From an uncultured Alphaproteobacteria bacterium (GTDB lineage: Bacteria > Pseudomonadota > Alphaproteobacteria > RF32 > CAG-239): a stretch of DNA of 64,000 bases. Positions 1 to 64,000 of this stretch are shown here, piece by piece; the first letter of the stretch is position 1; each line of letters opens with the position of its first letter. The translations under genes were made by a program, and so were the position numbers. Under the pieces are notes generated by a model. That model did not search any database and had not been told where the DNA came from. It saw only the letters and a list, made by a program, of their open reading frames with translations. The stretch is taken from positions 4,352 to 68,351 of the forward strand of contig CAKQRB010000052.1 of the NCBI GenBank assembly GCA_934271195.1, read 5' to 3'.

Positions 1-1031
1 TCTCTGCGCGAAACCATCTCAATCAGGCAAATCACGGCCTGTCCGCCGTCCAAAACCGGAATCGGAAACAAGTTAATCAGCCCGAGATTGATGGAAAGCA
101 ATGCCATAAAGACAAAAAAATCAATAAACCCGCGCTCTTTGCTGATATCACCGGTCATTTCGGCGATTCGAATAATGCCGCCGACATCATCGGAAGCTCT
201 TTTGCCAGTCAGCATCTGCCCGACCCCGCGCAGCGTTGCCGTTGTAATATCCCAAGTTTCAGCGCCGGCCTCCGTTAAAGCCTCGCCCAGAGAAAGGTCT
301 TTCTTATCCAGTTCCACGGCGTTAACCGACCGCACGCCGAGCAACAGCTTTTGCTTTTTGGGAGCATTCTCGCTGTCATACTCGCTGGTCGGAACTTCCA
401 GTTCTTTAAGAACAACCGGAATATTCAAAACTTGCTCGCCGCGCTGAACCACTAAATCAGCTTTCTTATCAACGCTCAGATCAACTTCGCGCTGCAAATC
501 TGCAAAAGTGTCAATTTTTTTGCCGTTGATTTCAATAACCTTGTCATTTTTCTGCAAACCTGCCGTCTGAGCAGCTCCGCCATCAAGAACCTCATCGATA
601 ACCGGAGGAAAAGTCAGCCGTCCCCAAAAGAAAAAGATAGCTGTAAAAATCAAGATGGCAAAAAGATAATTTACCGCCGGACCAGCCAGCGTAATGGCCA
701 GCTTTTTATAAGGCGCCTGCGCTGTAAAGGTGCGCTTCAAATCTTCTTCAGAAAGTTTTTTAACCTCATCGCTCTCAGTCGCACTTGCAGCATCAGCATC
801 GCCAAACATCCGAACATACCCGCCCAGAGGAATGGCACACACTTTCCAGCGTGTGCCTGTTCTGTCATTAAACCCCCAAAGCTCCTTGCCAAATCCCAGA
901 GAAAATTCCTCAACTTTCACGCCTGCCGCTTTGGCAACCAGAAAATGCCCGAGTTCGTGCACAAAAACCAACACGCCCAATAAAACGACAAAGGGCACAA
1001 GATAATAAAAGATATCTGTCAACCAATCCAT
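1..1031 (-). CDS. rseP: RseP, regulator of sigma-E protease (S2P/M50 zinc metalloprotease with PDZ domain); partial, C-terminus runs off the window start
   Basis: Minus-strand frame is open from 1031 (ATG; MDWLTDIFYYLVPFVVLLGVLVFVHELGHFLVAKAAGVKVEEFSLGFGKELWGF...) to the window edge. It has the HExxH motif, a PDZ-like middle part and the C-terminal LINLFPIPVLDGG motif. Not in the ORF track because it lacks a stop in the window. Conserved uppS-cdsA-rseP order. Confidence 0.8.
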   Translation of the reverse strand, partial: MDWLTDIFYYLVPFVVLLGVLVFVHELGHFLVAKAAGVKVEEFSLGFGKELWGFNDRTGTRWKVCAIPLGGYVRMFGDADAASATESDEVKKLSEEDLKRTFTAQAPYKKLAITLAGPAVNYLFAILIFTAIFFFWGRLTFPPVIDEVLDGGAAQTAGLQKNDKVIEINGKKIDTFADLQREVDLSVDKKADLVVQRGEQVLNIPVVLKELEVPTSEYDSENAPKKQKLLLGVRSVNAVELDKKDLSLGEALTEAGAETWDITTATLRGVGQMLTGKRASDDVGGIIRIAEMTGDISKERGFIDFFVFMALLSINLGLINLFPIPVLDGGQAVICLIEMVSRR

Positions 1032-1033
1032 CA

Positions 1034-1834
1034 CTACATCCCGCTGTTAATCATATCAACAATTTTCAAAGCCAGATAAAGTACCGGCGCAGAAAAAATC
1101 AATCCGTCCACCCGATCAAACATTCCGCCGTGACCGGGAATAAGACCGCTGGAATCTTTCAGTCCCAAATGACGCTTGATTGCCGATTCGATCAAATCTC
1201 CGATTTGTGCGACAACGGCAACTGCGGCCGACAACAGGCAAACATAAAGAAGAAGCTGTGTTCCGATAAAATAATAAACCAGACTGCCGGTCACCAGCAT
1301 CGCCAACAAGATGCCGCCGATCAATCCCGACCAGGTTTTGTTCGGACTGATTTTCGGAGCCAGCTTCGGACCTTTCAAAGTCGAACCCACAAAATAACCG
1401 CCGATATCTACGCTCCATACCGCCAAAAAGAACAACAGGGCAATCGGAAAACCGGACGTTTCATAAAGCCAGTTAATTGCTCCGGCACCCAGAGAAATAT
1501 ACGGCACGCCCAGCATCAGCAGATATTTATGCTCCTCATTCCGAGCCAGAACAATAACAGCCAGCCAACAAACCGCAATTATCGTTCCCCAGACAATCCC
1601 CGGAAAAGGCACCATGGCAGAAAAAACCGCTGCCACGGTATAAGCCACGGCATAAGCATTCTGACGGGAACTCGGAACCATCGAGCTCCATTCCCAAGCT
1701 AAAATCACGCCGATCAGCATCACCAAAAAGTTCATAAACGGCGCGCCATACCATAATGCCCCGAAAACCGCAGGAATCATAACCAGCGCCGAAAGGGTGC
1801 GCTTTAACAAAGCCTGAGCTTTAGACTTTTCCAT
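1034..1834 (-). CDS. cdsA: Phosphatidate cytidylyltransferase CdsA
   Basis: Multi-TM protein with a typical CdsA C-terminal region, directly downstream of uppS. The listed ORF extends to 1936, but the likely start is the internal Met (MEKSKAQALLKRTLSALVMIP...) at 1834, overlapping the uppS stop by 14 nt. The start is uncertain (1852 is also possible). Confidence 0.8.
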   Translation of the reverse strand: MEKSKAQALLKRTLSALVMIPAVFGALWYGAPFMNFLVMLIGVILAWEWSSMVPSSRQNAYAVAYTVAAVFSAMVPFPGIVWGTIIAVCWLAVIVLARNEEHKYLLMLGVPYISLGAGAINWLYETSGFPIALLFFLAVWSVDIGGYFVGSTLKGPKLAPKISPNKTWSGLIGGILLAMLVTGSLVYYFIGTQLLLYVCLLSAAVAVVAQIGDLIESAIKRHLGLKDSSGLIPGHGGMFDRVDGLIFSAPVLYLALKIVDMINSGM

Positions 1835-2546
1835 ATCTTCTCTCCCTTGCATTAAAATTCTTAATAATTTCCTCCAGACATTTGCGATCAAAATCCGGCC
1901 ACAACACATCGGAAAAATAAAATTCGGCATAGGCAATCTGCCACAACAGATAGTTGCTCACTCGTTGCTCTCCGCTGGTTCTGATAACCAGATCCGGATC
2001 TGGAATATCTTTGGTATAAAGCAGACCGGCAAACATCTTGGCATCAATATCATCAGGCGCGATGTCACCGCGTTTGGCCAAAACGGCAAGCCGGCGGGCA
2101 GCATGAACAATCTCCTGACGAGAACCATAACTCAAAGCAATGCACAAAGTCATTTTTTTGTTATCTGCCGTTTCGTTCTCCAGCTTGCGCATCGCTTCGG
2201 TAATATCTGCCGGCAACATAGAACGTTCTCCGATAAAAACAATACGGATATCATTGTCCTGCAATTCTTTCAAATCAGACTTCAAATATTCGCGCAAAAG
2301 CCCCATCAGCGTTTCCACCTCCTCGGGCGGCCGCTGCCAGTTTTCTGTAGAAAAGGCATAAAGCGTCAGATATTTAATCCCCATTTCGCCGGCAACGCGC
2401 GCAATTTCTTTAACGGTTTCCGCGCCTTTTTTATGTCCGACGGAACGTGGCAAGCCATTCTTCTTGGCCCAGCGCCCGTTCCCGTCCATAATAATCGCAA
2501 TATGCTGCAGACTGTTTGCTTCGTTTGTCACGTCAGTTCTCTTCAT
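1821..2546 (-). CDS. uppS: Undecaprenyl pyrophosphate synthase (ditrans,polycis-UPP synthase)
   Basis: 241 aa with the IIMDGNGRWA motif. Conserved frr-uppS-cdsA context. Confidence 0.9.
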   Translation of the reverse strand: MKRTDVTNEANSLQHIAIIMDGNGRWAKKNGLPRSVGHKKGAETVKEIARVAGEMGIKYLTLYAFSTENWQRPPEEVETLMGLLREYLKSDLKELQDNDIRIVFIGERSMLPADITEAMRKLENETADNKKMTLCIALSYGSRQEIVHAARRLAVLAKRGDIAPDDIDAKMFAGLLYTKDIPDPDLVIRTSGEQRVSNYLLWQIAYAEFYFSDVLWPDFDRKCLEEIIKNFNARERRYGKV

Positions 2547-2577
2547 TCATCCATATTCCAAAAACATTTTGCCTGCA

Positions 2578-3144
2578 TCAAACTTGCAAAATATCTTTCT
2601 CTTTCAGGACCTGAAGTTCGTCGACTTTTTTAATCGCCTCGTCCGTCAGCTTCTGAATCTCGGTTTCAAATCTTTTTTCCTCATCTTCAGAAATTGCATT
2701 GTCTTTCTTCAGTTTTTTAATACCGTCAATCCCGTCTCGACGCACGTTCCGGATGGCAACCTTGGCCTGCTCGGTATATTTGCCGGCCACTTTTACCAGC
2801 TCTTTTCTTCGTTCTTCGCTGAGCGGAGGAATGGGGATACGGATAAGCTGTCCGTCAGAAACCGGATTCAGCCCCAAATCGGATTCGCGAATGGCTTTTT
2901 CGACAGACTTGGCCAAACCTTTGTCCCAAACGCTCACAGCCAAAGTGCGGGCATCAGGCACGCTGACTGTTCCCACCTGATTTAACGGCGTCATTGAACC
3001 ATAGGCTTCGACCGTCATCCCGTCCAGCAGGCTGGCATGGGCTCGTCCGGCGCGCAAACCGCCAAAATCGTTCTTCAGCGCTTCAATTGTTTTATCCATT
3101 CTCGTCTTGGTATCGGTTTTAATCTCATTAAAATCAGACATCAT
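2578..3144 (-). CDS. frr: Ribosome recycling factor
   Basis: 188 aa. Typical RRF sequence ([35 protein letters not shown]...). Follows pyrH. Confidence 0.9.
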
Positions 3145-3864
3145 CTATTCCTCGTTTTTAATTATCGTAAACTCGCCTTCGCCGCACACGGCTTTCATCA
3201 AAGCATTTTCTCCGGCCTGCGCAAACACAACCACAGGAATGCGATTTTCCCGCGCCAGCGCCACAGCCGCCGTATCCATAACTTTGAGCTGCTTATTGAT
3301 AACCGTGTCATAATCAATAACCTGATATTTCTGTGCTTGCGGATTTTTGAGCGGATCGCTGTCATAAACACCGTCGACCTGCGTTGCTTTCAAAATAACA
3401 TCGCATTTCATCTCAGACGCACGCAGTGCCGCCGCCGTATCGGTCGTAAAAAACGGATTCCCCGTGCCGGCCGCAAAAATGACTATCCGCCCTTTTTCCA
3501 AATGATGCAACCCTTTGCGATAAACATAATGCTCGCATACGTCGGGAATATTCAATGCCGACATAACGCGCGACGGAACCTTCAGCCGCTCCAGAGCATT
3601 CTGAATAAAAAGCGCGTTCATGACCGTTGCCAGCATCCCGACCTGATGCGCCACAACCGGCGCCATTTCTTTTGAGGCGTCTTTAGCACCGCGAAAAATA
3701 TTGCCGCCGCCGACAACGATACAAACTTCCACGCCGGCATTGGCAATCTCTTCAATCTGTCCGGCCAGAGTTTTAATGACCTCTTCCGACATTCCGTAAG
3801 GCTTATTCCCCAGCAGCCCCTCGCCGGAAAGCTTCAGGAGGATTCTTTTATATACAGGTTTCAT
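3145..3864 (-). CDS. pyrH: UMP kinase
   Basis: KRILLKLSGEGL N-terminus, amino-acid-kinase fold motifs. pyrH-frr adjacency. Start chosen at the third residue Met (MKPVYK). Confidence 0.9.
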   Translation of the reverse strand: MKPVYKRILLKLSGEGLLGNKPYGMSEEVIKTLAGQIEEIANAGVEVCIVVGGGNIFRGAKDASKEMAPVVAHQVGMLATVMNALFIQNALERLKVPSRVMSALNIPDVCEHYVYRKGLHHLEKGRIVIFAAGTGNPFFTTDTAAALRASEMKCDVILKATQVDGVYDSDPLKNPQAQKYQVIDYDTVINKQLKVMDTAAVALARENRIPVVVFAQAGENALMKAVCGEGEFTIIKNEE

Positions 3865-4057
3865 ACACATCCTTGAGCAAACATATTTTCTCTACATATT
3901 AACGTCTTTAATCGATTTGTCATCATATTTCTTCACTTTTATAAGATAAATTTTCGCTTTAACGCAAGTTATCTTCACCGCAAAAAATAATATTGAAAAA
4001 TCCGCCGGTTCGTTTTAAGTTGATAACAAATTTAAATTTCGAACAAGGAACATTTCT

Positions 4058-4693
4058 ATGACAACAGCTTTTATCTTATCGGCGCTCGGCGGTTATCTGC
4101 TCGGCTCCGTGCCTTTCGGACTGGTTTTGACTCGACTGGCAGGCTTGGGTGACATCCGCAAAATCGGTTCAGGCAACATCGGCGCCACCAATGTCCTGCG
4201 CACCGGACGCAAAGATCTGGCTTTGCTGACCGTTTTGCTCGATGCATTCAAAGCCGGTATCGCCGCCCTGATTGCCAAACATCTGGCAACCAACGAGGCT
4301 ATGATGTTTTGCGGCTATTTGACTTCCATCAACACGGTCGCCGCCTTAATCGCCGGCACCTGCGGCGTTTTGGGACACAACTTTCCAATCTGGCTCAGGT
4401 TCAAAGGCGGCAAAGGCGTAGCCTCTGCTTTTGGTTTTATTCTGGCATTATCTCCGGTTGTTGCCGGCTGCGCATTTCTGACTTGGATTATCTGCGCCGT
4501 CGTCACCCGCTATTCTTCTTTGTCGGCAATTCTGGCTGCTGCTGCTTTGCCGTTGTATGCCTATTTTTACACCTCTCCGGTTTATACAATATTCTACACG
4601 GCAATCGCTTTGCTGGTACTGATCAGACATCACGCCAACATTGCTCGTTTGATAAAAGGACAAGAAAGCAAAATCAGCTTCAAAAAGAAATAA
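4058..4693 (+). CDS. plsY: Glycerol-3-phosphate acyltransferase PlsY
   Basis: 211 aa membrane protein (LGSVPFGLV...GSGNIGATNVLRTG). Conserved plsY-dprA-topA order. Confidence 0.9.
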   Translation: MTTAFILSALGGYLLGSVPFGLVLTRLAGLGDIRKIGSGNIGATNVLRTGRKDLALLTVLLDAFKAGIAALIAKHLATNEAMMFCGYLTSINTVAALIAGTCGVLGHNFPIWLRFKGGKGVASAFGFILALSPVVAGCAFLTWIICAVVTRYSSLSAILAAAALPLYAYFYTSPVYTIFYTAIALLVLIRHHANIARLIKGQESKISFKKK

Positions 4694-5800
4694 ATGGCCT
4701 CAGATACGGAAATCATAGACTGCCTGCGCTTAATCAACTCCGAAAACGTCGGTCCGGTCACCTTTTACAAGCTCGTCAAAGAATACGGCAGTATTCCGGC
4801 GGCGCTTGATGCCTTGCCGTCTGCATTAAAAATACAACCCTGCCCGAAAGCGGATGCAGAAGCTGAATTTGAAAGGGTCAGAAACCTTGGCGCCACAATC
4901 ATTACTTATCGCGACAAAGAATATCCTGCGCTCTTAAAACAACTAAACGACAAACCGCCGCTTTTTTATGTCCTTGGCAACGCCGGATTACTGAACCTGC
5001 CGCTGAGCATATCAATTGTCGGTGCCAGAAACGCAACCGTCAGCGGCCGCAAAACCGCATCAAAAATCGCCCACGACCTGACCAACAACAAAATTTTGGT
5101 AATTTCCGGCATGGCGCGCGGCATCGATTCGGCCGCTCATAAAGGCGCTATGTATGCCTGCGAACAGCAAGGTCCGACAATTGCCGTTCTGGGAACCGGA
5201 GTCGATATTCCTTATCCGAAAGAAAATACTGCCCTTTATCATCAAATTGCCGAACAAGGCGCCGTTATATCAGAATTTCCGCTCGGTACGCTGCCGCAGC
5301 CTGCCAATTTTCCGCGCCGCAACCGCATTGTCGCTGGTTTGTCTTGCGGAACGCTGGTTGTTGAAGCCTCGTTAAACTCAGGTTCTTTAATCACGGCTCG
5401 ACTGGCTTTGGAACAAGGACGCGATATTTTTGCCGTCCCAGGCTCACCACAGGATTTTCGTTCGCTCGGCCCCAATAAATTAATCAAAGACGGCGCCATT
5501 CTGGTTGAATCCGCCGACGATATTTTAGAAACCTTATCCCAAACCCACAGTGTTCAGCTAACGGAATATATTGACAAGTTGCAAAAAAATGCCGATATTC
5601 CGGAAGAAGAAACCAAAGAAGAAGATCTTGTGGACAGCTCCTGCCTGACGGATTACATCAGTTATGACGGTGTCTATGTCGACGAACTGATTCGCGTTAC
5701 CGGCATGAGCGTTTCCGAACTTTCTCCTGCTCTTCTGGAACTGGAATTAAACGGCAAAATCGAAAGACAACCCGGCAACAAAGTTGCTTTAATAAAATAA
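4694..5800 (+). CDS. dprA: DNA processing protein DprA (Smf)
   Basis: 368 aa. Rossmann-like DprA core (ISIVGARNAT...ISGMARGIDSAAHKGA...GTGVDIPYPKEN). The start ATG abuts the plsY stop. Confidence 0.85.
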   Translation: MASDTEIIDCLRLINSENVGPVTFYKLVKEYGSIPAALDALPSALKIQPCPKADAEAEFERVRNLGATIITYRDKEYPALLKQLNDKPPLFYVLGNAGLLNLPLSISIVGARNATVSGRKTASKIAHDLTNNKILVISGMARGIDSAAHKGAMYACEQQGPTIAVLGTGVDIPYPKENTALYHQIAEQGAVISEFPLGTLPQPANFPRRNRIVAGLSCGTLVVEASLNSGSLITARLALEQGRDIFAVPGSPQDFRSLGPNKLIKDGAILVESADDILETLSQTHSVQLTEYIDKLQKNADIPEEETKEEDLVDSSCLTDYISYDGVYVDELIRVTGMSVSELSPALLELELNGKIERQPGNKVALIK

Positions 5801-5813
5801 ATATGGAAAAGAA

Positions 5814-8267
5814 ATGAAGTTAGTTATTGTAGAGTCTCCGGCCAAAGCCAAAACCATTAACAAATACCTCGGCAGCGACTATAAAGTCCTTGCCAGCTTC
5901 GGCCATATTCGCGACTTGCCGAGCAAAGACGGCTCCGTCAAACCGGACGAAGACTTTGCAATGAGCTGGGAACTCAGCCCCGGCGGTCAAAAGCGCCTCA
6001 AAGATATTATTGACGCAGTCAAAGAAGCCGACACGATTGTCCTCGCCTCCGACCCGGATAGAGAAGGAGAAGCCATTGCCTGGCATATTTTGGAAGAATT
6101 AAAAGCCAAAAAGAAAATCAAAGACAAAAAAATCGAGCGCGTTGTCTTTCATGAAATCACCAAACGTGCGGTAACCGAGGCCATTCAAAACCCGCGCACG
6201 ATTGATGACAATCTCGTTTCTGCCTACATGGCCCGCCGCGCTTTGGATTACCTTGTCGGTTTTACATTATCACCTGTTCTGTGGCGCAAGCTTCCGGGAT
6301 CAAAATCCGCCGGCCGCGTTCAGTCCGTCGCCCTGCGGTTGATTTGTGAACGCGAAACCGAAATTGAAAAATTCAAACCGGAAGAATACTGGACGGTCGA
6401 TGTTGACTTAATCACCAAAACTCAGGCGCTCATCAAGTCTCACCTGATAACGCTGGACGGTAAAAAGCTGGAAAAATTTGATATCAATACCGAAGAAAAA
6501 GCTCTTGCCGCCAAAGCCAAAATTGAAGCGCAAGAATTCAGTATTGCCAGTGTTGAACGCAAAAAAACCAACCGCTATCCGGCTCCGCCGTTCACAACCT
6601 CGACTTTGCAGCAGGAAGCCGCCCGCAAGCTGCGCTATTCTGCCAAAAAGACCATGCAGATTGCCCAAAAGCTTTATGAAGCGGGTTTAATCACTTATAT
6701 GCGTACCGATGCGGTCAATCTGTCACAGGAGGCCGTAACCGCCTGCCGCGACGCGATTCTAAAATATTTTGGCGAAGCCTACCTGCCGAAAACAGCTAAA
6801 GAATACAAGACAAAATCCAAAAACGCTCAAGAAGCACACGAGGCCATTCGTCCGTCCGATGTCATGAACACGCCGAAAAAAATGGAAACAAAACTGGATG
6901 CCGACGCCCACAAGCTCTACGAGCTGATCTGGAAGCGTACCGTCGCCTGCCAGATGAATCCGGCCGTTCTTGACAAAGTCACCATTGATTCCATTTCTGC
7001 AGACAAACAAATCATTTTGCGCGCCAACGGACAAGTCATCAATTTTGACGGCTTCTTAAAACTTTATCAGGAAAGCAAAGACGACAGTGATGAAGATGAT
7101 GAGAACAGGATTCTGCCAAACGTGGAAGAAGGCGAAAACGTTGACAAAGGCGAAATCACAACCGCCCAGCACTTTACTACGCCGCCGCCGCGCTTTACCG
7201 AAGCCAGTTTGGTTAAAAAGCTGGAAGAACTCGGCATCGGACGCCCGTCGACTTATGCTACGATTATTTCCGTTCTGCAGGAACGCAAATATGTTCGGGT
7301 AGAAAAATTGCGCTTTATTCCGGAAGACCGCGGTCGTATTGTAACCGTATTTCTGGAAAACTTTTTCAAAAAATATGTAGAATATGATTTCACTGCCCAG
7401 CTGGAAGAATATCTTGATGATATCTCCGCCGGCGAGATGGAATGGAAAAAGCTGCTTGGCGGCTTTTGGGCAAAATTCATCAAAACAGTTGAATCGGTAC
7501 AGCCGTTGCAAATTACCGAAGTCATTAACAAAATTGACGAGGCCTTGTCGTTTCACTTGTTCCCGCCCCGCGAAGACGGCTCTGACCCCAGAGCGTGTCC
7601 GGAATGCGGTACCGGCCGTTTAAGTATCAAACTAGGAAAATTTGGTGCCTTTATCGGTTGCTCCAACTATCCGGAGTGCAAATACACCAAGCCGCTGGTT
7701 GATACGAGTGATGAAGAAGCATCAGATTCTCCCAAACCCAAATCCGGCGAAGATAAAGTTCTGGGCGAATTAAACGGCATGAAGATTTATCTCAAAAAAG
7801 GCCCTTACGGTTTTTATTTGCAATTGGGTGAAGACGCAACGGCTACCACAGAAAAGCCTAAACGCTCGGCCTTGCCGAAAAACTTGAATCCGGAAGAAGT
7901 TACTTATGAACAGGCATCAACCTTACTGAGCCTGCCCAAACAGCTCGGCAACGGAATTGAAGTTAATATCGGAAAATTCGGACAATATATCAAACAGGGC
8001 GGCAAATCAAAGTCTCTGACCGGTAATGATAACATTTTCAACATTACCTTGGAACGCGCCGAAGAAATTTTGAAAAACGTTGCCGAACGTCCGGTCGGAA
8101 AAGTTATCGGCCGGCATCCGAAGGATAAAGCCGATATCACGCTGAATGTCGGCCGTTACGGACCTTACCTGAAATGGGGTAAAAATAATTATGCCCTGCC
8201 TAAAGCCCTCAAAGATAAGGAACCGACTTTGGAAGAAGCCCTTCAGGTCATTAATGCAAAAAAATAA
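5814..8267 (+). CDS. topA: DNA topoisomerase I
   Basis: 817 aa. Toprim N-terminus (MKLVIVESPAKAKTINKYLG...), topo IA core and a C-terminal zinc ribbon (CPECG...CSNYPEC). Confidence 0.95.
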   Translation: MKLVIVESPAKAKTINKYLGSDYKVLASFGHIRDLPSKDGSVKPDEDFAMSWELSPGGQKRLKDIIDAVKEADTIVLASDPDREGEAIAWHILEELKAKKKIKDKKIERVVFHEITKRAVTEAIQNPRTIDDNLVSAYMARRALDYLVGFTLSPVLWRKLPGSKSAGRVQSVALRLICERETEIEKFKPEEYWTVDVDLITKTQALIKSHLITLDGKKLEKFDINTEEKALAAKAKIEAQEFSIASVERKKTNRYPAPPFTTSTLQQEAARKLRYSAKKTMQIAQKLYEAGLITYMRTDAVNLSQEAVTACRDAILKYFGEAYLPKTAKEYKTKSKNAQEAHEAIRPSDVMNTPKKMETKLDADAHKLYELIWKRTVACQMNPAVLDKVTIDSISADKQIILRANGQVINFDGFLKLYQESKDDSDEDDENRILPNVEEGENVDKGEITTAQHFTTPPPRFTEASLVKKLEELGIGRPSTYATIISVLQERKYVRVEKLRFIPEDRGRIVTVFLENFFKKYVEYDFTAQLEEYLDDISAGEMEWKKLLGGFWAKFIKTVESVQPLQITEVINKIDEALSFHLFPPREDGSDPRACPECGTGRLSIKLGKFGAFIGCSNYPECKYTKPLVDTSDEEASDSPKPKSGEDKVLGELNGMKIYLKKGPYGFYLQLGEDATATTEKPKRSALPKNLNPEEVTYEQASTLLSLPKQLGNGIEVNIGKFGQYIKQGGKSKSLTGNDNIFNITLERAEEILKNVAERPVGKVIGRHPKDKADITLNVGRYGPYLKWGKNNYALPKALKDKEPTLEEALQVINAKK

Positions 8268-8587
8268 ACATTTATCGGCAAATGCCAAAAACTTTTGATT
8301 TAATGTATAAAAAACCCCGCCTATTTTGAACAACAGACTTACAAAAGGCGATTCTCAAACAGCGGGGCCATTTTATCCGTAAAACGTCAGCGAAGTCTTA
8401 TTTGAGTATTGGTACAATTTTCGTTTGCAACCGTCCCCATAAAAGCGTTCATATAAAGCTGACATTTTTCAATAATCAAACCATTAATTTCCGTCAGAAG
8501 AAACATTAATCACAAACGAACAGGCAATCGCGCAGACACTCAAAAGAGCAAACACGACCTATGCCGGAATAAATTCCGGCATAATTT

Positions 8588-9748
8588 TTAATCCGATTTT
8601 CCAAGATTGACGTTTCGGTTAATATGCACACATAGAATAATCCCGAAAGAAGCCATCACCGACAGAATCACCGTTCCGCCATAAGAAATCAACGGCAACG
8701 GAATTCCGACCACTGGCAGAAGCCCTAAAACCATCGCCGTATTAATACAAACATATAAAAAGAAATTCGTTGCCAAACCAATCGCCAGCAGCTTTCCGAA
8801 ATAACTTGTGCTGCGTAAAGCAAACGCAAAACTATAGGCAATAATCAGCATATTCAACAAAATAACAAACACGGCGCCAACCATACCAAACTCTTCTGAT
8901 AACATTGTAAAAATAAAGTCCGTATGCTTTTCCGGCAAAAAGTTTAAATGGCTCTGTGTTCCCTTCAAAAAGCCTTTGCCAAACACTCCGCCCGACCCCA
9001 GCGCAATTTTTGACTGGATAATATGATATCCGGCGCCTAGCGGATCCCGTTCAGGATCAAGAAAAGTCAACACGCGGTTTTGCTGATACTCTCGCAAAAA
9101 ATGCCAAGCTACCGGCGCCATAACAATCGCCCCCAGAATAATGACCCCAAACTTCCACAATTGCACACCAACCACAAAAAACATCGCGCCGGCCGTCATC
9201 AAAAGCATCATCGCCGTACCCAAATCCGGTTGGGTTAAGACCAGAAAAGCCGGAAATAAAACCAGCAAAAGCGGAGGAATAATCCCGCGGATTGTTTCAA
9301 TCGATTGCAAAGATGTTGTATGAAAATACTTAGCCAAAGCCAAAACCAGCGCAATCTTCATCAACTCCGACGGCTGCAGATTAAAAAATTTCAAATTAAT
9401 CCAGCGTTGCGCCCCCATACCGACATGCCCTTTAATCTCCACATAAATCAGTAGAAGCAAAACTACAAAATAAAAGAAATAGGCATAGCGCAGCAGGTAT
9501 TTGATGTCAATCATCGCAAAAAAAATCATCAGCCCGAAAGCCACGCTGAAACGCAACAAATGTTTAAGCGCCCATTGGTTCCACTCGCCGTTTGCCGCAG
9601 AATAAAGCATGACAATTCCCACCGACACCAACAGCACAATGAAGAGAATATAAGAAAAACTTAAATTAAAAAATTTTTCTTTTAGTGTCAGGCTCTGGTT
9701 TTTTATACTGGTTTCATAAAACTTATACATCGGCAAAATCCTATTCAA
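8588..9748 (-). CDS. mrdB: Rod shape-determining SEDS protein RodA (MrdB)
   Basis: 386 aa polytopic SEDS-family protein. Immediately downstream of PBP2 in the mreBCD-mrdA-mrdB operon. Confidence 0.85.
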   Translation of the reverse strand: MNRILPMYKFYETSIKNQSLTLKEKFFNLSFSYILFIVLLVSVGIVMLYSAANGEWNQWALKHLLRFSVAFGLMIFFAMIDIKYLLRYAYFFYFVVLLLLIYVEIKGHVGMGAQRWINLKFFNLQPSELMKIALVLALAKYFHTTSLQSIETIRGIIPPLLLVLFPAFLVLTQPDLGTAMMLLMTAGAMFFVVGVQLWKFGVIILGAIVMAPVAWHFLREYQQNRVLTFLDPERDPLGAGYHIIQSKIALGSGGVFGKGFLKGTQSHLNFLPEKHTDFIFTMLSEEFGMVGAVFVILLNMLIIAYSFAFALRSTSYFGKLLAIGLATNFFLYVCINTAMVLGLLPVVGIPLPLISYGGTVILSVMASFGIILCVHINRNVNLGKSD

Positions 9749-11564
9749 TAGTCTTCTTGGACGGATCCAGCTTCAACGCTTCCTGCAGCAATTTACTGGC
9801 CATAGGCGCCGCCACGGAAGAACCGCCTCCGCCATGTTCCACTAAAACCACCACGGCATATTTGGGATTATTATGCGGGGCATAACCAACAAACAAGGCG
9901 TGATTACGCAACCGCCACGGCAATTCGCTTTCTTTCAAAATTCCGGTCTGCCTTTCTTTCAAAGAAATGCGACGAACTTGCGTAGTGCCGGTTTTTCCGC
10001 CCATTTTCATACCATTATAATCAAAACGCGACATATAAGCCGTACCACCTGGCACATTCACCACATTATACATCCCTTCTTTGACAATATCGAGATAAGT
10101 CGGGGATAAATTAATCTTTTTAATATTTTTCTGTTCTTCTTCACTCACCCGCAAAAAGCTCGGCCGAACTTCATAACCGCCGTTAACCAGACGCGACATC
10201 ATCGTCACCAGCTGAATCGGCGTTGTCAGGATATATCCCTGTCCGATTCCGGAAATCAGGGTTTCTCCGGGATGCCACGGTTCTTTGCGTACACGCAGCT
10301 TCCAAGCCTTATCCGGAATCAGTCCGGAATTTTCATTATCCAGCCCGATGCCTACTTTTTCTCCCAGCCCGAGCCGACGAGCCATATCGGCAATTTTCTC
10401 AATTCCGACCTTTTGCGCCGTTTCATAAAAGAAAATATCGCAAGAATGCTGCAATGCCTGAACCACATCTAAATAACCGTGTCCGGAATGCTTCCAGCAG
10501 TGGAACGGATGAGATCCCAAAAACATTTTTCCCGCACAGAAAAAACGCGTTTCAGGCTTAATAGCTCCCGATTCCAGACCGGCCAGCGCTACAATCATCT
10601 TAAAAGTCGATCCCGGAGAATAGCGTCCGGCAATAACCTTATTGGTCAACGGATGCCGCTCGTTATTAACCAGAGCCTTCCAGTCCTCGTTGCTAATGCC
10701 GGTAACCATCAGATTCGGATCATAAGACGGCGTGGAGGCAAAAGCCAAAATCTCGCCGTTATGAACATCCATCAGAACAATCGCCCCGCTCTCCTCTCCC
10801 AGAAGCTCAAAGGCTTTTGTCTGCAGGCGCGCATCAAGGCTCAAATCTATTTTTTCACCCAAAACACCGTCATTTTTTTCAATCTCTTTCATCACCCGTC
10901 CATAAGCGTTAACTTCCAGCTTTTGGTTGCCGCCGCGGCCGCGCAAACGTTTTTCAAAAAGTTTTTCAATACCTGCCTTTCCGATTTTAAACCCCGGAAC
11001 CTCCAGCAACGGATCATCTTTGACATCATTCTCGGAAACTGAAGAAACATACCCCAGAATATGCATCATCATTTCCCCGAAAGGATAATAACGCGATAAG
11101 CCTTCATCAATCACGATACCTGGCAGACTCGGCGCATTCAGCTGGATTTTTGAAACTTCTTCCCAAGTCAGATTATCCTTGATTTTAATCGGAACAAAAC
11201 TTCTCTTGCGTCTGATTTCTTTTTTGATTTTTTCTTCCTCGGCTTCGGCCAACGGCATAATTTTCTTAAAGGCATCAAGCGTTTCCTGAATATCAGGTGT
11301 TTGTTCCGCCACAATCGAAACCTGAAAATTCTGCCGGTTAGATGCCAAAAGCTCCTGATTACGGTCATAAATAATTCCCCGCGGCGGAATCAGCAAACGC
11401 GTACTGATTCGATTCTCATCTGCCAACATTTTGTATCTGTCAGCCTGATAAACCTGCAGATAATACAAACGGAAAATAATCACCATAAACAGCAAAAATT
11501 CCATAAAGGCCAATATCAGCGACCGCTTGACTAAAACCTTTCCCTTATCATTATCACGATTCAT
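9741..11564 (-). CDS. mrdA: Penicillin-binding protein 2 (elongasome transpeptidase)
   Basis: 607 aa. N-terminal TM, dimerisation domain and a transpeptidase domain with the STFK motif. Lies between mreD and rodA. Confidence 0.9.
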   Translation of the reverse strand: MNRDNDKGKVLVKRSLILAFMEFLLFMVIIFRLYYLQVYQADRYKMLADENRISTRLLIPPRGIIYDRNQELLASNRQNFQVSIVAEQTPDIQETLDAFKKIMPLAEAEEEKIKKEIRRKRSFVPIKIKDNLTWEEVSKIQLNAPSLPGIVIDEGLSRYYPFGEMMMHILGYVSSVSENDVKDDPLLEVPGFKIGKAGIEKLFEKRLRGRGGNQKLEVNAYGRVMKEIEKNDGVLGEKIDLSLDARLQTKAFELLGEESGAIVLMDVHNGEILAFASTPSYDPNLMVTGISNEDWKALVNNERHPLTNKVIAGRYSPGSTFKMIVALAGLESGAIKPETRFFCAGKMFLGSHPFHCWKHSGHGYLDVVQALQHSCDIFFYETAQKVGIEKIADMARRLGLGEKVGIGLDNENSGLIPDKAWKLRVRKEPWHPGETLISGIGQGYILTTPIQLVTMMSRLVNGGYEVRPSFLRVSEEEQKNIKKINLSPTYLDIVKEGMYNVVNVPGGTAYMSRFDYNGMKMGGKTGTTQVRRISLKERQTGILKESELPWRLRNHALFVGYAPHNNPKYAVVVLVEHGGGGSSVAAPMASKLLQEALKLDPSKKTIE

Positions 11565-11566
11565 GG

Positions 11567-12085
11567 CTATTCCTCATCTGCAATCATATTATTTTGCACA
11601 AAAGCCAACAACAGACTCAAAAACGGATACACGGCTGCCGTAAACAAAAAGCTGAAAAAAACAATCGAAAACGGCAAAAACTGCGCATAATAAATTGACA
11701 AGACCAGCCATTTGGTAAAAAACGCCACAAAAACCGTGACAATAAATCCATACCAGACAATCACAAAGGGCTTTCCGTTAAAAAAACGCACCAGATTATT
11801 AAGCATGATATATAAAACCAGCACAGAAAAAATATTAGCGCCAAAAGGAACATTGCTGATAATATCTTCAACCAGCCCCAAAAAATAAACAGAAACCAAA
11901 TTAAACAAATCCGGCCGGTGAACCAGCCAGTAATATACACAAATAAAGCCGACGGCCGGACGAATATTGTGCACCGGTAAAAAATCCAGCGGCGTGTAAG
12001 ATATAAACAACAAGACCAGCGAAGAAATCAGCGGCAACAGCCTCTGCAAATAAGAAACCAAATTTTCCTTCCAGTCATCAAGCAT
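11567..12085 (-). CDS. mreD: Rod shape-determining protein MreD
   Basis: 172 aa multi-TM protein directly after mreC. Called on position and topology. Confidence 0.7.
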   Translation of the reverse strand: MLDDWKENLVSYLQRLLPLISSLVLLFISYTPLDFLPVHNIRPAVGFICVYYWLVHRPDLFNLVSVYFLGLVEDIISNVPFGANIFSVLVLYIMLNNLVRFFNGKPFVIVWYGFIVTVFVAFFTKWLVLSIYYAQFLPFSIVFFSFLFTAAVYPFLSLLLAFVQNNMIADEE

Positions 12086-12100
12086 ATTTTTCTTTACCGC

Positions 12101-12946
12101 TTAATCAATCAACACGTCATCCAGATTATAATCAACCAGTTTGATATATTCCAAACGGTCAAGATTGCTGAATGTCGTTACTTTTACGTCATTTTTTTCA
12201 ATTGAGCTGATACGTCCGATTGGCAAGCCCGCGGGAAAAACGCCGGCCACGCCGGAAGTCACGATTCGATCCCCAACCGAAAGCTCTGCTTCCAGCGGAA
12301 TAAAAATCATTCTCGGACAAGGTGTATTATCGCCGGACAAAATACCACGCACCCGCGTCCGCTCAACCATAACCGGAATTTTCGAGTTAATGTCCGTAAT
12401 CAGAATAATCTTGGAATACATCTCGCCAACCTTATCAATCCGGCCGACAACGCCTTTGTCACTAAGGGCAACCTGCCCCTTTTTCACTTTATTGATATGA
12501 CCGGTATAAGCAATCAGTGAATGCGAAAAAGCATCGCCCTCCTCGGCAATAACGCGTGCCGTCACAAATTTTGCTTCCGGCGGCGGCGTATAATTCAACA
12601 TATTGGCCAGCAGTTTGTTTTCAATTTCCAAAGCCTTTGCCCGATCAAGATTTCCCATCAGATAGCGGTTTTCTTTTCGCAGTTTTTTGTTGTCTTCACG
12701 AATCTGCTTCAGTTCCTTAAAATAATCATAAATTCCGGCAACGGCTTTGGCAGGAACCACAAAAACATCAATCATCGGGCTCATGATATCCGTAGCAACG
12801 GAGGAAGTCTTTTCAATCAGAATTGTATCTGTTTTATTAATCAACATCAAAATAAACGCCGACAACACCAGCAGCACCAATGCAAATTTTTTGGCCAGCT
12901 GCCTGATATGACTAAAGTGAATAAATAAACTCTTCCGACGTTTCAT
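12101..12946 (-). CDS. mreC: Rod shape-determining protein MreC
   Basis: 281 aa. N-terminal TM, coiled-coil segment and a beta-rich C-terminal domain. Follows mreB. Confidence 0.85.
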   Translation of the reverse strand: MKRRKSLFIHFSHIRQLAKKFALVLLVLSAFILMLINKTDTILIEKTSSVATDIMSPMIDVFVVPAKAVAGIYDYFKELKQIREDNKKLRKENRYLMGNLDRAKALEIENKLLANMLNYTPPPEAKFVTARVIAEEGDAFSHSLIAYTGHINKVKKGQVALSDKGVVGRIDKVGEMYSKIILITDINSKIPVMVERTRVRGILSGDNTPCPRMIFIPLEAELSVGDRIVTSGVAGVFPAGLPIGRISSIEKNDVKVTTFSNLDRLEYIKLVDYNLDDVLID

Positions 12947-13035
12947 TCCCGTTTTTCCGGTAAATTAATAAAAAAACAAAGGGCTGCCGGACAGACGCCT
13001 ATTCCGCGCCTTCCGGCCCCTCTGCCAAACCGCAA

Positions 13036-14076
<1,041 letters not shown>

Positions 14077-14178
14077 TTAGATTTTCTCCACAAAAAAGAT
14101 TCCACAAAATTTTGCTACTATCCTAATTTTTATAACCATAACAAATTTTGTGCAATAGCTTATAACGTTTTTTTAACA

Positions 14179-15132
14179 TTAATTAACAATTTTTTTAACA
14201 ACGGCTTCGTCACCGTTATAACAATGATCCAAAACCACTTGCGCCTCAAGCTTGTTGGCAAACCATGTCCGTTGGCGCTTGGCATATTGCCGACTGTGCA
14301 GTTTTGCCTGTTCGACGGCTTCTTTCTTAGAACACCGTCCTTTGAGATAATCCAGTAGTTCAGGCAGTCCTAAAGCACGCATTGCCGGCAGTCTGTCATT
14401 ATATTTTTTTTCATAAATTTTTTCGGCCTCCTGCATGGCGCCGGCCTCCATCATCATATCAAAACGGCAAAAACAACGTTCGTCAAGCTCCTCTTGTTGC
14501 GGCAGGATTTTCACAACCTCAAACACCGCCTCCGGCAAAAGTTTTTTCATCGGCAGCTTGTGCCATTCGCTCAACGTTTTGCCGGTATCCAGCCAGACTT
14601 CATAAGCCCGCCGCACCCGTGTCGTATCATTGCGGTTCAGGCGTGCGGCCGCCTCCCTGTCAACTTCCGCCAATCTGGCATGCAAAGCCCGAACGCCGTC
14701 ATTTTCCAACATTTCCAAAACCTTGGCTCTAACCTCAGGCTTTGTTTCGGGGATTGGCGTTGTTCCGTTAATCAGATTATCAATATACAACCCTGTGCCC
14801 CCGACGACGACAGGCGTTTTTCCTTCAGTCCATGCCTTGCGTATTTCCTCAACCGCCAAATTCAGCCATTCCACGACCGAACTGCTTTTTTCAATTCCCC
14901 AGATTTCATACAGCCGGTGCGGAACCGTTCTTTTGTCTCGCTCGTCAGGACAAGCCGACAACAGCGGCGTGCAGTTATATACCTGCTGAGAGTCGGCGTT
15001 AATCACAATGCCGTTCACAGCTTTGGCCACGTCAATAGCCAGCCGTGACTTTCCCGAAGCCGTCGGCCCGGCAATAACAATAACGCGATTTTTCTGCTGT
15101 TTGTCCATCTGATTTCTCACCTTTTGCGGCAA
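14179..15132 (-). CDS. miaA: tRNA dimethylallyltransferase MiaA
   Basis: 317 aa with a P-loop (VIVIAGPTASGKSRLAIDVA). Confidence 0.9.
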   Translation of the reverse strand: MPQKVRNQMDKQQKNRVIVIAGPTASGKSRLAIDVAKAVNGIVINADSQQVYNCTPLLSACPDERDKRTVPHRLYEIWGIEKSSSVVEWLNLAVEEIRKAWTEGKTPVVVGGTGLYIDNLINGTTPIPETKPEVRAKVLEMLENDGVRALHARLAEVDREAAARLNRNDTTRVRRAYEVWLDTGKTLSEWHKLPMKKLLPEAVFEVVKILPQQEELDERCFCRFDMMMEAGAMQEAEKIYEKKYNDRLPAMRALGLPELLDYLKGRCSKKEAVEQAKLHSRQYAKRQRTWFANKLEAQVVLDHCYNGDEAVVKKIVN

Positions 15133-16025
15133 CCGGCATTTTCAACCAGTAAGGCACAAAGCTTTTCATAAGAAATTCCGGCATAAGCGGCCTGCTCCGG
15201 CACCAAAGACAACGGTGTCAGCCCCGGATGCGTGTTGACTTCCAAAAATACCACGCCGTCTTCCGGATTATAGCGGAAATCGCAACGGGAAACCGTCCGG
15301 CAGCCCAAAACCCTATGTACGGTCTCGGCGTATCTTTTGCAGGTTTCGGCGGCTTCCTCAGGAATTTCTGCCGGCAACAGATGTTCTGTCGCCCCGTTGG
15401 TATATTTGGCATGATAATCATAAAAATCCACTTTCGGACGCAGCTCCGTCACCACATAAGCCTTGCCTTCCAGACACATACAGGTCAGCTCCTTACCGGC
15501 AATAAACCGCTCAACCATAACCTCCCGCTCACCGTCTGGATAATTTATTCCGTCCGTATCTTCCGGCTTTTTGATAATATAAACGCCAACGCTTGAACCG
15601 TCGGAAACCGGCTTGACGACATAAGGCATCGGCAAATCTTTCGCCAGTTGCAAAAAGGTTTTTGCACGCATTTTATCTCCGGACGCGACTTTAACGCCGG
15701 CTTGTGCGACTAATGTTTTTGTCAACGCCTTGTTCATACCGATAACCGAGGCCGCCATTCCCGAATGGGTATAAGGAATCTGCAGCATATCAAGCAAAGC
15801 CTGAATTTCGCCGTCTTCACCCCAATTGCCGTGCAAAGCATTAAAAACCGCATCCGGCTTTTCCTCGTCTAAAACGGCAATCAGCTTTTTAACATCTGTC
15901 AAATCATGGCAGACAACGTCATAACCGCTTTTTTCCAAAGCTTCGGCCACACCTTTTCCGCTGACCAGACTAACTTCTCTTTCCGCTGAAAAGCCGCCGC
16001 TCAACACCAAAACTATTTTGCTCAT
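15117..16025 (-). CDS. ddl: D-alanine--D-alanine ligase
   Basis: 302 aa ATP-grasp enzyme (MSKIVLVLSGGFSAEREVSLVSGKG...). Overlaps miaA by 16 nt. It is not in its usual dcw position between murB and ftsQ. Confidence 0.9.
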   Translation of the reverse strand: MSKIVLVLSGGFSAEREVSLVSGKGVAEALEKSGYDVVCHDLTDVKKLIAVLDEEKPDAVFNALHGNWGEDGEIQALLDMLQIPYTHSGMAASVIGMNKALTKTLVAQAGVKVASGDKMRAKTFLQLAKDLPMPYVVKPVSDGSSVGVYIIKKPEDTDGINYPDGEREVMVERFIAGKELTCMCLEGKAYVVTELRPKVDFYDYHAKYTNGATEHLLPAEIPEEAAETCKRYAETVHRVLGCRTVSRCDFRYNPEDGVVFLEVNTHPGLTPLSLVPEQAAYAGISYEKLCALLVENAGCRKR

Positions 16026-16092
16026 TTTTTTGTTCCTTTTCTAAAAATTTATGTTATTCTACGCAAAAATGTTTTAAGAAAGACTAACATAA

Positions 16093-16872
16093 ATGAAAAA
16101 ATTCTGCCTGATTTCATTGTTTTTGCTGCTGTTTCCGACACCTGCACAAACAGCCGCTGTCCAGCATAATTTTACAATTTTTCTCGGCCCGTTCAACGCC
16201 GGAAAAACCCGTTTTACTTATACATTGCACCCTCGGGAATACAATGTGCGCTCCAAAGTTGAAACCGCAGGCATTTTTAACACGCTATACCCTTTTACGG
16301 CCGAATATGCCGCCGCCGGCAAAATCAAAGGCAACAATTTGGAAACGTCAAGCTATAAATACAAATCGCAAAGTCGTTTCAACACCCGCCGCAAAGAGCT
16401 GATTTACGACCCAAACGGCAATCCGGTTTATCGTATCAGCGCCAAAAACGACAAAGTCAAAAAAGTCGAAATTGAACCCTCGCCCGACAACAAAGACACC
16501 ACCGACCTGCAGACCGTTATTGCCGAACTTGCCTTGCAGTATAACAAAAACAAAAACTGCAACGCCCGCATGCAGATTTTTGACGGCAAACGACGCTTTG
16601 ACACCATCTTCAAAGACGAGGGCAAACAAGAAATTGCCGCCAATGAATATTCGCCTTTTGCCGGAACGGCACATAAATGCTCCATGTATATTGACAAACT
16701 CCTCAACGACGGCGATGACCTGCTGTGGGAGTTAACATCAGAAAAACCGATTTACTTTTGGATACTGGAAGACAAAGAGAACCGTCTTCCGTTTATCGCC
16801 CGCATAGAAATCGAAGACACGCCGCTCGGCAAATTACAAGCCTTCACCCAAACCATTCAGACAGAGAAATAA
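16093..16872 (+). CDS. Secreted hypothetical protein (signal peptide), possibly DUF3108-like
   Basis: 259 aa with an N-terminal signal peptide (MKKFCLISLFLLLFPTPAQTAA). No recognisable catalytic motifs. Family assignment is a guess from memory. Confidence 0.45.
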   Translation: MKKFCLISLFLLLFPTPAQTAAVQHNFTIFLGPFNAGKTRFTYTLHPREYNVRSKVETAGIFNTLYPFTAEYAAAGKIKGNNLETSSYKYKSQSRFNTRRKELIYDPNGNPVYRISAKNDKVKKVEIEPSPDNKDTTDLQTVIAELALQYNKNKNCNARMQIFDGKRRFDTIFKDEGKQEIAANEYSPFAGTAHKCSMYIDKLLNDGDDLLWELTSEKPIYFWILEDKENRLPFIARIEIEDTPLGKLQAFTQTIQTEK

Positions 16873-16873
16873 C

Positions 16874-18271
16874 ATGCTTCAAAAATCAGAACTTTTACTT
16901 CCGGCCGGTTCGCTGGTCAAATTGAAAACTGCCATCCTTTACGGTGCCGACGCCGTTTATGCCGGAACACCGGACATGTGCCTGCGCGCCCAGTCCAAAA
17001 TGACCATGGAAGACTTAAAAGAAGGCATTGAGTTTGTTCACGCCCATGGCAAAAAAATCTACCTGACGCTGAATTTGTTTATGCACAACCGCGATGTTGA
17101 AAAACTGCCGCAGTTCATTGCCACACTGCGTGAGCTCGAACCGGACGGTGTCTTAATTGCCGATCCCGGCGTTTTTCAATATGTCAAGGACAACGCGCCG
17201 GAACTTAACCTTTTTGTTTCCACTCAGGCCAATATATGCTCATGGCAAGCTGTTAAATTTTGGCAGAACCAAGGCGCAAAGCTCTGCGTTCTCGGTCGAG
17301 AGGTCACTTATGAAGAAATGAAAGAAATCAGGGAAAAATGTCCTGACATTCTGCTTGAATGCTTCATGCACGGCGCCATGTGCATGTCTTATTCCGGCCG
17401 TTGCCTAATCTCCAACTATCTGGCCGACCGCAGCTCTAATCAGGGCAAATGCGCCCACTGTTGCCGCTGGCATTACAAACTCCATTTACGTTTAAAAGAC
17501 GGAAGTATTAAAGAAATTGAAATCAACGATCAAAACAAAAACGCCTTTGAGTTTTTACTGGAAGAAGAATTCCGTCCCGGAGAATATTTTGAGGTCATGG
17601 AAGACGAACACGGCGGCTATATGCTCAATTCCAAAGACATGTGCCTGCTGCCCAGATTGGACGACCTCTTAAAAATCGGCATAGATTCGCTCAAAGTAGA
17701 GGGTCGCAATAAAACCGAATACTACGCCGGCATTGTTGCCCGCGCCTACCGGCAGGCCATTGACGATTACTACGCCGCACCGGACAAATGGGACTATCAA
17801 AAATACATGCCGGAACTTGATACTTTGCAAAACCGCGGCTACTGTCTCGGTTTCCATGACGGCAAACTGACAAATATCAGTCAGAATTATGAATATACGC
17901 GCACTTTGGGCAATTGGCTTTTTGCCGGTTCAATTGTTGAATGGCAGAATGACGACGCCATTTTTGAAATTCGCAATTACATAAACAGCGGCGAATTTAT
18001 CGAATTTTTAATTCCCGACACATTAGAAAACCTGCGCTTGACGTTAGACCGGTTTGAAGATGCCGAAACCGGAGAAATCACTCCTAAAGTATCTGCCGGT
18101 CAAAGCAAAAAAATCCGCATAAAACCGAAAGACTGGCCACGTCCGGTACAGGAAATCAAAAAACTGCTGCCGCAATACGTCATTGCCCGCAAACTGGCAG
18201 CCTTGACACCGGAAAACGAGCAAATGCTGAAACATAAAAAAGATGAGTTTTGCACCCTCTGCGGTAAATAA
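16874..18271 (+). CDS. Peptidase U32 family protein (YegQ/TrhP/RlhA-like, tRNA or rRNA hydroxylation-type)
   Basis: 465 aa. U32 N-terminal TIM-barrel-like region and a conserved Cys cluster (GRCLISNY...CAHCCRWHY). Confidence 0.75.
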   Translation: MLQKSELLLPAGSLVKLKTAILYGADAVYAGTPDMCLRAQSKMTMEDLKEGIEFVHAHGKKIYLTLNLFMHNRDVEKLPQFIATLRELEPDGVLIADPGVFQYVKDNAPELNLFVSTQANICSWQAVKFWQNQGAKLCVLGREVTYEEMKEIREKCPDILLECFMHGAMCMSYSGRCLISNYLADRSSNQGKCAHCCRWHYKLHLRLKDGSIKEIEINDQNKNAFEFLLEEEFRPGEYFEVMEDEHGGYMLNSKDMCLLPRLDDLLKIGIDSLKVEGRNKTEYYAGIVARAYRQAIDDYYAAPDKWDYQKYMPELDTLQNRGYCLGFHDGKLTNISQNYEYTRTLGNWLFAGSIVEWQNDDAIFEIRNYINSGEFIEFLIPDTLENLRLTLDRFEDAETGEITPKVSAGQSKKIRIKPKDWPRPVQEIKKLLPQYVIARKLAALTPENEQMLKHKKDEFCTLCGK

Positions 18272-18278
18272 AAACACA

Positions 18279-18311
18279 AAAGAGTGATATGAAAACATAT
18301 CACTCTTTTTC
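18279..18311. terminator. Rho-independent terminator, apparently bidirectional
   Basis: AGAGTGATATG-aaaa-CATATCACTCT hairpin, flanked by an A-run on the left and TTTTT on the right. Sits directly after the U32 gene stop and at the end of the minus-strand small ORF. Confidence 0.7.
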
Positions 18312-18315
18312 GTCC

Positions 18316-18549
18316 TTAAAAAAGCAGATGAATTGCACCCACCACTGCAAAAAACCAACAAGACTTGTCAACAAATCCAAACAAAAACAGCAACAAAACC
18401 ATAAAAGCGACAAGACAGTTACTAACAACAGCAAGCTCGTCCTTAATTTCAAATGCCCAGTCAATGACTAAAACAAACACAAAAAGCATTAATACTGCTG
18501 AAGAATAATTGGTATTTGCAAACTCAATAAAATGTTTTATTTCTTCCAT
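18316..18549 (-). CDS. Small hypothetical membrane protein (2 predicted TM helices)
   Basis: 77 aa hydrophobic ORF ending at the bidirectional terminator. No obvious SD, AT-rich upstream. Could be spurious. Confidence 0.3.
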   Translation of the reverse strand: MEEIKHFIEFANTNYSSAVLMLFVFVLVIDWAFEIKDELAVVSNCLVAFMVLLLFLFGFVDKSCWFFAVVGAIHLLF

Positions 18550-18639
18550 ATAATTATATATTTAATAATTCAAAACTATTAAAAGTTAAAACAATAAAAT
18601 TCTTTTGTAAACTGCAAATTTAATATTTTTATAGAATTC

Positions 18640-18985
18640 ACTCTTTTCTTTCCCATATTTTCCTCTTCATATTCTCCCTTATTTCTGTTCACCGACCTTA
18701 TTTTCCACCTCTCATTTTCCGCTTCACATTTTACTCCTCCAACTCCTTTGGCCTCTTCTTTTCTCTCTCACTTCAATACTTATCTTCTCATCTCTTATTT
18801 CAGCCCTCTGCTCATACTTCCAACCATTCTCCTTATCCCCACTTTCTTCTCTCACACCTCGCGGCTTTCCATTCCCCTTATCTTCTGTTTCTCTCTTTCC
18901 TTCCACCTTAGCCTCTTTTAGCCAAAATCCCCTCTGTTTTTCCCGCTCCTCTGCCCAAAATTTCAACATTATTCTTCATGAGTAT
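18640..18985 (+). repeat. Polypyrimidine (CT-rich) tract, copy 1 of a repeated promoter-bearing cassette
   Basis: About 345 bp with almost only C/T on the plus strand. The 3' roughly 100 bp is near-identical to 42110-42207 (…ctttagccaaaatcc[c/t]ctctg…ctgcccaaaatttc[a/c]acattattcttcatgagt[a/g]tttgaca). Confidence 0.8.
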
Positions 18986-19014
18986 TTGACATTATCGTTT
19001 CTTTATGATATACT
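18986..19014 (+). promoter_or_regulatory. Near-consensus sigma70 promoter of Cys-rich paralog 1
   Basis: TTGACA (18986-18991), 17-bp spacer ending in TGA (extended -10 TG), TATACT (19009-19014). Then about a 28-nt leader with SD GGGAGGAAG before the ATG at 19050. Confidence 0.75.
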
Positions 19015-19049
19015 GGTCTTAGGACTTGAACTTTTTAGGGAGGAAGCCG

Positions 19050-20417
19050 ATGAAGAATATTAACACTATGCTACACATGAAACTAAACTCTGCGGTGTCA
19101 GTTTTTGCTGTTGCCGCAGCTTTCTCGGTTTTTCTCCCAACCTCCACATTTGCAGGTGTCTGCTTCCTGCCCGACTGTGCTGATGATGTACCTCTTATTG
19201 AACCAGATGTTAAATATTGTGAAAGCAACGGCTTCACCTACTATGCTGACGGCAAGTGTCCGCAATATTATGCCAATGTCGGAAAATGTTCCCGTGACGA
19301 CCATTATCTTAAATGCGACGCCGCGAAGTGGTGTAAACAAAATGGATATAACACGACCTCATGCTCCATTCCTAAATATGTTGACACTCCTTGTCCGAGT
19401 GACGGTTCTCTTTACAAACAATGCAAGACTGACAATCCCCGCGCTTGTCAGGAGGCCGGTTATACCAAGACTTGTCCTTCCGGTCAGAAACTTAAAAAGA
19501 ACTCCAGCCGTTGCTCTTATGATAATTCTTACGGAACCTGTTGTAAACCGTCAGGTTGTCCCGCTCATACTTCATTAACCTCTTCGTCCTACGGAACTAA
19601 CGGTACTGATGGCTGCGAATATACCTGTTATTACACCTGCAACATGAACTGCCCGTCCGGTACTTCAACTTCCAACCCCGGAGGTTGTGGCGGGTCGACA
19701 CGTAACGGATGTAACACAAAAACTTGTTATTATCCTTATCAATCATGCTGCACACCAAAGTGTTCAGATGAGCATGGTTGCTCATGTGGAACAACTTCCG
19801 TTTCTGACGGATGCGGCGGAACTTGTACAAAATGTAAATCTTGTTGTAATCGCTACTCTTCAAACTGGTGTTCTGTTCACTCAACCTGTCATGGAGATTG
19901 CTGCTCTGATGGAACAATAAAACCTTGTGATACGCAATGCGGGGGTTCAGGTTGCTCTACTTGTAATAGCTCCTCTTCAAACTGGTGTTCCGTTCACTCG
20001 ACCTGTCATGGAGATTGCTGCTCTGACGGATCGATCAAACCTTGTGACACACGCTGCGGCGGATCAGGTTGCTCTACCGGCGGCGGTGGCGGCGGCGAAA
20101 CGGGTGGAAGTTCTAGCTGTTCTGGATACAGCTCTTGTTCAACTGAGTGTACTGGCGTAACCAACACCACACCTCACTGTCAAAATCGTTATAATGATGG
20201 CAGCGGTTACAATTATATCGCTCTGGTATGCAATCTGAATATTTCCAGAACCCGCGTTACCTGCAACGGACAAACCGAAACTGATGGCGGTATCGCTTAT
20301 GAACAGCTAGACCGCTGGAGCACAGGCAACCAAACAAACGACATAGCAGCTTGCGAGGCAAAACGCAAAAACACGACCTGCGTCTGCTCAAGTTACCGCT
20401 GGCCATACAACTGTTAA
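19050..20417 (+). CDS. Secreted hyper-cysteine-rich protein, paralog 1 (unknown function)
   Basis: Start is set at the ATG after SD GGGAGGAAG (the ORF track begins upstream at a TTG at 19026). Sec-type signal peptide (MKNINTMLHMKLNSAVSVFAVAAAFSVFLPTSTFA), no lipobox. The mature part is very Cys-rich with many CxC/CC/CxxC spacings and is Gly/Ser/Thr/Asn rich. It carries a 39-aa tandem duplication. Paralog at 42274-43422. Confidence 0.85.
   Translation: MKNINTMLHMKLNSAVSVFAVAAAFSVFLPTSTFAGVCFLPDCADDVPLIEPDVKYCESNGFTYYADGKCPQYYANVGKCSRDDHYLKCDAAKWCKQNGYNTTSCSIPKYVDTPCPSDGSLYKQCKTDNPRACQEAGYTKTCPSGQKLKKNSSRCSYDNSYGTCCKPSGCPAHTSLTSSSYGTNGTDGCEYTCYYTCNMNCPSGTSTSNPGGCGGSTRNGCNTKTCYYPYQSCCTPKCSDEHGCSCGTTSVSDGCGGTCTKCKSCCNRYSSNWCSVHSTCHGDCCSDGTIKPCDTQCGGSGCSTCNSSSSNWCSVHSTCHGDCCSDGSIKPCDTRCGGSGCSTGGGGGGETGGSSSCSGYSSCSTECTGVTNTTPHCQNRYNDGSGYNYIALVCNLNISRTRVTCNGQTETDGGIAYEQLDRWSTGNQTNDIAACEAKRKNTTCVCSSYRWPYNC
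19857..20077 (+). repeat. In-frame tandem duplication inside Cys-rich paralog 1
   Basis: Two 104-bp units (19857-19960 and 19974-20077) separated by 13 bp, giving a 117-bp (39-codon) period and roughly 90% identity. They encode SSNWCSVHSTCHGDCCSDG(T/S)IKPCDT(Q/R)CGGSGCST twice. Paralog 2 has a single copy. Confidence 0.85.
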
Positions 20418-20429
20418 TCGCATTTATTA

Positions 20430-20485
20430 GCAAAAAACTCTCTTTTTTCCGCCCTGTAAAGGACAGAAAGAAGAGAGTTTTTTAT
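20430..20485. terminator. Bidirectional rho-independent terminator between convergent genes (Cys-rich paralog 1 and ftsZ)
   Basis: aaaaa-ACTCTCTTTTTTCC…GAAAGAAGAGAGT-tttttt: a 13-bp stem with one mismatch, an A-run on one side and a T-run on the other. Confidence 0.6.
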
Positions 20486-20510
20486 GGCAAAATAATTAAT
20501 GCTTTTCCGC

Positions 20511-22211
20511 TTATCTTCTGCGCAAGAAAGACGGAATATCCAGATTCATTTTATCTTCATAGTCATTGTCGGCAAAAGACGGAGAAACCGGCTCCTGAAA
20601 ACGCTCGTTTTCTTTCATCTTTTTACGGTTTCTTCTGGCAATTGAAAAACCGGTGACTCTTTCAATCAGGGTCGGCGTATGTTCTTCTTCGTCGTCAACA
20701 ATGAGTTGCTCCGGTTCTTCTCTCTTCGGAGCAAAAATACCCGGATTATGGTCCGGAAACAGTTCCGGTTCTTCCTCAACAACTCTCACTGTCGTTTTGG
20801 CAGCAAAAACATTGTCGTCAGATGCCAGAATATTATTCAATGTACTGGCATCATTAGCGGATGTATCTTCGTTTTTGTTAATAATAGCTTTGAACAAAGC
20901 CGAGGCTTTTGGCATTTCACCCATGGCAGAAGATTTTTCAATCATGTCAAAATCTTCAAAACGGCTTACTTCTGCGGGAGCTGCCGCTGCAGGAGCCGCA
21001 ACTGTCTCTGCGGCGTCTTCCTCGATTCGCTCTTCTTCAAACGAAACTATCTCTGCAGCATCAATAGCTTCTTCCATTTCTACAGCCTTATCAATATCAT
21101 GGGCTGAGAACTTCTCCAAATTTGAATCAATTTCAACATTTGGAGCAATCGGAGCCGAAACTTTTTCTTCTGTAAAGCTTTCGGCAATATAATCTTGCGC
21201 TTTCGGCGCCTTGGCCTTAACACTGGCTTTTTCGCCAATACCGGTAGCCACGATAGACACACGGATTTTTCCGACCAAAGCTTCATCATAGCTGGAACCG
21301 AAAATAATATTGGCATCTTCATCAACTTCTTCTTTAATGCGGCTGGCCGCCTCGTCGATTTCAAACAATGTAATGTCGGAACCGCCGGTAATATTGATCA
21401 ACACGCCTTTGGCGCCGCGCATGGAACAATCGTCAAGCAAAGGATTGGAAAGAGCCTGCTCGGCAGCCTTCACGGCACGATCCTCGCCTTCGGCTTCGCC
21501 TGTTCCCATAATCGCCTTGCCCTTGTCTTCCATGATCGACTTAATATCGGCAAAGTCAAGGTTAATCAGCCCCGGCATCATCATCAAATCGGTAATGGAA
21601 CGCACACCGGCATACAAAACATTATCCGCCATCACAAAAGCATCGGCCAGCGTTGTCTTTTTATCGGCAACCCGAAACAGATTCTGGTTCGGAATAATGA
21701 TAATACTGTCTACTTCACTGGTAAAAGTCTCAACAGCGCTTTCGGCTGTTTCCATTCTTTTGCGGCCTTCAAACTGAAAAGGCTTGGTCACCACGCCGAC
21801 AGTCAAAATCCCCTTTTCTTTGGCAATTTTAGCCACAACCGGAGCCGCGCCGCTGCCCGTACCGCCGCCCATACCGGCAGTAATAAACACCATATTGGCA
21901 CCTTCAAGCTCTTTCTCAATCTCCTCATGGGCTTCTTCCGCCGCCAGTTTTCCGACCTCTGGCCGCGCACCGGCGCCTAACCCTTGAGTTGTCTCAAGAC
22001 CAAGCTGGATTTTGCGGCTGGCAGCAGAATGAGCCAGAGCCTGAGCATCCGTATTGGCAACAATAAAATCCACACCTTCCAGATTTTGCGCAATCATGTT
22101 ATTTACGGCATTTCCGCCGCCGCCACCGACACCGATGACCGAAATCCGCGGTTTCAAATGCATAACTGTTTTCTCAGGAACGGCTAATTTGATTGACATG
22201 ATGCTTCTCAC
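20511..22211 (-). CDS. ftsZ: Cell division GTPase FtsZ (long C-terminal linker)
   Basis: GGGTGTG-type tubulin signature ([15 protein letters not shown]…), then a long disordered linker and a conserved C-terminal peptide (DIPSFLRRR). The true start may be an internal Met (MSIKL at about 22199). Confidence 0.95.
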
Positions 22212-22279
22212 TCCAAAATACTAAAATACACTTTGGATACCAGTATACGCATTCAATAATTAAGTTTTAGTTACCAATA

Positions 22280-23539
22280 TTAAAAATTTTGTTTTATCCA
22301 CGAGAAAATTTTGCCCAATCCGCCAACGCTGCGAACCGATTTATTAATAATTTTATTCGGACGTTTTTCCGTATAATTCAGGGCATACATCAACAAGCCG
22401 ACACAAGTTGAATAAGCCGGATTCGTAAAGACCTCTGGCTGATTGATGTCAGCCTTTGGCTTCCATACCCGCACTTCCTTGTCCAACACCATTGTCGCAA
22501 CTTCGCGAATACCCGGAAGCTGACTGCCGCCACCGGTCAAGACCACACGATGACTCGGCATATCTTTCAGCCCCTGTTCTTCCAGTTTCATATTGACAAG
22601 TTCAAAAATTTCTTCGATCCGCGGCGTAATAATACTAATCAAATCAGCCTTGGTAATCTGGCGTATGCTGCTGTCGTCTTCCTCTCCGACCGGATAAACG
22701 TTAATTGTTTCTTCTTTGTCTTTGCTGGTCAAAAAAGCACAGCCATGATAAGTCTTCAGACGTTCGGCATTGGCAATGGATGTCGTAAGCCCGTAAGCAA
22801 TATCATTTGTCACATTATTTCCACCTACCGGCAATGCCGCAAAATATACCGGATATCCGTGACGGAAGGTAGCAATGCTGGTTGTTCCGCCGCCAATATC
22901 AATAACGGTCGCTCCGATTTCTTTCTCGTCTTCCACCAGACAGGCCAGTCCGGAAGCATAAGAAGAAAAAGCCCTGCCGACAATTTCGAGATGTGCGTTC
23001 TCAATCACTGTTGAAAGATTACGATATGTAATTTCCGGCACCAACCCGAGCACAATGTCAACAGCCAGCTTTTCAGCAAAAATATTTCGCGGATCCTTAA
23101 TCTCCTCACCGCCGTCCAGACGATAGTTGGTCGGCAGGCAATGCACCAGATCACACCCGTCGACACTGATTTTGTTCAGCCCTTTTTCCAAAACCTTGTT
23201 CAAATCAGCTTCGTTAATCGGACGGTTTTTATTAAGAGAAATCGCCGCATTTTTGATAGAACTGTGTACCTTGTCACCGGAAATATTGACAATAATTTTG
23301 CTGATACGTTCGTTGGCGCGCTGTTCTGCAGCCTCAACAGCATTGCACACTGCCAGTGTCGCCTTGTTAATATCTGTTACCACGCCGTTTTTAATACCGC
23401 TGGAAGCATTGTAGCCATAGCCGGCAATTTTAATTTGCCCTTCACGGCTGACTTTCGCAATCACGCAACAAACTTTTGAAGATCCCACGTCCAAAGCTGC
23501 AAATGTTGACGACTTGTTCAAGTTCTCCCCCTTCTCCAA
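22280..23539 (-). CDS. ftsA: Cell division protein FtsA
   Basis: 419 aa actin-like ATPase (ALDVGSSKVCCVIAK…). ftsQ-ftsA-ftsZ order. Confidence 0.9.
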   Translation of the reverse strand: MEKGENLNKSSTFAALDVGSSKVCCVIAKVSREGQIKIAGYGYNASSGIKNGVVTDINKATLAVCNAVEAAEQRANERISKIIVNISGDKVHSSIKNAAISLNKNRPINEADLNKVLEKGLNKISVDGCDLVHCLPTNYRLDGGEEIKDPRNIFAEKLAVDIVLGLVPEITYRNLSTVIENAHLEIVGRAFSSYASGLACLVEDEKEIGATVIDIGGGTTSIATFRHGYPVYFAALPVGGNNVTNDIAYGLTTSIANAERLKTYHGCAFLTSKDKEETINVYPVGEEDDSSIRQITKADLISIITPRIEEIFELVNMKLEEQGLKDMPSHRVVLTGGGSQLPGIREVATMVLDKEVRVWKPKADINQPEVFTNPAYSTCVGLLMYALNYTEKRPNKIINKSVRSVGGLGKIFSWIKQNF

Positions 23540-23574
23540 ACTTTCCGGTTTGTTTTACGGCAACGGCCTCCTCA

Positions 23575-24444
23575 TCAGGTTGCCCTTTCCTTGCCGTTAT
23601 TAAGCTTAAGCGGTTCTTTAATAGCCGTTTTCTTAAGCTTGATAATCACCTTATCCCTTAACCTTAAATCAATTATGGTTAATTTACGTTTAAGAATCCC
23701 TTTTGTCACATTTAATTTTAACAATTTTTTCCATGCTTTTTCAATTTTCTCTTCCGGCAATTTTACGGTAATACCGTTCCGAATGTCGTCCAAAACCAGA
23801 TTCCAACGCCGCTGCGAAATATAATTCGCCACTTTCACCCGTTTAAAAACAGCATTGTCTTTTTGAATAACCTCAAGCAATGCATTAATATTTTCCGGCG
23901 CTCCTGCCCCGACAATCAGCAAAATCGGCTGATCCGGTTTAAAATCAGCATGAATAACCTTGCCATCTTCATCTATCGGATAAAACTTTTCCGAAATCTG
24001 CCAAATTGACTTCACCTGCTTTTCAACAATACCGATTTGCACCACATTCGGCATAAAAGATTTTTTAACCACTGCCGATTTCACCCACGGCAGTGCCTCA
24101 ACCCTTTCTTTAATCTCCGCTACATTAACCTGAAAAATATTATCATCACGGCTCAGCCTGACTGCTTGCCGCAATTCCTCGGCGCTTGTTTTTTCATGCC
24201 CGAACACCAAAACCTCGTCCACGCCAAAACCGTGCTTTCCGCTAAAAACATAAAACTCCTGCGCCCATTCGCTAAACTGTTTGCTGACCAGACTTTGTTT
24301 AACCGTCGCAGTTAAAGAAGCCAAAACCAGAATCACCCCGAGCACAATCAGACTGCCAACCAGACGATAAAGCCACTCTGCCGGAAGCCTGACAATATCT
24401 TCCAACGGATCGGGCGCTATTTGGGTCTTGCTCTTTCCAAACAT
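23575..24444 (-). CDS. ftsQ: Cell division protein FtsQ
   Basis: Single N-terminal TM followed by POTRA-like domains. Start placed at the Met whose ATG overlaps the murB stop (TAATG); the ORF track extends to 24480. Confidence 0.7.
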   Translation of the reverse strand: MFGKSKTQIAPDPLEDIVRLPAEWLYRLVGSLIVLGVILVLASLTATVKQSLVSKQFSEWAQEFYVFSGKHGFGVDEVLVFGHEKTSAEELRQAVRLSRDDNIFQVNVAEIKERVEALPWVKSAVVKKSFMPNVVQIGIVEKQVKSIWQISEKFYPIDEDGKVIHADFKPDQPILLIVGAGAPENINALLEVIQKDNAVFKRVKVANYISQRRWNLVLDDIRNGITVKLPEEKIEKAWKKLLKLNVTKGILKRKLTIIDLRLRDKVIIKLKKTAIKEPLKLNNGKERAT

Positions 24445-25379
24445 TACTTCTTCATAATTCCCATGCGTTTGACTTCCCACTCTAAAACGATGGAAGTCTT
24501 TTCCTTAACCCTGTTAATAATCTCCTCTCCCAGCGTCTCAATATCGTTAGCTGTTGCCTTACCGGTATTAATCAGAAAATTACAGTGTTTTTCCGAAACC
24601 TTGGCACCGTTAACGCTCAACCCGCAACAGCCGGATTTCTTAATCAGTTCCCAGGCCTTCAAACCCTCGGGATTTTTAAAGGTTGAGCCGGCCGTTTTTT
24701 CATTATACGGCTGATTGGCAATTCTGTACTGCCGCTGCTCTTCCAAAATACGGGCAATATTTTCCTTCTTGTCCTTTGCTGCCCGAAAAGTAATGGACGT
24801 AATAATCCAGTCATCGGGAAAAAAGCTGCTTCGATAAGAAAGCATCAAATCATCGACCGTCACCGTTTCTTTTTCGCCACGACCGTTTACAATCGTCGCA
24901 CGGGCAATCACGTCTTTTACACACCGCCCGAAACAACCGGCATTGGTCTTGACCGAACCACCAATAACGCCGGGAATGGAGCACAAAAACTCCAGCCCGC
25001 CCAGCTCATTCTCCAGCATAATCTTTTTCAAATCGGCATTACGTACGCCGGCAAAACAGGTAATTTCATTATCCTTTATTTCAATCTGCTTAAAATATTT
25101 GCTGTCCAGACGAATAACTACTCCGGTAATTCCACCGTCGCGCACCAACAGATTAGAGCCGCCGCCGACCACGCATACCGGCAGATTATACGGCATCATC
25201 TTAAGAAAAAAGCCCAAATCGCCTTCATCTTCCGGATGATACATTACGTCAGCCGGTCCGCCGACGCCAAACCATGTATATTTTGACATCGGCACGTCGA
25301 TATCATAACGTCCCCTGACTTCAGGAAGAAAATCTACCAGTTTTTTTCTCTTCGGCCACAGCCGTTTTAACCTCAACAT
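24444..25379 (-). CDS. murB: UDP-N-acetylenolpyruvoylglucosamine reductase MurB
   Basis: 311 aa. FAD-binding PCMH domain (WFGVGGPADVMY…) and MurB C-terminal domain. Confidence 0.9.
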   Translation of the reverse strand: MLRLKRLWPKRKKLVDFLPEVRGRYDIDVPMSKYTWFGVGGPADVMYHPEDEGDLGFFLKMMPYNLPVCVVGGGSNLLVRDGGITGVVIRLDSKYFKQIEIKDNEITCFAGVRNADLKKIMLENELGGLEFLCSIPGVIGGSVKTNAGCFGRCVKDVIARATIVNGRGEKETVTVDDLMLSYRSSFFPDDWIITSITFRAAKDKKENIARILEEQRQYRIANQPYNEKTAGSTFKNPEGLKAWELIKKSGCCGLSVNGAKVSEKHCNFLINTGKATANDIETLGEEIINRVKEKTSIVLEWEVKRMGIMKK

Positions 25380-25393
25380 TTTTCCTCCTGATT

Positions 25394-26509
25394 TTATCTT
25401 GCTGAAATTTCACGCTCCACCGCGTCGGCAAAACGCTGCGCAGCATCATTAATTGCGGTCTTTTTGGCATTGTCAGACATTTTTTTCATCTTTTTCGGAT
25501 TCGCAATCGCCTCTTTCAAAATGCCGGACAATACTTCCGGCGTAAAATCTTTCTGCCGAATAACCTCAGCTCCTTTGGCTTCTCCCAAAGTCTGGGCATT
25601 GTACGACTGATGATCATCGGCGGCAATCGGCAGCGGAACCAAAACTGACGGCAAGCCGGCAATTGCAATCTCAGAAACCGAAGACGCCCCCGCCCGCGAC
25701 ACAATCAAATCCGTTGAAGCATAAAGCTCGTCCATATTGTCAAAAAAAGCAGAAACCACAACCTCGGCTCCACAACCCCGATAAGCGTTTTCAATCAGCG
25801 TTATGTCATCTTTCCGGCATTGCTGAAAAATCTTCATCTTTTTTTGCTCAAACTTATCCAAAGCAGCTACCGCAGTCGGCACAACTTCACTGAATACTTT
25901 TGCCCCTTGGCTTCCGCCCAAAATCAGCAATTGAAAAACATCATCTGCCGTACGTTCTTTATATTTTCCTTCTCCGGTTTTGACAATCGCTCCCCGCACC
26001 GGCATACCGGTCAGCAGCGTTCTGACATTTGTCGGCGTATATTTTACATTTTTAAAACTCTGCGCAATCAATGAAGCATATTTGCTCAAAAACCTGTTTG
26101 TCCGACTCATGACTGCATTCTGCTCATGCAAAATCAAATCCGTTCCGAGCAGAATAGCCGCCATTGATGCCGGAAAAGAGGCATAACCGCCAAATCCGAC
26201 CACACATTTCGGCCGCTTTTTCAAAATCAGGAAACCGGCTTGCAAAATACCAATGCATGTTTTGAACAAACTCTTAAGCTTAAACCATTTTGACTTTCCG
26301 ACCATCGCTCCGGCCCAGACCGCATAATTTGGAATCTCACCCAGATGCCCTTTATAATTATCTTTACCGCGGCTGTCGGTAATCAGTGCCAGCCGGTATC
26401 CCCGCTTTAACAGTTCCTCTGCCAGAGCCTCGGCCGGATAAACATGACCGCCCGTTCCGCCGGCTGTTAAAAAGATTAAAGGTTTTGCTTTCTTTTTAGT
26501 ACGTTTCAT
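25394..26509 (-). CDS. murG: UDP-GlcNAc:undecaprenyl-PP-MurNAc-pentapeptide GlcNAc transferase MurG
   Basis: Glycosyltransferase family 28 (LIFLTAGGTGGHVYPAEALAEEL). Start set at the internal Met (MKRTKKKAKPLIF) overlapping the ftsW end; the ORF track extends to 26605. Confidence 0.85.
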   Translation of the reverse strand: MKRTKKKAKPLIFLTAGGTGGHVYPAEALAEELLKRGYRLALITDSRGKDNYKGHLGEIPNYAVWAGAMVGKSKWFKLKSLFKTCIGILQAGFLILKKRPKCVVGFGGYASFPASMAAILLGTDLILHEQNAVMSRTNRFLSKYASLIAQSFKNVKYTPTNVRTLLTGMPVRGAIVKTGEGKYKERTADDVFQLLILGGSQGAKVFSEVVPTAVAALDKFEQKKMKIFQQCRKDDITLIENAYRGCGAEVVVSAFFDNMDELYASTDLIVSRAGASSVSEIAIAGLPSVLVPLPIAADDHQSYNAQTLGEAKGAEVIRQKDFTPEVLSGILKEAIANPKKMKKMSDNAKKTAINDAAQRFADAVEREISAR

Positions 26510-27632
26510 CTTTATCCTCCGCATGAACATTTTTTCGGGTAATTGCCAGCAACATCCCCATTCCCAGCGCTGTCGCCAAAACCGAAGACCCGCCGTAAGA
26601 AACAAAAGGCATGGTCATTCCTTTGGTCGGCATCAGGTGCAGCGTGGACGCCATATTAATAATGCCCTGAACACCGAATGACGCACACAGGCCGGAAGCC
26701 GACAAAATAATAAACAAATTGTTGTCTTTAAGTGATATGATCATTGAACGTATAACTACTATGGCAAAGACTGCAACAATAAACAAGCACAAAATCAATC
26801 CGTATTCTTCTGCCGCTACCGCAAAAATAAAATCGGTATGCGCATCGGGAATATTCATCTTAACTACGCCTTCGCCTGGGCCTTTGCCAAACAAGCTGCC
26901 GTTCTGGAAAGCCTCCAGCGACTTGCGCACTTGATAACTGAGTTCGTTGCCGGAAGCCAAAAATTGGTTCACGCGGCTATGCACATGGTCAAATGTAAAA
27001 TAAGCCGTCACCAGCATAGCCAGGAATCCCACTCCCAGCGCCGCCACGAATTTTATGGATAAACCGGCCAGAAAGAACTGAAAGACCCAAATACAAGAAA
27101 CCACACATGACATCCCGAAATCAGGCTGCAACAACAATAAACCGACCGTTAAAACAAACAGAAAAAGAGAAATCAGATTTCCCGGAAAATTTGCCGACTT
27201 ATTCTGCCCATCAAACAACCACGCCGCAACGACAATAAAAGTCGGCTTGACAAATTCGGAAGGCTGAAGTGTAAAACCCAGAATTCTGATCCAACGCGTG
27301 GCGCCCTTGGCTTCAAAACCCCATATCAGCGTAAAAACCATCAGAACAATCGTTACGGTATATCCCAAAATCGCCACCCTGCGGATAGCCTTCAAACTTT
27401 GCATGGATAAAAACAGCATCAGGGACAACGCCAACGGCATAAAAAACAGCTGCCGTTTTACAAAATGATAACTGTCCGCCCCGATCCGGTTAGCCACCGA
27501 CGGGCTGGCCGAAAAAGTCAGCAGCAATCCGACCATAACCAAAGACAAAATCAACGACAGCAGAATCTTGTCAACGGTCCACCACCAGTTGCTCAAAACG
27601 CTTCGGGAATTTCTGGCCAGATTAATAATCAT
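26496..27632 (-). CDS. ftsW: Cell division SEDS protein FtsW
   Basis: 378 aa polytopic SEDS protein. Lies between mraY and murG. Confidence 0.85.
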   Translation of the reverse strand: MIINLARNSRSVLSNWWWTVDKILLSLILSLVMVGLLLTFSASPSVANRIGADSYHFVKRQLFFMPLALSLMLFLSMQSLKAIRRVAILGYTVTIVLMVFTLIWGFEAKGATRWIRILGFTLQPSEFVKPTFIVVAAWLFDGQNKSANFPGNLISLFLFVLTVGLLLLQPDFGMSCVVSCIWVFQFFLAGLSIKFVAALGVGFLAMLVTAYFTFDHVHSRVNQFLASGNELSYQVRKSLEAFQNGSLFGKGPGEGVVKMNIPDAHTDFIFAVAAEEYGLILCLFIVAVFAIVVIRSMIISLKDNNLFIILSASGLCASFGVQGIINMASTLHLMPTKGMTMPFVSYGGSSVLATALGMGMLLAITRKNVHAEDKDETY

Positions 27633-27636
27633 TTTC

Positions 27637-28722
27637 TTATCTCACGGTTAAAGACATCAGGGCTGTCACGGCCAAAATCAGGGCCATAATCCAAAAACGA
27701 TTAACAACGCGGGTTTCCGGCCAGCCCGATTGCTCAAAGTGATGATGTATCGGCGCCATTTTGAAAAATCTTCTGCCGCCGGTCTTCTTAAAATAGGCTA
27801 CCTGAATCATAACGGATAAAGCCTCAATCACAAAAATCCCGCCCGCAATCGCCAGTATAATTTCCTGCTTGAGCATAACGGCAATCGTACCGAGCAAACC
27901 GCCCAAAGCCAGAGAGCCAGTATCACCCATAAAAACCTTTGCCGGCGCGCAGTTAAACCACAAAAAGCCCAGACACCCACCGATAACGGCAGCACAAACG
28001 ACGGCAACTTCGCCGACATTCGGCAGCTTGGCGATTGCAAAAACGTCAACCAGCGGACTGCCGCCGATATAAGCAAAAACCATAAACACAAACAAAGCCG
28101 CAATCATTAATCCGGAAGCCAGCCCGTCCAATCCGTCGGAAAGATTCACGGCATTAGACGACCCGACAATCACAATCATGGCAAAAGGAATATAAAACAG
28201 CCACAAATTAACCGCCAGATTAAAATAAGGAATTGTCAGGCTAAAGCGGTTTTGCTCAGGCGTCAGATAAGATACAATCAAGACCGAAACCAAAGCGGTT
28301 GAAAACTGCAGAAGCAACTTCATTTTTGCCGTCATGGCGTTTGCAGTCTGTTTTTTGACCTTGACATAGTCATCGACAAACCCCACAAAGCCATAAACCA
28401 GCAAAACCAAAATGCAAACCCAAACCAGAGGATCATTCCAATGCGCCCAGAGGATTGTTGACAGAATGCCGCTGCCCAAAATCATCAGGCCGCCCATTGT
28501 CGGCGTCCCCTTTTTGGTCAGCAAATGGCTCTGTGGGCCGTCTTCGCGGATTGGCTGGCCTTTTCCCTGATGAAGGCGCAAATAATTAATGATTCGCTCC
28601 CCGCAAACCAACACCAGAATAAAAGCGGTAAAAAAAGCGCCGCCGGTACGCCAACAAAGCGTAGAGCTGAAAACAGACAATTCATTCGCTGCAGACTGAA
28701 ACAAACTGTTAAACATTCCCAA
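27637..28722 (-). CDS. mraY: Phospho-N-acetylmuramoyl-pentapeptide transferase MraY
   Basis: 361 aa polytopic glycosyltransferase family 4 protein with MraY motifs (…MGDTGSLALGG…). Confidence 0.9.
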   Translation of the reverse strand: MGMFNSLFQSAANELSVFSSTLCWRTGGAFFTAFILVLVCGERIINYLRLHQGKGQPIREDGPQSHLLTKKGTPTMGGLMILGSGILSTILWAHWNDPLVWVCILVLLVYGFVGFVDDYVKVKKQTANAMTAKMKLLLQFSTALVSVLIVSYLTPEQNRFSLTIPYFNLAVNLWLFYIPFAMIVIVGSSNAVNLSDGLDGLASGLMIAALFVFMVFAYIGGSPLVDVFAIAKLPNVGEVAVVCAAVIGGCLGFLWFNCAPAKVFMGDTGSLALGGLLGTIAVMLKQEIILAIAGGIFVIEALSVMIQVAYFKKTGGRRFFKMAPIHHHFEQSGWPETRVVNRFWIMALILAVTALMSLTVR

Positions 28723-28789
28723 TAGTCCCCCGGATCATAAAATTTTATTTTTAATCCTACCCGCAATTTCTAAAATAAACCTTAAAATA

Positions 28790-29046
28790 TCTGATGAAAT
28801 AAAAAAACTTTTATCCTCTTTTTTCCTTTTATTTCTCTCCGTCCTCTTCCCCTTTCCCTATCTTGCCTCTTTTTTATTCTTCATTATTTTTCTCTTTCTT
28901 CTTCTCTTATCTCTCCGCTTTCGCCATTCTGCTTCTCTCATCATTCCAATTAACCAAAGTCCCCACGGCTTTCTTCACCTGTTATCCCAAACCCTGCTCG
29001 ACTTTTTATTGCATGTCAAATTTTGCACTTCTTTATGCTGTAGTAT
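28790..29046 (+). repeat. Polypyrimidine tract plus degenerate promoter, copy 3 of the cassette (orphan/decayed)
   Basis: CT-rich plus strand (about 28790-29000) ending in …ccaaagtcccc…cccaaaccctgc…ttgcatgtcaaattttgcacttctttatgctgTAGTAT. This aligns with the …ccaaaatcccc…gcccaaaatttc…tttgacattatcgtttctttatgaTATACT of copies 1 and 2, with indels in the spacer. No intact downstream gene. Confidence 0.6.
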
Positions 29047-29329
29047 CCGAATTGTCACCTGCAAGCCGGATGGCGCCGGTTTTATGCGGTGTCTTAAACT
29101 CCGTATTGCTCTGGCGGAATGTATGACAAAGTATGTGCTTTGAAAGGTTTGTCATTGCCGGACTTCAAACCGGCAATTCATAAAAAAAAGAAGCAGAGTG
29201 CCGACTGTGAAACGGTTTCTCGGATCAAGTCCAAGAATGACAAGAAAAGAATTTTATTAACCGTTCTGATCTGGGCACTCTGTTGTTCAGATAAAGAAAA
29301 GAGCAACGCGCAAGCTCTTTGCAAACTTT

Positions 29330-30103
29330 TTACTTAATGTAGCGGCGAGCTTCAACCAAGTCCTCTTCCGTATCAATATCCGCAGGAGCCTCTTGAACCA
29401 GCTTCATGTTATTAATAACTTTTGCCCGAATAGTCATGCCGTTTTCAAGTGCGCGCAACTGTTCCAAAGATTCGCGCGCTTCCAAAACGCCGACAGGCAA
29501 ATCTACCATCTTGGCCAGTGAAGAAGCTTTATAAACATAAATGCCGATGTGATGATACAAATCCTGATTCTTACACTTTTCCGGATTTCGGGTAAAAGGA
29601 GCCACCGCACGGGTAAAATATAAACAACGCCCTTCCGTCTCACCGTCGCGCAATCCCATGACAATCTTAACATTTGCCGGTTTTGCAGCTTCCTCGACAG
29701 ACTCAAATACCATTCCACAAGTTGCAATATCGCACCCCGTCCGCTCAATCATCTCAATCAACTGATTATTGATGTCCGGATCCACATTAATGGCATCGCC
29801 TTGAAAATTAACCACAATATCATACTTGCTGCCATCCGGATCAATCGTCTTTAATGCAGCGGCAATACGATCAGTACCGGAAGGCAGACTCGGATCTGTC
29901 AAAATAGCCTTAGCGCCAAACTTTGTACATTCATCTAAAATCACCTGATCGCCGGCCGCCACATAAACATCACCTTTAATTGCCTTGCAAACATTTTCAT
30001 AAACACGATTAATCAGTGTCTTGCCGTTAATATCGCATAATGGTTTGTTCGGCAGGCGGGTCGAGGCCATTCTAACCGGAATCATCGTCACTATTCTGCT
30101 CAT
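29330..30103 (-). CDS. kdsB: 3-deoxy-manno-octulosonate cytidylyltransferase (CMP-KDO synthetase)
   Basis: 257 aa (MIPVRMASTRLPNKPL…). Confidence 0.9.
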   Translation of the reverse strand: MSRIVTMIPVRMASTRLPNKPLCDINGKTLINRVYENVCKAIKGDVYVAAGDQVILDECTKFGAKAILTDPSLPSGTDRIAAALKTIDPDGSKYDIVVNFQGDAINVDPDINNQLIEMIERTGCDIATCGMVFESVEEAAKPANVKIVMGLRDGETEGRCLYFTRAVAPFTRNPEKCKNQDLYHHIGIYVYKASSLAKMVDLPVGVLEARESLEQLRALENGMTIRAKVINNMKLVQEAPADIDTEEDLVEARRYIK

Positions 30104-30181
30104 CTAAAAAATCTCCGTAAAAGGTTATTGCTAATACGGCATTTATATATTATAACAAGCAAAAAATAAAGGATTAGATAC

Positions 30182-31267
30182 ATGAAAGTGGATATTTTTG
30201 ATTTTGACCTCGACCGCAGCCTGATTGCCAAAGAGCCTGTCTCTCCGCGAGATACCTCTCGTCTGCTTGATTTATCGCAGAAAGATCGGATTTCCGACCG
30301 TCATTTTTATGACTTGCCACAGCTTTTAAATGAAGGAGACGTGCTGGTTTTTAATGACACTAAAGTCATTCCGGCCCGTTTATACGGCCGCCATGGCGAA
30401 GCTTTGGTTGAAGTCACGCTGTACCGTCCGGTTGACGGCATCTGCTGGTGGAGCTTTATCAAAAATTCCAAACGCTTAAAACCCGGTAGCACGGTCAGCT
30501 TTTACACTTCCGAAATCTCTGCCGAAAAGTCTGACTTTACCGCCGAAGTCATTGAAAAACAAGACGAAGACGGAACACTTTTAAAATTTAACTGTGACCC
30601 GTCGCAACTCGGGCATTTGCTGGAAAAATACGGTTCCATGCCGCTGCCGCCTTATATCAAACGTGAAAAACCGGCCGCTGACGGTATCTGGGACAAATAC
30701 AACGATAAAGAAAACTATCAGACGGTCTATGCCAGACACGAAGGCGCCGTTGCTGCCCCGACAGCCGGCCTGCATTTTACCGACCGAGTTTTGCAGGCAA
30801 TTGAAGAAAAAGGCGTGAAAAAAGTATTTCTGACCTTGCATGTCGGCGCCGGAACTTTTCTTCCGGTCAAAACGGACGATACCCAAGACCACAAAATGCA
30901 CGCCGAATACGGCATCATTACCCAAGAAGCCGCTGATACAATCAATGCCGCCAAAGCTGCCGGCAAAAACATCATTGCTGTCGGCACTACTTCGCTCCGC
31001 CTGTTGGAAAGCGCCGCGGACGAACACGGCATCTTGCATCCTTTTGCCGATGACACCAGCATTTTCATCACGCCGGGATACAAGTTCAAAATGATTGATT
31101 ATCTGGTCACAAATTTTCACCTGCCGAAATCTACTTTGTTTATGCTGGTCTGTGCCGTAGCCGGCCTCGACCGAATGAAGCAGGGATATGCTCATGCCAT
31201 TGCAGAAAAATACCGTTTTTATTCTTACGGCGACAGCTCTATTTTAAAATGTGTAAATAAAATTTAA
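30182..31267 (+). CDS. queA: S-adenosylmethionine:tRNA ribosyltransferase-isomerase QueA
   Basis: 361 aa (MKVDIFDFDLDRSLIAKEPVSPRD…). Confidence 0.9.
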   Translation: MKVDIFDFDLDRSLIAKEPVSPRDTSRLLDLSQKDRISDRHFYDLPQLLNEGDVLVFNDTKVIPARLYGRHGEALVEVTLYRPVDGICWWSFIKNSKRLKPGSTVSFYTSEISAEKSDFTAEVIEKQDEDGTLLKFNCDPSQLGHLLEKYGSMPLPPYIKREKPAADGIWDKYNDKENYQTVYARHEGAVAAPTAGLHFTDRVLQAIEEKGVKKVFLTLHVGAGTFLPVKTDDTQDHKMHAEYGIITQEAADTINAAKAAGKNIIAVGTTSLRLLESAADEHGILHPFADDTSIFITPGYKFKMIDYLVTNFHLPKSTLFMLVCAVAGLDRMKQGYAHAIAEKYRFYSYGDSSILKCVNKI

Positions 31268-31312
31268 ACTTTCCGCCACTATACTTTTTTCCTGAAGACC
31301 AAGGAGAAAAAC

Positions 31313-32485
31313 GTGCCAAAATTTGCTTTGATTTTAGATAAAATAATTCCGCTGATACGCAATATGCTGATTCCGGCCTTGTTGTTTGGCGGCGGACTGA
31401 TTTATTTTTTTGCCGCAGAAGAAATTCCACACGCCTCACAACTGACCCTGCACCATCTTTTTTATGCCGCGTCCTGCCTCAGCTTTCTGATTTTGCTTTA
31501 TTTTCGCAAAGGCATTGCCGTTTTCTTCATCCTGACCGGCGCTGTCAGTTATGTCTTAATCAACTATATCAAGATCACCAATCCGGCGGCTTTTCGCGAA
31601 AGCGTTGATTTCGTCAACTTGAGTGTTTTCATCCCGCTTAATTTGATAATTTTTTATTTCTGGCCGCAAAAACAGCTCTTAAAAAAGAAAAACATCTATT
31701 TGTTGCTGCTTATTTTTGCACAGTTTTCTATTGGCGAACACCTGCACAAATATAATATTGCCCTGAACTATACCCCTTTTTCCGCCAATGACAATTTATG
31801 CTTTTTAAGCTACCTGATATTTTTCGGCGCGTTGTTTTCTTTTTTCTGGAAAGCCGTCAACACCGGTAAAATTTATGATTATGCCCTGTTTTTTGCCGCC
31901 GCCGACATTTTCTTCGGCTTTTACTATGCCGACAGCACAACGGCTCTGACCTTGTTCTACAGCCTCTCCGGCATCACAATTTTAATCGCCACTATTTTAT
32001 ACATTTACACAGACACCTACAAAGACGAACTGACCGGATTTTCAAGCCGCAGCGCCTTTATGCTGCAATACCGGAACTTTCCGCTCAAATACAGCCTTGC
32101 CGTTGCCAAGATTGACAACTACATCTCGCTCAAAAACGCCTTTCGCCGCCGTGGTCTGAACAAGCTGATGAAGATGATAGCCCTGCGCATTAACGCCTGC
32201 GAAACCGAAGCCGTAATTTATCGTTACGGTGAAGACGAACTGGTTATTATTTTTAAAAACGAAGACAAAAACAATGCTTATAACAAGATGGAACAAATCC
32301 GCCGTTCCATCGCTTCGGCCTCATTCATGATGTCAAACTTCAAAAAGCCGGTAAAACTGACGCTGACCACCAGTGTAACCGAAAAAAAACGCAGTGATGC
32401 CACTGCGTTGGAAACCCTTGCCAGAACCTATAAGGCCTTGCAGGAAACAATCAAATTCAGCCAGAACGTGACCTCTAAGCTTTAA
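31313..32485 (+). CDS. Membrane protein with a C-terminal degenerate GGDEF (diguanylate-cyclase-like) domain
   Basis: About 8 TM helices in the N-terminus. The C-terminus matches the GGDEF fold landmarks (DELTGFSSRSAF… / LAVAKIDNYISLKNAF… / RYGEDELVIIF in place of RYGGDEF), so it is probably catalytically inactive. Confidence 0.6.
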   Translation: MPKFALILDKIIPLIRNMLIPALLFGGGLIYFFAAEEIPHASQLTLHHLFYAASCLSFLILLYFRKGIAVFFILTGAVSYVLINYIKITNPAAFRESVDFVNLSVFIPLNLIIFYFWPQKQLLKKKNIYLLLLIFAQFSIGEHLHKYNIALNYTPFSANDNLCFLSYLIFFGALFSFFWKAVNTGKIYDYALFFAAADIFFGFYYADSTTALTLFYSLSGITILIATILYIYTDTYKDELTGFSSRSAFMLQYRNFPLKYSLAVAKIDNYISLKNAFRRRGLNKLMKMIALRINACETEAVIYRYGEDELVIIFKNEDKNNAYNKMEQIRRSIASASFMMSNFKKPVKLTLTTSVTEKKRSDATALETLARTYKALQETIKFSQNVTSKL

Positions 32486-33275
32486 GCTTCTGCCGCCAGA
32501 CCAGCCACAATACCATAGTGCCAAGCATAACCAGCGGCAGAGATAAAATCTGCCCCATCGTCAGATGAAAAAAGAAAAACCCCATATGTGCATCCGGCTC
32601 GCGAAATTGCTCCATTAAAATCCGAAAACAACCATACAACAAAACAAACATTGCCGACACCGTCCCCTTATGCTCGCGAACCGGCTTATACCGCCACAGC
32701 AGATTCAGCACAATAAACATCACAATGCCCTCAAAAAACGCCTCATACAACTGCGAAGGATGCCGCGGCAGCCCGCCTCCGTTCGGAAAACGCACCGCCC
32801 ACGGAACATCTGTCACCCGTCCCCACAATTCGTCATTAACAAAATTTGCTAACCTGCCTAAAAAGATTCCGATTGGAGCATATAAAACAACCAAATCCGT
32901 CACACCGAGAAAAGGATACTTCACCTTACGGGCAAACATATAAGCCGCTGCCGCCACACCGGCCGCCCCTCCGTGAAAAGACATTCCGCCTTTCCATATT
33001 TCTAATATCTGCAAAGGATTATGCCAAAAGGAAGATGTTCCGTAAAACAAAACATACCCCAGCCGGCCGCCGATAATAATCCCCAGTGTCATATAAAAAA
33101 CCAAATCTTCAATATCGGTTTTTGTCAGCGGCAGATTATTTTTCTTAATATTACAGTTAACCAGAAACCAGGCAATAAGTATGCCTGCCAGATAAGCCAT
33201 TGAGTACCAGCGGATTACCAAAGGTCCGACAGAAAAAATAATTGGCGAGATTGCGGGATATTCCAAACCAGTCAT
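32475..33275 (-). CDS. lgt: Prolipoprotein diacylglyceryl transferase Lgt
   Basis: Multi-TM protein. N-terminus MTGLEYPAISPIIFSVGPLVIRWYSMAYLAG is typical of Lgt. Start placed at that Met; the ORF track extends to 33338. Confidence 0.85.
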   Translation of the reverse strand: MTGLEYPAISPIIFSVGPLVIRWYSMAYLAGILIAWFLVNCNIKKNNLPLTKTDIEDLVFYMTLGIIIGGRLGYVLFYGTSSFWHNPLQILEIWKGGMSFHGGAAGVAAAAYMFARKVKYPFLGVTDLVVLYAPIGIFLGRLANFVNDELWGRVTDVPWAVRFPNGGGLPRHPSQLYEAFFEGIVMFIVLNLLWRYKPVREHKGTVSAMFVLLYGCFRILMEQFREPDAHMGFFFFHLTMGQILSLPLVMLGTMVLWLVWRQKLKA

Positions 33276-33503
33276 AAACAAATCCTCTTCAAAAAATAAA
33301 TTTGTTAATACTATATTAAAATAAAATAAAATATCCACACTAAAAAAAATTAAAAATTTTATATAGGTTCAGAAGATTGATTTTCAAAGAAAACATGTCT
33401 TAAAAAATTTTTTCCGACTCGATGAAAGTGGAAAACTCCGCCATCGGGGTTGTAAGAAACGACTCGCAAAGGCAATATGGATTCATAAAAAAATTTCGGA
33501 GTA

Positions 33504-34010
33504 ATGACAACAATGCAATTGGCGAAGAATCTGCCTTTATCTTACAATCCCATTGATGTGGTCGAAAATATCTTCTCCGCTCAGTCCTTTGAGCTCGACC
33601 GCCGCAACCTGAATGAAGTAGTCATTGAGGTTCAGGGCAAATGGAACAACATGCTTTTATTTTTTGCCTGGGAAGCTAACATGCGCTGCCTTCACTTATC
33701 CTGCCTGATGGATATTGAAAGCGCCATCGAAGACCGCAGCAAAATTTTTGAACTTCTCGCTCTGGCAAACGAAGAACTCTGGGTCGGCCACTTTTCATAC
33801 TGGGCCGAACAAAATATGCCGGTATTCAAACACTCTATTATTCTTGACGAAACTGAGGAAAGTTTTGAAGGCAAAATACAACAGATTATTGAAATCGCCG
33901 TCAAAGAGTGCGAGCGCCTGTATCCGGTTTTCAAAGTCGTGCTGACCAAAGGCATGGATCCCAAACGCGCATTGTATCCGATGTTAATGGAAACTATGGG
34001 CGAAGCCTGA
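33504..34010 (+). CDS. YbjN-family (T3SS-chaperone-like fold) protein
   Basis: 168 aa soluble protein. Motif resemblance to E. coli YbjN (…CLHLSCLMDIESAIEDRSKIF…). Assigned from memory of the family. Confidence 0.45.
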   Translation: MTTMQLAKNLPLSYNPIDVVENIFSAQSFELDRRNLNEVVIEVQGKWNNMLLFFAWEANMRCLHLSCLMDIESAIEDRSKIFELLALANEELWVGHFSYWAEQNMPVFKHSIILDETEESFEGKIQQIIEIAVKECERLYPVFKVVLTKGMDPKRALYPMLMETMGEA

Positions 34011-34017
34011 AAGTTAA

Positions 34018-34045
34018 AGCGGAGGAACAATCCTCCGTTTTTTTA
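34018..34045 (+). terminator. Rho-independent terminator
   Basis: CGGAGGA-acaa-TCCTCCG followed by TTTTTTT, 8 nt after the stop. Confidence 0.75.
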
Positions 34046-34425
34046 TACCGGCCGCAAGACGCCGATCCGTCACTGTTACAGCCTCCTGCAAAAGCGTTAG
34101 AAGACGTGCAAAGAGGGAAAAGCAAAGGAGATTTTGGTTAATTAGAATAATAGGAGCGTGGAATGAGAAAAAAGAGGAAAGAAAATAAAAAAATGCACCG
34201 GAATAATCCGGCGCATTTTTCAATTCTACTTTCCTCTCGTCCCTTTTCTCGGAACATTTTGAGAGATTTTAACTCTCTGTTCGGCAGAAATTCTGCTCCT
34301 GTCAGCTTCTACCAATTTTTGAGAAGTTCTTCTCGGAGCCAAAATCTGCATCGGTTTGGCCAAAACACCAAACTTTCGGGCAATTTTTTTTAGTTTTTCT
34401 AACATACTCTTAAATTTTAAGATTA

Positions 34426-34959
34426 TTAATATTCACAATAAACCATCTCATCAATATAAATGATATCACCATTTTGAGTACAAGTACAGATAACCTTGTC
34501 ACCCGCGCTCAATTTCTGAAGATAATAAGGAATTGCGCCATACGGCGGCAAATACCTCCCGACAATTTCTTCTTCTTCATCAAACAGAACCAAAATGGTA
34601 TTCGTACCTCGAACCAAAACTGTTCCGACACGTTCATCACCAAACACATAATCAGGAAAACGCGTCTTCAAATACCGAAAACTCAAAGAAAAACTTTTTT
34701 CCGGATCCCATCGGGTTGCAGCCTGAGGCTTATAAACAAGTTCCACCTTGTCCCCGATTTTAAACTGAGATCCAATTCCGGCAAGCGAACCAAGAACAAC
34801 CTTGCAATTTCCTCCCCTGAGCAAATCAATTGATAAGCTATCAGGAGCGCTGCTTATTTCATAAATTGTACCTTCAAAAATTTCCCCAGCCTTATATATC
34901 GGCGCATAGCATGTCAGGCACTTATGCTCCAACATCCTATATTTCATGTTTTTTTGCAT
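34426..34959 (-). CDS. Hypothetical protein
   Basis: 177 aa soluble ORF with no recognisable motifs. Downstream of the ACP-like gene pair and the small membrane protein. Confidence 0.45.
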   Translation of the reverse strand: MQKNMKYRMLEHKCLTCYAPIYKAGEIFEGTIYEISSAPDSLSIDLLRGGNCKVVLGSLAGIGSQFKIGDKVELVYKPQAATRWDPEKSFSLSFRYLKTRFPDYVFGDERVGTVLVRGTNTILVLFDEEEEIVGRYLPPYGAIPYYLQKLSAGDKVICTCTQNGDIIYIDEMVYCEY

Positions 34960-34974
34960 ATCATATCAATAAGA

Positions 34975-35403
34975 TTAATGTTTATAAAAATTCCAGATTT
35001 TAATCCACCAGCTGATTACCATAAGAACAATTATGACAAGCACAAGCCAGTCGCTCTTAAACAGTAGATAAGCCCAAATAGCAATCAGAGTAGCTCCCCA
35101 TAACAGCAGATAAATCAATCTGCGGCGATAAAAAGCCCTTACAGTCTCAAACAATGCATAACCGGCCATCAATGCCAATATAATTTCATTGCCTTCCAGC
35201 TGTTTGGCAGCAAGTACCCACAAAGTCAGAGCCATAAAACCAAAAACAATCACATTGCTGAGCAACTCATACTTTTTGATTTTTCGGGAATAATACACTG
35301 ACATACGCCGGACGTATTCCTTCTTCAATTCCCCGATTTTTCGGGTAAAAAACAGACCGGATGCCGTCAATAGCATCAGGATTGTCCACCAAATGATATT
35401 CAT
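34975..35403 (-). CDS. Hypothetical membrane protein (4 predicted TM helices)
   Basis: 142 aa hydrophobic ORF. 17 nt downstream of ACP-like gene 1. Confidence 0.45.
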   Translation of the reverse strand: MNIIWWTILMLLTASGLFFTRKIGELKKEYVRRMSVYYSRKIKKYELLSNVIVFGFMALTLWVLAAKQLEGNEIILALMAGYALFETVRAFYRRRLIYLLLWGATLIAIWAYLLFKSDWLVLVIIVLMVISWWIKIWNFYKH

Positions 35404-35420
35404 AAGTTAATAATTAAAAT

Positions 35421-35723
35421 TTATGCAACCTTCAAAACCTCACATATCGTCTGATAAGAATCAGAAACAATCTTCCATTTTTCTACCTTGGTATCATCCA
35501 ACCGCGGCAGAGAAAAAGATTTTTCAATATCCATCGCCAGTTCAATCCTGTCCAATGAATCCATGCACAAATCATCACAAAAATTACTGTCCATAGTCAC
35601 ACACTCGTCGCTGGCTTTTAGATTTTTCAATCTTTCAGAATCTTTCCAATCCTGACTCAGCTGTTTGTTAACTCTTTGGGCAATAATTCCCAACAATCTG
35701 CTTTTAATCTCATCTTTATCCAT
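35421..35723 (-). CDS. Acyl-carrier-protein-like protein 1 (phosphopantetheine-attachment DSL motif)
   Basis: Start set at the internal Met (MDKDEIKSRLLGIIAQ…), giving about 100 aa. DDLCMDSLDRIELAMDIEKSF matches the ACP DSL consensus (canonical acpP here has [21 protein letters not shown]). The long N-terminal extension in the ORF track is probably not translated. Confidence 0.6.
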   Translation of the reverse strand: MDKDEIKSRLLGIIAQRVNKQLSQDWKDSERLKNLKASDECVTMDSNFCDDLCMDSLDRIELAMDIEKSFSLPRLDDTKVEKWKIVSDSYQTICEVLKVA

Positions 35724-35832
35724 AATCTTAAATGAATTTAATATGTTAAACAATAATAATAACTTCATAATTTTTTGTATAAGAAAATATACACCATTTT
35801 CGCAAATTACACAAGATGTTTTTTCGTCCAAA

Positions 35833-35862
35833 TACAAAAAAAATGCGGCACAAAGCCGCATT
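35833..35862 (-). terminator. Rho-independent terminator after ACP-like gene 2
   Basis: On the minus strand: ATGCGGC-tttgt-GCCGCAT followed by TTTTTTTT. Immediately after the stop at 35866. Confidence 0.7.
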
Positions 35863-35865
35863 TTC

Positions 35866-36201
35866 CTAATCAAGGTCAAAAACCTCGGAAAGTTTGACGT
35901 CAGAATCCTTATTTTTCAAATATTCCAAAATATCGGCCAAAGTATAAAAGCGCTCCGCTTCATCGTCGGCAATCCGAATATCAAAAATTCTTTCAATATC
36001 CATCACCAGCTGCACCTTATCTAATGAATCCATACCCAGATCATTTTCAAAACTCGTCTCCGGAGTCAGTGTTTTTACCTCTTTGGCTCCGCCGCGATAA
36101 ACAATAAGCGATGCCAGCAAATAAAACCACTCATTCGGAATTCTGTTCTCCCGTAAATACTTTTGAACACTTTCCGGCAAATAAAAACTTAAAATCTCCA
36201 T
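35866..36201 (-). CDS. Acyl-carrier-protein-like protein 2, with an N-terminal extension of about 35 aa
   Basis: 111 aa. NDLGMDSLDKVQLVMDIERIF matches the ACP DSL motif. It has its own terminator. Confidence 0.6.
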   Translation of the reverse strand: MEILSFYLPESVQKYLRENRIPNEWFYLLASLIVYRGGAKEVKTLTPETSFENDLGMDSLDKVQLVMDIERIFDIRIADDEAERFYTLADILEYLKNKDSDVKLSEVFDLD

Positions 36202-36280
36202 AATGATAACTTTTTATATTACATAATAATCTTTTATAATGCTTCCTTATACTCTAATCCATTAATTTTTGTCAATAAGT

Positions 36281-37231
36281 TTATTTATTTTTCTGTCGCC
36301 AAATCTTCACGTTCCGGTTATGATCATTAAGGGAAGTTGCAAAATTATGCCCGCCGTCACCGCTGGCTACAAAATACAGATAATCGCTATCTGCCGGATG
36401 AGCGGCAGCCCTGATAGCTTCTGCCCCCGGATTACAAATCGGTGTCGGTGGCAAGCCATAGTATTTATACGTATTATACGGGCTGTCCGTTCCCAAATCT
36501 TTTTTCAAAAGCGGCCGTCCCAAATCCCGTTCACCTTTTGTCAGAGCATAGATTACTGTCGGATCCGTCTGCAATTTCATTCCTTTCCTCAGACGATTGA
36601 CAAAAACCGAAGCTACCTGCGGACGTTCCGCCTTCACCCCCGTTTCTTTTTCAACTACCGAAGCTAAAATCAGCAATTCCTGCGGCGATTTCAACGGCAG
36701 ACCGGCAGCTCGGTTTTCCCATTCTTCTGTCAAAACTTTGACCATTGCCCGCTTTGCCCTGACAATAATCGAATTTCGGCTGTCTCCATAGGTAAAGCTG
36801 TAAGTTTCCGGCAACAGCTCGCCTTCTTTCGCCGGTTCATTGATCTCCCCCGAAAGCACAGGATTCTCTTCAAGCAGTGTCACAAACTGTGCCACGGTCA
36901 TTCCTTCGGCAAACGTTACCTTTCGATAATAAACTTCACCGGACGTTACTTTTTGGAGAGTTTCGGACAAGGACATCAGAGGCGTAAATTCATATTCTCC
37001 CGCCCGAATTCTCTTGTCTAGCCCGTTCAGTCGGCCAACCACACAAAAAAGCCACGGCTTGTCAATCACACCGGCCTGAGCCAAAAGTCGGGCAACCGTC
37101 CCCGATGTTGCCCCTCTGGGCACAATAACGGTAACAGAATCAGAAAGCGGGCCGCATTCAACAACCCACTTCCTAATTTGCAAAAGTGCAATCAGACTTA
37201 ATAATAAAGCAAAAAAGAGTGCTTTTTTCAT
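36281..37231 (-). CDS. mltG: Endolytic murein transglycosylase MltG (YceG family)
   Basis: 316 aa with an N-terminal signal anchor and a YceG-like domain. Conserved position after fabF. Confidence 0.85.
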   Translation of the reverse strand: MKKALFFALLLSLIALLQIRKWVVECGPLSDSVTVIVPRGATSGTVARLLAQAGVIDKPWLFCVVGRLNGLDKRIRAGEYEFTPLMSLSETLQKVTSGEVYYRKVTFAEGMTVAQFVTLLEENPVLSGEINEPAKEGELLPETYSFTYGDSRNSIIVRAKRAMVKVLTEEWENRAAGLPLKSPQELLILASVVEKETGVKAERPQVASVFVNRLRKGMKLQTDPTVIYALTKGERDLGRPLLKKDLGTDSPYNTYKYYGLPPTPICNPGAEAIRAAAHPADSDYLYFVASGDGGHNFATSLNDHNRNVKIWRQKNK

Positions 37232-38508
37232 TAGTCTTCAAATTTCTTGAAAATCAAAGACGAGTTTGTGCCGCCAAAACCAAATGAATTGGACATAACC
37301 GCTTTAATTTCGCGCTTTTTGGCCTTCAACGGAACCAAATCAAAACCTTCCAACTCGTCAGCCGGATTCTCCAAATTCAGTGTCGGCGGGCAAGACTGGT
37401 CTTTAATGGCCATAATGCTGTAAACAGCCTCTACGGCGCCGGCAGCCCCCAGCAGATGCCCGACGGCAGACTTGGTTGACGACATTGAAACCTTGCCAAT
37501 AAGCTCGTCACCAAACAGGCGTTTGACAGCCATAGCCTCACCGACGTCTCCAGCCGGTGTTGAAGTTCCGTGTGCATTAATATAGTTGATATCCTTCAAC
37601 TCAACCCCATACTCTTTGGCACGGTCTGCAGCCATTTTCATGGCACGGTATGCGCCGTCGCCTGACGGAGCGGTAATATGATAAGCGTCACCGCTCATAC
37701 CATAACCGACAACCTCGGCATAAATCTTGGCGCCGCGTTTTTTGGCATGTTCCAGCTCCTCAAGCACCAGAGCGCCTGAACCTTCACCCATCACAAAACC
37801 GCTGCGCTCTTTATCCCACGGACGAGAAGCTTTTTCAGGCGCATCATTAAAATCCGAAGTAACGGCCTTCATTCTGGCAAAACCGGAAAGTCCGAGAACA
37901 TTAACGGCAGATTCGGCGCCACCGGCCAACATCATGTCCGCATCGTCCATCGCAATCATTCTAGCGGCATCGCCGATTGCATGCGTACCGGTAGAACAAG
38001 CGGTTACACAAGCATGATTCGGTCCCTTCAGACCATATTTGATAGAAAGGTTACCCGATACCAGATTAATCAGGCAGGAAGGAATAAAGAACGGAGAAAT
38101 TTTCTTGACACCGTTTTCATGAAAAGAAATAGAATTGTCATAAATAACCTGCAAACCACCGATACCGGAACCCATCATAACACCGGCACGATATTTTTCT
38201 TCTTCACTGGCTGTTTCGGCATCCCAGCCGGCATCTTTCAGCGCATCTCCGCCGGCAGCCAGACCATACAAAATAAACTTGTCAACTTTCTTTTGGTCTT
38301 TGGGAGGCATTACCGTATCCGGATTAAAATCATTTTCGCCTTCGCCCCAAGGCACCTGTCCGGCAATCTGAACTGGAATATCCTTCAAATTAATATTCTC
38401 AATTTTTTTAATTCCGGATTTACCGGCCAGAATACTTTTCCAGTTATGTTCAACGCCCCTTCCTAAAGGTGAAACAATACCAAGCCCGGTAACAACAACT
38501 CTTCTCAT
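37231..38508 (-). CDS. fabF: 3-oxoacyl-ACP synthase II
   Basis: 425 aa KAS II (MRRVVVTGLGIVSPLG…, active-site Cys in …ACVTACSTGTHAIGDA…). Follows acpP. Confidence 0.95.
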   Translation of the reverse strand: MRRVVVTGLGIVSPLGRGVEHNWKSILAGKSGIKKIENINLKDIPVQIAGQVPWGEGENDFNPDTVMPPKDQKKVDKFILYGLAAGGDALKDAGWDAETASEEEKYRAGVMMGSGIGGLQVIYDNSISFHENGVKKISPFFIPSCLINLVSGNLSIKYGLKGPNHACVTACSTGTHAIGDAARMIAMDDADMMLAGGAESAVNVLGLSGFARMKAVTSDFNDAPEKASRPWDKERSGFVMGEGSGALVLEELEHAKKRGAKIYAEVVGYGMSGDAYHITAPSGDGAYRAMKMAADRAKEYGVELKDINYINAHGTSTPAGDVGEAMAVKRLFGDELIGKVSMSSTKSAVGHLLGAAGAVEAVYSIMAIKDQSCPPTLNLENPADELEGFDLVPLKAKKREIKAVMSNSFGFGGTNSSLIFKKFED

Positions 38509-38562
38509 ACATTACCTCATAAAAAATTATTAATAGTCAAAAGACACGACTACTTCTTATAT

Positions 38563-38592
38563 GAAAAAACTCGCTATAAGTCAAGCGAGTTT
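38563..38592 (-). terminator. Rho-independent terminator/attenuator between acpP and fabF
   Basis: On the minus strand: AACTCGCT-tgacttat-AGCGAGTT followed by TTTTTT. Confidence 0.65.
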
Positions 38593-38617
38593 CATCAATT
38601 CTTCAAGTCTAAACAGA

Positions 38618-38851
38618 CTAAGCATTCTTAGAAAGATAATCGATAGCATCTTTAACAGTAAGAATTTTTTCAGCGGCCTCATCAGGAATTTCGCAACCGA
38701 ATTCTTCTTCAAAAGCCATAACCAATTCTACTGTATCCAAGCTATCTGCGCCCAAATCGTCAATGAAGCTTGCTGTGTCAGTTACTTTAGCCTCTTCAAC
38801 GCCGAGGTGTTCGGCAACGATTTTCTTAACGCGATTAGCTGTATCAGTCAT
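38618..38851 (-). CDS. acpP: Acyl carrier protein
   Basis: 77 aa ([63 protein letters not shown]…). Canonical AcpP. Confidence 0.95.
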
Positions 38852-39151
38852 ATGATAAACCTCAAAAAATATTAAAACAAATTAATCAAACCACCAAGCG
38901 GCCTGTGATTGATTTGTTAGCACAGAAAATCCCAATTTGGCAAGCATTATTTTTTTCAATACGCCAAAACGGGGCATAACCTGCGTCCCAACATACGAAA
39001 AACCCGTAAAATCAGCCATTTTTAAAGGGGATAAAATTTTGCTGTTTCTTAGTTTTACGCACAACTTTAGACTAAAACAAAGAACAAAAATACGCTCAAT
39101 ACGCTAAGTTTTTTATGATTCGTTCTTTGCTTCCGCCTTTCCAACAAATAA

Positions 39152-39184
39152 CAAAAAAAGGCGCTTAACAACGGCGCCTTTTTC
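39152..39184. terminator. Rho-independent terminator (bidirectional) downstream of rpmJ
   Basis: AAAAAAAGGCGC-ttaacaacg-GCGCCTTTTT. The A-run and T-run flank the stem, so it is usable on both strands. Confidence 0.7.
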
Positions 39185-39213
39185 AAAAATCTGTCTGTTC
39201 GTTCAACAAGCAA

Positions 39214-39339
39214 TTAACCCTGACGGGCTTTCAGCTTCGGGTTTTTCTTGTTAATAACATATACGCGGCCTTTCCGGCGAACAACTTTGCAGTCTTTATC
39301 ACGTACTTTTTTCGACTTCAATGAGCTGTAAACTTTCAT
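39214..39339 (-). CDS. rpmJ: 50S ribosomal protein L36 (bL36)
   Basis: 41-aa [44 protein letters not shown] preceded by SD AAGGAAAG. The ORF track shows it only as the tail of an 87-aa ORF. Matches the bL36 pattern (MKVR-S-K…RRGRVYVI…KQRQG). Confidence 0.8.
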
Positions 39340-39488
39340 TTCTCTTTCCTTATACGAAGTGTTTGCCCGCAACTTATGCCAATTATTCTGCTTTGTCAAC
39401 CAAAATTTATACAAATTCTGAAAAAAGATTTTGCAAAAGCAAATATTTTTACTATAATCGGCACAAATCCGCAACACAGGAAAGAAAA

Positions 39489-40112
39489 ATGAAGAAGATT
39501 CTATTGTTTGGTTCTGCCTTTTTTTTGTCTGTCGGCAGCGCTCTTGCCCAACTCCCTTATATGGAAGAAGTCAAGGCTCTTGGAGCCATCGGCGGTCAGG
39601 GCATGGCGTGCGGTTCCACGCGCTATGCCACTTATGAAATGTTGGCCCGCGCCATTATGCTGACCAAAGCGCCGAATGTTGAGATTATGAATCAGGGAAT
39701 TTATGCTTACAGCGAAGCCAAAGCCGATGCTTATATTTCCAAACAGCTTGACGGCTTCTACGAATGCCCGCTGATTGTCCGCCGCTTTGACAATCAGGAA
39801 ATATTCAACATCACATTATATGCGGACGGCACCTTAAAAATGCCTGACGGCAAAATCATCAAACCTTTCCGCCCTTATGACGCTTCTCAAATTTATGACA
39901 CAAGCGCTCCCGAAATCGGTGCCGCACAAAACATTTATACCGAAAAACAACGCAAAATCAATTCTCAGCAACTCAAGCCGCAAATCACGTCTCTCAAACC
40001 GGAAGCCCGCCCTCGTTATGAAAACGCCGTTTCAAACGCCGGCACAACAGCACCGCGGACAGCTTCGGCGCCCCAGCCGTCAGGCATCAAACGCATCAGC
40101 CGCCGGCAATAA
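39489..40112 (+). CDS. Secreted hypothetical protein with a Pro/Ala-rich C-terminal tail
   Basis: Signal peptide [21 protein letters not shown]. Start set at that Met (the ORF track starts upstream, inside the rpmJ complement). Confidence 0.5.
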
Positions 40113-40188
40113 ATAACTTCGCTTGCAAAATCAAAACTTTTCGTTATACTTGGCTCCAATTAAAACTTTTAACCGGAGAAATAAAAAT

Positions 40189-41868
40189 ATGGCTTCTTAC
40201 CAATATATTTTCGTAATGCAAAACCTGACCAAAGTCTTTCCCGGCGGCAAAGAGCTTTTCAAAGGCATCACTTTGTCCTTTCTGCCCGGTGCCAAAATCG
40301 GCGTTTTGGGCGTTAACGGCGCCGGAAAATCGACTTTGCTGAAAATTATGGCCGGAGTCGATAAAGACTTTAACGGCGAGGCTTGGGCTGCTGAAGGCGC
40401 CCGCGTCGGCTATCTTGAACAAGAGCCTAAACTTGACCCGTCAAAAAACGTGATTGAAAACATCATGGACGGCTTGGGAGAAACAAGAGACCTATTAAAA
40501 CGCTTTGAAGAAGTTTCCGCAAAATTTGCCGAGCCGATGAGCGATGAAGAAATGAATGCCTTGATCGAAGAGCAGGCAGCCCTGCAGGAAAAAATCGACG
40601 CCTGCAACGGCTGGGATTTTGAACGGACAATTGAAATCGCCATGGATGCCCTGCGCTGCCCGCCGGCCGATTCCGACGTCACCAAACTTTCTGGCGGAGA
40701 AAAACGCCGTGTCGCCCTCTGCCGCCTGCTGCTGCAAAAACCGGATATGCTGCTGCTCGACGAACCGACCAACCATCTGGATGCCGAGTCCGTGGCTTGG
40801 CTGGAAAAACATCTGCAAAATTATAACGGAACCGTTGTCATGGTGACGCACGACCGCTATTTTCTTGACAACGTTACCGGCTGGATTCTGGAGCTTGACC
40901 GCGGACAGGGAATCCCTTATGAAGGCAACTATTCTTCCTGGCTGGAACAAAAACAAAAACGTCTGGAACAAGAATCCCGAGAAGAGACAGCCCGTCAGAA
41001 AACACTGGCCAATGAGTTGGAATGGATTCAGAAAAATCCTAAAGCCCGTCAGGCAAAATCCAAAGCCCGTATTAACGCTTATGAAGAACTTCTGGCGCAA
41101 TCCGGCAAAGACAAGCTCTCTTTTGCCAGCATCAATATCCCGATGACCGACCGTCTGGGCGATTTGGTTATTGAAGCCAATGGCATTTCCAAAGGCTACG
41201 GCGACAAACTGCTGATTGACAACCTTTCTTTCAAAATTCCAAAAGGTGCGATTGTCGGCATCATTGGCCCGAACGGCGCCGGCAAAACCACATTGTTCCG
41301 CATGATAACCGGTCAGGAGAAGCCGGATTCGGGAACAATCCGCCTTGGTGAAACTGTCGACCTCGGCTACGTGGACCAATCCCGCGACGAACTTAATGCC
41401 GGCAAAACCGTCTGGGAAGAAATTTCCGACGGCCTTGATATGATCCAGCTCGGCAAGAAAGAAATGCCATCCCGCGCCTATGTCGGACAATTTAACTTCA
41501 AAGGTGCTGACCAGCAAAAGAAAGTCGGACAGCTTTCCGGCGGAGAAAGAAATCGAGTCCATCTGGCTAAAATGCTCAAAAAAGGTGCCAACGTCATTCT
41601 GCTTGACGAACCGACCAACGACTTGGATGTCGACACACTCAGAGCTTTGGAAGAAGGTATTATGGAATATCCCGGCTGCGTTTTGGTAACCTCGCACGAC
41701 CGCTGGTTTTTAGACCGGCTGGCAACCCATATTCTGGCCTATGAAGGCGACAGTAACGTTGTCTGGTTTGAAGGCAACTTCGAGGAATATGAGAAAGACA
41801 AAAAACGCCGTCTCGGCGAAGATGCCGCCAATCCGCACCGGATTAAATATAAACCGTTAATTCGCTAA
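40189..41868 (+). CDS. ettA: ABC-F translational throttle ATPase EttA
   Basis: Two ABC cassettes (two Walker A GxNGAGKST, two LSGGE signatures). N-terminus [56 protein letters not shown] is typical of EttA. Start moved to that Met. Confidence 0.85.
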
Positions 41869-41881
41869 CAGTGCTTTTCAT

Positions 41882-41914
41882 AAACGGGGTTTTAAATTAA
41901 ACCCCGTTTTTTTA
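41882..41914 (+). terminator. Rho-independent terminator of ettA
   Basis: AAACGGGGTTT-taaatt-AAACCCCGTTT followed by TTTTTT. Confidence 0.8.
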
Positions 41915-41924
41915 ACTCGACTTT

Positions 41925-42207
41925 CTGATATCCTCCCGCTCTTTCATTTTCCGCCTCTCGCCCCTCTTTCCTCTCCCGTTCCTGCATCACCACTCCTTCT
42001 TCTTTCCAATTTTGCCGCCTTTCCTCTTCACCTTCCAAGCTCTTTACTGCTCACACACCTCTTCTCTCATTCCTGTCTTTTTCCTTGCCCCACTTTCTCA
42101 TCACTTCCGTTTTTCTTTCTCTCTTTCCTTCTCATTCCTTTAGCCAAAATCCTCTCTGCTTTTCCTATTCTTCTGCCCAAAATTTCCACATTATTCTTCA
42201 TGAGTGT
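41925..42207 (+). repeat. Polypyrimidine (CT-rich) tract, copy 2 of the cassette
   Basis: About 280 bp CT-rich on the plus strand. The 3' roughly 100 bp and the downstream promoter/leader are near-identical to copy 1. Confidence 0.8.
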
Positions 42208-42236
42208 TTGACACTGGCGTTTCTTTATGATATACT
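42208..42236 (+). promoter_or_regulatory. Near-consensus sigma70 promoter of Cys-rich paralog 2
   Basis: TTGACA (42208-42213), 17-bp spacer ending in TGA, TATACT (42231-42236). Same SD GGGAGGAAG before the ATG at 42274. Confidence 0.75.
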
Positions 42237-42273
42237 GATCTCTTAGTATTGGAACTTTTTAGGGAGGAAGCCG

Positions 42274-43422
42274 ATGAAGAATACTAACACTATGCTACAC
42301 ATGAAACTAAACTCTGCGGTGTCAGTTTTTGCTGTTGCCGCAGCTTTCTCGGTCCTCCTCCCAACCTCCGCTTACTGTGGCGTTTGCTTCCTGCCAGACT
42401 GTGCTGATGATGATCTTGCCGGTGGCGGCGGAAACATGAATAAGAATGAAGATTCTGCTTTTTGTGAAAGCAACGGCTTCACCCACTATGCTGACGGCAA
42501 GTGTCCGCAATATTATGCCGATGCCGGAAAATGTTCCCGTGACGACCATTATCTTAAATGCGACGCCGCGAAGTGGTGTAAACAAAACGGATATAACACG
42601 ACCTCATGCTCCATTCCTCAATATGTTGACACTCCTTGTCCGAGTGACGATTCTCTTTACAAACAATGCAAGACTGACAATCCCCGCGCTTGTCAGGATA
42701 CAGGTTATACTAACTCTTGTCCTTCCGGTCAGAAGCTTAAAAAGAACTCCGGACGATGCTCTTATGATTCTTCTTACGGAACCTGTTGTAAACCGTCAGG
42801 TTGTCCCGCTTATACTTCTCTTGCCTCTACCAACTACGGAACTAACGGTACTGATGGCTGCGAATATACCTGTTATTACACCTGCAACATGAATTGTCCG
42901 TCTTCTTATCCTTATTCTTCTGATCCGACAGGTTGTTCCAACAGCACGACAAACGGATGCGGCAATAAGTCATGTTATAACTCCGTTTCATGTTGTAATC
43001 GCTACTCTTCAAACTGGTGTTCCGTTCACTCAACATGTCATGGTGACTGCTGTACTGACGGAACAATAAAACCTTGTGATACGCAATGCGGTGGCTCTGG
43101 ATGCAGCAGCTCAGGAGGAAGCTCAGGAGGGGGAGGCTGCTCAAAATACTATACTTGGCAAAGTGGACGCGTAAATGGAAACTCAGTTACATATACCTAT
43201 TCTGTTACCTGTCAATGCTCAGACGGTTCATCCCGTGACTTGGGAACAGAAACAACTTCTAGTGGTTGCTGGGATTGCGATTATTCTCATCTTTCTTGCA
43301 AAGCCGGCTGTGGTTCAAGCTGTTATCACCGCAATTCAGCCTATGCCGGTGCACCTTACTATCACTATATTGATTATTCAGGTGAAGACTATTGCAACTC
43401 CTACACCGGCGGTTCATGCTAA
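42274..43422 (+). CDS. Secreted hyper-cysteine-rich protein, paralog 2 (unknown function)
   Basis: 382 aa. Signal peptide and the first roughly 170 aa are about 85-90% identical to paralog 1. It has a single copy of the 37-aa CCNRYSSNWCSVHSTCHGDCC(T/S)DGTIKPCDTQCGGSGCS module, a Gly/Ser linker, and an unrelated Cys/Tyr-rich C-terminus. Confidence 0.85.
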   Translation: MKNTNTMLHMKLNSAVSVFAVAAAFSVLLPTSAYCGVCFLPDCADDDLAGGGGNMNKNEDSAFCESNGFTHYADGKCPQYYADAGKCSRDDHYLKCDAAKWCKQNGYNTTSCSIPQYVDTPCPSDDSLYKQCKTDNPRACQDTGYTNSCPSGQKLKKNSGRCSYDSSYGTCCKPSGCPAYTSLASTNYGTNGTDGCEYTCYYTCNMNCPSSYPYSSDPTGCSNSTTNGCGNKSCYNSVSCCNRYSSNWCSVHSTCHGDCCTDGTIKPCDTQCGGSGCSSSGGSSGGGGCSKYYTWQSGRVNGNSVTYTYSVTCQCSDGSSRDLGTETTSSGCWDCDYSHLSCKAGCGSSCYHRNSAYAGAPYYHYIDYSGEDYCNSYTGGSC

Positions 43423-43428
43423 TATCAA

Positions 43429-43459
43429 AGAGCTCTGCTTAATGCCAGAGCTTTTTTTT
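43429..43459 (+). terminator. Rho-independent terminator of Cys-rich paralog 2
   Basis: AGCTCTG-cttaatgc-CAGAGCT followed by TTTTTTTT, 7 nt after the stop. Confidence 0.75.
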
Positions 43460-43770
43460 GACAAAACAGCATTGACAAAAAAATCGTCAATATATAATAT
43501 ACATACATAAAACAAACATTATTAATCTTTAATTATTTTTTATTTATGAGAAAAAAACATAATTTTTTAAATTTCGGCTTTATTATTTTCATGCGCAAAT
43601 ACTTTTGCCTGATTAAACGAAAAAGATGTTCAAGGGTTCTGAAAAGGAACAATTTCCTGCCAAAATTCCGTCATCAAAAAAATCACCAGCATTTTTTATA
43701 AAAGATAATTTGCAGGCAGCTTATATTCGGCTGAAAAAAAGAATAAAAAAAAACATCTCTTTACTCAAAG

Positions 43771-43794
43771 ACGCCGGATTTCCGGCGTTTTTTC
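43771..43794 (+). terminator. Orphan rho-independent terminator inside an AT-rich spacer
   Basis: ACGCCGG-att-tCCGGCGT followed by TTTTTT. It lies inside the listed 62-aa ORF (43626-43814), which argues that ORF is not coding. Confidence 0.5.
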
Positions 43795-43810
43795 TATATC
43801 TCGCTCAACC

Positions 43811-43839
43811 TTGACCCCATCATAAAAATATGCTATAAT
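43811..43839 (+). promoter_or_regulatory. Consensus-like sigma70 promoter for the 61-aa ORF
   Basis: TTGACC (43811-43816), 17-bp spacer, TATAAT (43834-43839). The SD AAGGA is about 8 nt before the ATG at 43873. Confidence 0.65.
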
Positions 43840-43872
43840 ACATCTTGGTTTGGACAGTAAAGGACGAAACAC

Positions 43873-44058
43873 ATGAGTATGAACATTTCATCAAATTACG
43901 GTTCTTATCCGCCAATAATAAATTCATCTCAATTAAGTGATATGAAAACCGCCCTTCAGGTTCAGGAAAAAATTGCTGAAACTGAAAAAAATACCCAACT
44001 TCAAACCGCCATTGCGGCAAGTGGCGCCAAAGGACAAATTGTCGACATCAGTATTTAG
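43873..44058 (+). CDS. Small hydrophilic hypothetical protein (61 aa)
   Basis: Complete single-gene unit with its own promoter, SD and terminator. Sequence: MSMNISSNYGSYPPIINSSQLSDMKTALQVQEKIAETEKNTQLQTAIAASGAKGQIVDISI. No family recognised. Confidence 0.5.
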   Translation: MSMNISSNYGSYPPIINSSQLSDMKTALQVQEKIAETEKNTQLQTAIAASGAKGQIVDISI

Positions 44059-44079
44059 AGTTTCAGGTCAGAACACCTA

Positions 44080-44110
44080 AAAAACCTCCGCTCAAACGGA
44101 GGTTTTTCTT
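44080..44110 (+). terminator. Rho-independent terminator of the 61-aa ORF
   Basis: AACCTCCG-ctcaaa-CGGAGGTT followed by TTTTCTT. Confidence 0.75.
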
Positions 44111-44115
44111 GATAC

Positions 44116-44150
44116 AAAAAGCGCCTGAATTTTGTCAGACGCTTTTTCTC
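44116..44150 (-). terminator. Rho-independent terminator for the minus-strand 82-aa ORF; its loop is shared with the ppdK terminator
   Basis: AAAAGCG-cctgaattttgtcaga-CGCTTTT with A/T runs on both sides. The loop contains GCGCCTGAATTTT, the same 13-mer seen at 44538-44550. Confidence 0.5.
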
Positions 44151-44177
44151 CAAATAATAACAATCAAAAAAAACTGA

Positions 44178-44426
44178 TTAATCCAGTTGCCACTCCCGCA
44201 TCAGAAGAATCTGCTCCGCCGTAAGGCCTGAACCTTTTTCACGAATATTTCGCAACAACAGCTTTTGCCTCTGCAGATTGCTCAGAATAACCTCTTTCGT
44301 TTCAATCCAAACAGGAAGTCCGCTATCAAGTTCATATACCACAACGTATTCCCCAAAATCTGCCAAAGCCTTTTCAACCTGAGATATATTTTCGTACATC
44401 TCTCTTAATTTTTCAAAATTATACAT
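44178..44426 (-). CDS. Hypothetical protein (82 aa)
   Basis: MYNFEKLREMYENISQVEKALADFGEYVVVYELDSGLPVWIETKEVILSNLQRQKLLLRNIREKGSGLTAEQILLMREWQLD. Flanked by terminator-like hairpins. No family recognised. Confidence 0.4.
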   Translation of the reverse strand: MYNFEKLREMYENISQVEKALADFGEYVVVYELDSGLPVWIETKEVILSNLQRQKLLLRNIREKGSGLTAEQILLMREWQLD

Positions 44427-44527
44427 AGCATTAACAATTAAAAATTACGCCCTCAAATATAAAGCGATTATCGCAGCCTGTCAAGCTACCAAACAGACAC
44501 TTTCTGCCGCCCTTTTCAAAATAGCCG

Positions 44528-44566
44528 ACAAAAAAAGGCGCCTGAATTTTCATTCAAACGCCTTTT
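44528..44566 (-). terminator. Rho-independent terminator of ppdK
   Basis: On the minus strand: AAAGGCG-tttgaatgaaaattcagg-CGCCTTT followed by TTTTTTT, about 25 nt after the ppdK stop. Confidence 0.7.
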
Positions 44567-44591
44567 GTTTTATTGCTTAAAACGAGCTAAA

Positions 44592-47273
44592 TTAAGCACA
44601 TTTGCAGCAGGTTTTCTCAATCTTTTCGCCTTTATGACGAACAGCAGCCTGAGCTGCGGCCAGACGAGCTACCGGCACACGGTACGGAGAGCAAGAAACA
44701 TAGTTCATGCCGCAAGTCTGGAAGAAATCGATAGATGCCGGATCACCACCGTGTTCACCGCAAACACCCAACCAGATATGCGGGTTAGAGCTGCGGGCTT
44801 TTTCACAAGCCAGCTTAACCAAGCAGCCAACGCCTTCAACGTCAATAGATGCAAACGGATCTGCAACATAAACGCCGCGGGCACGGTATTCATCCAAGAT
44901 AGCACCGGTATCATCACGGCTCATACCCAAAGTTGTCTGAGTCAGGTCGTTTGTACCGAAACCGAAGAATTCGGCAGACTGAGCCAGCTCATCAGCCTTC
45001 AGGGCAGCACGCGGCAGTTCAATCATGGAACCGACTTCATACTTAATCTTCTTGCCTTTTTCGGCGAAGATTTTCTCGGCTGTGCTGTCAATAATAGCTT
45101 TAACAATGTCAAGCTCTTTCTTAGAACCTGTCAACGGAACTTCGATTTCCGGCAAAACTTTAATACCGGCATCGGCACATTCCATAGCGGCTTCCAGAAT
45201 AGCACGGGTTTGCATCTCGCAGATTTCCGGATAGGTAATCGGCAAACGGCAACCACGGTGACCCAACATCGGATTGGCTTCATGCAAAGCATTGGCACGT
45301 TGTTTAACTTTTTCCAAAGTCATGCCCATTTTGTCAGCCAGTTCTTGCATTTCGGCATCAGTATGCGGCAGGAATTCGTGCAAAGGCGGATCCAACAGGC
45401 GGATAACAACCGGCAGACCTTCCATGATTTTGAACAGATCTTTGAAGTCCTGCTTCTGATACGGCAACAGGCGAGCCAAAGCGGTGCGGCGGCCTTCTTC
45501 GTTTTCAGACAAAATCATCACGCGCATGTCAGGAATACGATCAGCGTCAAAGAACATATGTTCGGTACGAGCCAGACCAATACCCTGAGCACCAAAGTCA
45601 CGGGCTGTCTGAGCATCTTTCGGAGTTTCGGCATTGGCACGAACTTCCATTGTGCGGATTTCGTCAACCCAGCCCATCAATTTACCAAAGTTACCGGTAT
45701 TGGTATCGGCTTTAACCGTCGGAACCTGACCTTCGATAATCTGGCCTTTGGCACCGTCCAGAGATACCCAGTCGCCTTCTTTGACAACAACGCCTTTGTC
45801 AGTGGTCATAGTCTTTTTGGCATAGTCAATATGAATTTCATGAGAACCGGAAACGCACGGCGTACCCATACCGCGGGCAACAACGGCCGCGTGAGAGGTC
45901 ATACCGCCGCGGGCAGTAATAACGCCTTGGGAAGCATGCATGCCGCCGATGTCTTCCGGAGAAGTTTCATTACGGATAAGAATAACTTTCTCGCCTTTGG
46001 CAGCCCATGCCTCTGCATCTTCAGCGCTAAATACGGCACGACCGACAGCAGCGCCCGGAGAAGCAGGAAGACCTGTAGCAATAACGTTTTTCTTAGCTTT
46101 CGGATCCAACATCGGGTGCAAAAGCTGGTCAAGCTGATCAGCGCCAACACGCATAATAGCTTCTTCTTTGTTCAACAGGCCTTCTTCAACCATTTCTACA
46201 GCCATACGAACAGCAGCGGCTGCAGTACGTTTACCGTTACGGCACTGCAACATCCAAAGCTTGCCGTGCTCAATGGTGAATTCCATATCCTGCATGTCTT
46301 TGTAGTGTTTTTCCAGATTGTTACGAACATCAACCAGTTCCTGATACAGGTGCGGCCATTTTTCTTCCAGAGAAGTGCCATCGCCTTTAGAAGCCATCGG
46401 TTGCGGCGTACGAATACCGGCAACAACGTCTTCACCTTGAGCATTTACCAAATATTCGCCATAGTAAACATTTTCACCGGTAGCAGGGTCACGAGAGAAG
46501 CAAACGCCGGTAGCGCAGTCATCACCGGCATTACCAAACACCATGGTCTGTACGTTAACTGCTGTACCCCAGTCACCCGGAATATTGTTCAGTTTACGAT
46601 AAGTAATGGCACGATCAACCATCCAAGAACCAAATACGGCGCCGATACCGGCCCACAACTGATCCCACGGATCCTGCGGAACGATTTTGCCCAATTTCTG
46701 ACCGATAGCTTTGTACTGATTAACCAGTTCTTTCAAATCTTCAGCCGTCAAATCCGTATCAGATTTGTAACCTTTGGATTTTTTCATATTTTCCAAAGCT
46801 TCTTCATACAAATCCAAATCTGCACCCAAAACAACGTCGGAGAACATTTGCAGGAAACGACGATAAGAGTCGTAAGCAAATCTCTCAGAACCGGAAGCCT
46901 TGGCCAAAGCTTTAACTGTTTCATCATTCAAACCGAGATTCAAAACGGTATCCATCATACCCGGCATAGAAACACGGGCGCCGGAACGAACAGAGAAGAG
47001 CAACGGATTGTTGGCATCGGCAAATTTTTTGCCCATAATTTTCTCAACGCTGGCAACAGCTTCACGAACCTGATCTTTCAAATCAGACGGATAAGTTTTG
47101 TTATTGTTGTAATAATATGTACAAACTTCTGTCGTTACAGTAAATCCGGGAGGTACAGGCAAACCGACCTTGTTCATCTCAGCCAGGTTAGCGCCTTTAC
47201 CGCCAAGGAGGTTACGCATGCTGGCATCGCCTTCGGCTTTGCCGTCACCAAATGTATATACCCATTTACTCAT
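44592..47273 (-). CDS. ppdK: Pyruvate, phosphate dikinase
   Basis: 893 aa. PPDK N-terminal ATP-grasp region (MSKWVYTFGDGKAEGDASMRNLLGGKGANLAEM…), central phospho-His domain (…GGMTSHAAVVARGMG…) and C-terminal PEP-utilising TIM barrel. SD AAGGAG upstream. Confidence 0.95.
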   Translation of the reverse strand: MSKWVYTFGDGKAEGDASMRNLLGGKGANLAEMNKVGLPVPPGFTVTTEVCTYYYNNNKTYPSDLKDQVREAVASVEKIMGKKFADANNPLLFSVRSGARVSMPGMMDTVLNLGLNDETVKALAKASGSERFAYDSYRRFLQMFSDVVLGADLDLYEEALENMKKSKGYKSDTDLTAEDLKELVNQYKAIGQKLGKIVPQDPWDQLWAGIGAVFGSWMVDRAITYRKLNNIPGDWGTAVNVQTMVFGNAGDDCATGVCFSRDPATGENVYYGEYLVNAQGEDVVAGIRTPQPMASKGDGTSLEEKWPHLYQELVDVRNNLEKHYKDMQDMEFTIEHGKLWMLQCRNGKRTAAAAVRMAVEMVEEGLLNKEEAIMRVGADQLDQLLHPMLDPKAKKNVIATGLPASPGAAVGRAVFSAEDAEAWAAKGEKVILIRNETSPEDIGGMHASQGVITARGGMTSHAAVVARGMGTPCVSGSHEIHIDYAKKTMTTDKGVVVKEGDWVSLDGAKGQIIEGQVPTVKADTNTGNFGKLMGWVDEIRTMEVRANAETPKDAQTARDFGAQGIGLARTEHMFFDADRIPDMRVMILSENEEGRRTALARLLPYQKQDFKDLFKIMEGLPVVIRLLDPPLHEFLPHTDAEMQELADKMGMTLEKVKQRANALHEANPMLGHRGCRLPITYPEICEMQTRAILEAAMECADAGIKVLPEIEVPLTGSKKELDIVKAIIDSTAEKIFAEKGKKIKYEVGSMIELPRAALKADELAQSAEFFGFGTNDLTQTTLGMSRDDTGAILDEYRARGVYVADPFASIDVEGVGCLVKLACEKARSSNPHIWLGVCGEHGGDPASIDFFQTCGMNYVSCSPYRVPVARLAAAQAAVRHKGEKIEKTCCKCA

Positions 47274-47474
47274 GGTCTATTTAGCTCCTTAAGCTTATAA
47301 AGTTAAAATATAGTTGTATCAGAAATACAACCCGTTAAAGTTAAAAACTGCGTTGAATTTAGAACATTTCTGACGATTCTACAAGCAAAATTTTTGATTC
47401 GAAGATTTATACACAGATTCCGCCGATTCGACGGCATTACTCTTTTTAACATTCAACTTTCTCCTCTGTTTTAC

Positions 47475-47555
47475 CGCCTGCATGAGAAGAACTCAAATTT
47501 AGAAAGGTGTAGAATGAGACTAATAAGGCGGCTTTTAGCTGCGAGAAAAATTTTA
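47475..47555. repeat. 81-bp direct repeat, copy A (ppdK-pyk intergenic)
   Basis: CGCCTGCATGAGAAGAACTCAAATTTAGAAAGGTGTAGAATGAGACTAATAAGGCGGCTTTTAGCTGCGAGAAAAATTTTA, repeated with one mismatch at 47651-47731. Confidence 0.85.
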
Positions 47556-47650
47556 ACAACCGCTAAAATTTTAGAAGTTTGATAAAGCCCCCTGCTGCCG
47601 GTGAAGCAAAATTCGACGTGTACAACGTCCAGTACACGAGAATTTTGAAG

Positions 47651-47731
47651 CGCCTGCATGAGAAGAACTCAAATTTAGAAGGGTGTAGAATGAGACTAAT
47701 AAGGCGGCTTTTAGCTGCGAGAAAAATTTTA
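47651..47731. repeat. 81-bp direct repeat, copy B
   Basis: 80/81 identical to copy A, with a 176-bp period. Each copy is followed on the plus strand by a GTGTAC…GTACA(C/T) hairpin plus AATTTT(T). Confidence 0.85.
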
Positions 47732-47801
47732 GTGTACAAAAGAAGTACATGAATTTTTCGAGACAGCGTAAAACCGCCTTAGTAGTCCATTATCCACCCT
47801 T

Positions 47802-49226
47802 CTAAGGAATGTAGACCGTGTGAAGCATATTAGTCCTTCCCTTTTTGCCAAGCGGGAAACCGGCCGTAATAATAATGAAATCACCAGACTTCGCATATCC
47901 GTTTTCCTTGACCAATTTAATGGCAATTTCTTCCACCTTGTCAAAGCTTTTATAACTCTCTTTATTAAGAAAAGGTTTCGTTCCCCAAACCAGTGCCATC
48001 CTCCGAGCCACTTCTGCATCTGGTGTAACGGCAAGAATAGGCTGAGTCGGACGTTCACGCGCTGCCAGCAATGTCGTAAATCCGGAAGTCGTATAAGTCA
48101 CAATCGCCGATACATTTTTCAAAACTCCGGAAATCTCACTGGCCGCAAAAGTAATGGCATCTGCCTCTCCGCAACAACAAGGATGAATGCGAGAATTTTC
48201 CATATGTTTGTAAAACAACGGATCAGCCTCGACTTTGGTAATAATGCTGTTCATCATTCTTACGGCTTCAACCGGATATTTTCCGGCCGCACTCTCGGCT
48301 GACAGCATAACCACATCGGCGCCATCATACACGGCAGTCGCCACATCGGAAACCTCGGCGCGTGTCGGACTGGGATTATTAATCATCGATTCCAACATCT
48401 GAGTTGCCACAATCACCGGACGCGCATATTTGCGGCAGGCCGTCACAATCCGCTTTTGCAAAACAGGTACCGTCGGCAACGGACATTCCACGCCCAAATC
48501 GCCGCGCGCTACCATAATAGCGTCCGAAAGCTCAATAATCTGCTCCAGATCATCAATGGCGCTCGGCTTTTCCAGTTTGGAAATCAGCCAAGCCTTATCG
48601 CCGATAAGCTCACGCGCATAGCGCACATCGTCAGCAGACTGCACAAAAGACATACCAATCCAGTCAACCCCGAGTTTAAGTGCAAACTTTAAGTCGTCTT
48701 TGTCTTTCTCGGTAATAGCCGAAATCGGCAACTGCGTATTCGGCAGGTTCACGCCTTTATGACTTGACAAATAGCCTCCGACCTTAACAATCGTCCGCAT
48801 CATATGGTCATTCGCTTCTTCCACGTCCAAAACAATACTGCCGTCATTAAGCAAAAGCTCGTCACCGGCTTTGACCGCGGCAAAAATCTCGGGATGCGGC
48901 AAATTAACGCGAGTAACATCACCGGGGACTTTATCCATATCCAAAACAAAAGACTGCCCGTCTTTCAAAAAGACCTTGCCGTCGGCAAACTCGCCAACCC
49001 TGAGTTTTGGCCCCTGCATATCGGCCAGAATGGAAATATGAACTTTCTTTTCCTTCTCAAGCTTGCGCACAATCTCATAACGTTCCTTATGCTCTTCATG
49101 AGTTCCATGGCTGAAATTAAAGCGAAATCCGTCCACACCGGCATCAATCAATTTTTCAATTTGTTCACGGGTTGAAGAAGACGGACCGATGGTTGCAAGA
49201 ATTTTTGTTTTGGTTTTTTGCGGCAT
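47802..49226 (-). CDS. pyk: Pyruvate kinase
   Basis: 474 aa (MPQKTKTKILATIGPSSSTREQIEKLIDAGVDGFRFNFSHGTHEEH…). Classic PK. Confidence 0.95.
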   Translation of the reverse strand: MPQKTKTKILATIGPSSSTREQIEKLIDAGVDGFRFNFSHGTHEEHKERYEIVRKLEKEKKVHISILADMQGPKLRVGEFADGKVFLKDGQSFVLDMDKVPGDVTRVNLPHPEIFAAVKAGDELLLNDGSIVLDVEEANDHMMRTIVKVGGYLSSHKGVNLPNTQLPISAITEKDKDDLKFALKLGVDWIGMSFVQSADDVRYARELIGDKAWLISKLEKPSAIDDLEQIIELSDAIMVARGDLGVECPLPTVPVLQKRIVTACRKYARPVIVATQMLESMINNPSPTRAEVSDVATAVYDGADVVMLSAESAAGKYPVEAVRMMNSIITKVEADPLFYKHMENSRIHPCCCGEADAITFAASEISGVLKNVSAIVTYTTSGFTTLLAARERPTQPILAVTPDAEVARRMALVWGTKPFLNKESYKSFDKVEEIAIKLVKENGYAKSGDFIIITAGFPLGKKGRTNMLHTVYIP

Positions 49227-49366
49227 ATGACACCTCGTAAAAATTTAAATCAGAATACTGACAGCAATATCAAAAATAAGTTAATAGCTTATTAAACTTA
49301 TTATTGTAAAACACAAACATCTTTGTTAACTTATACCACGAAGTAATTAATTTTTAGGAGAAAACA

Positions 49367-49627
49367 ATGAGTGAAGAAGAACAAAAATCAGATGTCGGCG
49401 GCATTGCGGCTGACCGTCTGCGTTCGCTGATTGAACGAATTGAACGTCTGGAAGAAGAGAAAAAAGGCATCAGCTCCGACATCCGCGACATTTTTGCCGA
49501 AGCCAAAGGCGCCGGATTCGATGTCAAAACCATGCGCACAATCCTCAAACTGCGCAAGATGAACGCCGCCGACCGCGACGAGCAGGAGTTCCTGATTGAG
49601 ACCTACCGCAAAGCTCTGGACATTTAA
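49367..49627 (+). CDS. DUF2312 / GapR-like nucleoid-associated protein
   Basis: 86 aa (…LRSLIERIERLEEEKKGISSDIRDIFAEAKGAGFDVKTMRTILKLRK…). Closely resembles Caulobacter GapR (…YAEAKGNGFDVKVLKKVVRIRK…). This family is essentially restricted to alphaproteobacteria. Confidence 0.8.
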   Translation: MSEEEQKSDVGGIAADRLRSLIERIERLEEEKKGISSDIRDIFAEAKGAGFDVKTMRTILKLRKMNAADRDEQEFLIETYRKALDI

Positions 49628-49630
49628 GTC

Positions 49631-49660
49631 AAAAGCCCGTTATGCAAACGGGCTTTTTTT
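49631..49660. terminator. Bidirectional rho-independent terminator (GapR-like gene and the convergent chromate-transporter gene)
   Basis: AAAAGCCCG-ttatgcaaa-CGGGCTTTTTTT. The A-run and T-run allow use on both strands. Confidence 0.75.
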
Positions 49661-50177
49661 ACAGTTTGAGCACAATTCCGACAACCGCGCCCAAAAGAAT
49701 ATAAACTATCGGATGCAGCTTGATAAAATGGATAGCCGCAAAGAACGCCATACAGATAACCGCAGTCAAAATATTGACAACCGCCAGATTAAACAACTGT
49801 ACTGAAGCGCCGAAAATAAGCGCCACCACTGCCGGACGAACAGCGTAAAAACCTGTTTGCAGATAACAATTGTCCTTAAATCGAAACAACATTTTGCTCA
49901 CCCAGACAATCACAATCAACGATGGCAGCGTCAGCCCGAACGTCGCAATCATACCGCCCCAAACACCGGCAGTGTTAAAACCGGCATAAGTGGACATATT
50001 CACCCCGAGCGGCCCCGGTGTGGATTCTGAAATTGCAATCATATCCGCCAGTTCCTGATAAGAAAACCAACCGTATTTATCACTCAGATTAAACAAAAAC
50101 GGCACCGTCACCAAACCGCCGCCGATAGCCAGCAGGCCGATTTTAAAAAACTCCCAGAACAACAAAACGTAAATCAT
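49659..50177 (-). CDS. Short-chain chromate-transporter (CHR) family protein, second of a pair
   Basis: Start set at the Met (MIYVLLFWEFFKIGLLAIGGGLVTVPFL…) whose ATG overlaps the upstream partner's stop; the ORF track extends to 50324. About 172 aa with 6 TM helices and a CHR signature. Confidence 0.75.
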   Translation of the reverse strand: MIYVLLFWEFFKIGLLAIGGGLVTVPFLFNLSDKYGWFSYQELADMIAISESTPGPLGVNMSTYAGFNTAGVWGGMIATFGLTLPSLIVIVWVSKMLFRFKDNCYLQTGFYAVRPAVVALIFGASVQLFNLAVVNILTAVICMAFFAAIHFIKLHPIVYILLGAVVGIVLKL

Positions 50178-50713
50178 TATCTGCTCCTCCGCTTTTGCAA
50201 AACGACGCCAAAAGCCACGGCCAAAAACACAATGACCGCCGGTGAAACCTTCAGCCCCAGCAACAGCCCGAAACTGACGACCAAAATTCCCAGACCGGTT
50301 TTGTCTCGGATTCCTTTTTTCCAAAAAGAAATCAACGTTTCCGCAATCAGAGCCACAACCACGATTCGAATACCGGTAAAAGCATGCGCCACATACGGAT
50401 TATCCAAAAAATTCCTCAGCAGCGAAGCAATCAGCATAATCAAAATCATTGACGGCGCAATAATACCGAAAGTTGCAACCACAGCACCGGTTTTGGCCCT
50501 CATTTTATAACCGCAGAAAGTCGCCACATTCACGGCAATAATCCCCGGCGTACACTGTCCGATGGAAAAATAATCCATCAGATCGGATTCGCTTATCCAT
50601 TTACGCCTGTCCGCAAGCTCGGCCTTTAAAAGCGGAATCATTGCATAACCGCCGCCAAACGTAAACATTCCGACCTTAAAAAAAGAAAAAAACAACTGCC
50701 ATAACAATTTCAT
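50177..50713 (-). CDS. Short-chain chromate-transporter (CHR) family protein, first of a pair
   Basis: 178 aa (…FKVGMFTFGGGYAMIPLL…). Paired half-size ChrA proteins, as in the heterodimeric SCHR systems. Confidence 0.75.
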   Translation of the reverse strand: MKLLWQLFFSFFKVGMFTFGGGYAMIPLLKAELADRRKWISESDLMDYFSIGQCTPGIIAVNVATFCGYKMRAKTGAVVATFGIIAPSMILIMLIASLLRNFLDNPYVAHAFTGIRIVVVALIAETLISFWKKGIRDKTGLGILVVSFGLLLGLKVSPAVIVFLAVAFGVVLQKRRSR

Positions 50714-50797
50714 AACATTATCCTCTGGTTTTCTTTAAGCTAATTATTATATCGTTAGCAGACAAGAGACAAGAAAATTTTCCAATAAGGATAAAGA

Positions 50798-51904
50798 ATG
50801 ATTATTGCGTTGCCCAAAGAAACCACTCCGCACGAAAAACGCGTTGCGCTGACGCCTGAAATTGTCAGCAGGCTCATCACCTGGGGATATCAGGTCAGGG
50901 TTGAAAAAGATGCCGGAACGGCTGCCGGTTTTTCTGACAAGAATTATCACAGCGCCGGAGCCGAAATTGCCGAAGGAGCCGCCCAAACTTACGCCGGCGC
51001 GAACATTGTCTGCAAAATCTGGGCACCCCTGCCCGCTGAAGACAAATACTTAAAAAAAAGCATGACCGTTATCGCCAATTTTCAAACGCTCGGCAATATA
51101 AAACGCACCGACAAATTCGCCGCCCTCGGCCTGACCTGTTTCGCGCTGGAGATGATACCGCGGACTTCCCGCGCCCAGTCAATGGACATCTTATCGTCCC
51201 AAAGCAACCTCGCCGGATACAAAGCGGTTATTGAAGCGGTCAAACGTCTGGACAAAGCCGTCCCGATGCTGATGACCGCCGCCGGTACGATTTCTCCGGC
51301 AAAAGTACTGATTCTGGGCGCAGGCGTTGCCGGACTGCAGGCCGTTGCAACCGCCAAACGTCTGGGTGCGCAGGTCTACGCTTCCGATATCCGCCCTCAG
51401 GTCAGGGAACAAGTTGAATCCCTCGGCGGCAGATTTCTGGACATTGAAACCGATGAAAGTCTGGAAAATGCCGGCGGATACGCCAAAGAAACCACCAAAG
51501 ACTATCAGAAAAAACAAAAACAGGCTATTACCGAACAACTCAAAAAAACCGACATCTTAATCACAACAGCTCTCATCCCCGGAAAAACGGCCCCTCTTCT
51601 GATTGACAAAGAAATGCTGGCGCTGATGCCGGACGGCAGTATCGCTCTTGACATGGCCGCTTCATCAGGCGGCAATATCGAAGGCTCGGCCGAAGGCAAA
51701 GAAACCGAGGTCTCGGGTGTCAGGGTACTGGGCGCCTCCAATCTGGCGTCAGAACTTCCCAATACCGCCAGCCGACTGTTTGCCAATAATATTTATAACT
51801 TCTTAAATGCCATGTACGATTCGGAAGAACACAAAATCATTTTCCGTTTTGAAGACGAACTTGTCAACAAAACCTGCATATGCAAAGACGGAGAAATAAG
51901 ATGA
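50798..51904 (+). CDS. pntAA: NAD(P) transhydrogenase subunit alpha part 1 (soluble dI domain)
   Basis: 368 aa ([26 protein letters not shown]…). Alanine-dehydrogenase-like fold with an NAD Rossmann motif ([12 protein letters not shown]). Confidence 0.9.
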
Positions 51905-52200
51905 TAGATATTTGGTCCCTGCTCACGATTTTGGTTTTGGCCTGTTTTGTCGGCTACTTTGTCGTCTGGGGCGTAACGCCAGCGCTGCATTCTCCGCTCA
52001 TGAGCGTATCCAACGCCATTTCCGGAATCATTATTGTCGGCGCGCTGATAACCGCCGGCGTAGCAGAGATGAATACCTCAAAAATCTTCGGTCTGATTGC
52101 CGTATTTCTGGCCAGTGTAAACATCTTTGGCGGCTTTGCCGTTTCACACCGCATGCTGATAATGTTCAAAAAGAAAAAATTTCCTGAGGAGAAAAAATAA
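51901..52200 (+). CDS. pntAB: NAD(P) transhydrogenase subunit alpha part 2 (membrane)
   Basis: About 99 aa with 3 TM helices. Its ATG overlaps the pntAA stop (ATGA). The three-gene split is typical of alphaproteobacteria. Confidence 0.85.
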
Positions 52201-53564
52201 TGAATAACGCATTCTTCTCAGCGTCCTATTTGCTATCAGGGATCTTGTTCATTCTGGCAATCCGCGGGCTGGCCTCTCCTCAAACGGCCCGCAAGGGCAA
52301 CATTCTCGGTATGCTTGGCATGACCATTGCCATCGTAATAACGTTAATGCTGCCGGAAATCAAAGACATCTACTGGATTCTGCTGATGATACTCAGTGGC
52401 GGACTGGTCGGAACCATTTTTGCATTAAAAGTAAAAATGACGGCGCTTCCGCAAATGGTTGCCGCATTTAACGGACTGGGAGGACTTGCCGCCGTTTTTA
52501 TCTCCGCAGCCGAAATTGCCGCCGGTTCCCAGGCCCGTCTGGAAGCCTCTTTCGGAATGCTCATCGGTGCCGTCGCTTTCTCCGGCTCGCTGATAGCCTT
52601 TGCCAAACTTCAGGGGATTATGTCGCCCAAAGCCATCATATTTGCCGGACAACAAAGCATAAATCTGTTTTTTGTTCTTGCCATTATCGGCTTAACCGCC
52701 GCTTACATAATCAACGGCAATATTGAATTATTTGAGATTCTAGTCTGCCTGTCAATCGTTTTTGGACTACTGTTGATTCTGCCGATTGGCGGTGCCGATA
52801 TGCCGGTTGTCATATCGGTTCTTAACGCTTACTCCGGCTGGGCGGCCGTGGGTATCGGTTTTTCCTTAAACAATGTTTTGATGATTATTGTCGGAGCAAT
52901 CGTCGGCGCCGGCGGCGCAATCCTGTCTTACATTATGACAAAAGCCATGAACCGCTTGCTGCTCAGCGTCATGCTTGGCGGATTCGGACTGGAAAAAACC
53001 GAAGACCTGCAACAAAATTCCCGTGACCGCAAAGTTGCCAAAGCTGGGAATCCGCAGGACGCCGCATTTATTATGGAAAATGCCAACAAAGTCATCATCG
53101 TTCCCGGTTACGGCATGGCCGTTGCTCAGGCACAGTATGTCTTAAAAGAAATGGCCGATGACCTCCGCAAAGACGGTGTAGAAGTAAAATACGCCATTCA
53201 TCCGGTCGCTGGACGAATGCCCGGTCATATGAACGTTCTGCTTGCCGAGGCTAATGTTCCGTATGAAGACGTCTATGAACTGGAAGAAATCAACCGCGAA
53301 TTTGCTTCGGCTGATGTTGCTTATGTTATCGGCGCCAACGACGTAACCAATCCGCTGGCCAAAACCGCCCCAGATTCGCCGATTTTCGGTATGCCGATAT
53401 TAGAAGTCGAAAAAGCCCGCACCGTGTTTTTTGTAAAGCGTTCTTTAGGCGCAGGCTATTCCGGTATCGAAAACCCGCTGCTCTTTGCAGATAATACAAT
53501 CATGCTGTACGGTGATGCCAAAAAAGTCACTGAAGAAATCGTCTCGGCGCTGGAACAAAAATAA
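52200..53564 (+). CDS. pntB: NAD(P) transhydrogenase subunit beta
   Basis: 454 aa with an N-terminal multi-TM region and a C-terminal NADP(H)-binding dIII domain (…IIVPGYGMAVAQAQ…). Confidence 0.9.
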   Translation: MNNAFFSASYLLSGILFILAIRGLASPQTARKGNILGMLGMTIAIVITLMLPEIKDIYWILLMILSGGLVGTIFALKVKMTALPQMVAAFNGLGGLAAVFISAAEIAAGSQARLEASFGMLIGAVAFSGSLIAFAKLQGIMSPKAIIFAGQQSINLFFVLAIIGLTAAYIINGNIELFEILVCLSIVFGLLLILPIGGADMPVVISVLNAYSGWAAVGIGFSLNNVLMIIVGAIVGAGGAILSYIMTKAMNRLLLSVMLGGFGLEKTEDLQQNSRDRKVAKAGNPQDAAFIMENANKVIIVPGYGMAVAQAQYVLKEMADDLRKDGVEVKYAIHPVAGRMPGHMNVLLAEANVPYEDVYELEEINREFASADVAYVIGANDVTNPLAKTAPDSPIFGMPILEVEKARTVFFVKRSLGAGYSGIENPLLFADNTIMLYGDAKKVTEEIVSALEQK

Positions 53565-53655
53565 CAATAAAAAATAAACGACTCTATAAAAAGAGGAAAA
53601 TAAAACTAAACATTAAAACACCGTCTGAACAAACTGTTCAAACGGTATCTTAAAT

Positions 53656-54144
53656 TCAGGGACTAACCCATTTTTGGCTATAGACCGGCAAAGCATCCGG
53701 AAAATTGCTGTAGACCTTTATTTGCAGGCTGTTTTTTGTAGTAACCACCTGCAGCCGGAACTCTTCTCCGCTGTCGGCAAATTTTCCCAAACACATCTCT
53801 TTGACACTGCTGTCTCCCGTCATAAAAATTTCAGAAAGAACTGTCACTGGCATATTTTTGCTCTGACGCCTGCCATTCAGATACAACTCTTTTCCCCGAA
53901 AATAAATTCTTTTCAAAACGTAGAGCATTTGTAAATTGTCGTCCCAGATAAATTCAACCCCGAGCTCCGGTATTGAAAAATATTCATTTTTCGGCGGATG
54001 CCGGTAAACCGGATCAACTTCGGCCTGACGAACAAGACGATTAGGAACAAACTCACCTTCGGTATTTCCGTTAAAGTGCTGGCAAAAACATTTCAAAGGT
54101 AGAAACATTGCCGCAAACATAAGTAAACAAAATAATTTTCTCAT
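53656..54144 (-). CDS. Secreted hypothetical protein
   Basis: 162 aa with a signal peptide (MRKLFCLLMFAAMFLPLKCFC). Confidence 0.45.
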   Translation of the reverse strand: MRKLFCLLMFAAMFLPLKCFCQHFNGNTEGEFVPNRLVRQAEVDPVYRHPPKNEYFSIPELGVEFIWDDNLQMLYVLKRIYFRGKELYLNGRRQSKNMPVTVLSEIFMTGDSSVKEMCLGKFADSGEEFRLQVVTTKNSLQIKVYSNFPDALPVYSQKWVSP

Positions 54145-54214
54145 ATTCTAAAATTTATAATAATACTTAATTCCGCACCACATTAGCATAAAAAACATTT
54201 TTGTCGAGTCATAA

Positions 54215-54766
54215 TCACCAATACAAAAGCAGAGCAAACAGCAAAAAACCATAAATCAGTATACCGGAAACAAACATCCCCGCCACACGAAAATCCGCTC
54301 GTGACGGCATGGCATTTTCAATAATAATCGTCTGCAAAAGCACATACAAAATGTAGTTTGTCAAATTCATCGGCAGTTGTGGCAAAATATAACGATTGAT
54401 GTAAAAACCGAGTGGCAACAGCAATAACGGCGCCATGGCTGCCGGCACGGCATTATAATATGTCACATTCTGAAAACCTACGCTTCCCATCACATAATAA
54501 CCGTTCAAATCCCGTTTCGGCCAAAGACTGAAATTCACCGGACGAGCGTTCATCAGCAACCCGACCCAATAATGCATAAATTCATGCAAAATCGTCCCTG
54601 GAATATTCACCAGCGCCGACAACCACAAACTGCGATAAGCAGCATATTTTGCCCGCACCAGAAAAATCACCAGCAAAATCAAATAAAAGCGATTATCAGC
54701 CACCGTCCAAAAAAGCTCTGAACTATTCCAGTAAGACGCCAGTTTTTGCCAAATTTCATACAGCAT
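54215..54766 (-). CDS. Membrane protein with an HExxH motif (putative zincin-like peptidase, DUF3267-like)
   Basis: Multi-TM. ILHEFMHYWVG sits within a hydrophobic context. Start set at the Met (MLYEIWQKL) abutting the TetR stop; the ORF track extends to 54808. Confidence 0.5.
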   Translation of the reverse strand: MLYEIWQKLASYWNSSELFWTVADNRFYLILLVIFLVRAKYAAYRSLWLSALVNIPGTILHEFMHYWVGLLMNARPVNFSLWPKRDLNGYYVMGSVGFQNVTYYNAVPAAMAPLLLLPLGFYINRYILPQLPMNLTNYILYVLLQTIIIENAMPSRADFRVAGMFVSGILIYGFLLFALLLYW

Positions 54767-55371
54767 CAGCCCTCCTGTCTCAAAACTTTCAGACCGGCCA
54801 GATAACAATTAAGCAACAGCTTACAAATGTTTTTACGGCTGTGCTTTCCGCCCTGCTGTGTCGCTAAAAAAGAACTCAGGCTGAACATGGCAAGCATCAA
54901 TACCTGCCGAAAAAGTTTTTTCTCCTTCCGCCCGAAATGGCCGACTTCACGTTCAAAATCCTTCTTCCACACGTCTGCCAGCCTGACAAACCGGCGCAGA
55001 TAAGCAGACGGCAAACTGCTTTCTTTATGGTAAAGATGAAAGTTAAACAAAAGGAACCATAAATTTTCATGCCCCAATACCCAGCCGGCATAAACATCCG
55101 CATACATATTCAGATTTTTATAACTGTCCTGCGAAGGCACAATCTGCCGCATTGCCAGAACCAAATCGTCCAGTGTCTGCATATTCTGTGCAATCACAAA
55201 ATTATCCATATTGGCAAATTGATTATAAATCGTCCCGACGGAACAGCCTGACACTTCTGACAACTTGCGCGCTGTCAGAAATTCAGCCCCTTTCTGTACT
55301 ACAAGCTTCCGTCCGGTCTTAATTAACAAAGCCCTGATTTCTGCTTTCTTATTGTCTTTTGTATCTGTCAT
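54766..55371 (-). CDS. TetR/AcrR family transcriptional regulator
   Basis: 201 aa. N-terminal HTH (LTARKLSEVSGCSVGTIYNQFANMD). Co-directional with, and immediately upstream of, the HExxH membrane protein. Confidence 0.8.
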   Translation of the reverse strand: MTDTKDNKKAEIRALLIKTGRKLVVQKGAEFLTARKLSEVSGCSVGTIYNQFANMDNFVIAQNMQTLDDLVLAMRQIVPSQDSYKNLNMYADVYAGWVLGHENLWFLLFNFHLYHKESSLPSAYLRRFVRLADVWKKDFEREVGHFGRKEKKLFRQVLMLAMFSLSSFLATQQGGKHSRKNICKLLLNCYLAGLKVLRQEG

Positions 55372-55467
55372 TATTATATCATCTTAACAAAATATTTGTA
55401 AATTAAGGCTATATTAAAACAAATCTGAACAGTGTTCAATTTTTTTATTGCCGGTAAGGATAAAAAT

Positions 55468-56316
55468 ATGAAAAAGAGTTTTTACATCATCGCCACTCTG
55501 CTCTGCACAGCTGCTTTTGGGCTCCGTGCTCAGGAAAACGCCGATTTTTATAAAGATATCATGATCTCTGAAGAGCTCAAAATGCATGACAAAATGGATG
55601 ACGCCTCACAACAGGCTCGTAAACTGCTCAAACAAAAACAAAAACCTGTCAAACTCGCCCTGCCGGAGGAAATCGAGCCGGCTCGGCTGCGCAAACGCAA
55701 ACCGGTAGAGATCAAAAAAGCCGCGCCGGAAAACTTGTCGCCGGCACCATTCGGACTTCTCTGGGGAGCAACCATTGCCGATATCAATGACCTCGGCATC
55801 ACGCTTAATTCCATCGAAATCAAAGATTATGTCAACACTTTCAGCGCCAAAAACTTGCCCAAATCCGTCATCGGATTCCGGACGGTTGACGTTGTTTTCG
55901 GACAAGAAAACGAACTTTGGCGGATTATCGCTTATGGCAACTTTCTCAATGATGACGCCTCCGCCAGCAAAGTCATGCTTGAATACCGCAAATATTATGC
56001 CCTTTTGAACAAAAAATACGGCAATGCGCAGGAAACTTATATCCCCGCAGCTACCAACGTTGACCAAAATTCCAAAGATGAATCGGCACCGGCGTTCGTA
56101 CCGTGCAAAAACGCCCCCAACCCGCAAAATGCACCGAACTTGTTAAAAAATCTGCAATCGGGACAGACCACGATTTATGCCACTTTTCAAAACAAAGACA
56201 CCGGCGCGGCTTTAACAGTCAGCGTTGATGGAGAAGGTAAAAGCTACATCACCATTGACTACAGAAGTTTGAGGATTCTCCGCCGGCGCGAAGCGCAAAC
56301 TCTGGATGCTCTATAA
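55468..56316 (+). CDS. Secreted hypothetical protein
   Basis: Signal peptide MKKSFYIIATLLCTAAFGLRAQ. Start placed there; the ORF track starts 36 nt upstream. Confidence 0.45.
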   Translation: MKKSFYIIATLLCTAAFGLRAQENADFYKDIMISEELKMHDKMDDASQQARKLLKQKQKPVKLALPEEIEPARLRKRKPVEIKKAAPENLSPAPFGLLWGATIADINDLGITLNSIEIKDYVNTFSAKNLPKSVIGFRTVDVVFGQENELWRIIAYGNFLNDDASASKVMLEYRKYYALLNKKYGNAQETYIPAATNVDQNSKDESAPAFVPCKNAPNPQNAPNLLKNLQSGQTTIYATFQNKDTGAALTVSVDGEGKSYITIDYRSLRILRRREAQTLDAL

Positions 56317-56326
56317 TTTTTAAGGA

Positions 56327-57706
56327 TTGAACAAAATGAAAAAAGTTAGTTTCTGCGGCATCACCGGCAACGGCATGAGCGCCCTCGCCCAAATCTTAAA
56401 ACTTGAGGGCTGTGAAGTCCGCGGTTCCGACCTGAATATTGACAAAGGACTGGACGGAGACCACCGCCGCGAAAAACTGGAAGCTGTCGGCATCAGATTT
56501 TTTCCGCAAGACGGTTCTGCAGTCTCCGATGATTTGGACACGCTGTATATCACTAGTGTCATCAATGAGCAAAATCCCGATGTTAAAACCGCTCTTGCCA
56601 AAGGCGTTAAAATTCAAAGCCGCTCGGATCTGCTGGCCGAAATTTTTCATCGCAGCAAATATGGCATTGCCGTCGGCGGCACCTGCGGCAAAACCACAAC
56701 CACGGCCATGATCGGATACATTCTCAACGAACTCGGCAAAAAACCTTGTGTCATAAACGGTGGTTTTTTCAAAAACTATGCCTCAGACAAAGGACTTGCC
56801 AACTACATTTATAATCGCGGCGAAATCTGCGTGATTGAAGCCGACGAAAGCGACGGCTCGATTTGCAAATATCATCCTTACATTGCCTTGATTAACAATA
56901 TCGGACATGACCACAAACCTCTGGAAGAGCTGAAAGAATATTTTTCCGAATTCGCAGCTCATACGTCGCGCGGCGTTGTTGTCAATTATGATTGTCCGAA
57001 TGCCCGTATAATCAGCCATCACCCCAATACTTTTTCCTATTCGGTTTCAGATTCCCGCGCCAATCTCTTTGCTTCGGAAATCGGGCTGACAGAACATGGC
57101 GTAAAATACACCATAGCCGGACAAAGCTTCAACCTTCAGCTGCTCGGACGTTTTAACATTTCTAACGCTCTGGCCGCCATCTCGGCCTGTATGCTGCTCG
57201 GCATTGACAAATTTGAAGCCGCCCGCACTCTCGAAGGCTTTACCGGAACCGAGCGCCGTCTGGAATGTATTGGCCGAAGCAAACGCAGCGGCATAACAGT
57301 CTATGACGATTTTGCCCACAATCCGCAAAAAATTGAAGCCTCGCTTGGTACATTAAGAGAATACCCCGGCAGAATCATTGCCGTCTATCAGGCTCACACG
57401 CCTTTCTCCGCCCGCAATACCGGCAAAGAAGACGGCGAAGTTTTCGGCCGTACTCTTAACAAAGATGACATTCTTCTCATGCCGGACATTTATGAACGCA
57501 TTCCGGAACGCGATACCGACATTTCCGGCGCAAACCTCGTACAATACGCCAAAGACAACGGTGTAAATGCACTGTATCTGGAAACCAAAGACAAAGTTCG
57601 GGAATATATTTTGCAAAATGCCCGTCCCGGCGACCGTATTATCGTCATGGGCGCGCATGACAATTCCCTTCCCGATTTTTGCCGCAGTCTTTTGAAGGAT
57701 TTATAA
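56327..57706 (+). CDS. Mur ligase family enzyme: MurC (UDP-MurNAc--L-Ala ligase) or an Mpl-type murein-peptide recycling ligase
   Basis: 459 aa. N-terminal FCGITGNGMSALAQIL… (GxGMS as in MurC) and a Mur-ligase P-loop GTCGKTTTTAMI. The canonical murC slot in the dcw cluster is empty. The adjacent ldcA would instead fit Mpl. Paralog identity unresolved. Confidence 0.6.
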   Translation: MNKMKKVSFCGITGNGMSALAQILKLEGCEVRGSDLNIDKGLDGDHRREKLEAVGIRFFPQDGSAVSDDLDTLYITSVINEQNPDVKTALAKGVKIQSRSDLLAEIFHRSKYGIAVGGTCGKTTTTAMIGYILNELGKKPCVINGGFFKNYASDKGLANYIYNRGEICVIEADESDGSICKYHPYIALINNIGHDHKPLEELKEYFSEFAAHTSRGVVVNYDCPNARIISHHPNTFSYSVSDSRANLFASEIGLTEHGVKYTIAGQSFNLQLLGRFNISNALAAISACMLLGIDKFEAARTLEGFTGTERRLECIGRSKRSGITVYDDFAHNPQKIEASLGTLREYPGRIIAVYQAHTPFSARNTGKEDGEVFGRTLNKDDILLMPDIYERIPERDTDISGANLVQYAKDNGVNALYLETKDKVREYILQNARPGDRIIVMGAHDNSLPDFCRSLLKDL

Positions 57707-57708
57707 AA

Positions 57709-58593
57709 ATGAAAATACCGTCAGGCAGCAAAGTGGGCATTGTATCTCCGTCCAAACCCGTACCTGAGAAAGCCGTAACCCACGGACTGGAATATTTGTG
57801 CGGTCTCGGCTACATACCGATAACAGGCAAACATGCTTTTGATACTTACCGCTATATGGCCGGCACGCCGCAAGACCGTGCCGAAGACCTGATGTCCTTT
57901 TACCGCGATCCGGAAATCAAGGCCATTTTCAGCACTGCCGGCGGCGACGGTTCACAAATGATTGCCCCGTTTCTGGATTATAGCATTATCGCACAAAATC
58001 CCAAACCGCTCATCGGCTTCAGCGACACAACCGCCATACAAAATGCAATCATCGCCCAAACCGGCACACCGCAGCTGACCGGTTTTCTGCTGTCTTATGA
58101 TTTTACTGACGGTTCCCTGCCCGACACCAAAATCAACGCCTCGCTCACAACATTGCTGAACGGCGACAAACTCAAAGTATCCGGCGGACAATGTGTCACG
58201 CGCGGACAAGCGGAGGGCATACTGGTCGGCGGCTGCCTCAGCCTGTTCAAAAGCCTTTGCGGCACGCCTTACTTTCCGTCTTTAAAAAATGCCGTCCTGC
58301 TGATTGAAGACGTGGAAGAAAAAACCTACAAACTGGACTTAATGTTGGAACAACTGCGGCAATGCCCTGATTTTTCAAAAATCAGCGGCATTATCTTCGG
58401 AGATTTTTACAACTGCGAAATCCGTCAGCCGCAAGACGGCAGCACCGACGAGATGATAAACTATTTTACGCGGGAAATAAACATTCCTGTTATCCGCCAT
58501 TTTCCGTACGGGCATAAAAAAAGCCGATACGTTTTACCGCTCGGCTCTCCGATTCGTCTGAACGCAGATAACTGTACTTTAGAACAACTCTGA
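57709..58593 (+). CDS. ldcA: LD-carboxypeptidase (peptidase S66, LdcA-like)
   Basis: Start at MKIPSGSKVGIVSPS, 3 nt after the upstream stop. Peptidase S66 features (…GFSDTTAIQNAI… Ser nucleophile region). Confidence 0.75.
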   Translation: MKIPSGSKVGIVSPSKPVPEKAVTHGLEYLCGLGYIPITGKHAFDTYRYMAGTPQDRAEDLMSFYRDPEIKAIFSTAGGDGSQMIAPFLDYSIIAQNPKPLIGFSDTTAIQNAIIAQTGTPQLTGFLLSYDFTDGSLPDTKINASLTTLLNGDKLKVSGGQCVTRGQAEGILVGGCLSLFKSLCGTPYFPSLKNAVLLIEDVEEKTYKLDLMLEQLRQCPDFSKISGIIFGDFYNCEIRQPQDGSTDEMINYFTREINIPVIRHFPYGHKKSRYVLPLGSPIRLNADNCTLEQL

Positions 58594-59262
58594 GAAAAAG
58601 CGTTTTGCCCAAATCCAGTTCTGATTATTCAAATAATTAATCAGACGCATATAATCGTAAATACCGCTCCAGCTCCGGCTGTTAAAAGCCAGCATTGAAC
58701 CAATGGCCCATAAATTCGCCGACGGCAGAAACAAAAAACAAAACTTATAAGACACTTTAATCAGGTCTGTCTGTTTTTCATGAATCTGTGATCCGACGGC
58801 GTCAAGGTGTTGGGCAATAAAAAAGCCCAAAATTCCGTTCAAAATAAAATTAGACGGCGCAAAATGCGTATAAATTGAAATTCCGAACATTACAAACAAT
58901 GCTACTAGCGGAAAGAAATACGGCGCAATGATAATCAGCCAGTTTCCTCTTCCGGCAAAAGCCATCTCGCCGCCGGTATCATCTGGATTAACACGGATAC
59001 TCTTAACCTTGTGCAGCGTCAGCAATGCAAAAAAACCATGTGCCAGCTCATGCGTTGCCACCTCAAATGTCTGGTTGATTTCTTTGTCCATCATGGAGCG
59101 GCAGATAAAAAAGAAGATAAAACCGGCAATCAACCATACATAATGCAGCTCAAAAAAACGAAAATACCCGAAAGACTGGATAAACGCCGGCAGACTTAAA
59201 AACATAAATATCCCCACCGGCCATTTGAACAAATCAATTAATCTGTCGACTAAAATACGCAT
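58579..59262 (-). CDS. Membrane protein with a HELAH motif (M50B-like putative zinc metalloprotease)
   Basis: 227 aa, multi-TM, with ATHELAHG in a TM context. Confidence 0.45.
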   Translation of the reverse strand: MRILVDRLIDLFKWPVGIFMFLSLPAFIQSFGYFRFFELHYVWLIAGFIFFFICRSMMDKEINQTFEVATHELAHGFFALLTLHKVKSIRVNPDDTGGEMAFAGRGNWLIIIAPYFFPLVALFVMFGISIYTHFAPSNFILNGILGFFIAQHLDAVGSQIHEKQTDLIKVSYKFCFLFLPSANLWAIGSMLAFNSRSWSGIYDYMRLINYLNNQNWIWAKRFFSELF

Positions 59263-59458
59263 ATAAAAAACCTCCGTATTTTTGCACTATACATAAAAAA
59301 AAACCTATTTTCATCATAAATTTGCGATATCAACACCTATCCCTTTCCGCCGCGCTCTTGCGCCAAAAGATAAACAGGATAATAAAAACTATTGTCTTTC
59401 CAAAGTTTTCAGGCTATTATAATAAGAAAGATATGGATAATAAATAAGGAACAGTCCA

Positions 59459-59767
59459 ATGGATAAGGAAAATAGCGAAGAATACCGGACTTTTGACTTC
59501 CTGATTAATGATGAAGACGAAGTCATGCTGCTGTTGTATGAACAGGAAAGCGAACCTAAAAACGCAGCAATCGAATTAAACGAAGAAAAAAAATCTGCCG
59601 TTCTTTATCGTAATGAAAATGATGAAATCATGCTGACTGATATTCCTGAAAACGTTTTTGACAGCCTGCAGGATGCTGACAAACTTATGGTCTGTGAGTT
59701 GAGCGTGGAAGAAAAAGAAGAAGACACAAAAATAGTCTATGCTTACGAAGCCGAAATCAGCGATTAA
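59459..59767 (+). CDS. Small acidic hypothetical protein
   Basis: 102 aa, very Asp/Glu-rich. Own terminator downstream. Confidence 0.45.
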   Translation: MDKENSEEYRTFDFLINDEDEVMLLLYEQESEPKNAAIELNEEKKSAVLYRNENDEIMLTDIPENVFDSLQDADKLMVCELSVEEKEEDTKIVYAYEAEISD

Positions 59768-59781
59768 AAAGCAGTTTTTTT

Positions 59782-59812
59782 ACACGCTCCGCAATTTGCG
59801 GAGTGTTTTTTA
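59782..59812 (+). terminator. Rho-independent terminator
   Basis: CTCCGC-aattt-GCGGAG followed by TTTTTT. Confidence 0.6.
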
Positions 59813-59902
59813 TCAGACAATACCGAAAATTATCAAATATTGCCAAACGGCTGCAACAAATCAATAAGCACATTTTCCGCTGTTTGTCAGACAACAACCG
59901 CA

Positions 59903-61195
59903 TTAATGCTGGGAGGTAAAAATAACCTGCTTACTGCTGCGGCGAGAAAGCAACCTCTGAATATAGCGTCCTTGATAAAGATTAATCCCTAGCGAATTAC
60001 CGACCTCAACCGCCTGTGGTTCATCTACCCGACACAAAATCATTTTAGCCCGTTCAGCCTTGTTCACATAATCCATAAAATGTTTGTCTTCATGAATCAC
60101 ATCCATAAAAGTAGGATGCCAGATAATCTTAATCAAATCGGCATCAAGCTGCTCACGGTTCAAATACTTCAGCTTATCAACCGTAATACCATCAATACAA
60201 ATTTTATACCCGCGTGACTGGGCAAAAGTCTTGGCCAGAATAAAAGCCTTGATATCACTGAAAATATCCAATAGCTGCAACTCCAATACAATCGTCGACC
60301 GCATGGAGGCGTTAATATCCTCGTCAAACTCCAAAAACTCATCCGACAAAACTGTTGAAACATTCAGGTTAAGGCTAAAATTGCTAGTCAGAGAGCCATC
60401 GTCATGATTACTGATACTGGCCAGCACACGCTTGTCAAGCGTTTCGGTCAGATATTGAAACAACCATGGATTGGCCGTCAAATCCACGTCTGGCAAAAGC
60501 GTATCCCGCAAATCGGCAATTGAAACATAAACTTCCTCAAACAGCATTTGCGGCTCTGACTTTCCGATAATGGCACAAATGGCCTGCCGCCGAATAAGGC
60601 TGGAAAAATCCGCCATTGACAATGTTTTGGTCAGTTTACCGAGCATATAAGGCGTCAATTCGTTTTTTGAGCGAGTTGTCACCTTAGAAAAGGTCCACAA
60701 TTTGCCCTCGCCGCCGCCAGAAACCATAACCGGTTCTTTCTTTCCTGCAGCCTGTTTGCTCGCTTCGCTGGTTATCAGACGCTGAAACTCCGACATATCG
60801 GTGCGCAAGGAAAAAAACTTCAAAAAGCCAGCGGTCTCTAGATCAAAATTATCCTTTATCAGCCTGTCATCATGCAGAATAAAACGGATTTTAATAATAC
60901 ATGCCTGAATTTCTTCTTTTGCCTTTGCTCGATATATCACCACCAAATCATCATTGGGCAGAGAAAAAATCTCACCGTTGTTTTTACGGTTCAAATTATC
61001 AAAAGTATCAAGCAGCCCTTGCTTCTGAACTGTTTTAAGACTAGGGTTTTCCAGCTGGTTGATTTTAATGTAAAGAGCATTATAGTCATTAATGTCTTTT
61101 TCAATATTTTTCAGATAATCCAAAACAACCGCATCTTTTTTCAAGGTTGTTTTTTCTGCCGAAACAGGATTGGTGTTTTTTGAAAAATTAAACAT
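59903..61195 (-). CDS. Degenerate GGDEF-EAL tandem-domain protein (c-di-GMP-receptor-like), paralog 1
   Basis: 430 aa. The C-terminal half matches the EAL landmarks (NLSL…N, …ICIDGIT…, LDADLIKIIWHPTF, …MILCRVDEPQAVEVGNSLGINLYQGRYI) but lacks the catalytic EAL Glu (…LTANPW…). The N-terminal half has a GGDEF-like remnant (…NDDLVVIY…). Confidence 0.5.
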   Translation of the reverse strand: MFNFSKNTNPVSAEKTTLKKDAVVLDYLKNIEKDINDYNALYIKINQLENPSLKTVQKQGLLDTFDNLNRKNNGEIFSLPNDDLVVIYRAKAKEEIQACIIKIRFILHDDRLIKDNFDLETAGFLKFFSLRTDMSEFQRLITSEASKQAAGKKEPVMVSGGGEGKLWTFSKVTTRSKNELTPYMLGKLTKTLSMADFSSLIRRQAICAIIGKSEPQMLFEEVYVSIADLRDTLLPDVDLTANPWLFQYLTETLDKRVLASISNHDDGSLTSNFSLNLNVSTVLSDEFLEFDEDINASMRSTIVLELQLLDIFSDIKAFILAKTFAQSRGYKICIDGITVDKLKYLNREQLDADLIKIIWHPTFMDVIHEDKHFMDYVNKAERAKMILCRVDEPQAVEVGNSLGINLYQGRYIQRLLSRRSSKQVIFTSQH

Positions 61196-61198
61196 CAG

Positions 61199-62515
61199 CT
61201 ACCCTTCCAACAACTTTTCCAAAATCTCTTTCTGCGTACATTCGTCTCGAAAAGCGCCCCACAACAAACGGCGGCGTTTCAGACAAGTTTTGGCGGAACA
61301 ATATTTTGCATCGGGACATTGCTGCTGGACACAAGCCGCTTCCAGCCGATCAATCAACGGTCCCTGAAAGGTATGAAGCCCGTATTTCATACCCCAAACC
61401 AGCGCCTTATCACTGTCACATTTGGCCAAAACCACATTATCCGCCCCTAAAAACTCAACAATTTCCTTAATTCCTTCGTTTGCTACATCATATTCCATCA
61501 GCGGCTCCCAAAAAAGCTTAATCATATCCGGCTCCAGCCGCTTGAGATTCAACATATTCAACAGCGTTGGACTCATATTGTCAATCAACAGACGATGCCC
61601 GCCGGCTTTCAAAATCTCTTTCACCTTAAAATAAACCGGCAAATTGTTAAACACATCCATAAGCTGGACTTCTACAATCAGCTTTTGTCCGGGCTGTAAA
61701 AAATTTTTAGCCAACGTCACAAATTCCACAGAAAAGACAGAAGACAGATTCAAATTAAGACTGATTTGATTCGGCCAGTTCTTAATGTCTGAAGCAAAAA
61801 AAGAACTCATTGTTTTTTTATCAAGTTTTTGTGTCAGATACAAAAACAGCCAGCGGCTGGCCAGCAAATCCAACTTTCCGTCCAAATAAGAACTCAAATC
61901 CTTGACAGCAACAAAAAACTCCTGAAACTCGACCTTAAACTTCCCCGGTCCGCAAAGCTTCATCACGCTCTGGCGCTTAATGATTTCAGGAATATCAATC
62001 ATATCAAGCTGTTCCATCACCATATCGATTTCATCGGCGCGGATCGGACGCTTAACTTCGGGCTGTACGGTAATATTGGCCAGATAATCAGCATTGTCAC
62101 GCATTTTTTCAATAAAAGCGCAAAAAGAAATATAATCAGCCGGAAAAGAATAAAGAACCGCAAAATCTTTGACGTCATGACCATGTAAAACCGGATCGGA
62201 AGACAACCCCTGCCGGATTTTAAACACGGCCTCTTCAACCATACCCGACGTAATCCCCTTACCCAGAATGGCAAAATCGCCATTACTCATTACAAAGAAA
62301 GAACCCTGCGCATTACCGACCATACTGTCAAACAACTTGGCAAAAATCTTCACAAATTCCGGATGCCTGTTTTTGGGTTTCAGCTTGGAGATATTAACAT
62401 ACAACACCGAATATCCGAAAGGATTCCGTCCTATCCGGTTCAAAGCATCCAGCAAATATGTTTCGCCCATATTATTAGCAGATTTGGCCATTACTCTCCC
62501 GACAACCCCCATCAT
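61199..62515 (-). CDS. Degenerate GGDEF-EAL tandem-domain protein, paralog 2
   Basis: 438 aa. Clearly homologous to the adjacent gene (…NLNLSSVFSVEF…, …LLIDNMSP…, LEPDMIKLFWEPLM, …VVLAKCDSDKALVWGMKYGLHTFQGPLI). Has DLLASRW where EALxRW is expected and SNGDFAIL where GGDEF is expected. Confidence 0.5.
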   Translation of the reverse strand: MMGVVGRVMAKSANNMGETYLLDALNRIGRNPFGYSVLYVNISKLKPKNRHPEFVKIFAKLFDSMVGNAQGSFFVMSNGDFAILGKGITSGMVEEAVFKIRQGLSSDPVLHGHDVKDFAVLYSFPADYISFCAFIEKMRDNADYLANITVQPEVKRPIRADEIDMVMEQLDMIDIPEIIKRQSVMKLCGPGKFKVEFQEFFVAVKDLSSYLDGKLDLLASRWLFLYLTQKLDKKTMSSFFASDIKNWPNQISLNLNLSSVFSVEFVTLAKNFLQPGQKLIVEVQLMDVFNNLPVYFKVKEILKAGGHRLLIDNMSPTLLNMLNLKRLEPDMIKLFWEPLMEYDVANEGIKEIVEFLGADNVVLAKCDSDKALVWGMKYGLHTFQGPLIDRLEAACVQQQCPDAKYCSAKTCLKRRRLLWGAFRDECTQKEILEKLLEG

Positions 62516-62583
62516 ACATAACCATCAAATCATAAACTTGCTTTAGACTGATAGCAAGAACCTTTCTGAGTTTCTTCACATGC

Positions 62584-64000
62584 TTATAGCATTTTTGCCA
62601 GTTTGTCATGAAGTTCCTGAATGCTGTATGGTTTTTTCACAAAAGCCGTATTACGGTTTTCTTCCACAATTTTATTAACCTCCCGATCCTGCGTATAACC
62701 GCTCATAAAAATCGCCTTAAGCTTCGGATTTTTCAAAAGCAGTTTCTGATAAACCTCAACGCCGCTGATTTTAGGCATCACGACATCAAGCATCACCAGA
62801 TCAAAACTCCGGTCATACAAGACCAATGCCTCTTCCGGAGCATTGCACGAAACCACGTCGCATCCCAGTCGCATCAAAATGTCTTTAAGCAGTTCATTCA
62901 AAATTTTTTCATCGTCCAAAACCAGAATACGCCCGTTAAGCTTTGCCGGCTGCACAAATTTTTCCGGCTGGCAGGCTTTAGATTTTTTAAGCGGAAAATA
63001 CACATAAAACACCGTCCCCGCAGCAGAAGTTTCCACCCTGATGGTTCCTTTGTGCTCCCGAACAATACCATAAACCGCAGCCAAGCCGAGCCCCGTTCCT
63101 TTTCCGGTTTCCTTGGTCGTAAAAAACGGTTCAAAAATATTATGCAAAATCTTCTTGTCAATCCCTCGTCCGGTATCCCCGACCGAAAGCTCCAGATACC
63201 GCCCCGCCCTGACTTTCAAAAGACATGCCGAAATTTTTTCCTCATCCAGCATCACGGCCTGTGTTGCAATCGTCAGTCTGCCGCCCGCGGGCATGGCATC
63301 TTTGGCGTTAAAACCCAAATTAAGCAAAAGGCTCTGCAGATAATTCTTATCCCCGTAAATACAATAATTGTTTTTTTTGTTTGTCACGGAAATCTCAATA
63401 TTTTTCGGCACGCCGTGCTCAAGCAGACACACTGCGTCATCTATTGTTTCCTTGATATTAATGTCTTCAAAATTCTTCTCTCTGTCACGGGCAAAAACTA
63501 AAAGCTGCGACGTCAAATAAGCCGCTCTTTTGCAGGTCCGGATAATAATGTTCACATATTTGCCGTCACTTTTCTCGTCTTTCTGCAGCCTGATAAACTC
63601 GGCCGCTCCCTGAATCCCCGCCAGCATATTATTAAAATCATGCGCCACGCCGCCTGCCAGCCGTCCGAGGGATTCCATCTTTTGCAAATGGCTCAACTGC
63701 GCCGCCTTTTTTTGAGCCTGTTTATTCCTCCACACCACCAGCACCAGCAGCATCAGTAAAAACAACATGGCGCCAAGGACATAAGGGCTGTATTTTTCCA
63801 CCAGAGCCTCCCAGTGCAGATATTCAATATTCTGCCATTGTGAACGAATCTGCCAATGCTGCTCGGCATCGATTTTTTTCATAACGGCGTTTATATCCTG
63901 AAGCAATCTCTCATTTTCCGGCATGACGGCAAATCCGAACTCATAAGCCGACCCGACCACCGGCGCCACATAGAACAAACGGTCCAGTCCCAAACGGCTC
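62584..64000 (-). CDS. Hybrid sensor histidine kinase with a C-terminal receiver domain; partial, N-terminal periplasmic solute-binding-type sensor domain runs off the window end
   Basis: HisKA H-box (GGVAHDFNNMLAGI), HATPase_c (…GTGLGLAAVYGIV…) and a REC domain (ILVLDDEKIL…DLVMLDVVMP…). The frame stays open to the window edge. The first residues (LFYVAPVVGSAYEFGFAVMPENERLLQDINAVMKKI) resemble the end of an SBP_bac_3 domain, followed by a TM helix. Confidence 0.8.
   Translation of the reverse strand, partial: SRLGLDRLFYVAPVVGSAYEFGFAVMPENERLLQDINAVMKKIDAEQHWQIRSQWQNIEYLHWEALVEKYSPYVLGAMLFLLMLLVLVVWRNKQAQKKAAQLSHLQKMESLGRLAGGVAHDFNNMLAGIQGAAEFIRLQKDEKSDGKYVNIIIRTCKRAAYLTSQLLVFARDREKNFEDINIKETIDDAVCLLEHGVPKNIEISVTNKKNNYCIYGDKNYLQSLLLNLGFNAKDAMPAGGRLTIATQAVMLDEEKISACLLKVRAGRYLELSVGDTGRGIDKKILHNIFEPFFTTKETGKGTGLGLAAVYGIVREHKGTIRVETSAAGTVFYVYFPLKKSKACQPEKFVQPAKLNGRILVLDDEKILNELLKDILMRLGCDVVSCNAPEEALVLYDRSFDLVMLDVVMPKISGVEVYQKLLLKNPKLKAIFMSGYTQDREVNKIVEENRNTAFVKKPYSIQELHDKLAKML

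What the first reader, a model, noticed from the sequence alone, without database searches (positions are those of the whole stretch)
18640..19049. Repeated cassette: long polypyrimidine tract ending in a consensus sigma70 promoter
Upstream of each Cys-rich gene the plus strand is almost pure C/T for roughly 280-345 bp (18640-18985 and 41925-42207), with no simple-repeat periodicity. Each tract ends in TTGACA, a 17-bp spacer and TG-n-TATACT, then a 28-nt leader with SD GGGAGGAAG. The last roughly 100 bp of the tract plus the promoter and leader are near-identical between copies; the distal part is only compositionally conserved. Such extended homopyrimidine/homopurine strand asymmetry is rare in bacterial intergenic DNA. 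It could form H-DNA or act as an intrinsically rigid, bent upstream element. The antisense strand would give a GA-rich RNA loaded with GGA/ARN motifs, a potential RNA-chaperone sponge. The tract could also be a binding array for a dedicated regulator. Whatever the mechanism, it looks like a dedicated high-level or regulated expression cassette specific to this gene family.
Basis: partly seen in the sequence, partly recalled or inferred. Interest (0 to 1): 0.8.

Follow-up and report, generated by a model that had tools for sequence, protein, structure and literature searches.

The report
Pyrimidine-strand spacer upstream of family promoter
A 150-650 bp stretch of DNA that is about 80-87% C/T on one strand sits just upstream of a conserved strong promoter that drives a much-expanded family of secreted cysteine-rich proteins in uncultured gut Alphaproteobacteria. 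The stretch is real and unusual, but it is an optional, fast-rearranging spacer, not the part that makes the promoter work.

Summary
The two tracts are 79.5% and 80.9% pyrimidine, not "almost pure". They have no periodicity. Each runs into TTGACA-17-TGnTATACT, a short leader and a strong SD. A third tract (28786-28988) heads an orphan cassette whose gene is lost, and two smaller remnants exist.

Eighty related loci from six gut MAG species show what is conserved: a box (T[AG][GC]CCAAAAT) 35 nt upstream of a near-consensus extended -10 promoter, found in 58 of 74 loci. The tract occurs in only 14 of 66 loci. All 14 are in one clade, on the gene strand, and at the 5' edge of the block that varies between conserved flanks.

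The tracts are non-coding mosaics of shuffled shared segments. They are stable between strains. One allele-swapping breakpoint lies inside tract 1.

Tested and not supported: H-DNA mirror repeats, G4/i-motif, tandem repeats and phase variation, coding, an antisense promoter.

My best reading (about 0.45) is a non-essential, recombination-shuffled spacer that buffers the cassette. Two results keep a composition-encoded function open: a mild deficit of purine-creating substitutions, and the placement of all typical tracts on the C-rich replication strand.

The parts
18631..18917 (+). Tract 1: non-coding pyrimidine-strand spacer at the 5' edge of cassette 1
   Evidence: 79.5% Y over 18640-18985. 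Homology to the orthologous locus L074 stops at 18630. Between strains, the distal ~200 nt are 99% identical and divergence starts near 18830.
18918..18985 (+). Two-box promoter-upstream region: TTAGCCAAAAT at 18918-18928 and TGCCCAAAAT at 18952-18961
   Evidence: The motif gives 4 hits in the window against 0.03 expected. The box lies 35 nt upstream of the -35 hexamer in most family loci.
18986..19014 (+). Sigma-70-type promoter: TTGACA, 17 nt, TG-n-TATACT
   Evidence: 11 of 12 positions, extended -10. Conserved across the family.
19015..19049 (+). Short leader with SD GGGAGGAAG (19038-19046)
   Evidence: Read directly. The same short leader occurs in L015, L019, L057 and L063.
19050..20417 (+). 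Cys-rich secreted protein gene, copy 1 (455 aa from the conserved ATG)
   Evidence: No Pfam family.
41920..42139 (+). Tract 2: pyrimidine-strand spacer that follows the ettA terminator
   Evidence: 80.9% Y over 41925-42207. Terminator at 41882-41909. Only 3 C<->T changes against strain L169.
42140..42207 (+). Two-box region of cassette 2: TTAGCCAAAAT at 42140-42150 and TGCCCAAAAT at 42174-42183
42208..42236 (+). Promoter of cassette 2: TTGACA, 17 nt, TG-n-TATACT
42237..42273 (+). Leader with SD GGGAGGAAG (42262-42270)
42274..43422 (+). Cys-rich secreted protein gene, copy 2 (382 aa)
   Evidence: In the AlphaFold model only residues 57-145 are confident, and there is no PDB fold match.
28786..28949 (+). 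Tract 3: spacer of an orphan cassette between mraY and kdsB
   Evidence: Identical in six strains. Orthologous loci L023, L066 and L079 carry a Cys-rich gene here.
28950..29045 (+). Degenerate box (TTAACCAAAGT) and decayed promoter of the orphan cassette (TCAAAT ... TGcTGTAGT)
   Evidence: No promoter-like site is scored here.
29046..29311 (+). Remnant long leader of the orphan cassette (modules R, H and A of the family leaders). The gene is deleted.
34119..34190 (-). Remnant of a further cassette: a box with 2 mismatches preceded by about 50 nt of C/T-rich sequence, with no promoter and no gene
53585..53640 (-). Scar of a deleted cassette. L080 and L026 carry a cassette at this position.

Best explanation
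The working expression unit is the box, the promoter and the leader in front of each Cys-rich gene. The box (T[AG][GC]CCAAAAT) sits 35 nt upstream of a near-consensus extended -10 sigma-70 promoter.

The pyrimidine tract is a non-coding and probably untranscribed spacer. It forms the variable 5' arm of this cassette and is not needed for the promoter.

Origin. It arose in one clade by in-situ growth of a short pyrimidine-rich linker and box region. The steps were box duplication, segmental duplication and micro-duplication. Recombination among cassette copies then reshuffled it. Crossovers that swap cassette alleles fall inside it or at its edge. C<->T transitions, which keep a pyrimidine a pyrimidine, help preserve its composition.

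Likely effect. The effect is passive. The tract is a buffer with almost no promoter-like hexamers, start codons or self-complementarity. It separates a strong promoter from the neighbouring gene (often a divergent housekeeping gene) and gives recombination a place to resolve without damaging that neighbour.

Shown: the anatomy, the distribution, the mosaicism, stability between strains, one breakpoint, and the absence of the known structural motifs.

Inferred: the mode of origin, the lack of transcription, and the buffering effect.
For: - The promoter and box are conserved in 58 of 74 loci of six species. The tract occurs in 14 of 66 loci, only with two-box promoters and only in the clade whose flanks are 90-94% identical to the window.
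- At the mraY locus the distant species (L012) has only a ~30-nt pyrimidine-rich linker where the window, L023 and L079 have 160-300-nt tracts.
- Orthologous loci with 91-94% identical flanks lose alignment exactly at the tract start (18630, 28812) and regain it just after the gene.
- The tracts are non-collinear mosaics of shared 16-237-nt segments.
- Repeated 7-10-mers inside tracts are in excess (z 2.4-3.5). L094 repeats a ~45-nt segment three times.
- Words from the box unit are enriched in tracts. A box profile scores weakly above shuffles (z about 2).
- Two alleles of locus 1 are 99% identical over the distal ~200 nt of the tract. They diverge from about 18830 on and carry different gene subfamilies.
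- The tracts are not hypermutable. Tract 3 is identical in six strains, and tract 2 differs by 3 C<->T changes.
- Not coding: no lag-3 periodicity, and minus-strand ORFs read the boxes in different frames in copies 1 and 2.
- The orphan cassette keeps its tract although its promoter has decayed and its gene is gone. A tract can therefore persist without a working cassette.
Against: - Pyrimidine content stays flat at 0.82-0.87 for 450 nt from the box, with a sharp outer edge. It does not decay with distance as old duplicates should.
- Purine-creating transversions are fewer than expected: 45 of 173 substitutions, 26%, against about 36% expected from 4-fold sites (naive p = 0.003). All 6 between-strain changes inside tracts are C<->T.
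- Every typical tract-bearing cassette lies with its gene on the C-rich strand, at 9 of 9 independent loci, while tract-less cassettes of the same clade are mixed. A purely neutral by-product does not predict this.
- Several hundred bp of functionless DNA is unusual in compact bacterial genomes.
- The evidence that tracts derive from box units is weak.
Confidence: 0.45

Rival explanations
1. Transcriptional insulator acting through RNA. Any transcript that enters the tract towards the cassette would be C-rich (about 40%), G-poor (about 5%) and unstructured. That is an ideal loading pad (rut-like) for Rho. It would also be held by a weak rPyrimidine:dPurine hybrid, so read-in transcription would stop before the family promoter.
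For: - Pooled composition is T41 C40 A13 G6% over 150-650 nt with no self-complementarity.
- The strand polarity is always the one this model predicts, in 17 of 17 tracts.
- In L036 the co-oriented upstream gene has no obvious intrinsic terminator before the tract.
Against: - About half of the tract loci have a divergent upstream gene, so nothing reads in.
- Most tandem loci already have a strong intrinsic terminator just before the tract: W2, L056, L080 and L024.
- No plus-strand promoter feeds the tracts.
- The constant polarity is also explained by common descent, because the tracts share segments.
Confidence: 0.13
2. Recombination-promoting element. The strand-asymmetric tract actively stimulates or positions the gene conversion that swaps cassette alleles. 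The analogy is with upstream homology or non-B elements next to variable surface-protein genes.
For: - A breakpoint lies inside tract 1 between two alleles of one species.
- The homology limits of orthologous loci fall at the tract edge.
- Segments are shuffled between non-orthologous cassettes.
- Paralogues within the window are 88-95% alike at their 5' ends, while positional orthologues are below 70%. That pattern indicates concerted evolution.
Against: - Species without tracts (BN, ER, T5) have equally expanded, mosaic families.
- Between the window's own copies, homogenisation stops at the box and does not extend into the tract.
- There is no conserved 3' partner element.
- The window tracts have no G4, i-motif or mirror-repeat motif.
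- Only one strain-level breakpoint has been seen.
Confidence: 0.12
3. DNA-structural upstream element. A stiff homopurine-homopyrimidine duplex, poor in flexible pyrimidine-purine steps, would exclude nucleoid proteins or buffer the negative supercoils produced behind a strong promoter. It would thereby tune the cassette promoter and decouple it from a back-to-back neighbour.
For: - The tract loci are enriched for divergent neighbours, roughly 50-64% against 21% (a crude count).
- Composition, not sequence, is what is kept.
- Purine-creating changes show a mild deficit.
Against: - There is no mirror symmetry for H-DNA: arms are 6-8 nt, no more than in shuffles.
- The tract is interrupted every 18-28 nt at most.
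- Most family promoters work without it, including divergent arrangements such as L012.
- There is no 10-11-nt phasing.
Confidence: 0.1
4. Binding array for a dedicated regulator that recognises box-like sites (YNGCC...) scattered through the tract.
For: - The box itself is strongly conserved. Its position, centred about 65 nt (and about 100 nt for the second box) upstream of the start site, suits an activator (the activator reading is inference).
- Box-derived words such as CCTCTGCCC and CTGCTTTTC are enriched in tracts.
Against: - Outside the one or two boxes next to the promoter, the A-run that defines the box is missing.
- A box profile scores barely above shuffles.
- G and A positions show no spacing regularity.
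- Orthologous tracts are not alignable.
Confidence: 0.07
5. Antisense GA-rich RNA that sponges an RNA-binding protein, or a translated product of the tract.
For: The minus strand of the tract is rich in GGA/AGGA motifs, which follows from its composition.
Against: - No minus-strand promoter-like site lies next to the tracts.
- No conserved ORF or reading frame exists.
- There is no lag-3 periodicity.
- Rfam has nothing here.
Confidence: 0.03

Closest known systems
(GAA)n tracts upstream of Mycoplasma gallisepticum vlhA promoters (PMC6258824)
   Same: A homopurine/homopyrimidine tract lies upstream of the individual promoter of every member of a large family of variable exported proteins, with conserved flanking sequence.
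   Different: vlhA has a pure trinucleotide repeat about 40 nt from the start site, and its copy number varies and gates expression. Here the tract is aperiodic and 150-650 nt long. It ends more than 100 nt upstream of the -35 hexamer, does not vary in length between strains, and is absent from most family members.
Rho utilisation (rut) regions
   Same: C-rich, G-poor, unstructured sequence longer than 80 nt on the strand that would be transcribed towards the cassette.
   Different: There is no evidence that the tract is transcribed. Many tracts lie between divergent genes or behind intrinsic terminators. The tract is also as rich in T as in C.
H-DNA-forming homopurine-homopyrimidine mirror repeats (PMC11667243, PMC4060949)
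   Same: Strong purine/pyrimidine strand asymmetry.
   Different: There is no mirror symmetry, and purines interrupt the tract frequently.
Upstream homology or boundary repeats of antigenic-variation cassettes, such as the 70-bp repeats 5' of trypanosome VSG genes and the upstream homology sequences of Borrelia vmp genes (from my own knowledge, not checked here)
   Same: Low-complexity, strand-biased sequence marks the 5' limit of a block that is exchanged between gene copies.
   Different: Every cassette here carries its own promoter. There is no silent archive or single expression site, no repeat unit, and the tract is optional.
Cryptically simple (low-complexity) non-coding DNA generated by slippage and unequal exchange (from my own knowledge)
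   Same: Biased composition, an excess of short internal repeats, rapid turnover between species, and no conserved motif.
   Different: The purity is unusually uniform, the edges are sharp, the strand polarity relative to both the promoter and the replication skew is strict, and transversions show a mild deficit.

Membership tests
vlhA-type (GAA)n phase-variable promoter tract | Tandem trinucleotide repeat | tested here: not met
   TRF finds only 2-copy micro-repeats. There is no lag-3 signal.
vlhA-type (GAA)n phase-variable promoter tract | Repeat number varies between strains or orthologues and gates expression | tested here: not met
   Tract 3 is identical in six strains. Tracts 1 and 2 differ only by C<->T substitutions in their stable part. 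Effects on expression cannot be tested here.
vlhA-type (GAA)n phase-variable promoter tract | Tract lies about 40 nt upstream of the transcription start | tested here: not met
   The tract ends at the first box, about 68 nt upstream of the -35 hexamer.
H-DNA (intramolecular triplex) motif | Homopurine-homopyrimidine mirror repeat with arms of about 10 nt or more | tested here: not met
   The longest perfect pyrimidine mirror arms are 6-8 nt, no more than in dinucleotide shuffles.
G-quadruplex / i-motif element (pilE-type) | Four runs of three or more G (or C) with short loops | tested here: not met
   The window tracts contain no canonical or relaxed motif, and the 25-nt G4Hunter score never exceeds 1.4 in magnitude. 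A few motifs occur in some relatives only.
Rho utilisation (rut) site | C-rich, G-poor, unstructured stretch of 80 nt or more on the RNA strand | tested here: met
   C is 36-45% and G is 3-8% over 150-650 nt.
Rho utilisation (rut) site | Lies in a transcribed, untranslated region | tested here: inconclusive
   It is untranslated. No promoter-like site feeds it, and many upstream genes are divergent or end in a terminator. No RNA data are available.
Sigma-70 extended -10 promoter (the cassette promoter) | TTGACA-like -35, 17-nt spacer, TGn plus TATAAT-like -10 | tested here: met
   11 of 12 positions plus TG in both copies. The pattern is conserved in 58 of 74 family loci. Activity was not tested.
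Contingency locus (simple-sequence phase variation) | Hypermutable repeat whose length differs among close strains | tested here: not met
Protein-coding or known RNA gene | Conserved ORF with codon periodicity, or a match to an RNA family | tested here: not met
   There is no conserved frame and no lag-3 signal. Rfam gives no hit at the gathering threshold and none credible by E-value. No tRNA is found.

The most novel reading that the evidence does not exclude
The tract is a selected element encoded by composition rather than by sequence. It would be tied to strong promoters that face the replication fork. A purine-free coding-strand stretch, always on the C-rich (probably lagging) strand, would act as an orientation-dependent insulator of transcription, supercoiling or recombination, and so make each cassette autonomous. 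No such bacterial element has been described.
Probability: 0.25. Interest if true: 0.75.

Novelty: new variant of a known kind. Interest (0 to 1): 0.5.

Why it matters
If the tract is only a by-product, it still matters. It marks a striking case of modular, recombination-driven evolution of regulatory DNA. The family is very large, with roughly two dozen loci recovered from one MAG. It encodes secreted cysteine-rich proteins of unknown fold, in gut Alphaproteobacteria that have never been cultured.

If composition itself is under selection, it would be a new type of bacterial upstream element. The transversion deficit and the strict placement on the C-rich replication strand hint at this. Such an element would work without any conserved sequence and could be tested directly with reporters.

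Either way, the conserved box-promoter module gives a handle for finding the regulator and the expression conditions of this family.

Tried and rejected
Hypotheses rejected:
- Coding on either strand. Reading frames are not conserved and there is no lag-3 periodicity.
- Tandem or simple repeats.
- H-DNA mirror repeats.
- G4 / i-motif.
- Hypermutable contingency tract.
- Known RNA family or tRNA.
- Antisense promoter.
- A conserved 3' cassette end that could act as a recombination partner.

Tests that were weak or crude:
- Derivation of the whole tract from decayed box units gave only a weak signal, z about 2.
- The link between tract presence and a divergent upstream gene rests on crude ORF calls and is only suggestive.

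Searches that led nowhere:
- The metagenome scan for the two-box pattern gave 72 hits, of which only 2 were real.
- Exact-protein look-ups of the copy 2 protein and of P0002 found nothing. P0001 gave a contig that ends at the promoter.
- The Cys-rich protein has no Pfam family. Only residues 57-145 fold confidently, and there is no PDB fold match.
- The ~90-nt leader module R does not fold better than shuffles. A MAFFT-based consensus fold failed, so its status is open.

Full report
**What is in the window**

Reading 18300-19500 and 41600-42700 confirms two long plus-strand pyrimidine-rich stretches. Each ends in TTGACA, 17 nt, TG-n-TATACT (18986-19014 and 42208-42236). A leader of about 30 nt follows, with SD GGGAGGAAG and an ATG that opens a cysteine-rich ORF (19050-20417 and 42274-43422).

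The stated intervals are 79.5% and 80.9% pyrimidine, not nearly pure. The longest uninterrupted runs are 18-24 nt. The bias is far outside chance. The binomial tail is 1e-24 to 1e-26, and 200 shuffles never exceed 0.657 in 280-nt windows.

There is no periodicity. TRF finds only two-copy micro-repeats. Base autocorrelation shows neither a lag-3 nor a lag-10/11 signal.

The proximal 106 nt of the two copies are 88% identical and the next 172 nt are 90% identical. The distal parts do not align.

A sliding scan found a third tract at 28786-28988. It lies between mraY and kdsB, both on the minus strand.

This third tract carries degenerate versions of the same upstream motif and of the -10 region. 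No scored promoter and no gene follow it.

The motif TTARCCAAARTCCYCNCNGYTTT occurs four times in the window against 0.03 expected. The fourth hit, at 34119-34141 on the minus strand, is a promoterless remnant in a convergent intergenic region.

**The gene family and its promoter**

The proteins have no Pfam family. They have 258 homologues, all from uncultured gut 'Alphaproteobacteria bacterium' MAGs, with several per genome. A signal peptide and a Cys-rich N-terminal domain are conserved, and the C-termini vary. AlphaFold is confident only for residues 57-145, and no PDB fold matches.

A scan of species-representative genomes returned 80 loci from six MAG species of human, mouse, deer and other guts. 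Up to about 25 loci come from a single genome.

In 58 of 74 loci the gene is preceded by TTGACW-N17-TGnTATAGT. A box T[AG][GC]CCAAAAT starts exactly 35 nt upstream of the -35 hexamer. The box-plus-promoter module is therefore the conserved, family-specific expression signal.

Leaders range from 28 to about 600 nt and are mosaics of repeated modules.

**Distribution of the tract**

I scanned 654 kb (the window plus the loci) with 120-nt windows at 80% or more on either strand. This found 17 tracts.
- All 17 are pyrimidine-rich on the gene strand.
- The 14 in the fetched loci all lie within 900 nt upstream of a family gene. In the window, two precede family genes and the third heads the orphan cassette.
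- None occurs elsewhere, and none is in the opposite polarity.

Only 14 of 66 related loci have a tract. None occurs in the three species whose promoters have a single box. Tracts are confined to cassettes with a duplicated box, in the clade whose flanks are 90-94% identical to the window. The tract is thus optional and restricted to one lineage.

**The tract belongs to the variable block**

At the U32-peptidase/ftsZ locus, the orthologous human-gut locus L074 is 91-94% identical up to 18630 and again from 20432. Between those points nothing aligns.

At the mraY/kdsB locus, four species align up to 28812 (28872 for L023) and again from 29311-29327. They hold a full cassette where the window holds only tract, decayed promoter and leader. 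Window copy 3 is therefore an orphan whose gene was deleted.

The more distant species (L012) has only a ~30-nt pyrimidine-rich linker at this site. This points to in-situ growth of the tract.

A further cassette, present in L080 and L026, has been deleted from the window near 53585-53640.

**Internal make-up**

- Pooled composition is T41 C40 A13 G6%.
- Tracts from different loci share 16-237-nt segments in shuffled order.
- Repeated 7-10-mers are in excess within tracts, z 2.4-3.5.
- One metagenomic tract repeats a ~45-nt segment three times.
- Enriched words (CCTCTGCCC, CTGCTTTTC, TTTCCGCC) are words of the box unit.
- A profile of the box unit scores only weakly above shuffles, z about 2.

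**Behaviour between strains**

The exact 77-aa neighbour of tract 1 is found on ten metagenomic contigs, which fall into two alleles.
- The distal ~200 nt of the tract are 99% identical, with three T/C changes.
- The proximal ~90 nt differ by many changes and an indel.
- The promoter and leader are alike again.
- The coding region belongs to a different subfamily.

A recombination junction therefore lies inside the tract.

Tract 3 is identical in six strains, while its leader carries nine differences. Tract 2 differs from another strain by three C/T changes, with more differences from the box onward. The tracts are therefore not hypermutable contingency repeats. Many assemblies break in the tract or at the promoter.

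**Structural and functional ideas tested**

- H-DNA. The longest pyrimidine mirror arms are 6-8 nt, no more than in shuffles.
- G4 / i-motif. The window tracts contain no motif.
- Antisense RNA. No minus-strand promoter-like site reads into a tract. The divergent 77-aa gene has its own site at 18582-18553, outside the tract.
- Coding. Minus-strand ORFs read the boxes in different frames in copies 1 and 2.
- Rho pad. The composition fits. However, roughly half the tract loci have divergent neighbours, and most tandem ones already have a strong terminator.
- No conserved element follows the genes.

**Hints that composition may matter**

- Pyrimidine content is flat at 0.82-0.87 for 450 nt from the box, with only a slow C-to-T drift.
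- In homologous tract segments, 26% of 173 substitutions are transversions. About 36% are expected from the 4-fold-site spectrum of the same genomes (naive p = 0.003). This test is biased by the choice of BLAST segments and by non-independent pairs.
- All six between-strain changes inside tracts are C/T.
- The window has a strong uniform GC skew, -0.10 to -0.23 on the plus strand. Every typical tract-bearing cassette lies with its gene on the C-rich strand, at 9 of 9 independent loci. The binomial p is 0.026 against the family-wide rate, and Fisher p is 0.0007 against tract-less cassettes of the same clade. The sample is small and the cause is unexplained.

**Verdict**

The cassette and its promoter are real and family-specific. 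The tract is a real, unusual, non-coding and strictly polar spacer, but it is optional.

The evidence best fits a recombination-shuffled 5' arm that grew from the pyrimidine-rich box region and acts, at most, as a passive buffer (confidence about 0.45).

Several functional readings remain open:
- Rho pad, 0.13.
- Active recombination element, 0.12.
- Stiff or supercoil-buffering DNA, 0.10.
- Regulator array, 0.07.
- Antisense RNA, 0.03.

The closest described case is the (GAA)n tract of Mycoplasma vlhA promoters (PMC6258824). The tract fails every defining feature of that class that could be tested here.

Noticed in passing
window 29046-29311; leaders in L001-L080 (between the promoter and position ~4000): The 5' leaders of the family range from 28 to ~600 nt and are mosaics of repeated modules. 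One is a ~90-nt module ('CCTGCACGGCAGG...GACCGCGTTGCTATGACGGG...GTGCTTTGAA') present 1-4 times per leader. Others are GC-rich hairpins of the GTCATCCCCGGGCTGCGACCCGGGGATCC type and a conserved SD-proximal module. There is no Rfam match. Single-sequence folds are no better than shuffles, and a MAFFT-based consensus fold failed. They may be a new cis-regulatory RNA or a MITE-like repeat family.
   Followed up: partly
window 1-64000; loci L001-L080: The whole window has a strong uniform GC skew, -0.10 to -0.23 on the plus strand. All typical tract-bearing cassettes have their gene on the C-rich strand, while tract-less cassettes of the same clade are mixed.
   Followed up: partly
window 28786-29311: An orphan cassette (tract, decayed box and promoter, long leader) lies between mraY and kdsB. 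Four related species carry a full Cys-rich gene at the same site, and six strains of this species share the deletion.
   Followed up: yes
window 53585-53640 (-) and 34119-34190 (-): These are scars of two further cassettes. At the first site relatives still carry a cassette (L080, L026). The second is a box remnant with a short C/T stretch in a convergent intergenic region.
   Followed up: partly
window 47475-47555 and 47651-47731: Two 81-nt direct repeats, 99% identical and 176 nt apart, lie in the ~500-nt intergenic region between the genes ending at 47300 and 47802. They have no annotation and no Rfam hit.
   Followed up: no
window 19839-20072 and 42988-43104: A 117-nt unit is repeated in tandem inside Cys-rich gene 1 and occurs once in gene 2. 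It encodes the motif CCNRYSSNWCSVHSTCHGDCCSDGTIKPCDTQCGGSGCS. This is variation in domain-repeat number within the family.
   Followed up: no
L024 ~3200-3370, L041 ~3300-3480, L058 ~3390-3560: A small conserved unit with its own consensus promoter (TTGACAAGTTTTATAATATCGCCTATACT) and terminator sits just upstream of some cassettes. It looks like an sRNA gene. It was not in the Rfam searches run here.
   Followed up: no
L016, L021, L057, L072, L080 (about 150 nt upstream of the box): Another shared upstream module ('GGTGCTTCATTTAGGG...AGGAGATTACATTCAGAAAGTTTATAGTTCAGCC') replaces or follows the tract in several cassettes. Its nature is unknown.
   Followed up: no
L079 3600-4000: At the mraY locus of the human-gut species the family promoter is lost. 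A different promoter (TTGACAACATCCTCAAGATATGATATTATAAT) with a different long leader drives the Cys-rich gene. No Rfam hit was found.
   Followed up: no
L081-L091, L169: Metagenomic contigs that carry these loci very often end inside the tract or at the family promoter. This is consistent with the multi-copy promoter breaking short-read assemblies, so cassette counts in MAGs are probably underestimates.
   Followed up: no

Follow-up and report, generated by a model that had tools for sequence, protein, structure and literature searches.

A multi-copy family of predicted Sec-exported, cysteine-rich proteins with a conserved N-terminal region and variable C-terminal heads in uncultured Alphaproteobacteria

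The Vlp proteins of Mycoplasma hyorhinis and the Vsp proteins of M. bovis are products of multigene families in which promoter, 5′ untranslated region and signal peptide are conserved and the external region diverges. The VSPs of Giardia, a eukaryote, are CXXC-rich proteins with a variable N-terminus and a conserved C-terminal transmembrane helix followed by a CRGKA tail. The chlamydial proteins OmcA and OmcB take part in intermolecular disulfide networks and are encoded by one or two conserved genes per genome. The collagen-like adhesin Lcl of Legionella pneumophila, which is type II-secreted and surface-exposed, has the stalk-and-head form of a 'lollipop', and its head, the Lcl_C domain, binds glycosaminoglycans (PMC11162425).

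Here we describe a family of cysteine-rich proteins from two of its genes, A and B, both of which lie in a 64,000-nucleotide stretch of DNA from an uncultured alphaproteobacterium (hereafter the window). Paralogous repertoires of secreted or surface proteins are a kind already known. Like Lcl and other DUF1566 (Lcl_C, PF07603) proteins, the products combine predicted Sec export with a short N-terminal region, a long, probably rigid, repetitive stalk and a small head. The stalk, however, would be built of disulfide-stapled cysteine-rich repeats instead of a collagen triple helix, the family comprises about a dozen paralogs where Lcl is a single gene, and a Pfam scan found no Lcl_C domain in A or B. 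With the Mycoplasma Vlp and Vsp families it shares a conserved 5′ region on each copy and genes, dispersed or clustered, that recombine among themselves; it differs from them in having no lipobox, neither a promoter repeat nor invertible DNA was found, and its variable part is a folded cysteine-rich domain rather than tandem repeats. The likeness to Giardia VSPs lies in the gut habitat, in extracellular proteins of ~12% cysteine and in a large paralog family with constant and variable parts, whereas here the constant part is N-terminal, and there is neither a transmembrane helix nor a match to the VSP Pfam model. OmcA and OmcB are likewise Sec-exported, cysteine-rich envelope proteins of a Gram-negative bacterium, but the present proteins match no Pfam model, their cysteine parity suggests intramolecular pairing and their many paralogs carry different heads.

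Two cysteine-rich genes and their export signals

Both genes named in the original prediction were found on the plus strand, gene A at 19050–20417 (455 aa) and gene B at 42274–43422 (382 aa). No other ORF of 80 aa or more in the window is as cysteine-rich (12.5% in A, 11.0% in B), and the predicted mature proteins contain 58 and 42 cysteines, respectively. S, G, T, N and Y are also abundant in these mature proteins, and only 8–9% of their residues are I, L, V, F, M or W. A frame error removing the signal peptide had been named as a possible refutation; both ORFs proved genuine and retain it, and the gene finding is no artefact of annotation or frame.

Protein A begins with a signal peptide (aa 1–35), the octapeptide GVCFLPDC (aa 36–43) and an acidic linker (aa 44–52). 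A cysteine-rich stalk (aa ~53–262) follows, then two 39-aa cysteine modules, a Gly linker and the C-terminal head A (aa 355–455). Protein B has the same signal peptide, octapeptide and stalk arrangement, and continues with a single 39-aa module (42988–43104), a Gly/Ser linker and head B (aa ~291–382; 43144–43419). Aligned over 304 columns, A and B show 72% amino acid identity (E = 8e-136). Consistently, their DNA is 88–95% identical from ~135 nt upstream of the ATG into the gene. The predicted layout of a shared N-terminal part followed by a divergent end therefore stands, but the ~170 aa allotted to the shared part was too short: similarity extends to aa ~230 and resumes, after a 33-aa indel, in the common 39-aa module, leaving only the final ~100 aa unrelated.

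Each protein carries a Sec-type signal peptide, as had been proposed; its n, h and c regions are recognisable, and a small-x-small site is conserved. The n-region is charged (K2, K11) and is followed by AVSVFAVAAAFSVFL, with a 15-residue Kyte-Doolittle mean of 2.4; aa 15–29 are the sole strongly hydrophobic stretch in A and B, and hydropathy analysis showed no transmembrane helix in either. The small-x-small site precedes G36 (PTSTFA↓G in A, PTSAYC↓G in B). Residues −3 and −1 before position 36 (G or A) are small throughout ~120 close homologs and in distant relatives, as in TFA↓G, AYC↓G, AFA↓G, ASA↓G, AYS↓G, AQA↓A and ALA↓A, a pattern consistent with signal peptidase I. Inspection of the sequences thus found all three Sec (signal peptidase I) features, namely a charged n-region, a hydrophobic h-region and small −3/−1 residues. 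The lipobox [LVI][ASTVI][GAS]C is absent, as V or I precedes the first cysteine in essentially all members; this cysteine is itself replaced by T, H or Y in some relatives. Neither an autotransporter nor a beta-signal nor any known sorting motif was found, which counts against passage across the outer membrane and hence against a display role.

Nothing in the family is as strongly conserved as the predicted mature N-terminus, which is G-V-C-F-L-P-D-C in A (19155–19178, plus strand) and reads [GA]-[VI]-C-F-L-P-D-C across the members. Within its invariant core, F39, L40, P41 and D42 are unchanged in 99 of 99 sequences, and distant relatives keep the motif despite differing signal peptides. Across 627 kb of the window and related loci, the motif follows a signal peptide in family members only. 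This confinement leaves FLPD unsupported as a lineage-wide sorting tag. Within the family, the N-terminal peptide may serve as an anchor or sorting element.

Stalk, modules and heads

The conserved cysteine-rich N-domain of A, its stalk, is encoded at 19206–19835 on the plus strand. AlphaFold modelled the conserved part (aa ~50–270) at pLDDT >90, and head A (101 aa; 20112–20414, plus strand) likewise as a compact domain at pLDDT >90; neither model has a significant fold match in the PDB. Three repeats of ~38 aa with four cysteines each occupy aa 53–167 of the stalk. Comparison of these repeats (R1, R2 and R3) by hhalign gave P values of 1e-4 to 7e-4, and the local alignment of R1 with R2 reached 88% probability. 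Across the family, the conserved region contains 41 invariant positions, many of them cysteines. Behind the stalk, the two tandem 117-nt (39-aa) modules of A form a sequence repeat at 19839–20072 on the plus strand. The module has the consensus CCNxxSSNWCSVHSTCHGDCCSDGxIKPCDTxCGGSGCS and is present in 57 family members.

Pairing of all cysteines within one molecule requires an even number of them. Indeed, the count is even in 167 of 188 distinct mature family proteins (binomial p = 2e-29), which indicates complete disulfide pairing rather than free thiols. Full intramolecular pairing, and with it complete oxidative folding, is therefore likely on this statistical ground, in line with the earlier expectation that folding depends on disulfides. 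The same parity makes free thiols, a metal-binding role and obligatory cross-links between molecules less likely. With respect to a metallothionein-like reading, in which cysteines would be metal ligands, the parity favours disulfides, and the Pfam scan gave no match of any kind.

Beyond the conserved region, the number of 39-aa modules or related CGGT-type units varies from zero to three among family members; a Gly/Ser linker comes next, and the protein ends in one of many alternative domains of 60–150 aa, most of them cysteine-rich and some not. The conserved front and variable end that had been described for two paralogs thus extend to the whole family, in which N-domains of the same genome that are 95–99% identical bear unrelated heads. 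A given head type can be met again on other stalk variants and in other genomes. By local BLAST, head A has ~10 homologs (37–52% identity) and head B has four (48–98%); a database search with head A alone was empty despite an identical head in one known member (P0001), and we regard that outcome as a false negative of the search tool.

Four distant relatives (P0147, P0150, P0156 and P0159; 750–1843 aa) share the N-terminal layout of signal-peptide site, CFLPDC motif and stalk, and their C-terminal end is formed by Lcl_C (DUF1566) scoring above the Pfam threshold. Among 99 close members, Lcl_C gave one weak match (E = 0.009). These relatives provide the only functional lead, which may be extended to A and B by analogy. 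A and B themselves have no recognised binding domain and are linked to Lcl_C via the distant relatives only, an observation that runs against a role in displaying binding units.

Distribution, upstream module and evolution

Neither A nor B matched an entry of Pfam or NCBIfam, apart from one Pfam match at E <= 1 that we treat as noise (coronavirus nsp1, E = 0.07), and a PDB profile search with the family profile returned nothing. The view that the proteins belong to no known family is thereby upheld. A search of 5.8 billion proteins yielded 307 matches, and all named ones are a 'hypothetical protein' from metagenome-assembled genomes (MAGs) of uncultured Alphaproteobacteria. When 1.84 billion cluster representatives were searched with a profile, only 186 matched at E <= 0.001. 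The family is not described in the literature that we searched, and the fungal/prokaryotic 'CysRRep' repeat (bioRxiv 10.64898/2026.06.07.730663) is unrelated, with a different cysteine spacing.

Among 185,579 species, each represented by one genome, 48 loci were located in eight assemblies. Mouse and human gut, water deer rectum and chicken ('Candidatus Scatocola') are among their sources, along with further MAGs. Four MAGs contain 8–16 loci per genome; all locus counts are lower bounds because the scan relied on peptide patterns from A. Many family loci lie at contig ends, as expected of repeated genes, and the comparison sequences are mostly metagenome assemblies, in which repeated genes may be chimeric. 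Searching phage and plasmid collections with tblastn gave zero matches, and the GC content of A and B (0.46–0.47) equals that of adjacent housekeeping genes, so the horizontal acquisition that had been considered possible finds no backing. Neither in sequence nor in fold was there significant similarity to the eukaryote-like cysteine-rich modules EGF, TNFR and defensin. Nothing points to the eukaryotic origin or host mimicry suggested earlier; the family is bacterial, chromosomal, narrowly distributed, multi-copy and uncharacterised.

Gene A lies between a U32 peptidase gene and a convergent ftsZ, gene B between an ABC-F ATPase gene and a convergent PPDK gene, and other copies adjoin trxA/ftsH or sspB/hydrolase genes. 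The flanks are housekeeping genes throughout, amid which family genes are solitary and monocistronic, without partner genes. A hairpin between A and ftsZ (20432–20483), made of a 24-nt inverted repeat of 88% complementarity with A/T runs on both sides, is probably a bidirectional terminator. None of the family loci retrieved from other genomes adjoins ftsZ or the ABC-F gene. A further site in the window, at 28810–29316 on the plus strand, holds a C/T-rich tract, a decayed promoter module and leader-like sequence but no coding sequence. Locus L010, from the MAG BRZ_BN bin26, is collinear with window positions 23416–34746 at 81–82% nucleotide identity on both sides and carries an intact family gene exactly at this site. 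On this alignment, the likeliest reading of 28810–29316 is that a third family locus was lost there and left a remnant. The only repeats that involve the genes are those of paralogs and modules, with no sign of the template and variable repeats of a diversity-generating retroelement, and there is no reverse transcriptase among the annotated neighbours.

Upstream of A, a TTGACA box, a 17-nt spacer and TG-TATACT (18986–19014, plus strand) form a predicted promoter that matches 11 of 12 consensus positions and has an extended −10 element. The arrangement at B (42208–42236, plus strand) is identical. A Shine-Dalgarno sequence, GGGAGG, stands 6 nt before the ATG in both genes (in A at 19038–19043, plus strand, with the ATG at 19050). 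The claim that the paralogs have promoter, ribosome-binding site and signal peptide in common thus proved correct. Each promoter is preceded on the plus strand by a polypyrimidine tract, at 18640–18985 in A (5% G, 80% C+T) and, together with conserved motifs, at 41915–42207 in B (7% G). Two motifs, TTAGCCAAAATC and CTGCCCAAAAT, lie in the last ~70 nt of the tract of A and are also conserved ahead of ~20 family genes in other genomes; the upstream region of B is 88% identical to that of A over 106 nt. These ~20 genes have in common an expression module of ~100 bp with the consensus TTAGCCAAAATCCCCTCTGCTTTTCC ... CTG[CT]CCAAAAT ... CTTTTCAT ... TTGAC-17-[TC]ATAGT. Some copies have an additional leader of ~150–200 nt, for which scans of the window and of the leader at locus L013 gave no Rfam match.

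Polypyrimidine tracts of 100–350 nt occur upstream of A, B and 7 further copies of 29; among random windows, 1.6% contain a comparable C/T tract. The tract lacks a tandem-repeat structure, and no conserved protein is encoded on its other strand; an 81-aa minus-strand ORF within it (18724–18969) is not a gene, its equivalent frame being broken at B. In the promoter regions, no homopolymer, simple-repeat switch, invertible segment or convincing flanking inverted repeats were found. Around the C/T tract of A there is a 19-nt inverted repeat, yet it leaves out the promoter and has no counterpart at B, and an invertible promoter was rejected. Within gene A, an in-frame (CGG)6.7 run at 20078–20097 can alter the length of the linker only. 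That no phase-variation device was found in the promoters is a further observation that does not favour a display role.

In five genomes, the nearest neighbour of the N-domain lies in the same genome for 21 of 29 complete copies, often at 95–99% identity, and such near-identical pairs carry unrelated heads. Between A and B, dS rises from 0.10 in codons 54–160 to 0.47 in codons 161–230 and 0.62 in the 39-aa module (Fisher p = 2e-4), and the corresponding dN/dS values are 0.75, 0.45 and 0.02. The near-identity of the 5′ parts had been taken as marking a conserved part. Conserved it is, but the low 5′ dS (0.10 versus 0.47–0.62) suggests that at least some of the similarity reflects recent homogenisation and not constraint alone. 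The dN/dS of the 39-aa module indicates strong purifying selection.

Diversifying selection, which had been suggested for the variable ends, finds no support either in this low ratio in the module or in the heads, which between related strains are 100% (head A) and 98% (head B) identical. Taken together, these comparisons point to a stable paralog repertoire rather than fast-changing alleles. Head conservation of 98–100% between strains also means that there is no sign of an arms race at the level of alleles, an observation that sits poorly with display. In a contig from another sample (L053), the orthologous gene beside ftsZ is 99.4% identical to the window from 19961 onward, whereas over the first 960 nt its identity falls to 89.5% with A and is higher with B (93.6%); it also has one 39-aa module fewer than A. 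This mosaic may have arisen either by strain-level gene conversion between paralogs or as an assembly chimera; the latter is possible because just 31 nt of the contig precede the gene.

Possible roles of the family

We give roughly an even chance to the reading that the heads are small binding domains, a paralog repertoire of which is presented outside the cytoplasm on a constant, disulfide-rich stalk. In order from the N-terminus, the exported protein would consist of the conserved peptide, a short, acidic and flexible linker, a rigid ~210-aa stalk of small disulfide-stapled repeats, the modules with their linker, and the head. The stalk would display the head so that it can bind a ligand, probably at the cell surface or outside it, and the dense disulfides would confer protease resistance. 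Each genome would thereby encode a repertoire of 8–16 or more heads with which to bind gut ligands of host or microbial origin, the front part being homogenised by gene conversion while copies are gained and lost. Both ligand binding by the heads and passage beyond the periplasm are inferred in this scheme. A bolder form of the proposal, which we regard as doubtful, is a new bacterial surface display system with an all-disulfide stalk of novel fold, the N-terminal peptide as a new sorting or anchoring signal that would tether the stalk to the envelope or route it out of the cell, and a genome-encoded library of novel head folds. Gene conversion would here keep the stalk-coding part and the ~100-bp promoter module uniform, and the polypyrimidine tract would be a regulatory or recombination-promoting element.

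Three other roles were weighed against display. A variable protective coat, that is, a protease-resistant disulfide layer whose paralogs serve antigenic variety or IgA evasion and not adhesion, would suit a gut organism whose proteins reach 12–14% cysteine, a multigene family with constant and variable parts, and the likely full pairing of disulfides. However, each examined copy has its own consensus promoter and no one-at-a-time switch was found, a membrane anchor is lacking and the heads are conserved between strains; we consider such a coat unlikely. A coat in the manner of Giardia VSPs may nevertheless overlap with the preferred display reading. Slightly less probable again is a location inside the envelope, where the proteins would be periplasmic, either cross-linked structural components like OmcA and OmcB or redox or metal buffers. 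It draws on the very high cysteine content and on the signals themselves, a Sec signal peptide being the only one evident and no outer-membrane export signal having been found. Against this stand the even cysteine parity, which favours intramolecular disulfides, the lack of any match to chlamydial OMP or metallothionein Pfam models at E <= 1, and the relatives that bear adhesin-type Lcl_C heads; moreover, it would leave the dozen unrelated heads per genome and the turnover of genes from species to species unexplained.

Many paralogs per genome, and a constant N-terminal part joined to a variable C-terminal domain, are also what polymorphic toxins or bacteriocins would show, the latter being their hallmark architecture: a constant delivery part would carry interchangeable toxic C-terminal domains against competitors. 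The surroundings of the genes and the content of the heads make this quite improbable. No conserved immunity-like gene lies downstream, where the neighbours are ftsZ (convergent, and directly following A), FtsH, hydrolase and PPDK genes. No toxin domain was detected in 99 members, the heads are small and cysteine-rich, and secretion or delivery genes are not linked. The lack of both a conserved small downstream gene and toxin domains speaks against a toxin role.

The bacteria that harbour this family live in humans, mice, ruminants and poultry, and are uncultured and functionally almost unknown. With about a dozen copies per genome, each under its own strong predicted promoter, the family is among the most distinctive lineage-specific features of the clade. 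If the display reading holds and its members are surface binding modules, they would be obvious candidates for the means by which these bacteria adhere to mucus, to host cells or to other microbes, and for the targets that host antibodies recognise. Two of the domains are confidently modelled, as predictions, without a PDB match, and a compact disulfide-rich scaffold with interchangeable heads may interest protein engineers. The family also offers a clear bacterial example of concerted evolution of half a gene.

Upstream regions of the family genes

Long polypyrimidine tracts are present on the coding strand upstream of gene A (window 18640-18985) and gene B (window 41915-42207), with a G content of 5–7%. 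Similar tracts were also observed in the upstream regions of family loci from other genomes (L013, L019, L022, L023, L028, L029 and L032), and in about one third of the family genes the tract lies immediately 5' of the conserved promoter module. The tracts upstream of family genes are not tandem repeats and encode no conserved protein. Possible roles include a platform for a regulator, H-DNA formation or promotion of recombination.

In many paralogs, a conserved extra leader of ~150–200 nt separates the promoter from the SD site, with the pattern ATTAACCATTCCGGGCAC...GTTCAGATAAAGAAAAGAGCAAC...TTGACA. This leader was found at L013 (5700-6000), at L022, L028, L032, L044-L047 and L052, and at window 29233-29316. 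Querying Rfam returned no match for it; the leader may contain a regulatory RNA or another promoter in addition to the first.

An orphan upstream module of the family is located at window 28810-29316, comprising a C/T tract, decayed motifs (TTAACCAAAGT and CCCAAAC), a degenerate promoter and leader-like sequence, and the coding sequence is absent. In the syntenic MAG locus L010, an intact family gene occupies exactly this position.

A linker-coding repeat in gene A

In gene A, an in-frame (CGG)6.7 trinucleotide run (window 20078-20097) codes for the Gly linker of its product, protein A. In the related strain this linker differs and reads TGDGDGGTGG. Slippage at the run could alter linker length.

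Other repeats and genes in the window

Two 81-nt direct repeats (window 47475-47555 and 47651-47731; 99% identity, spacing 176 nt) lie in the intergenic region that separates the genes for pyruvate phosphate dikinase (PPDK) and pyruvate kinase. The real PPDK gene is on the minus strand (44592-47273); a 911-aa ORF on the plus strand (44565-47300) is its antisense shadow. An 86-nt direct repeat (35514-35599 and 35983-36068; 72% identity) is located upstream of the YceG (mltG-like) and fabF genes. Read by eye on the minus strand, this repeat encodes a DSLDRIEL-type motif, suggestive of two tandem acyl-carrier-protein-like genes. The 152-aa ORF at 35421-35879 had no Pfam match. A GGDEF-domain protein is encoded at 31313-32485, in a neighbourhood (dcw, mre and queA) that consists of housekeeping genes apart from it.

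Follow-up and report, generated by a model that had tools for sequence, protein, structure and literature searches.

The mraY-kdsB spacer of an uncultured alphaproteobacterium as a probable regulatory remnant of a deleted Cys-rich secreted-protein gene

The spacer between mraY and kdsB in the window, by which is meant the whole 64-kb stretch of DNA analysed here, very probably holds at positions 28797-29326 the 5' regulatory remnant of a third secreted Cys-rich paralogue, the coding sequence (CDS) of which appears to have been deleted and the control region of which appears to be decaying. The ancestor shared with the sister species would have carried kdsB, a Cys-rich gene in the opposite orientation, and mraY; the orphaned control region would since have decayed, and most likely does nothing but space kdsB from mraY. 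This reading draws on synteny and homology with sister loci, on a deletion junction, on changes in the promoter hexamers and on fixation within the species, all of which are observed. The features of the locus are collected in Table 1, together with the two intact paralogues of the window (copies 1 and 2); the remnant is referred to as copy 3.

Table 1. Coordinates of copy 3, its flanking genes and the two intact Cys-rich genes of the window
Feature	Positions	Strand	Evidence or remark
mraY	27637-28722	-	Pfam and NCBIfam TIGR00445, 377 bits; heads the shortened dcw cluster
AT-rich stretch 5' of mraY	28723-28796		80-90% identity to L001, L002 and L004
CT tract of copy 3	28797-28957	+	non-repetitive, 87% C+T, C/G = 10
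Decayed distal box TAACCAAAGTCC	28951-28962	+	10/12 against the consensus TAGCCAAAATCC
Decayed proximal box TATCCCAAACCC (against GCCCAAAAT or TAGCCAAAATCC)	28983-28994	+	five-way alignment and pairwise alignment to L002
Promoter, putatively dead	29016-29044	+	-35 TCAAAT (29016-29021), 17-nt spacer, -10 TGTAGT (29039-29044)
Leader module R	29056-29146	+	nhmmer; most divergent of 12 known copies
Hairpin modules	29149-29283	+	hairpin 29154-29177, long-range stem 29194-29217/29259-29282, decayed inner hairpin
Distal leader module aaaagaattttattaacc...gagcaacgcgcaagc	29246-29315	+	blastn against L002; five-way alignment
Deletion junction AAGCTCTTTGCAAAC	29312-29326		leader fused 4 nt from the kdsB stop
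kdsB (CMP-Kdo synthetase)	29330-30103	-	Pfam PF02348 and NCBIfam TIGR00466
Cys-rich gene, copy 1	19050-20417		intact; no Pfam or NCBIfam match
Cys-rich gene, copy 2	42274-43422		intact; no Pfam or NCBIfam match

The orthologous loci of relatives carry the argument. A scan of species-representative genomes with MraY places the source among uncultured gut alphaproteobacteria, and the MAGs closest by MraY identity are L004 (95%), L002 (94%), and L001 and L003 (both 90%), and in L001, L002 and L004 the order is GGDEF-queA-kdsB-[Cys-rich CDS]-[leader/promoter/CT]-mraY-ftsW, from which the window lacks only the CDS; an intact cassette likewise occupies the orthologous locus in L088. The initial annotation had placed a third, decayed copy of the cassette at this junction, and the sister loci bear this out, since the same site holds an intact Cys-rich cassette in all three. 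Their CDS (338-433 aa) encodes the family signal peptide and runs opposite to kdsB; upstream of it come a Shine-Dalgarno sequence (SD) and a long leader, then the promoter TTGACT-17-TATAGT and the box TAGCCAAAATCC, and beyond these a CT tract whose length varies. Positions 28951-29323 of the window are colinear with the sister box, promoter and leader in a five-way alignment that runs from the boxes to the junction. By blastn, the L002 leader aligns to 29107-29323 with 77% identity (E 8e-40), and the kdsB end to 29314-29498 with 92% identity. In the relatives the distal leader module is followed by the SD and ATG; the SD GGGAGGA, the ATG, the signal peptide MK..MLHMKLNSAVS and the Cys-rich CDS are all absent from copy 3.

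The spacing of the control elements agrees with this colinearity. The box occurs as an exact 12-mer once per intact cassette, and its distance to the -35 hexamer is fixed in the family at either 22 or 53-55 nt; in copy 3 the proximal box lies about 22 nt and the distal box 53 nt from the -35, so that the succession box-53 nt-hexamer-17 nt-hexamer reproduces the layout of the two-box cassettes without indels. Because colinearity with the sister loci and identical spacing architecture coincide, copy 3 is a true third cassette that has kept its register free of indels. The change is in the hexamers themselves. In a regular-expression survey all 16 intact cassettes carried TTGAC[AT]-17-TATA[GC]T, and copies 1 and 2 have TTGACA-17-TATACT, scoring 11/12. 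The -35 of copy 3 matches TTGACA at 2 of 6 positions, its -10 is without the invariant A at position 2, and a consensus promoter scan called no promoter-like site in copy 3. By consensus rules, we infer that this promoter is dead and that the element is without function.

The leader is built of modules specific to the family. Module R, of about 90 nt, gave 12 nhmmer matches, all in cassette leaders, of which that of the window is the weakest; it encloses a mini-uORF of six codons (MTKYVL and stop, 29123-29143) that is kept in 10 of the 12 copies. The family of hairpin modules is confined to cassette leaders within the 1.5 Mb examined, where the leader modules lie within about 450 nt of a box and are not dispersed. 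Leader length varies among strains with an identical protein, being 287 nt in L097, 392 nt in L096 and 600 nt in L095. The idea of a riboswitch was dropped because module R has no conserved secondary structure: its RNAalifold consensus (-1.96 kcal/mol) amounts to essentially none, and it has no Rfam match. Rfam gave no match at gathering score over the whole window, and none that was credible at E<=10 for the spacer and the L002 leader.

The spacer measures 607 nt and is without a credible ORF. An ORF of 72 aa (29119-29337) was considered as coding and judged non-coding because a 1-nt indel in conspecific contigs breaks its frame. Searches with tblastn and blastn over 28723-29329 found no CDS, and a scan for tRNA and tmRNA genes was likewise empty. 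The window call gives mraY a TTG start, and gene callers place the start two codons further in on the conspecific contigs; exact look-up of the MraY protein with the TTG start gave no match.

The junction marks where the CDS was lost. Relative to the sister species, the SD, the CDS and the 3' flank, about 1.4-1.55 kb, are deleted from the window. In L001 the leader contains AAGCTTTGGCAC and the 3' flank contains AAGCTCTTTGCAAAC; its leader ends ...cgcgtAAGCTTTGGCAC, the sequence beyond the kdsB stop reads ...gacAAGCTCTTTGCAAAC, and at 29312-29326 the window has ...cgcgcAAGCTCTTTGCAAAC. These readings suggest a deletion by microhomology between two direct repeats, short and imperfect, of which one (AAGCT..TTG.CA) would have lain at the leader end and the second just past the kdsB stop; illegitimate recombination between the two would have removed everything from the SD to the 3' flank. 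The microhomology is clear only against L001; the right-hand repeat differs in L002.

Five metagenome contigs from five samples (L090-L094), found by exact look-up of the KdsB protein, have an identical KdsB, the same junction and the same tract. Because all five carry this junction, the deletion is real and fixed in the species, and is not an assembly artefact. These contigs are 99.4-99.5% identical to the window, with 73 differences over 12.8 kb, 8 of which fall within 29027-29216; that interval makes up 1.6% of the compared length, so the density there is about sevenfold the mean. The density of substitutions in the leader and the weakness of its module R copy both fit relaxed constraint.

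Loss of such a gene is in keeping with the behaviour of the family, which comprises 299 clusters at E<=1e-5, all of unnamed proteins from gut Alphaproteobacteria. Copy 1 (tract, promoter and gene, 18624-20472) is absent from L001 and L003, in which the empty site joins the ftsZ terminator to the upstream region of the neighbouring gene. The view put forward at the outset that members of the family are gained and lost is thus supported by the sequence comparisons. In a conspecific strain the copy-1 gene is 89.5% identical to window copy 1 and 93.6% identical to window copy 2, and its flanks are 99.4% identical, which points to conversion between paralogues; the contig retrieved by look-up of this conspecific copy-1 protein starts 31 nt 5' of the gene.

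The CT-rich tract reported earlier in the spacer is real, and it is one of only three in the window. A sliding-window scan of the whole 64 kb, with a tract defined as at least 82% C+T per 100 nt, found exactly three, at 18636-18956, 28797-28957 and 41901-42187, all on the + strand and none on the opposite strand. Because the background pyrimidine fraction is only 52%, three such tracts greatly exceed what chance would give. Of the three, the first and the last stand ahead of copies 1 and 2, the intact Cys-rich genes. Over the 1.497 Mb of the window and the fetched loci, 13 of 13 such tracts lie directly upstream of a cassette box, in every case with the pyrimidines on the sense strand. Tract length at the orthologous mraY site in six genomes is 29, 31, 144, 164, 262 and 305 nt, and on a single contig with three paralogues the lengths are about 110, 0 and about 410 nt. 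The CT tract is an optional part of the cassette, ranging from 0 to about 410 nt, and many cassettes are without it. Within the species the 161-nt tract of copy 3 is identical, with no length change, across six conspecific sequences (the window and the five contigs).

The tracts have no recognizable repeat structure. In eight of them k-mer enrichment and autocorrelation showed no motif and no periodicity of 3 or 10-11 nt, and tandem-repeat scores (TRF) reached only 31-45, with nothing beyond two or three imperfect copies. Three known kinds of element were considered and rejected for the window. A phase-variable simple-sequence contingency locus does not fit, as there is no array of 1-8-nt repeats and the tract is identical in the six conspecific sequences. 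H-DNA does not fit either, the longest mirror arms (7-12 nt) being no longer than in shuffles. A pilE-type G-quadruplex initiator was dismissed in that the three tracts of the window hold no such motif, and counts in relatives equal those in shuffles. Alignable tract segments differ by 25 C<->T, 22 Y<->R and 10 A<->G substitutions, and some segments recur in tracts that are not orthologous, linking window copy 1 to L088 and L088 to L100.

In composition the copy-3 tract, with G at 3% and A at 10%, resembles a rut site, and its C/G of 10 compares with 6-8 in copies 1 and 2; the excess of C over G here is the maximum of the window. The likeness is in a C-rich, G-poor, unstructured sense strand of at least 78 nt with regularly spaced C and a C/G of 6-10 (PMC6407284). 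Of the 4494 validated rut predictions in E. coli, just 37 have a C/G of at least 3 (PMC6407284). The tract differs from typical rut sites in being much longer and more extreme, and in its place 5' of the cassette promoter. From the tract features, including sense-strand placement, non-repetitiveness, shared segments and rut-like C/G, a composition-constrained and orientation-specific element is favoured, and foremost among the candidates is a Rho-dependent insulator; this is the preferred reading of the tract, albeit an unproven one. On this view, any sense transcript running into the cassette would be loaded with Rho at the tract, which would so act as an insulator.

The position of the tract upstream of the cassette promoter, and the many cassettes that have none, speak against the Rho idea. 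No sense transcript is known to cross the tract, since two of the three window copies have a divergent upstream neighbour; the sole promoter-like site on the + strand upstream of the copy-3 tract is a 9/12 match at 28716-28743. The tract may instead be a hitch-hiking spacer taken from a shared pool. In our literature search we met no description of a bacterial system in which long, non-repetitive polypyrimidine tracts stand 5' of promoters, and a survey found such runs normally represented in most phyla (PMC4060949). A bolder proposal is that the tracts are functional cis elements, as Rho-loading insulators or as some other orientation-specific element, of a new kind of expression cassette for a hypervariable secreted family, acting with the box pair and leader, and that copy 3 is a vacated site kept as a kdsB/mraY insulator or terminator, or re-armable by recombination with a paralogue; we regard this as possible though doubtful.

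Co-option of the remnant in a narrower sense, as a structured ncRNA, a substitute kdsB terminator, or a regulatory region or insulator of mraY, is the most durable of the rival explanations and is nevertheless unlikely. In its favour, the remnant is fixed and nearly invariant in the six conspecific sequences, and the predicted RNA fold is strong on both strands (z -3.9 on the + strand and -2.8 on the minus strand). On the minus strand a long hairpin with a U-run, from 29283 to 29180 and followed by CUUCUUUUUUUU, could serve as the terminator. A regulatory role towards mraY gains from the lack of any consensus sigma-70 site for mraY on the minus strand of 28723-28796, the AT-rich stretch that is presumed to be the mraY promoter region. 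However, the box and the two promoter hexamers carry mutations, module R has diverged more than any other copy, the leader part has gathered differences as described above, and zero changes in 288 nt are not significant at 0.57% divergence.

The reverse polarity, in which the gene-less state would be ancestral and the sister species would have inserted a Cys-rich CDS behind an existing leader, is a still weaker contender. Cassettes are indeed gained and lost as units, as the empty copy-1 site of L001 and L003 illustrates. Yet the gene is present in three sister lineages at 90-95% MraY identity and in L088, an ancestral state in which no gene stood behind promoter, leader and box would be senseless, the elements of the window are the degraded versions, and the junction falls within a short repeat bordering the L001 gene. 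Hence we infer loss rather than gain.

In canonical form the dcw cluster reads mraZ-rsmH-ftsL-ftsI-murE-murF-mraY-murD-ftsW-murG-murC-(murB/ddl)-ftsQ-ftsA-ftsZ. The window retains mraY-ftsW-murG-murB-ftsQ-ftsA-ftsZ, colinear and co-oriented, with no murF upstream and no murD, and the upstream half and murD are absent across the gut-alphaproteobacterial clade. With the cassette immediately upstream of the first dcw gene, the initial annotation had linked the two, and it could be supposed that the cassette marks or caused the truncation and keeps a fragment of the gene start; the comparative data leave this hardly any credibility. All 62 gut-alphaproteobacterial loci surveyed (L001-L062) are without rsmH, ftsI, murE and murF in the upstream sequence fetched for each, which for 36 loci spans the whole 10 kb, save for a MurE-like match about 6-7.6 kb upstream of mraY in L029. 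For the 40 loci with listed gene order, mraY is directly followed by ftsW, with no murD. Caulobacter, Brevundimonas and Holosporaceae (L063-L080) keep the canonical order rsmH-ftsI-murE-murF-mraY-murD. A cassette or CT tract at mraY is found in the closest relatives only, L005-L062 being truncated yet without a cassette there. Because the truncation is common to all 62 loci, almost all of them without cassette or tract, it is unrelated to the cassette; on this distribution it is ancient and clade-wide, predating the cassette and independent of it. The old shortened cluster would merely have supplied an intergenic site for the cassette. The supposed gene-start fragment (29084-29110) fares no better: it comes down to the 9-mer TGCGGTGTC, a similarity at chance level (z 0.8, reached by 81 of 300 shuffles) that lies inside module R.

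That the resemblance is compositional only, the spacer being unrelated low-complexity DNA, can be set aside. In its favour, alignment of the copy-3 CT tract to the tracts of copies 1 and 2 scores no higher than alignment of shuffled sequence (z 1.0 and -0.6), and the similarity of the promoter regions is marginal (z ~2, with 18 and 6 of 300 shuffles reaching the score). Against it, the orthologous alignment extends across the box, the promoter and 220 nt of leader, the distances between the elements are the same, and cassette-specific modules are present. Homology thus rests on the orthologous loci, as copies 1 and 2 alone would have read as compositional only. The suggested alignment of copy 3 with the promoters of copies 1 and 2 was right as to positional homology and wrong in its register, the differences being substitutions and not indels.

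As the decaying scar of a multigene family, copy 3 can be compared with several known systems. Variable families of surface or secreted proteins include opa/pilS of Neisseria, hop of Helicobacter and vlp/vlhA of Mycoplasma. The Cys-rich family resembles these in its conserved 5' region (box, promoter, signal peptide and N-terminal domain) and variable 3' parts, and also in gain, loss and conversion, with one locus standing as a non-functional remnant. It differs in being uncharacterised, with no Pfam or NCBIfam match and with homologues that are all 'hypothetical' and from gut MAGs, and in that the control region survives without its gene, unlike a promoterless silent gene copy. Mosaic intergenic repeats, such as the BIME/REP elements of E. 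coli and the pneumococcal BOX, offer another parallel: they too consist of short hairpin and non-hairpin modules that vary in number and order by copy and strain, although the cassette modules occur, within the 1.5 Mb examined, only in leaders of the Cys-rich family. Upstream of the vlhA promoters of M. gallisepticum lies an exact GAA repeat, a copy number of 12 being thought to set the ON/OFF state (PMC6258824). The cassette shares with that region a strand-asymmetric purine/pyrimidine tract just 5' of the promoter (PMC6258824), with conserved flanks and a tract length that varies between orthologues. Unlike vlhA, its tract has no repeat unit, ranges from 0 to about 410 nt and is stable in length in the six conspecific sequences.

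Overall, the remnant is an ordinary gene-family scar, and the polypyrimidine tract is the only part with potential novelty. An attractive link between a repeated cassette and an unusual dcw architecture has been corrected as wrong. In its place stands what would be a clean, dated case of gene loss, with deletion junction, decaying promoter and fixation, in a fast-turnover and uncharacterised secreted family. In addition, the cassette is now defined: its box is an exact 12-mer at a fixed distance, its promoter is close to consensus, its leader modules are specific to the family, and its tract, non-repetitive and 0-410 nt long, is optional. This definition supplies concrete elements for experimenters to test.

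The cassettes that carry the secreted Cys-rich protein genes share a fixed promoter geometry. Across 13 loci, the exact 12-mer box TAGCCAAAATCC occurs once per cassette (in the window at 18919-18930 and 42141-42152), and the distance between the -35 element and a proximal box is 22 nt. A distal box is optional and lies 33 nt upstream of the proximal one, corresponding to three helical turns; among the same 13 loci, two-box cassettes are the only ones with long CT tracts. Such an arrangement is typical of activator binding sites. In the mraY-site cassettes of L004 (a sister MAG; about 6800-7330) and L088 (another relative; about 1100-1530), the first promoter is weakened, reading TTTAAT / TACAGT in L004, and an AT-rich insertion contains a second promoter-like site, TTGACA...TATTAT, together with a different leader ahead of the gene.

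The leaders are modular. Among strains with an identical Cys-rich protein (L095, L096 and L097; positions 1880-2520), leader lengths are 287, 392 and 600 nt. These leaders, like those of L081-L089, vary in how many hairpin modules and copies of module R (a leader element of about 90 nt) they contain and in how these are ordered. In the 1.5 Mb examined (the window and the fetched loci), these modules are confined to about 450 nt downstream of the cassette box. Module R contains a mini-ORF, MTKYVL*, and in the alignment of module R copies (L001, L002, L004 and L081-L089) it is preceded by a conserved ACGGGA, its frame and stop are retained in 10 of 12 copies, and some of the changes among copies are synonymous (GTG/GTA and CTT/CTC). 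The mini-ORF may encode a regulatory leader peptide.

ORF and repeat features in the window
Feature	Position	Location
Mini-ORF ATG ACA AAG TAT GTG CTT TGA (MTKYVL*)	29123-29143	Inside leader module R
Tandem duplication of 117 nt (2 copies with 88% identity)	19844-20077	Inside copy-1 Cys-rich gene
Single unit related to the 117-nt duplication	42988-43104	In copy 2
Two 81-nt direct repeats, 99% identical, 176 nt apart	47475-47555 and 47651-47731	Intergenic, close to PPDK gene

The dcw order mraY-ftsW-murG-murB-ftsQ-ftsA-ftsZ (window 20511-28722) is clade-wide among the gut-alphaproteobacterial loci L001-L062; in these loci and the window, neither murD between mraY and ftsW nor any nearby mur ligase gene was found, and the 64-kb window yielded no murC, murD, murE or murF. 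Next to ftsZ, the sister genomes L001 and L003 lack the entire copy-1 cassette (tract, promoter and gene; window 18624-20472), and their empty site is bounded by the ftsZ terminator on one side and the neighbouring gene on the other (L001 18231-18256, L003 8441-8541). Comparison with both genomes places the left cassette boundary at the start of the CT tract and shows neither a target-site duplication nor an inverted repeat. The window's + strand is strongly asymmetric (C 16708 versus G 12136; A 18704 versus T 16452), and the C-rich strand bears all three cassettes.

In L101, a contig from a conspecific strain with flanks 99.4% identical to the window, the Cys-rich gene beside ftsZ shares 89.5% identity with copy 1 (19019-19960) over its 5' 960 nt (1-960) and 93.6% identity with copy 2 (42243-42902) over the first 657 nt. 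The sequence comparison provides evidence that paralogues undergo gene conversion within the species.

Follow-up and report, generated by a model that had tools for sequence, protein, structure and literature searches.

AcpP-derived acyl carrier protein paralogues in a fast-evolving island of uncultured gut Alphaproteobacteria, one in a putative operon with proteins of no recognisable enzyme family

Few bacterial proteins are as well studied as the acyl carrier proteins (ACPs); additional copies usually signal a dedicated lipid or polyketide pathway. In mitochondria, ACP is a subunit with LYR-protein partners in complex I, in Isd11-Nfs1 and in mitoribosome assembly factors. The mitochondrial ACP (mACP) of Plasmodium is divergent and lacks the prosthetic group (PMC8547962). 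Several specialised ACPs have been described in Alphaproteobacteria, namely AcpXL (very-long-chain acylation of lipid A), NodF (Nod factor), RkpF (capsule) and AcpR (sphingolipid) (PMC9386255). Ralstonia solanacearum has five ACPs (PMC9542644), and Pseudomonas aeruginosa carries Acp1 and Acp3 (PMC5686131, PMC6158461), of which Acp3 works by protein binding and represses the catalase KatA. In those multi-ACP genomes, one paralogue alone serves fatty-acid synthesis (FAS).

In the 64,000-nucleotide stretch of DNA analysed here (the window), two extra ACP genes lie beside acpP-fabF-mltG, in what we call the island. Their products resemble the housekeeping AcpP (TIGR00517 / NF002148-NF002151) in being small and acidic and in having a D-S-L serine where helix II begins. 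They differ from it in scoring under the curated cut-offs, in having basic residues at helix II positions 39 and 48, in carrying an extension or an insertion, and in evolving faster (dN/dS 0.11-0.28 versus 0.02 or less). Like AcpXL, NodF, RkpF and AcpR, they are extra, more divergent, stand-alone alphaproteobacterial ACPs found beside a housekeeping AcpP, and presumably depend on the same holo-ACP synthase. However, those four are encoded with FabZ/FabF paralogues and with LpxXL, NodE, RkpA, or AasR plus serine palmitoyltransferase, whereas the island genes next to these ACPs specify a membrane protein, a protein of tandem S1/OB type and a basic peptide; neither of the two ACPs satisfies an NCBIfam model of a specialised ACP. 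The genomes of R. solanacearum and P. aeruginosa likewise hold several paralogues, but the island paralogues are clustered beside acpP, number 2 to 5 copies, and include one fixed in a putative operon with non-enzymatic proteins. The likeness to mitochondrial ACP is one of functional analogy only, and lies in the alphaproteobacterial-type ancestry, the idea of a binding subunit, the presence of mitochondrial ACPs among the top PDB sequence matches, and a serine-less copy in one relative, L010. No LYR-motif protein was seen in the island by eye.

The two tandem open reading frames reported in a preliminary description of this DNA were confirmed on the (-) strand, at 35866-36201 (ACP1, 111 aa) and 35421-35723 (ACP2, the first gene of the putative core operon), and both contain the intact DSL motifs quoted there. 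The housekeeping acpP of the window (38618-38851, (-) strand, 77 aa) scores 139.7 bits against NCBIfam NF002151, where the cut-off is 92, and is likely to represent the ancestral type of the extra copies. ACP1 reached 37.5 bits against Pfam PP-binding (PF00550), exceeding the gathering score of 20.8, as well as 70.1 bits (E 1e-19) against the NCBIfam acyl-carrier subfamily model NF002148 (cut-off 71) and 62 bits against TIGR00517, under its cut-off of 70.45. The corresponding scores of ACP2 were only 17.2 bits for PP-binding, under the cut-off of 20.8, 47.4 bits (E 1.3e-12; cut-off 71) for NF002148 and 37.1 bits for TIGR00517 (cut-off 70.45). The ACP2 family profile matched solved fatty-acid-synthesis and mitochondrial ACPs in the PDB with E 7e-13, and the ACP1 family profile matched PDB ACPs with E 1.2e-14. 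Judged by these scores, the model and profile matches of ACP2 lie far beyond what chance would be expected to give.

Neither protein reached the cut-off of any NCBIfam ACP model, those for DltC, AsbD, AcpM and the OlsHI ACP included; the best model for ACP1, for ACP2 and for every extra island copy in relatives is of the AcpP type. Over aligned columns, the identity to the window's own AcpP is 36% for ACP1 and 32% for ACP2. Both proteins are acidic (pI 4.4 and 4.7, respectively), and the nearest plasmid-borne and PDB relatives are housekeeping AcpPs. By model match and conserved D-S-L serine, ACP1 and ACP2 belong to the PP-binding superfamily (PF00550), and they are genuine, selection-maintained paralogues of AcpP, the carrier of type II fatty-acid synthesis.

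The attachment serine, which sits at the N-terminus of helix II in both proteins, is invariant in their orthologues, being present in 12 of 12 ACP1 relatives (Ser59) and 10 of 10 ACP2 relatives (Ser56). Together with its flanking D and L/M/I, it is also kept in seven further paralogues, at an overall identity of 20-40%. Such retention at this identity suggests that the site of attachment is itself under selection. The phosphopantetheinyl transferase of the cell probably brings the copies into the holo form; no gene for this enzyme was identified in the scanned part of the window.

The roles of helix II residues are established for the E. coli and B. subtilis ACPs. The acidic recognition helix II of the AcpP type (E. 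coli D35, D38, E41, E47 and E48) is absent from both ACP1, where helix II is DSLDKVQLVMDIERIF, and ACP2, where it is DSLDRIELAMDIEKSF. In E. coli-equivalent numbering, position 39 is K/R and position 48 is R/K in both proteins, and position 41 is Q in ACP1; alignments show these basic residues and Q41 to be conserved inside each family. ACP1 also has a hydrophobic helix I and a 22-aa N-terminal extension that is conserved among relatives (MEILxFxLPxxVxKYLRExxIP), while ACP2 carries a variable insertion of 16-20 aa in loop 1, between helix I and the DSL motif. On account of these features, it is probable that neither ACP1 nor ACP2 still serves the fatty-acid synthase. In its AlphaFold2 model, which is poor (pLDDT 62), ACP2 has the expected helix order, with helix II starting from Ser56 and the insertion disordered. 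In a Foldseek search with this model, the best three matches were ACPs and the top two of these were mitochondrial ACPs, all at non-significant E values of 0.8-3.

Both proteins had been described as having atypical N-terminal regions, with an extension of about 35 aa in the second. This holds for ACP1, whose 22-aa extension is a true one; the supposed extension of ACP2 turned out to be non-coding leader rather than protein, and the oddity of ACP2 is its loop 1 insertion. A 152-aa reading frame does open at a TTG on the 5' edge of the ACP1 terminator, upstream of ACP2's own putative promoter, and its in-frame MKLLLLFNILNSFKI stretch falls within a leader whose nucleotides are conserved. The same leader stretch can still be recognised in L010, interrupted there by in-frame stops. 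A longer ACP2, starting from MKLLLL or from the TTG, is ruled out by the promoter position, the nucleotide-conserved leader and the stops in L010, and ACP2 is read as a protein of 100 aa with a predicted start at ATG 35723 (MDKDEIK). The leader (35724-35779, (-) strand) is AT-rich, contains the cores TTATTGTTTAAYA and CATTTAAGATTATGGA, and is more conserved in its nucleotides than the coding sequence. No RNA structure was predicted in it (-1.75 kcal/mol, no covariation). It lacks a Shine-Dalgarno sequence, as does every gene of the island.

A putative sigma-70 promoter of ACP1 was read from the sequence at 36246-36275 on the (-) strand (TTGACA at 36275-36270, an 18-nt spacer, and TATAAG at 36251-36246); its -35 box and TATAA core are common to all five aligned lineages. 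The terminator placed after the first ACP gene is real, an intrinsic terminator with a 13-bp stem and a T-run (35837-35867, (-) strand), and it is kept in relatives with changed stems. The putative promoter of the ACP2 operon, similarly read (35786-35814, (-) strand; TTGTGT, a 17-nt spacer, TATATT), has a -35 box too weak for detection by a consensus scan, and both of its boxes are conserved in five lineages. With a putative promoter and a terminator of its own, ACP1 appears to be monocistronic, in a unit distinct from that of ACP2, in agreement with the earlier proposal of separate transcription units. The core genes downstream are 15-20 nt apart and lie between one putative promoter and one intrinsic terminator (34188-34221, (-) strand, 15-bp stem). 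From this arrangement we infer co-transcription; it is consistent with the ACP2, membrane, OB and 59-aa basic genes forming one operon.

The membrane protein gene and the 177-aa gene previously noted after ACP2 are both there, neither with a Pfam match, and a gene for a 59-aa basic protein, the fifth of the island, is now added to the same unit. The membrane protein (34975-35403, (-) strand, 142 aa) is basic and by hydropathy has five hydrophobic segments, not the four transmembrane segments first counted. In the alignment of its relatives there is no invariant polar, charged or nucleophilic residue; the third segment has a semi-conserved E/D/N. The small basic protein (34226-34405, (-) strand, 59 aa, pI 11.8) has a conserved C-terminal G-x-R-G-K/Q motif.

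The 177-aa protein (34426-34959, (-) strand; the OB protein) is folded in its AlphaFold2 model, of only moderate confidence (pLDDT 74), into two tandem S1/OB-like beta-barrels. Foldseek matched this model to bS1 (E 3.6e-5), CvfB-like SP_0946, ModE di-Mop and the Mpa OB domains, with E values from 4e-5 to 1e-3, and further to the cold-shock domains of Unr and the S1 domains of the exosome and RNase II. The TM-scores of these matches were low (0.25-0.39), as expected with two mobile domains. At the sequence level, the sole match in the PDB was ribosomal protein S1, at a non-significant E of 1.7; there was no Pfam match at E 1 or better, the S1 domain PF00575 included, and an internal repeat was undetectable. 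The protein models as an S1/cold-shock-type OB fold, which is a binding fold and not an obvious enzyme fold. Only 10 relatives were found among 1.84 billion representatives, and none in a JGI metagenome scan with the OB family. Eight residues are invariant (D45, C52, E73, K98, E109, Y136, D154 and C158).

None of the partner proteins matched a Pfam or NCBIfam family above cut-off, and PADLOC and PHROGs gave nothing meaningful for them. The island holds no recognisable enzyme; an unrecognised one could be present among the hypothetical proteins, the invariant residues of the OB protein and the semi-conserved E/D/N of the membrane protein being the features to note here. Two analogies were considered and rejected. 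A gene for a 177-aa protein with one for a 59-aa basic protein after it, near fab genes, recalls yceD-rpmF, but there was no Pfam match to DUF177 or L32, and the model is a tandem OB. The Mpa OB matches and the C-terminal RGK/RGQ recall Pup-Mpa; this is a coincidence, as the peptide is basic and not acidic, and there are no ligase or proteasome genes in the flanks examined.

The island, located between mltG and ybjN, is fast-evolving and specific to one lineage, a clade of uncultured gut Alphaproteobacteria. The order of the five genes is identical in the close relatives with contigs that span it (L001-L005, L009 and L014), and tblastn found all five genes in L006-L009. The core order of ACP2, membrane protein, OB protein and small basic protein also holds in L010, L011 and L012, at a protein identity of about 35%. 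Distant relatives have this core together with one to four further ACP copies, and the number of ACP copies ranges from 2 to 5 among related lineages. The AcpP-type model scores of the island copies in relatives form a graded series between 103 and 22 bits, the pattern that repeated acpP duplication would be expected to leave. In Sphingomonas, which has a typical alphaproteobacterial fabD-fabG-acpP-fabF-mltG cluster, no ACP gene follows mltG.

The dN/dS ratio was 0.11-0.28 for ACP1, 0.22-0.28 for ACP2 and 0.17-0.31 for the 59-aa protein, with an overall range of 0.11-0.31 for the five island genes at synonymous distances of 0.3-2. For ettA, acpP, fabF, mltG, ybjN, lgt and the GGDEF gene it was 0.00-0.10, and AcpP itself is 99-100% identical in relatives (dN/dS 0.02 or less). 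The island proteins diverge 5-15 times faster than the neighbouring genes, the GC content of the island is lower (37-40% versus 45-50%), and the reading frames of its genes are intact in every lineage. By these estimates, the island evolves fast yet under purifying selection. A phage or defence origin was rejected: PADLOC gave nothing meaningful, PHROGs gave generic phage ACP families only, the OB protein has no relative in IMG/VR, and the locus has no plasmid match.

The specialised carriers had been suggested to feed an acyl, aminoacyl or glycolipid modification pathway involving the neighbouring genes. The part of this suggestion that stands is the linkage: because gene order is kept even at about 35% protein identity, a functional link of ACP2 to the neighbouring genes is supported. 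Nothing establishes an acyl, aminoacyl or glycolipid modification pathway made up of these neighbours. Since no co-transcribed protein looks catalytic, ACP2 would be a subunit of a complex rather than the shuttle of a pathway. The reading we favour, with slightly less than even confidence, is that ACP2 has a role outside FAS, in a complex with the proteins co-transcribed with it, and does not serve a locally encoded biosynthetic pathway. ACP2, bearing its prosthetic group and possibly acylated, would be a subunit or ligand in a small complex that is associated with the membrane and contains the three core proteins; ACP1 and the remaining extra copies would serve this module as stand-alone variants.

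What distinguishes the locus is the presence of up to five acpP-derived copies at one place, one of them fixed with binder-like rather than enzyme-like proteins. If the copies are regulatory or structural subunits, they would extend to bacteria a role documented so far mainly in mitochondria; as donors for an unknown envelope lipid, they would instead mark an uncharacterised surface modification in a common, uncultured gut lineage. A more specific form of the complex can be imagined, and we regard it as speculative and improbable. Here one or more acpP-derived paralogues would dock, dependent on acylation, on the membrane protein, the tandem S1-like RNA-binding protein and the basic protein, and thereby link the state of fatty acids or of acyl-ACP to a process in RNA, translation or the envelope, with birth-and-death turnover of ACP copies. 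If true, this would be a hitherto undescribed non-biosynthetic ACP module and a bacterial counterpart, arisen in an alphaproteobacterial lineage, of the signalling by mitochondrial ACP through LYR proteins.

An alternative that is unlikely, but deserves serious weight, is that ACP1 and ACP2 are specialised acyl carriers acting in trans. Their enzymes (a lipid A secondary acyltransferase, an acyl-ACP synthetase with serine palmitoyltransferase, or a polyketide-type synthase) would be encoded elsewhere in the genome, and the core neighbours would be unrelated or accessory. The conserved serine and the acidic pI (4.4 and 4.7) are like those of working carriers, ACP1 appears monocistronic, and the use of multiple ACPs for non-FAS lipids is well documented (NodF, AcpXL, RkpF and AcpR; PMC9386255), with five ACPs in Ralstonia and three in P. 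aeruginosa as precedents. Some specialised ACPs, such as Acp3 of P. aeruginosa, are not beside their partner enzymes, though most are. However, the linkage of ACP2 to the three non-enzymatic genes persists across deep divergence, and a copy number of 2 to 5 that includes a serine-less copy is unusual for a fixed biosynthetic pathway. Moreover, no candidate partner enzyme was found within about 10 kb in relatives with Pfam-annotated genes, or among the scanned unknown proteins of the window. Over about 10 kb in the syntenic relatives, the only genes with Pfam annotation were fabF, YceG, YbjN, LGT, GGDEF, QueA, KdsB, EttA and PPDK; no FabZ/FabF paralogue, LpxXL-type acyltransferase, ligase or serine palmitoyltransferase was found over that distance in the window's syntenic relatives, and no adenylating enzyme lies next to the ACP genes. 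The scan of the unknown window proteins turned up nothing beyond EAL-like proteins, one histidine kinase and one M50B-like peptidase.

The favoured complex would involve a prosthetic group, and it is improbable that the ACP-like proteins are instead purely protein-binding scaffolds in which the serine is kept for structure only. Such a scaffold would be in keeping with the L010 copy (88 aa, L010:3501-3767), in which D-D-E replaces D-S-L in a reading frame that is still intact within the operon, and has precedents in Plasmodium mACP (PMC8547962) and in the binding of KatA by P. aeruginosa Acp3 (PMC6158461). On the other hand, the serine and its flanks are kept in all other copies examined (12 + 10 + seven paralogues) despite the identity of 20-40%.

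Membership of a known specialised family, that is AcpXL, NodF, RkpF, AcpR, DltC or the aminoacyl carrier proteins that have amino acid:carrier-protein ligases, is very unlikely, even though the host is an alphaproteobacterium and several such families were described in that group (PMC9386255). ACP1 scored 17.2 against a cut-off of 68 and 13.5 against 52 for the DltC models, and 27 against 100 for AsbD; the OlsHI ACP model matched neither copy at E 1 or better. The nearest plasmid-borne and PDB relatives are housekeeping AcpPs and the defining partner genes are not adjacent. The preliminary view that the pair does not look like AcpXL, NodF or RkpF is supported, the non-AcpP NCBIfam ACP models being far under their cut-offs and the defining partner enzymes missing within about 10 kb in the syntenic relatives. 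A relationship to the RiPP 'ocin' ACP-related protein (TIGR04069) was likewise rejected, at 20.6 bits versus a cut-off of 70.

That the genes are decaying duplicates or spurious reading frames without function is least credible of all, and although low GC, the absence of Shine-Dalgarno sequences and the 5-15 times faster divergence might suggest it, this reading is effectively refuted by the dN/dS of 0.11-0.31 in five genes, beside intact frames, conserved promoters, terminator and leader, and an invariant motif. In the public NCBI annotation, one ACP2 homologue is named 'acyl carrier protein' and one homologue of the 177-aa protein 'hypothetical protein'.

The six-frame HMM scan of the 64-kb window found exactly three ACP-like ORFs: acpP and two further genes, ACP1 and ACP2. 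The minus-strand order is acpP (38851–38618), fabF (38508–37231), mltG/YceG (37231–36281), ACP1 (36201–35866) and the ACP2 ORF, which ends at 35421. The two extra ACP genes with DSL motifs claimed in the preliminary description were confirmed, as the motifs are present and NCBIfam and family profiles gave ACP homology for both. ACP1 scored 37.5 bits against Pfam PP-binding, over the gathering score of 20.8, and 70.1 bits (E 1e-19) against an NCBIfam acyl-carrier subfamily model. ACP2 was under the Pfam threshold (17.2 bits) and scored 47.4 bits (E 1.3e-12) against the same NCBIfam model. The family profiles matched dozens of known ACP structures, bacterial as well as mitochondrial (E 1e-14 for ACP1, 7e-13 for ACP2). 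Both proteins are ACP superfamily members; both score below the curated AcpP cut-offs and depart from the acidic helix II of AcpP. The NCBI label for one ACP2 homologue is 'acyl carrier protein'.

The 111-aa ACP1 has a genuine, conserved N-terminal extension of 22 aa, confined to the window's narrower clade; helix I, which comes next, is unusually hydrophobic (EWFYLLASLIVY). The putative ACP1 promoter (36275–36246, minus strand) consists of TTGACA (36275–36270), 18 nt and TATAAG (36251–36246), with the −35 box and TATAA core kept in five lineages. In L008 and L009, related metagenomic loci from the more distant lineages, the promoter boxes upstream of ACP1 are conserved and the leader length is variable; the 5′ untranslated region is 60–70 nt longer, containing a segment missing from the window. 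The terminator reported after ACP1 is present at 35867–35837 (minus strand), with a 13-bp stem and a T-run. From spacing and signals, ACP2 appears to head a four-gene operon: the genes for ACP2, a membrane protein, a 177-aa protein and a 59-aa protein are separated by 15–20 nt and have in common one putative promoter (35814–35786, minus strand; TTGTGT, 17 nt, TATATT) and one strong terminator (34221–34188, minus strand). Since ACP1 has a promoter and terminator of its own, calling the two ACP genes separate transcription units is correct as far as ACP1 versus ACP2 goes, but ACP2 itself appears grouped with the three downstream genes. No gene of this five-gene island has a recognisable Shine–Dalgarno sequence; acpP and fabF have GAGG.

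A long N-terminal extension had also been assigned to ACP2. The ACP2 ORF in the ORF listing, 152 aa, starts from a TTG at 35879, which is at the 5′ edge of the ACP1 terminator and lies upstream of the putative ACP2 promoter, and ACP2 homologues are called at 96–100 aa with the N-terminus MD/NKxEIK. Lineages with saturated synonymous sites share a conserved nucleotide sequence from the promoter to the ATG at 35723. It is still recognisable in the distant relative L010, where the counterpart of the in-frame 'MKLLLLFNILNSFKI' has stop codons. This stretch is therefore a non-coding, AT-rich leader without a Shine–Dalgarno sequence, not an N-terminal extension, and the ACP2 protein is 100 aa. What makes ACP2 atypical is a variable insertion of 16–20 aa that separates helix I from the DSL motif; the AlphaFold2 model shows this insertion as disordered. 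Nucleotide conservation of the leader (35724–35779, minus strand) and its equivalents in L006–L010 is far above that of the surrounding coding sequences, with cores TTATTGTTTAAYA and CATTTAAGATTATGGA, and persists in L010 despite island proteins about 35% identical. No RNA structure was predicted for the leader, and its core motif occurs once within the window. It may be a translational or transcriptional control site, conceivably acted on by the operon's own S1-like protein.

None of the membrane, 177-aa and 59-aa proteins reached the cut-off of any Pfam or NCBIfam family or gave a meaningful PADLOC or PHROGs match; an NCBI entry homologous to the 177-aa protein is labelled 'hypothetical protein'. 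The membrane protein, previously described as 4-TM, has five hydrophobic segments in four lineages. Comparison of five lineages showed that none of its charged or nucleophilic residues is invariant: the fully conserved positions are just M, A, A, G, W, W and Y, and segment 3 contains a semi-conserved E/D/N. The 177-aa protein was modelled as two small beta-barrels (pLDDT 74), whose best PDB matches (E 4e-5 to 1e-3) were ribosomal protein bS1, CvfB-like SP_0946, Unr cold-shock domains, exosome and RNase II S1 domains, ModE di-Mop and the Mpa double-OB domain; the sole PDB sequence match of its profile, ribosomal protein S1, was non-significant. The fifth gene, which completes the unit ahead of the terminator, encodes the 59-aa protein (pI 11.8), with a conserved C-terminal G-x-R-G-K/Q motif. 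Given the absent family matches, the residues of the membrane protein and the fold of the 177-aa protein, none of the proteins in the island resembles a synthase, ligase, acyltransferase, thioesterase or phosphopantetheinyl transferase.

Clusters among 5.8 billion proteins numbered only 12 for ACP1, 7 for ACP2 and 7 for the 177-aa protein. When 1.84 billion representatives were searched exhaustively by HMM, just three more relatives of the 177-aa protein turned up, all of them distant. All genome matches were metagenome-assembled, uncultured gut Alphaproteobacteria (human MGYG-HGUT-04444, mouse MGBC133411 and two BRZ bins); JGI metagenomes and IMG/VR, searched with the 177-aa/OB protein family, gave no relatives. 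Close relatives with contigs spanning the island all have the five genes in one and the same order between mltG and ybjN-lgt, and tblastn found all five in L006–L009. GC content is 37–40% in the island (34226–36201) versus 45–50% in flanking genes. In Sphingomonas, a typical alphaproteobacterial example, no comparable genes follow mltG in the fabD-fabG-acpP-fabF-mltG cluster.

The three distant relatives of the 177-aa protein (in L010, L011 and L012) share the chromosomal position of the island and keep its core: an ACP2-like gene, the membrane protein, the OB protein and the small basic protein. The number of further ACPs varies between lineages, and each of the three has a different set. L012 has five ACPs in all, four of them further copies in tandem (1580–2888) after the small basic protein gene. 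L010 (3501–4534) has two further intact ACPs in tandem, likewise downstream of the basic protein gene, and an 88-aa ACP-like protein, whose gene (3501–3767), within the operon, has lost the attachment serine, with D-D-E for D-S-L. In L011 a single further ACP-like gene follows that of the basic peptide; the L011 contig starts within the island, leaving the ACP2 position uncovered. All extra copies score best on AcpP-type models, graded from 103 down to 22 bits, and are 19–62% identical to one another over aligned columns. These varied sets and graded scores point to a birth-and-death nursery of acpP duplicates round a fixed four-gene core.

The ACP2 gene lies close to, and in conserved order with, the genes of three proteins that do not look like enzymes. 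By established ACP knowledge, the conserved serine and its D/L context would imply phosphopantetheinylation. Two positions of the recognition helix have fixed basic residues, 39 (K/R) and 48 (R/K), and ACP1 also has Q at 41; with the extension and the insertion, and again judged from known ACPs, this suggests that fatty-acid-synthesis partners were lost and others gained. Our tentative best guess is that ACP2 and its operon partners would form a small membrane-associated complex, with ACP2 as a prosthetic-group-bearing subunit or ligand, and that ACP1 would be a stand-alone variant serving the same module. The earlier interpretation is supported in part, in that the genes are specialised carrier paralogues, not AcpXL-like, and linked to their neighbours; the idea of a local biosynthetic pathway is unsupported. 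A less likely alternative is that the ACPs are trans-acting acyl donors, with the enzymes encoded elsewhere. A role as scaffolds independent of the prosthetic arm is rather improbable; the serine-less copy in L010 favours it, and Plasmodium mACP (PMC8547962) and P. aeruginosa Acp3-KatA (PMC6158461) are precedents. Membership of a known specialised ACP family is very improbable: the defining gene neighbourhoods of AcpXL, NodF, RkpF, AcpR and DltC are absent round ACP1 and ACP2. Ralstonia and Pseudomonas have 'orphan' extra ACPs, which the two resemble. The present copies differ in that they form a cluster next to acpP, vary in number and are linked with an S1/OB-fold protein, a membrane protein and a basic peptide. 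Least credible are non-functional duplicates; dN/dS in all five island genes is 0.11–0.31, indicating purifying selection, with constraint 5–15 times more relaxed than in ettA, acpP, fabF, mltG, ybjN, lgt and the GGDEF gene (0.00–0.10). ACP1 and ACP2 are real AcpP-derived paralogues that retain the serine and are under selection.

Elsewhere in the window, two cysteine-rich paralogues (19050–20417 and 42274–43422, plus strand) are 72% identical over about 300 aa, with near-identical signal-peptide-like N-termini. One adjoins the cell-division cluster at its ftsZ end, and its paralogue lies downstream of ettA; the 19050–20417 protein, the one scanned, matched no Pfam family. At 59903–63924 (minus strand), a tandem pair of proteins, each about 430 aa long, gave EAL-domain matches below threshold (29.6 and 30.4 bits; cut-off 31.3); the pair comes after a hybrid histidine kinase/response regulator. 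With the GGDEF protein at 31313–32485, they probably represent a divergent cyclic-di-GMP signalling gene cluster.
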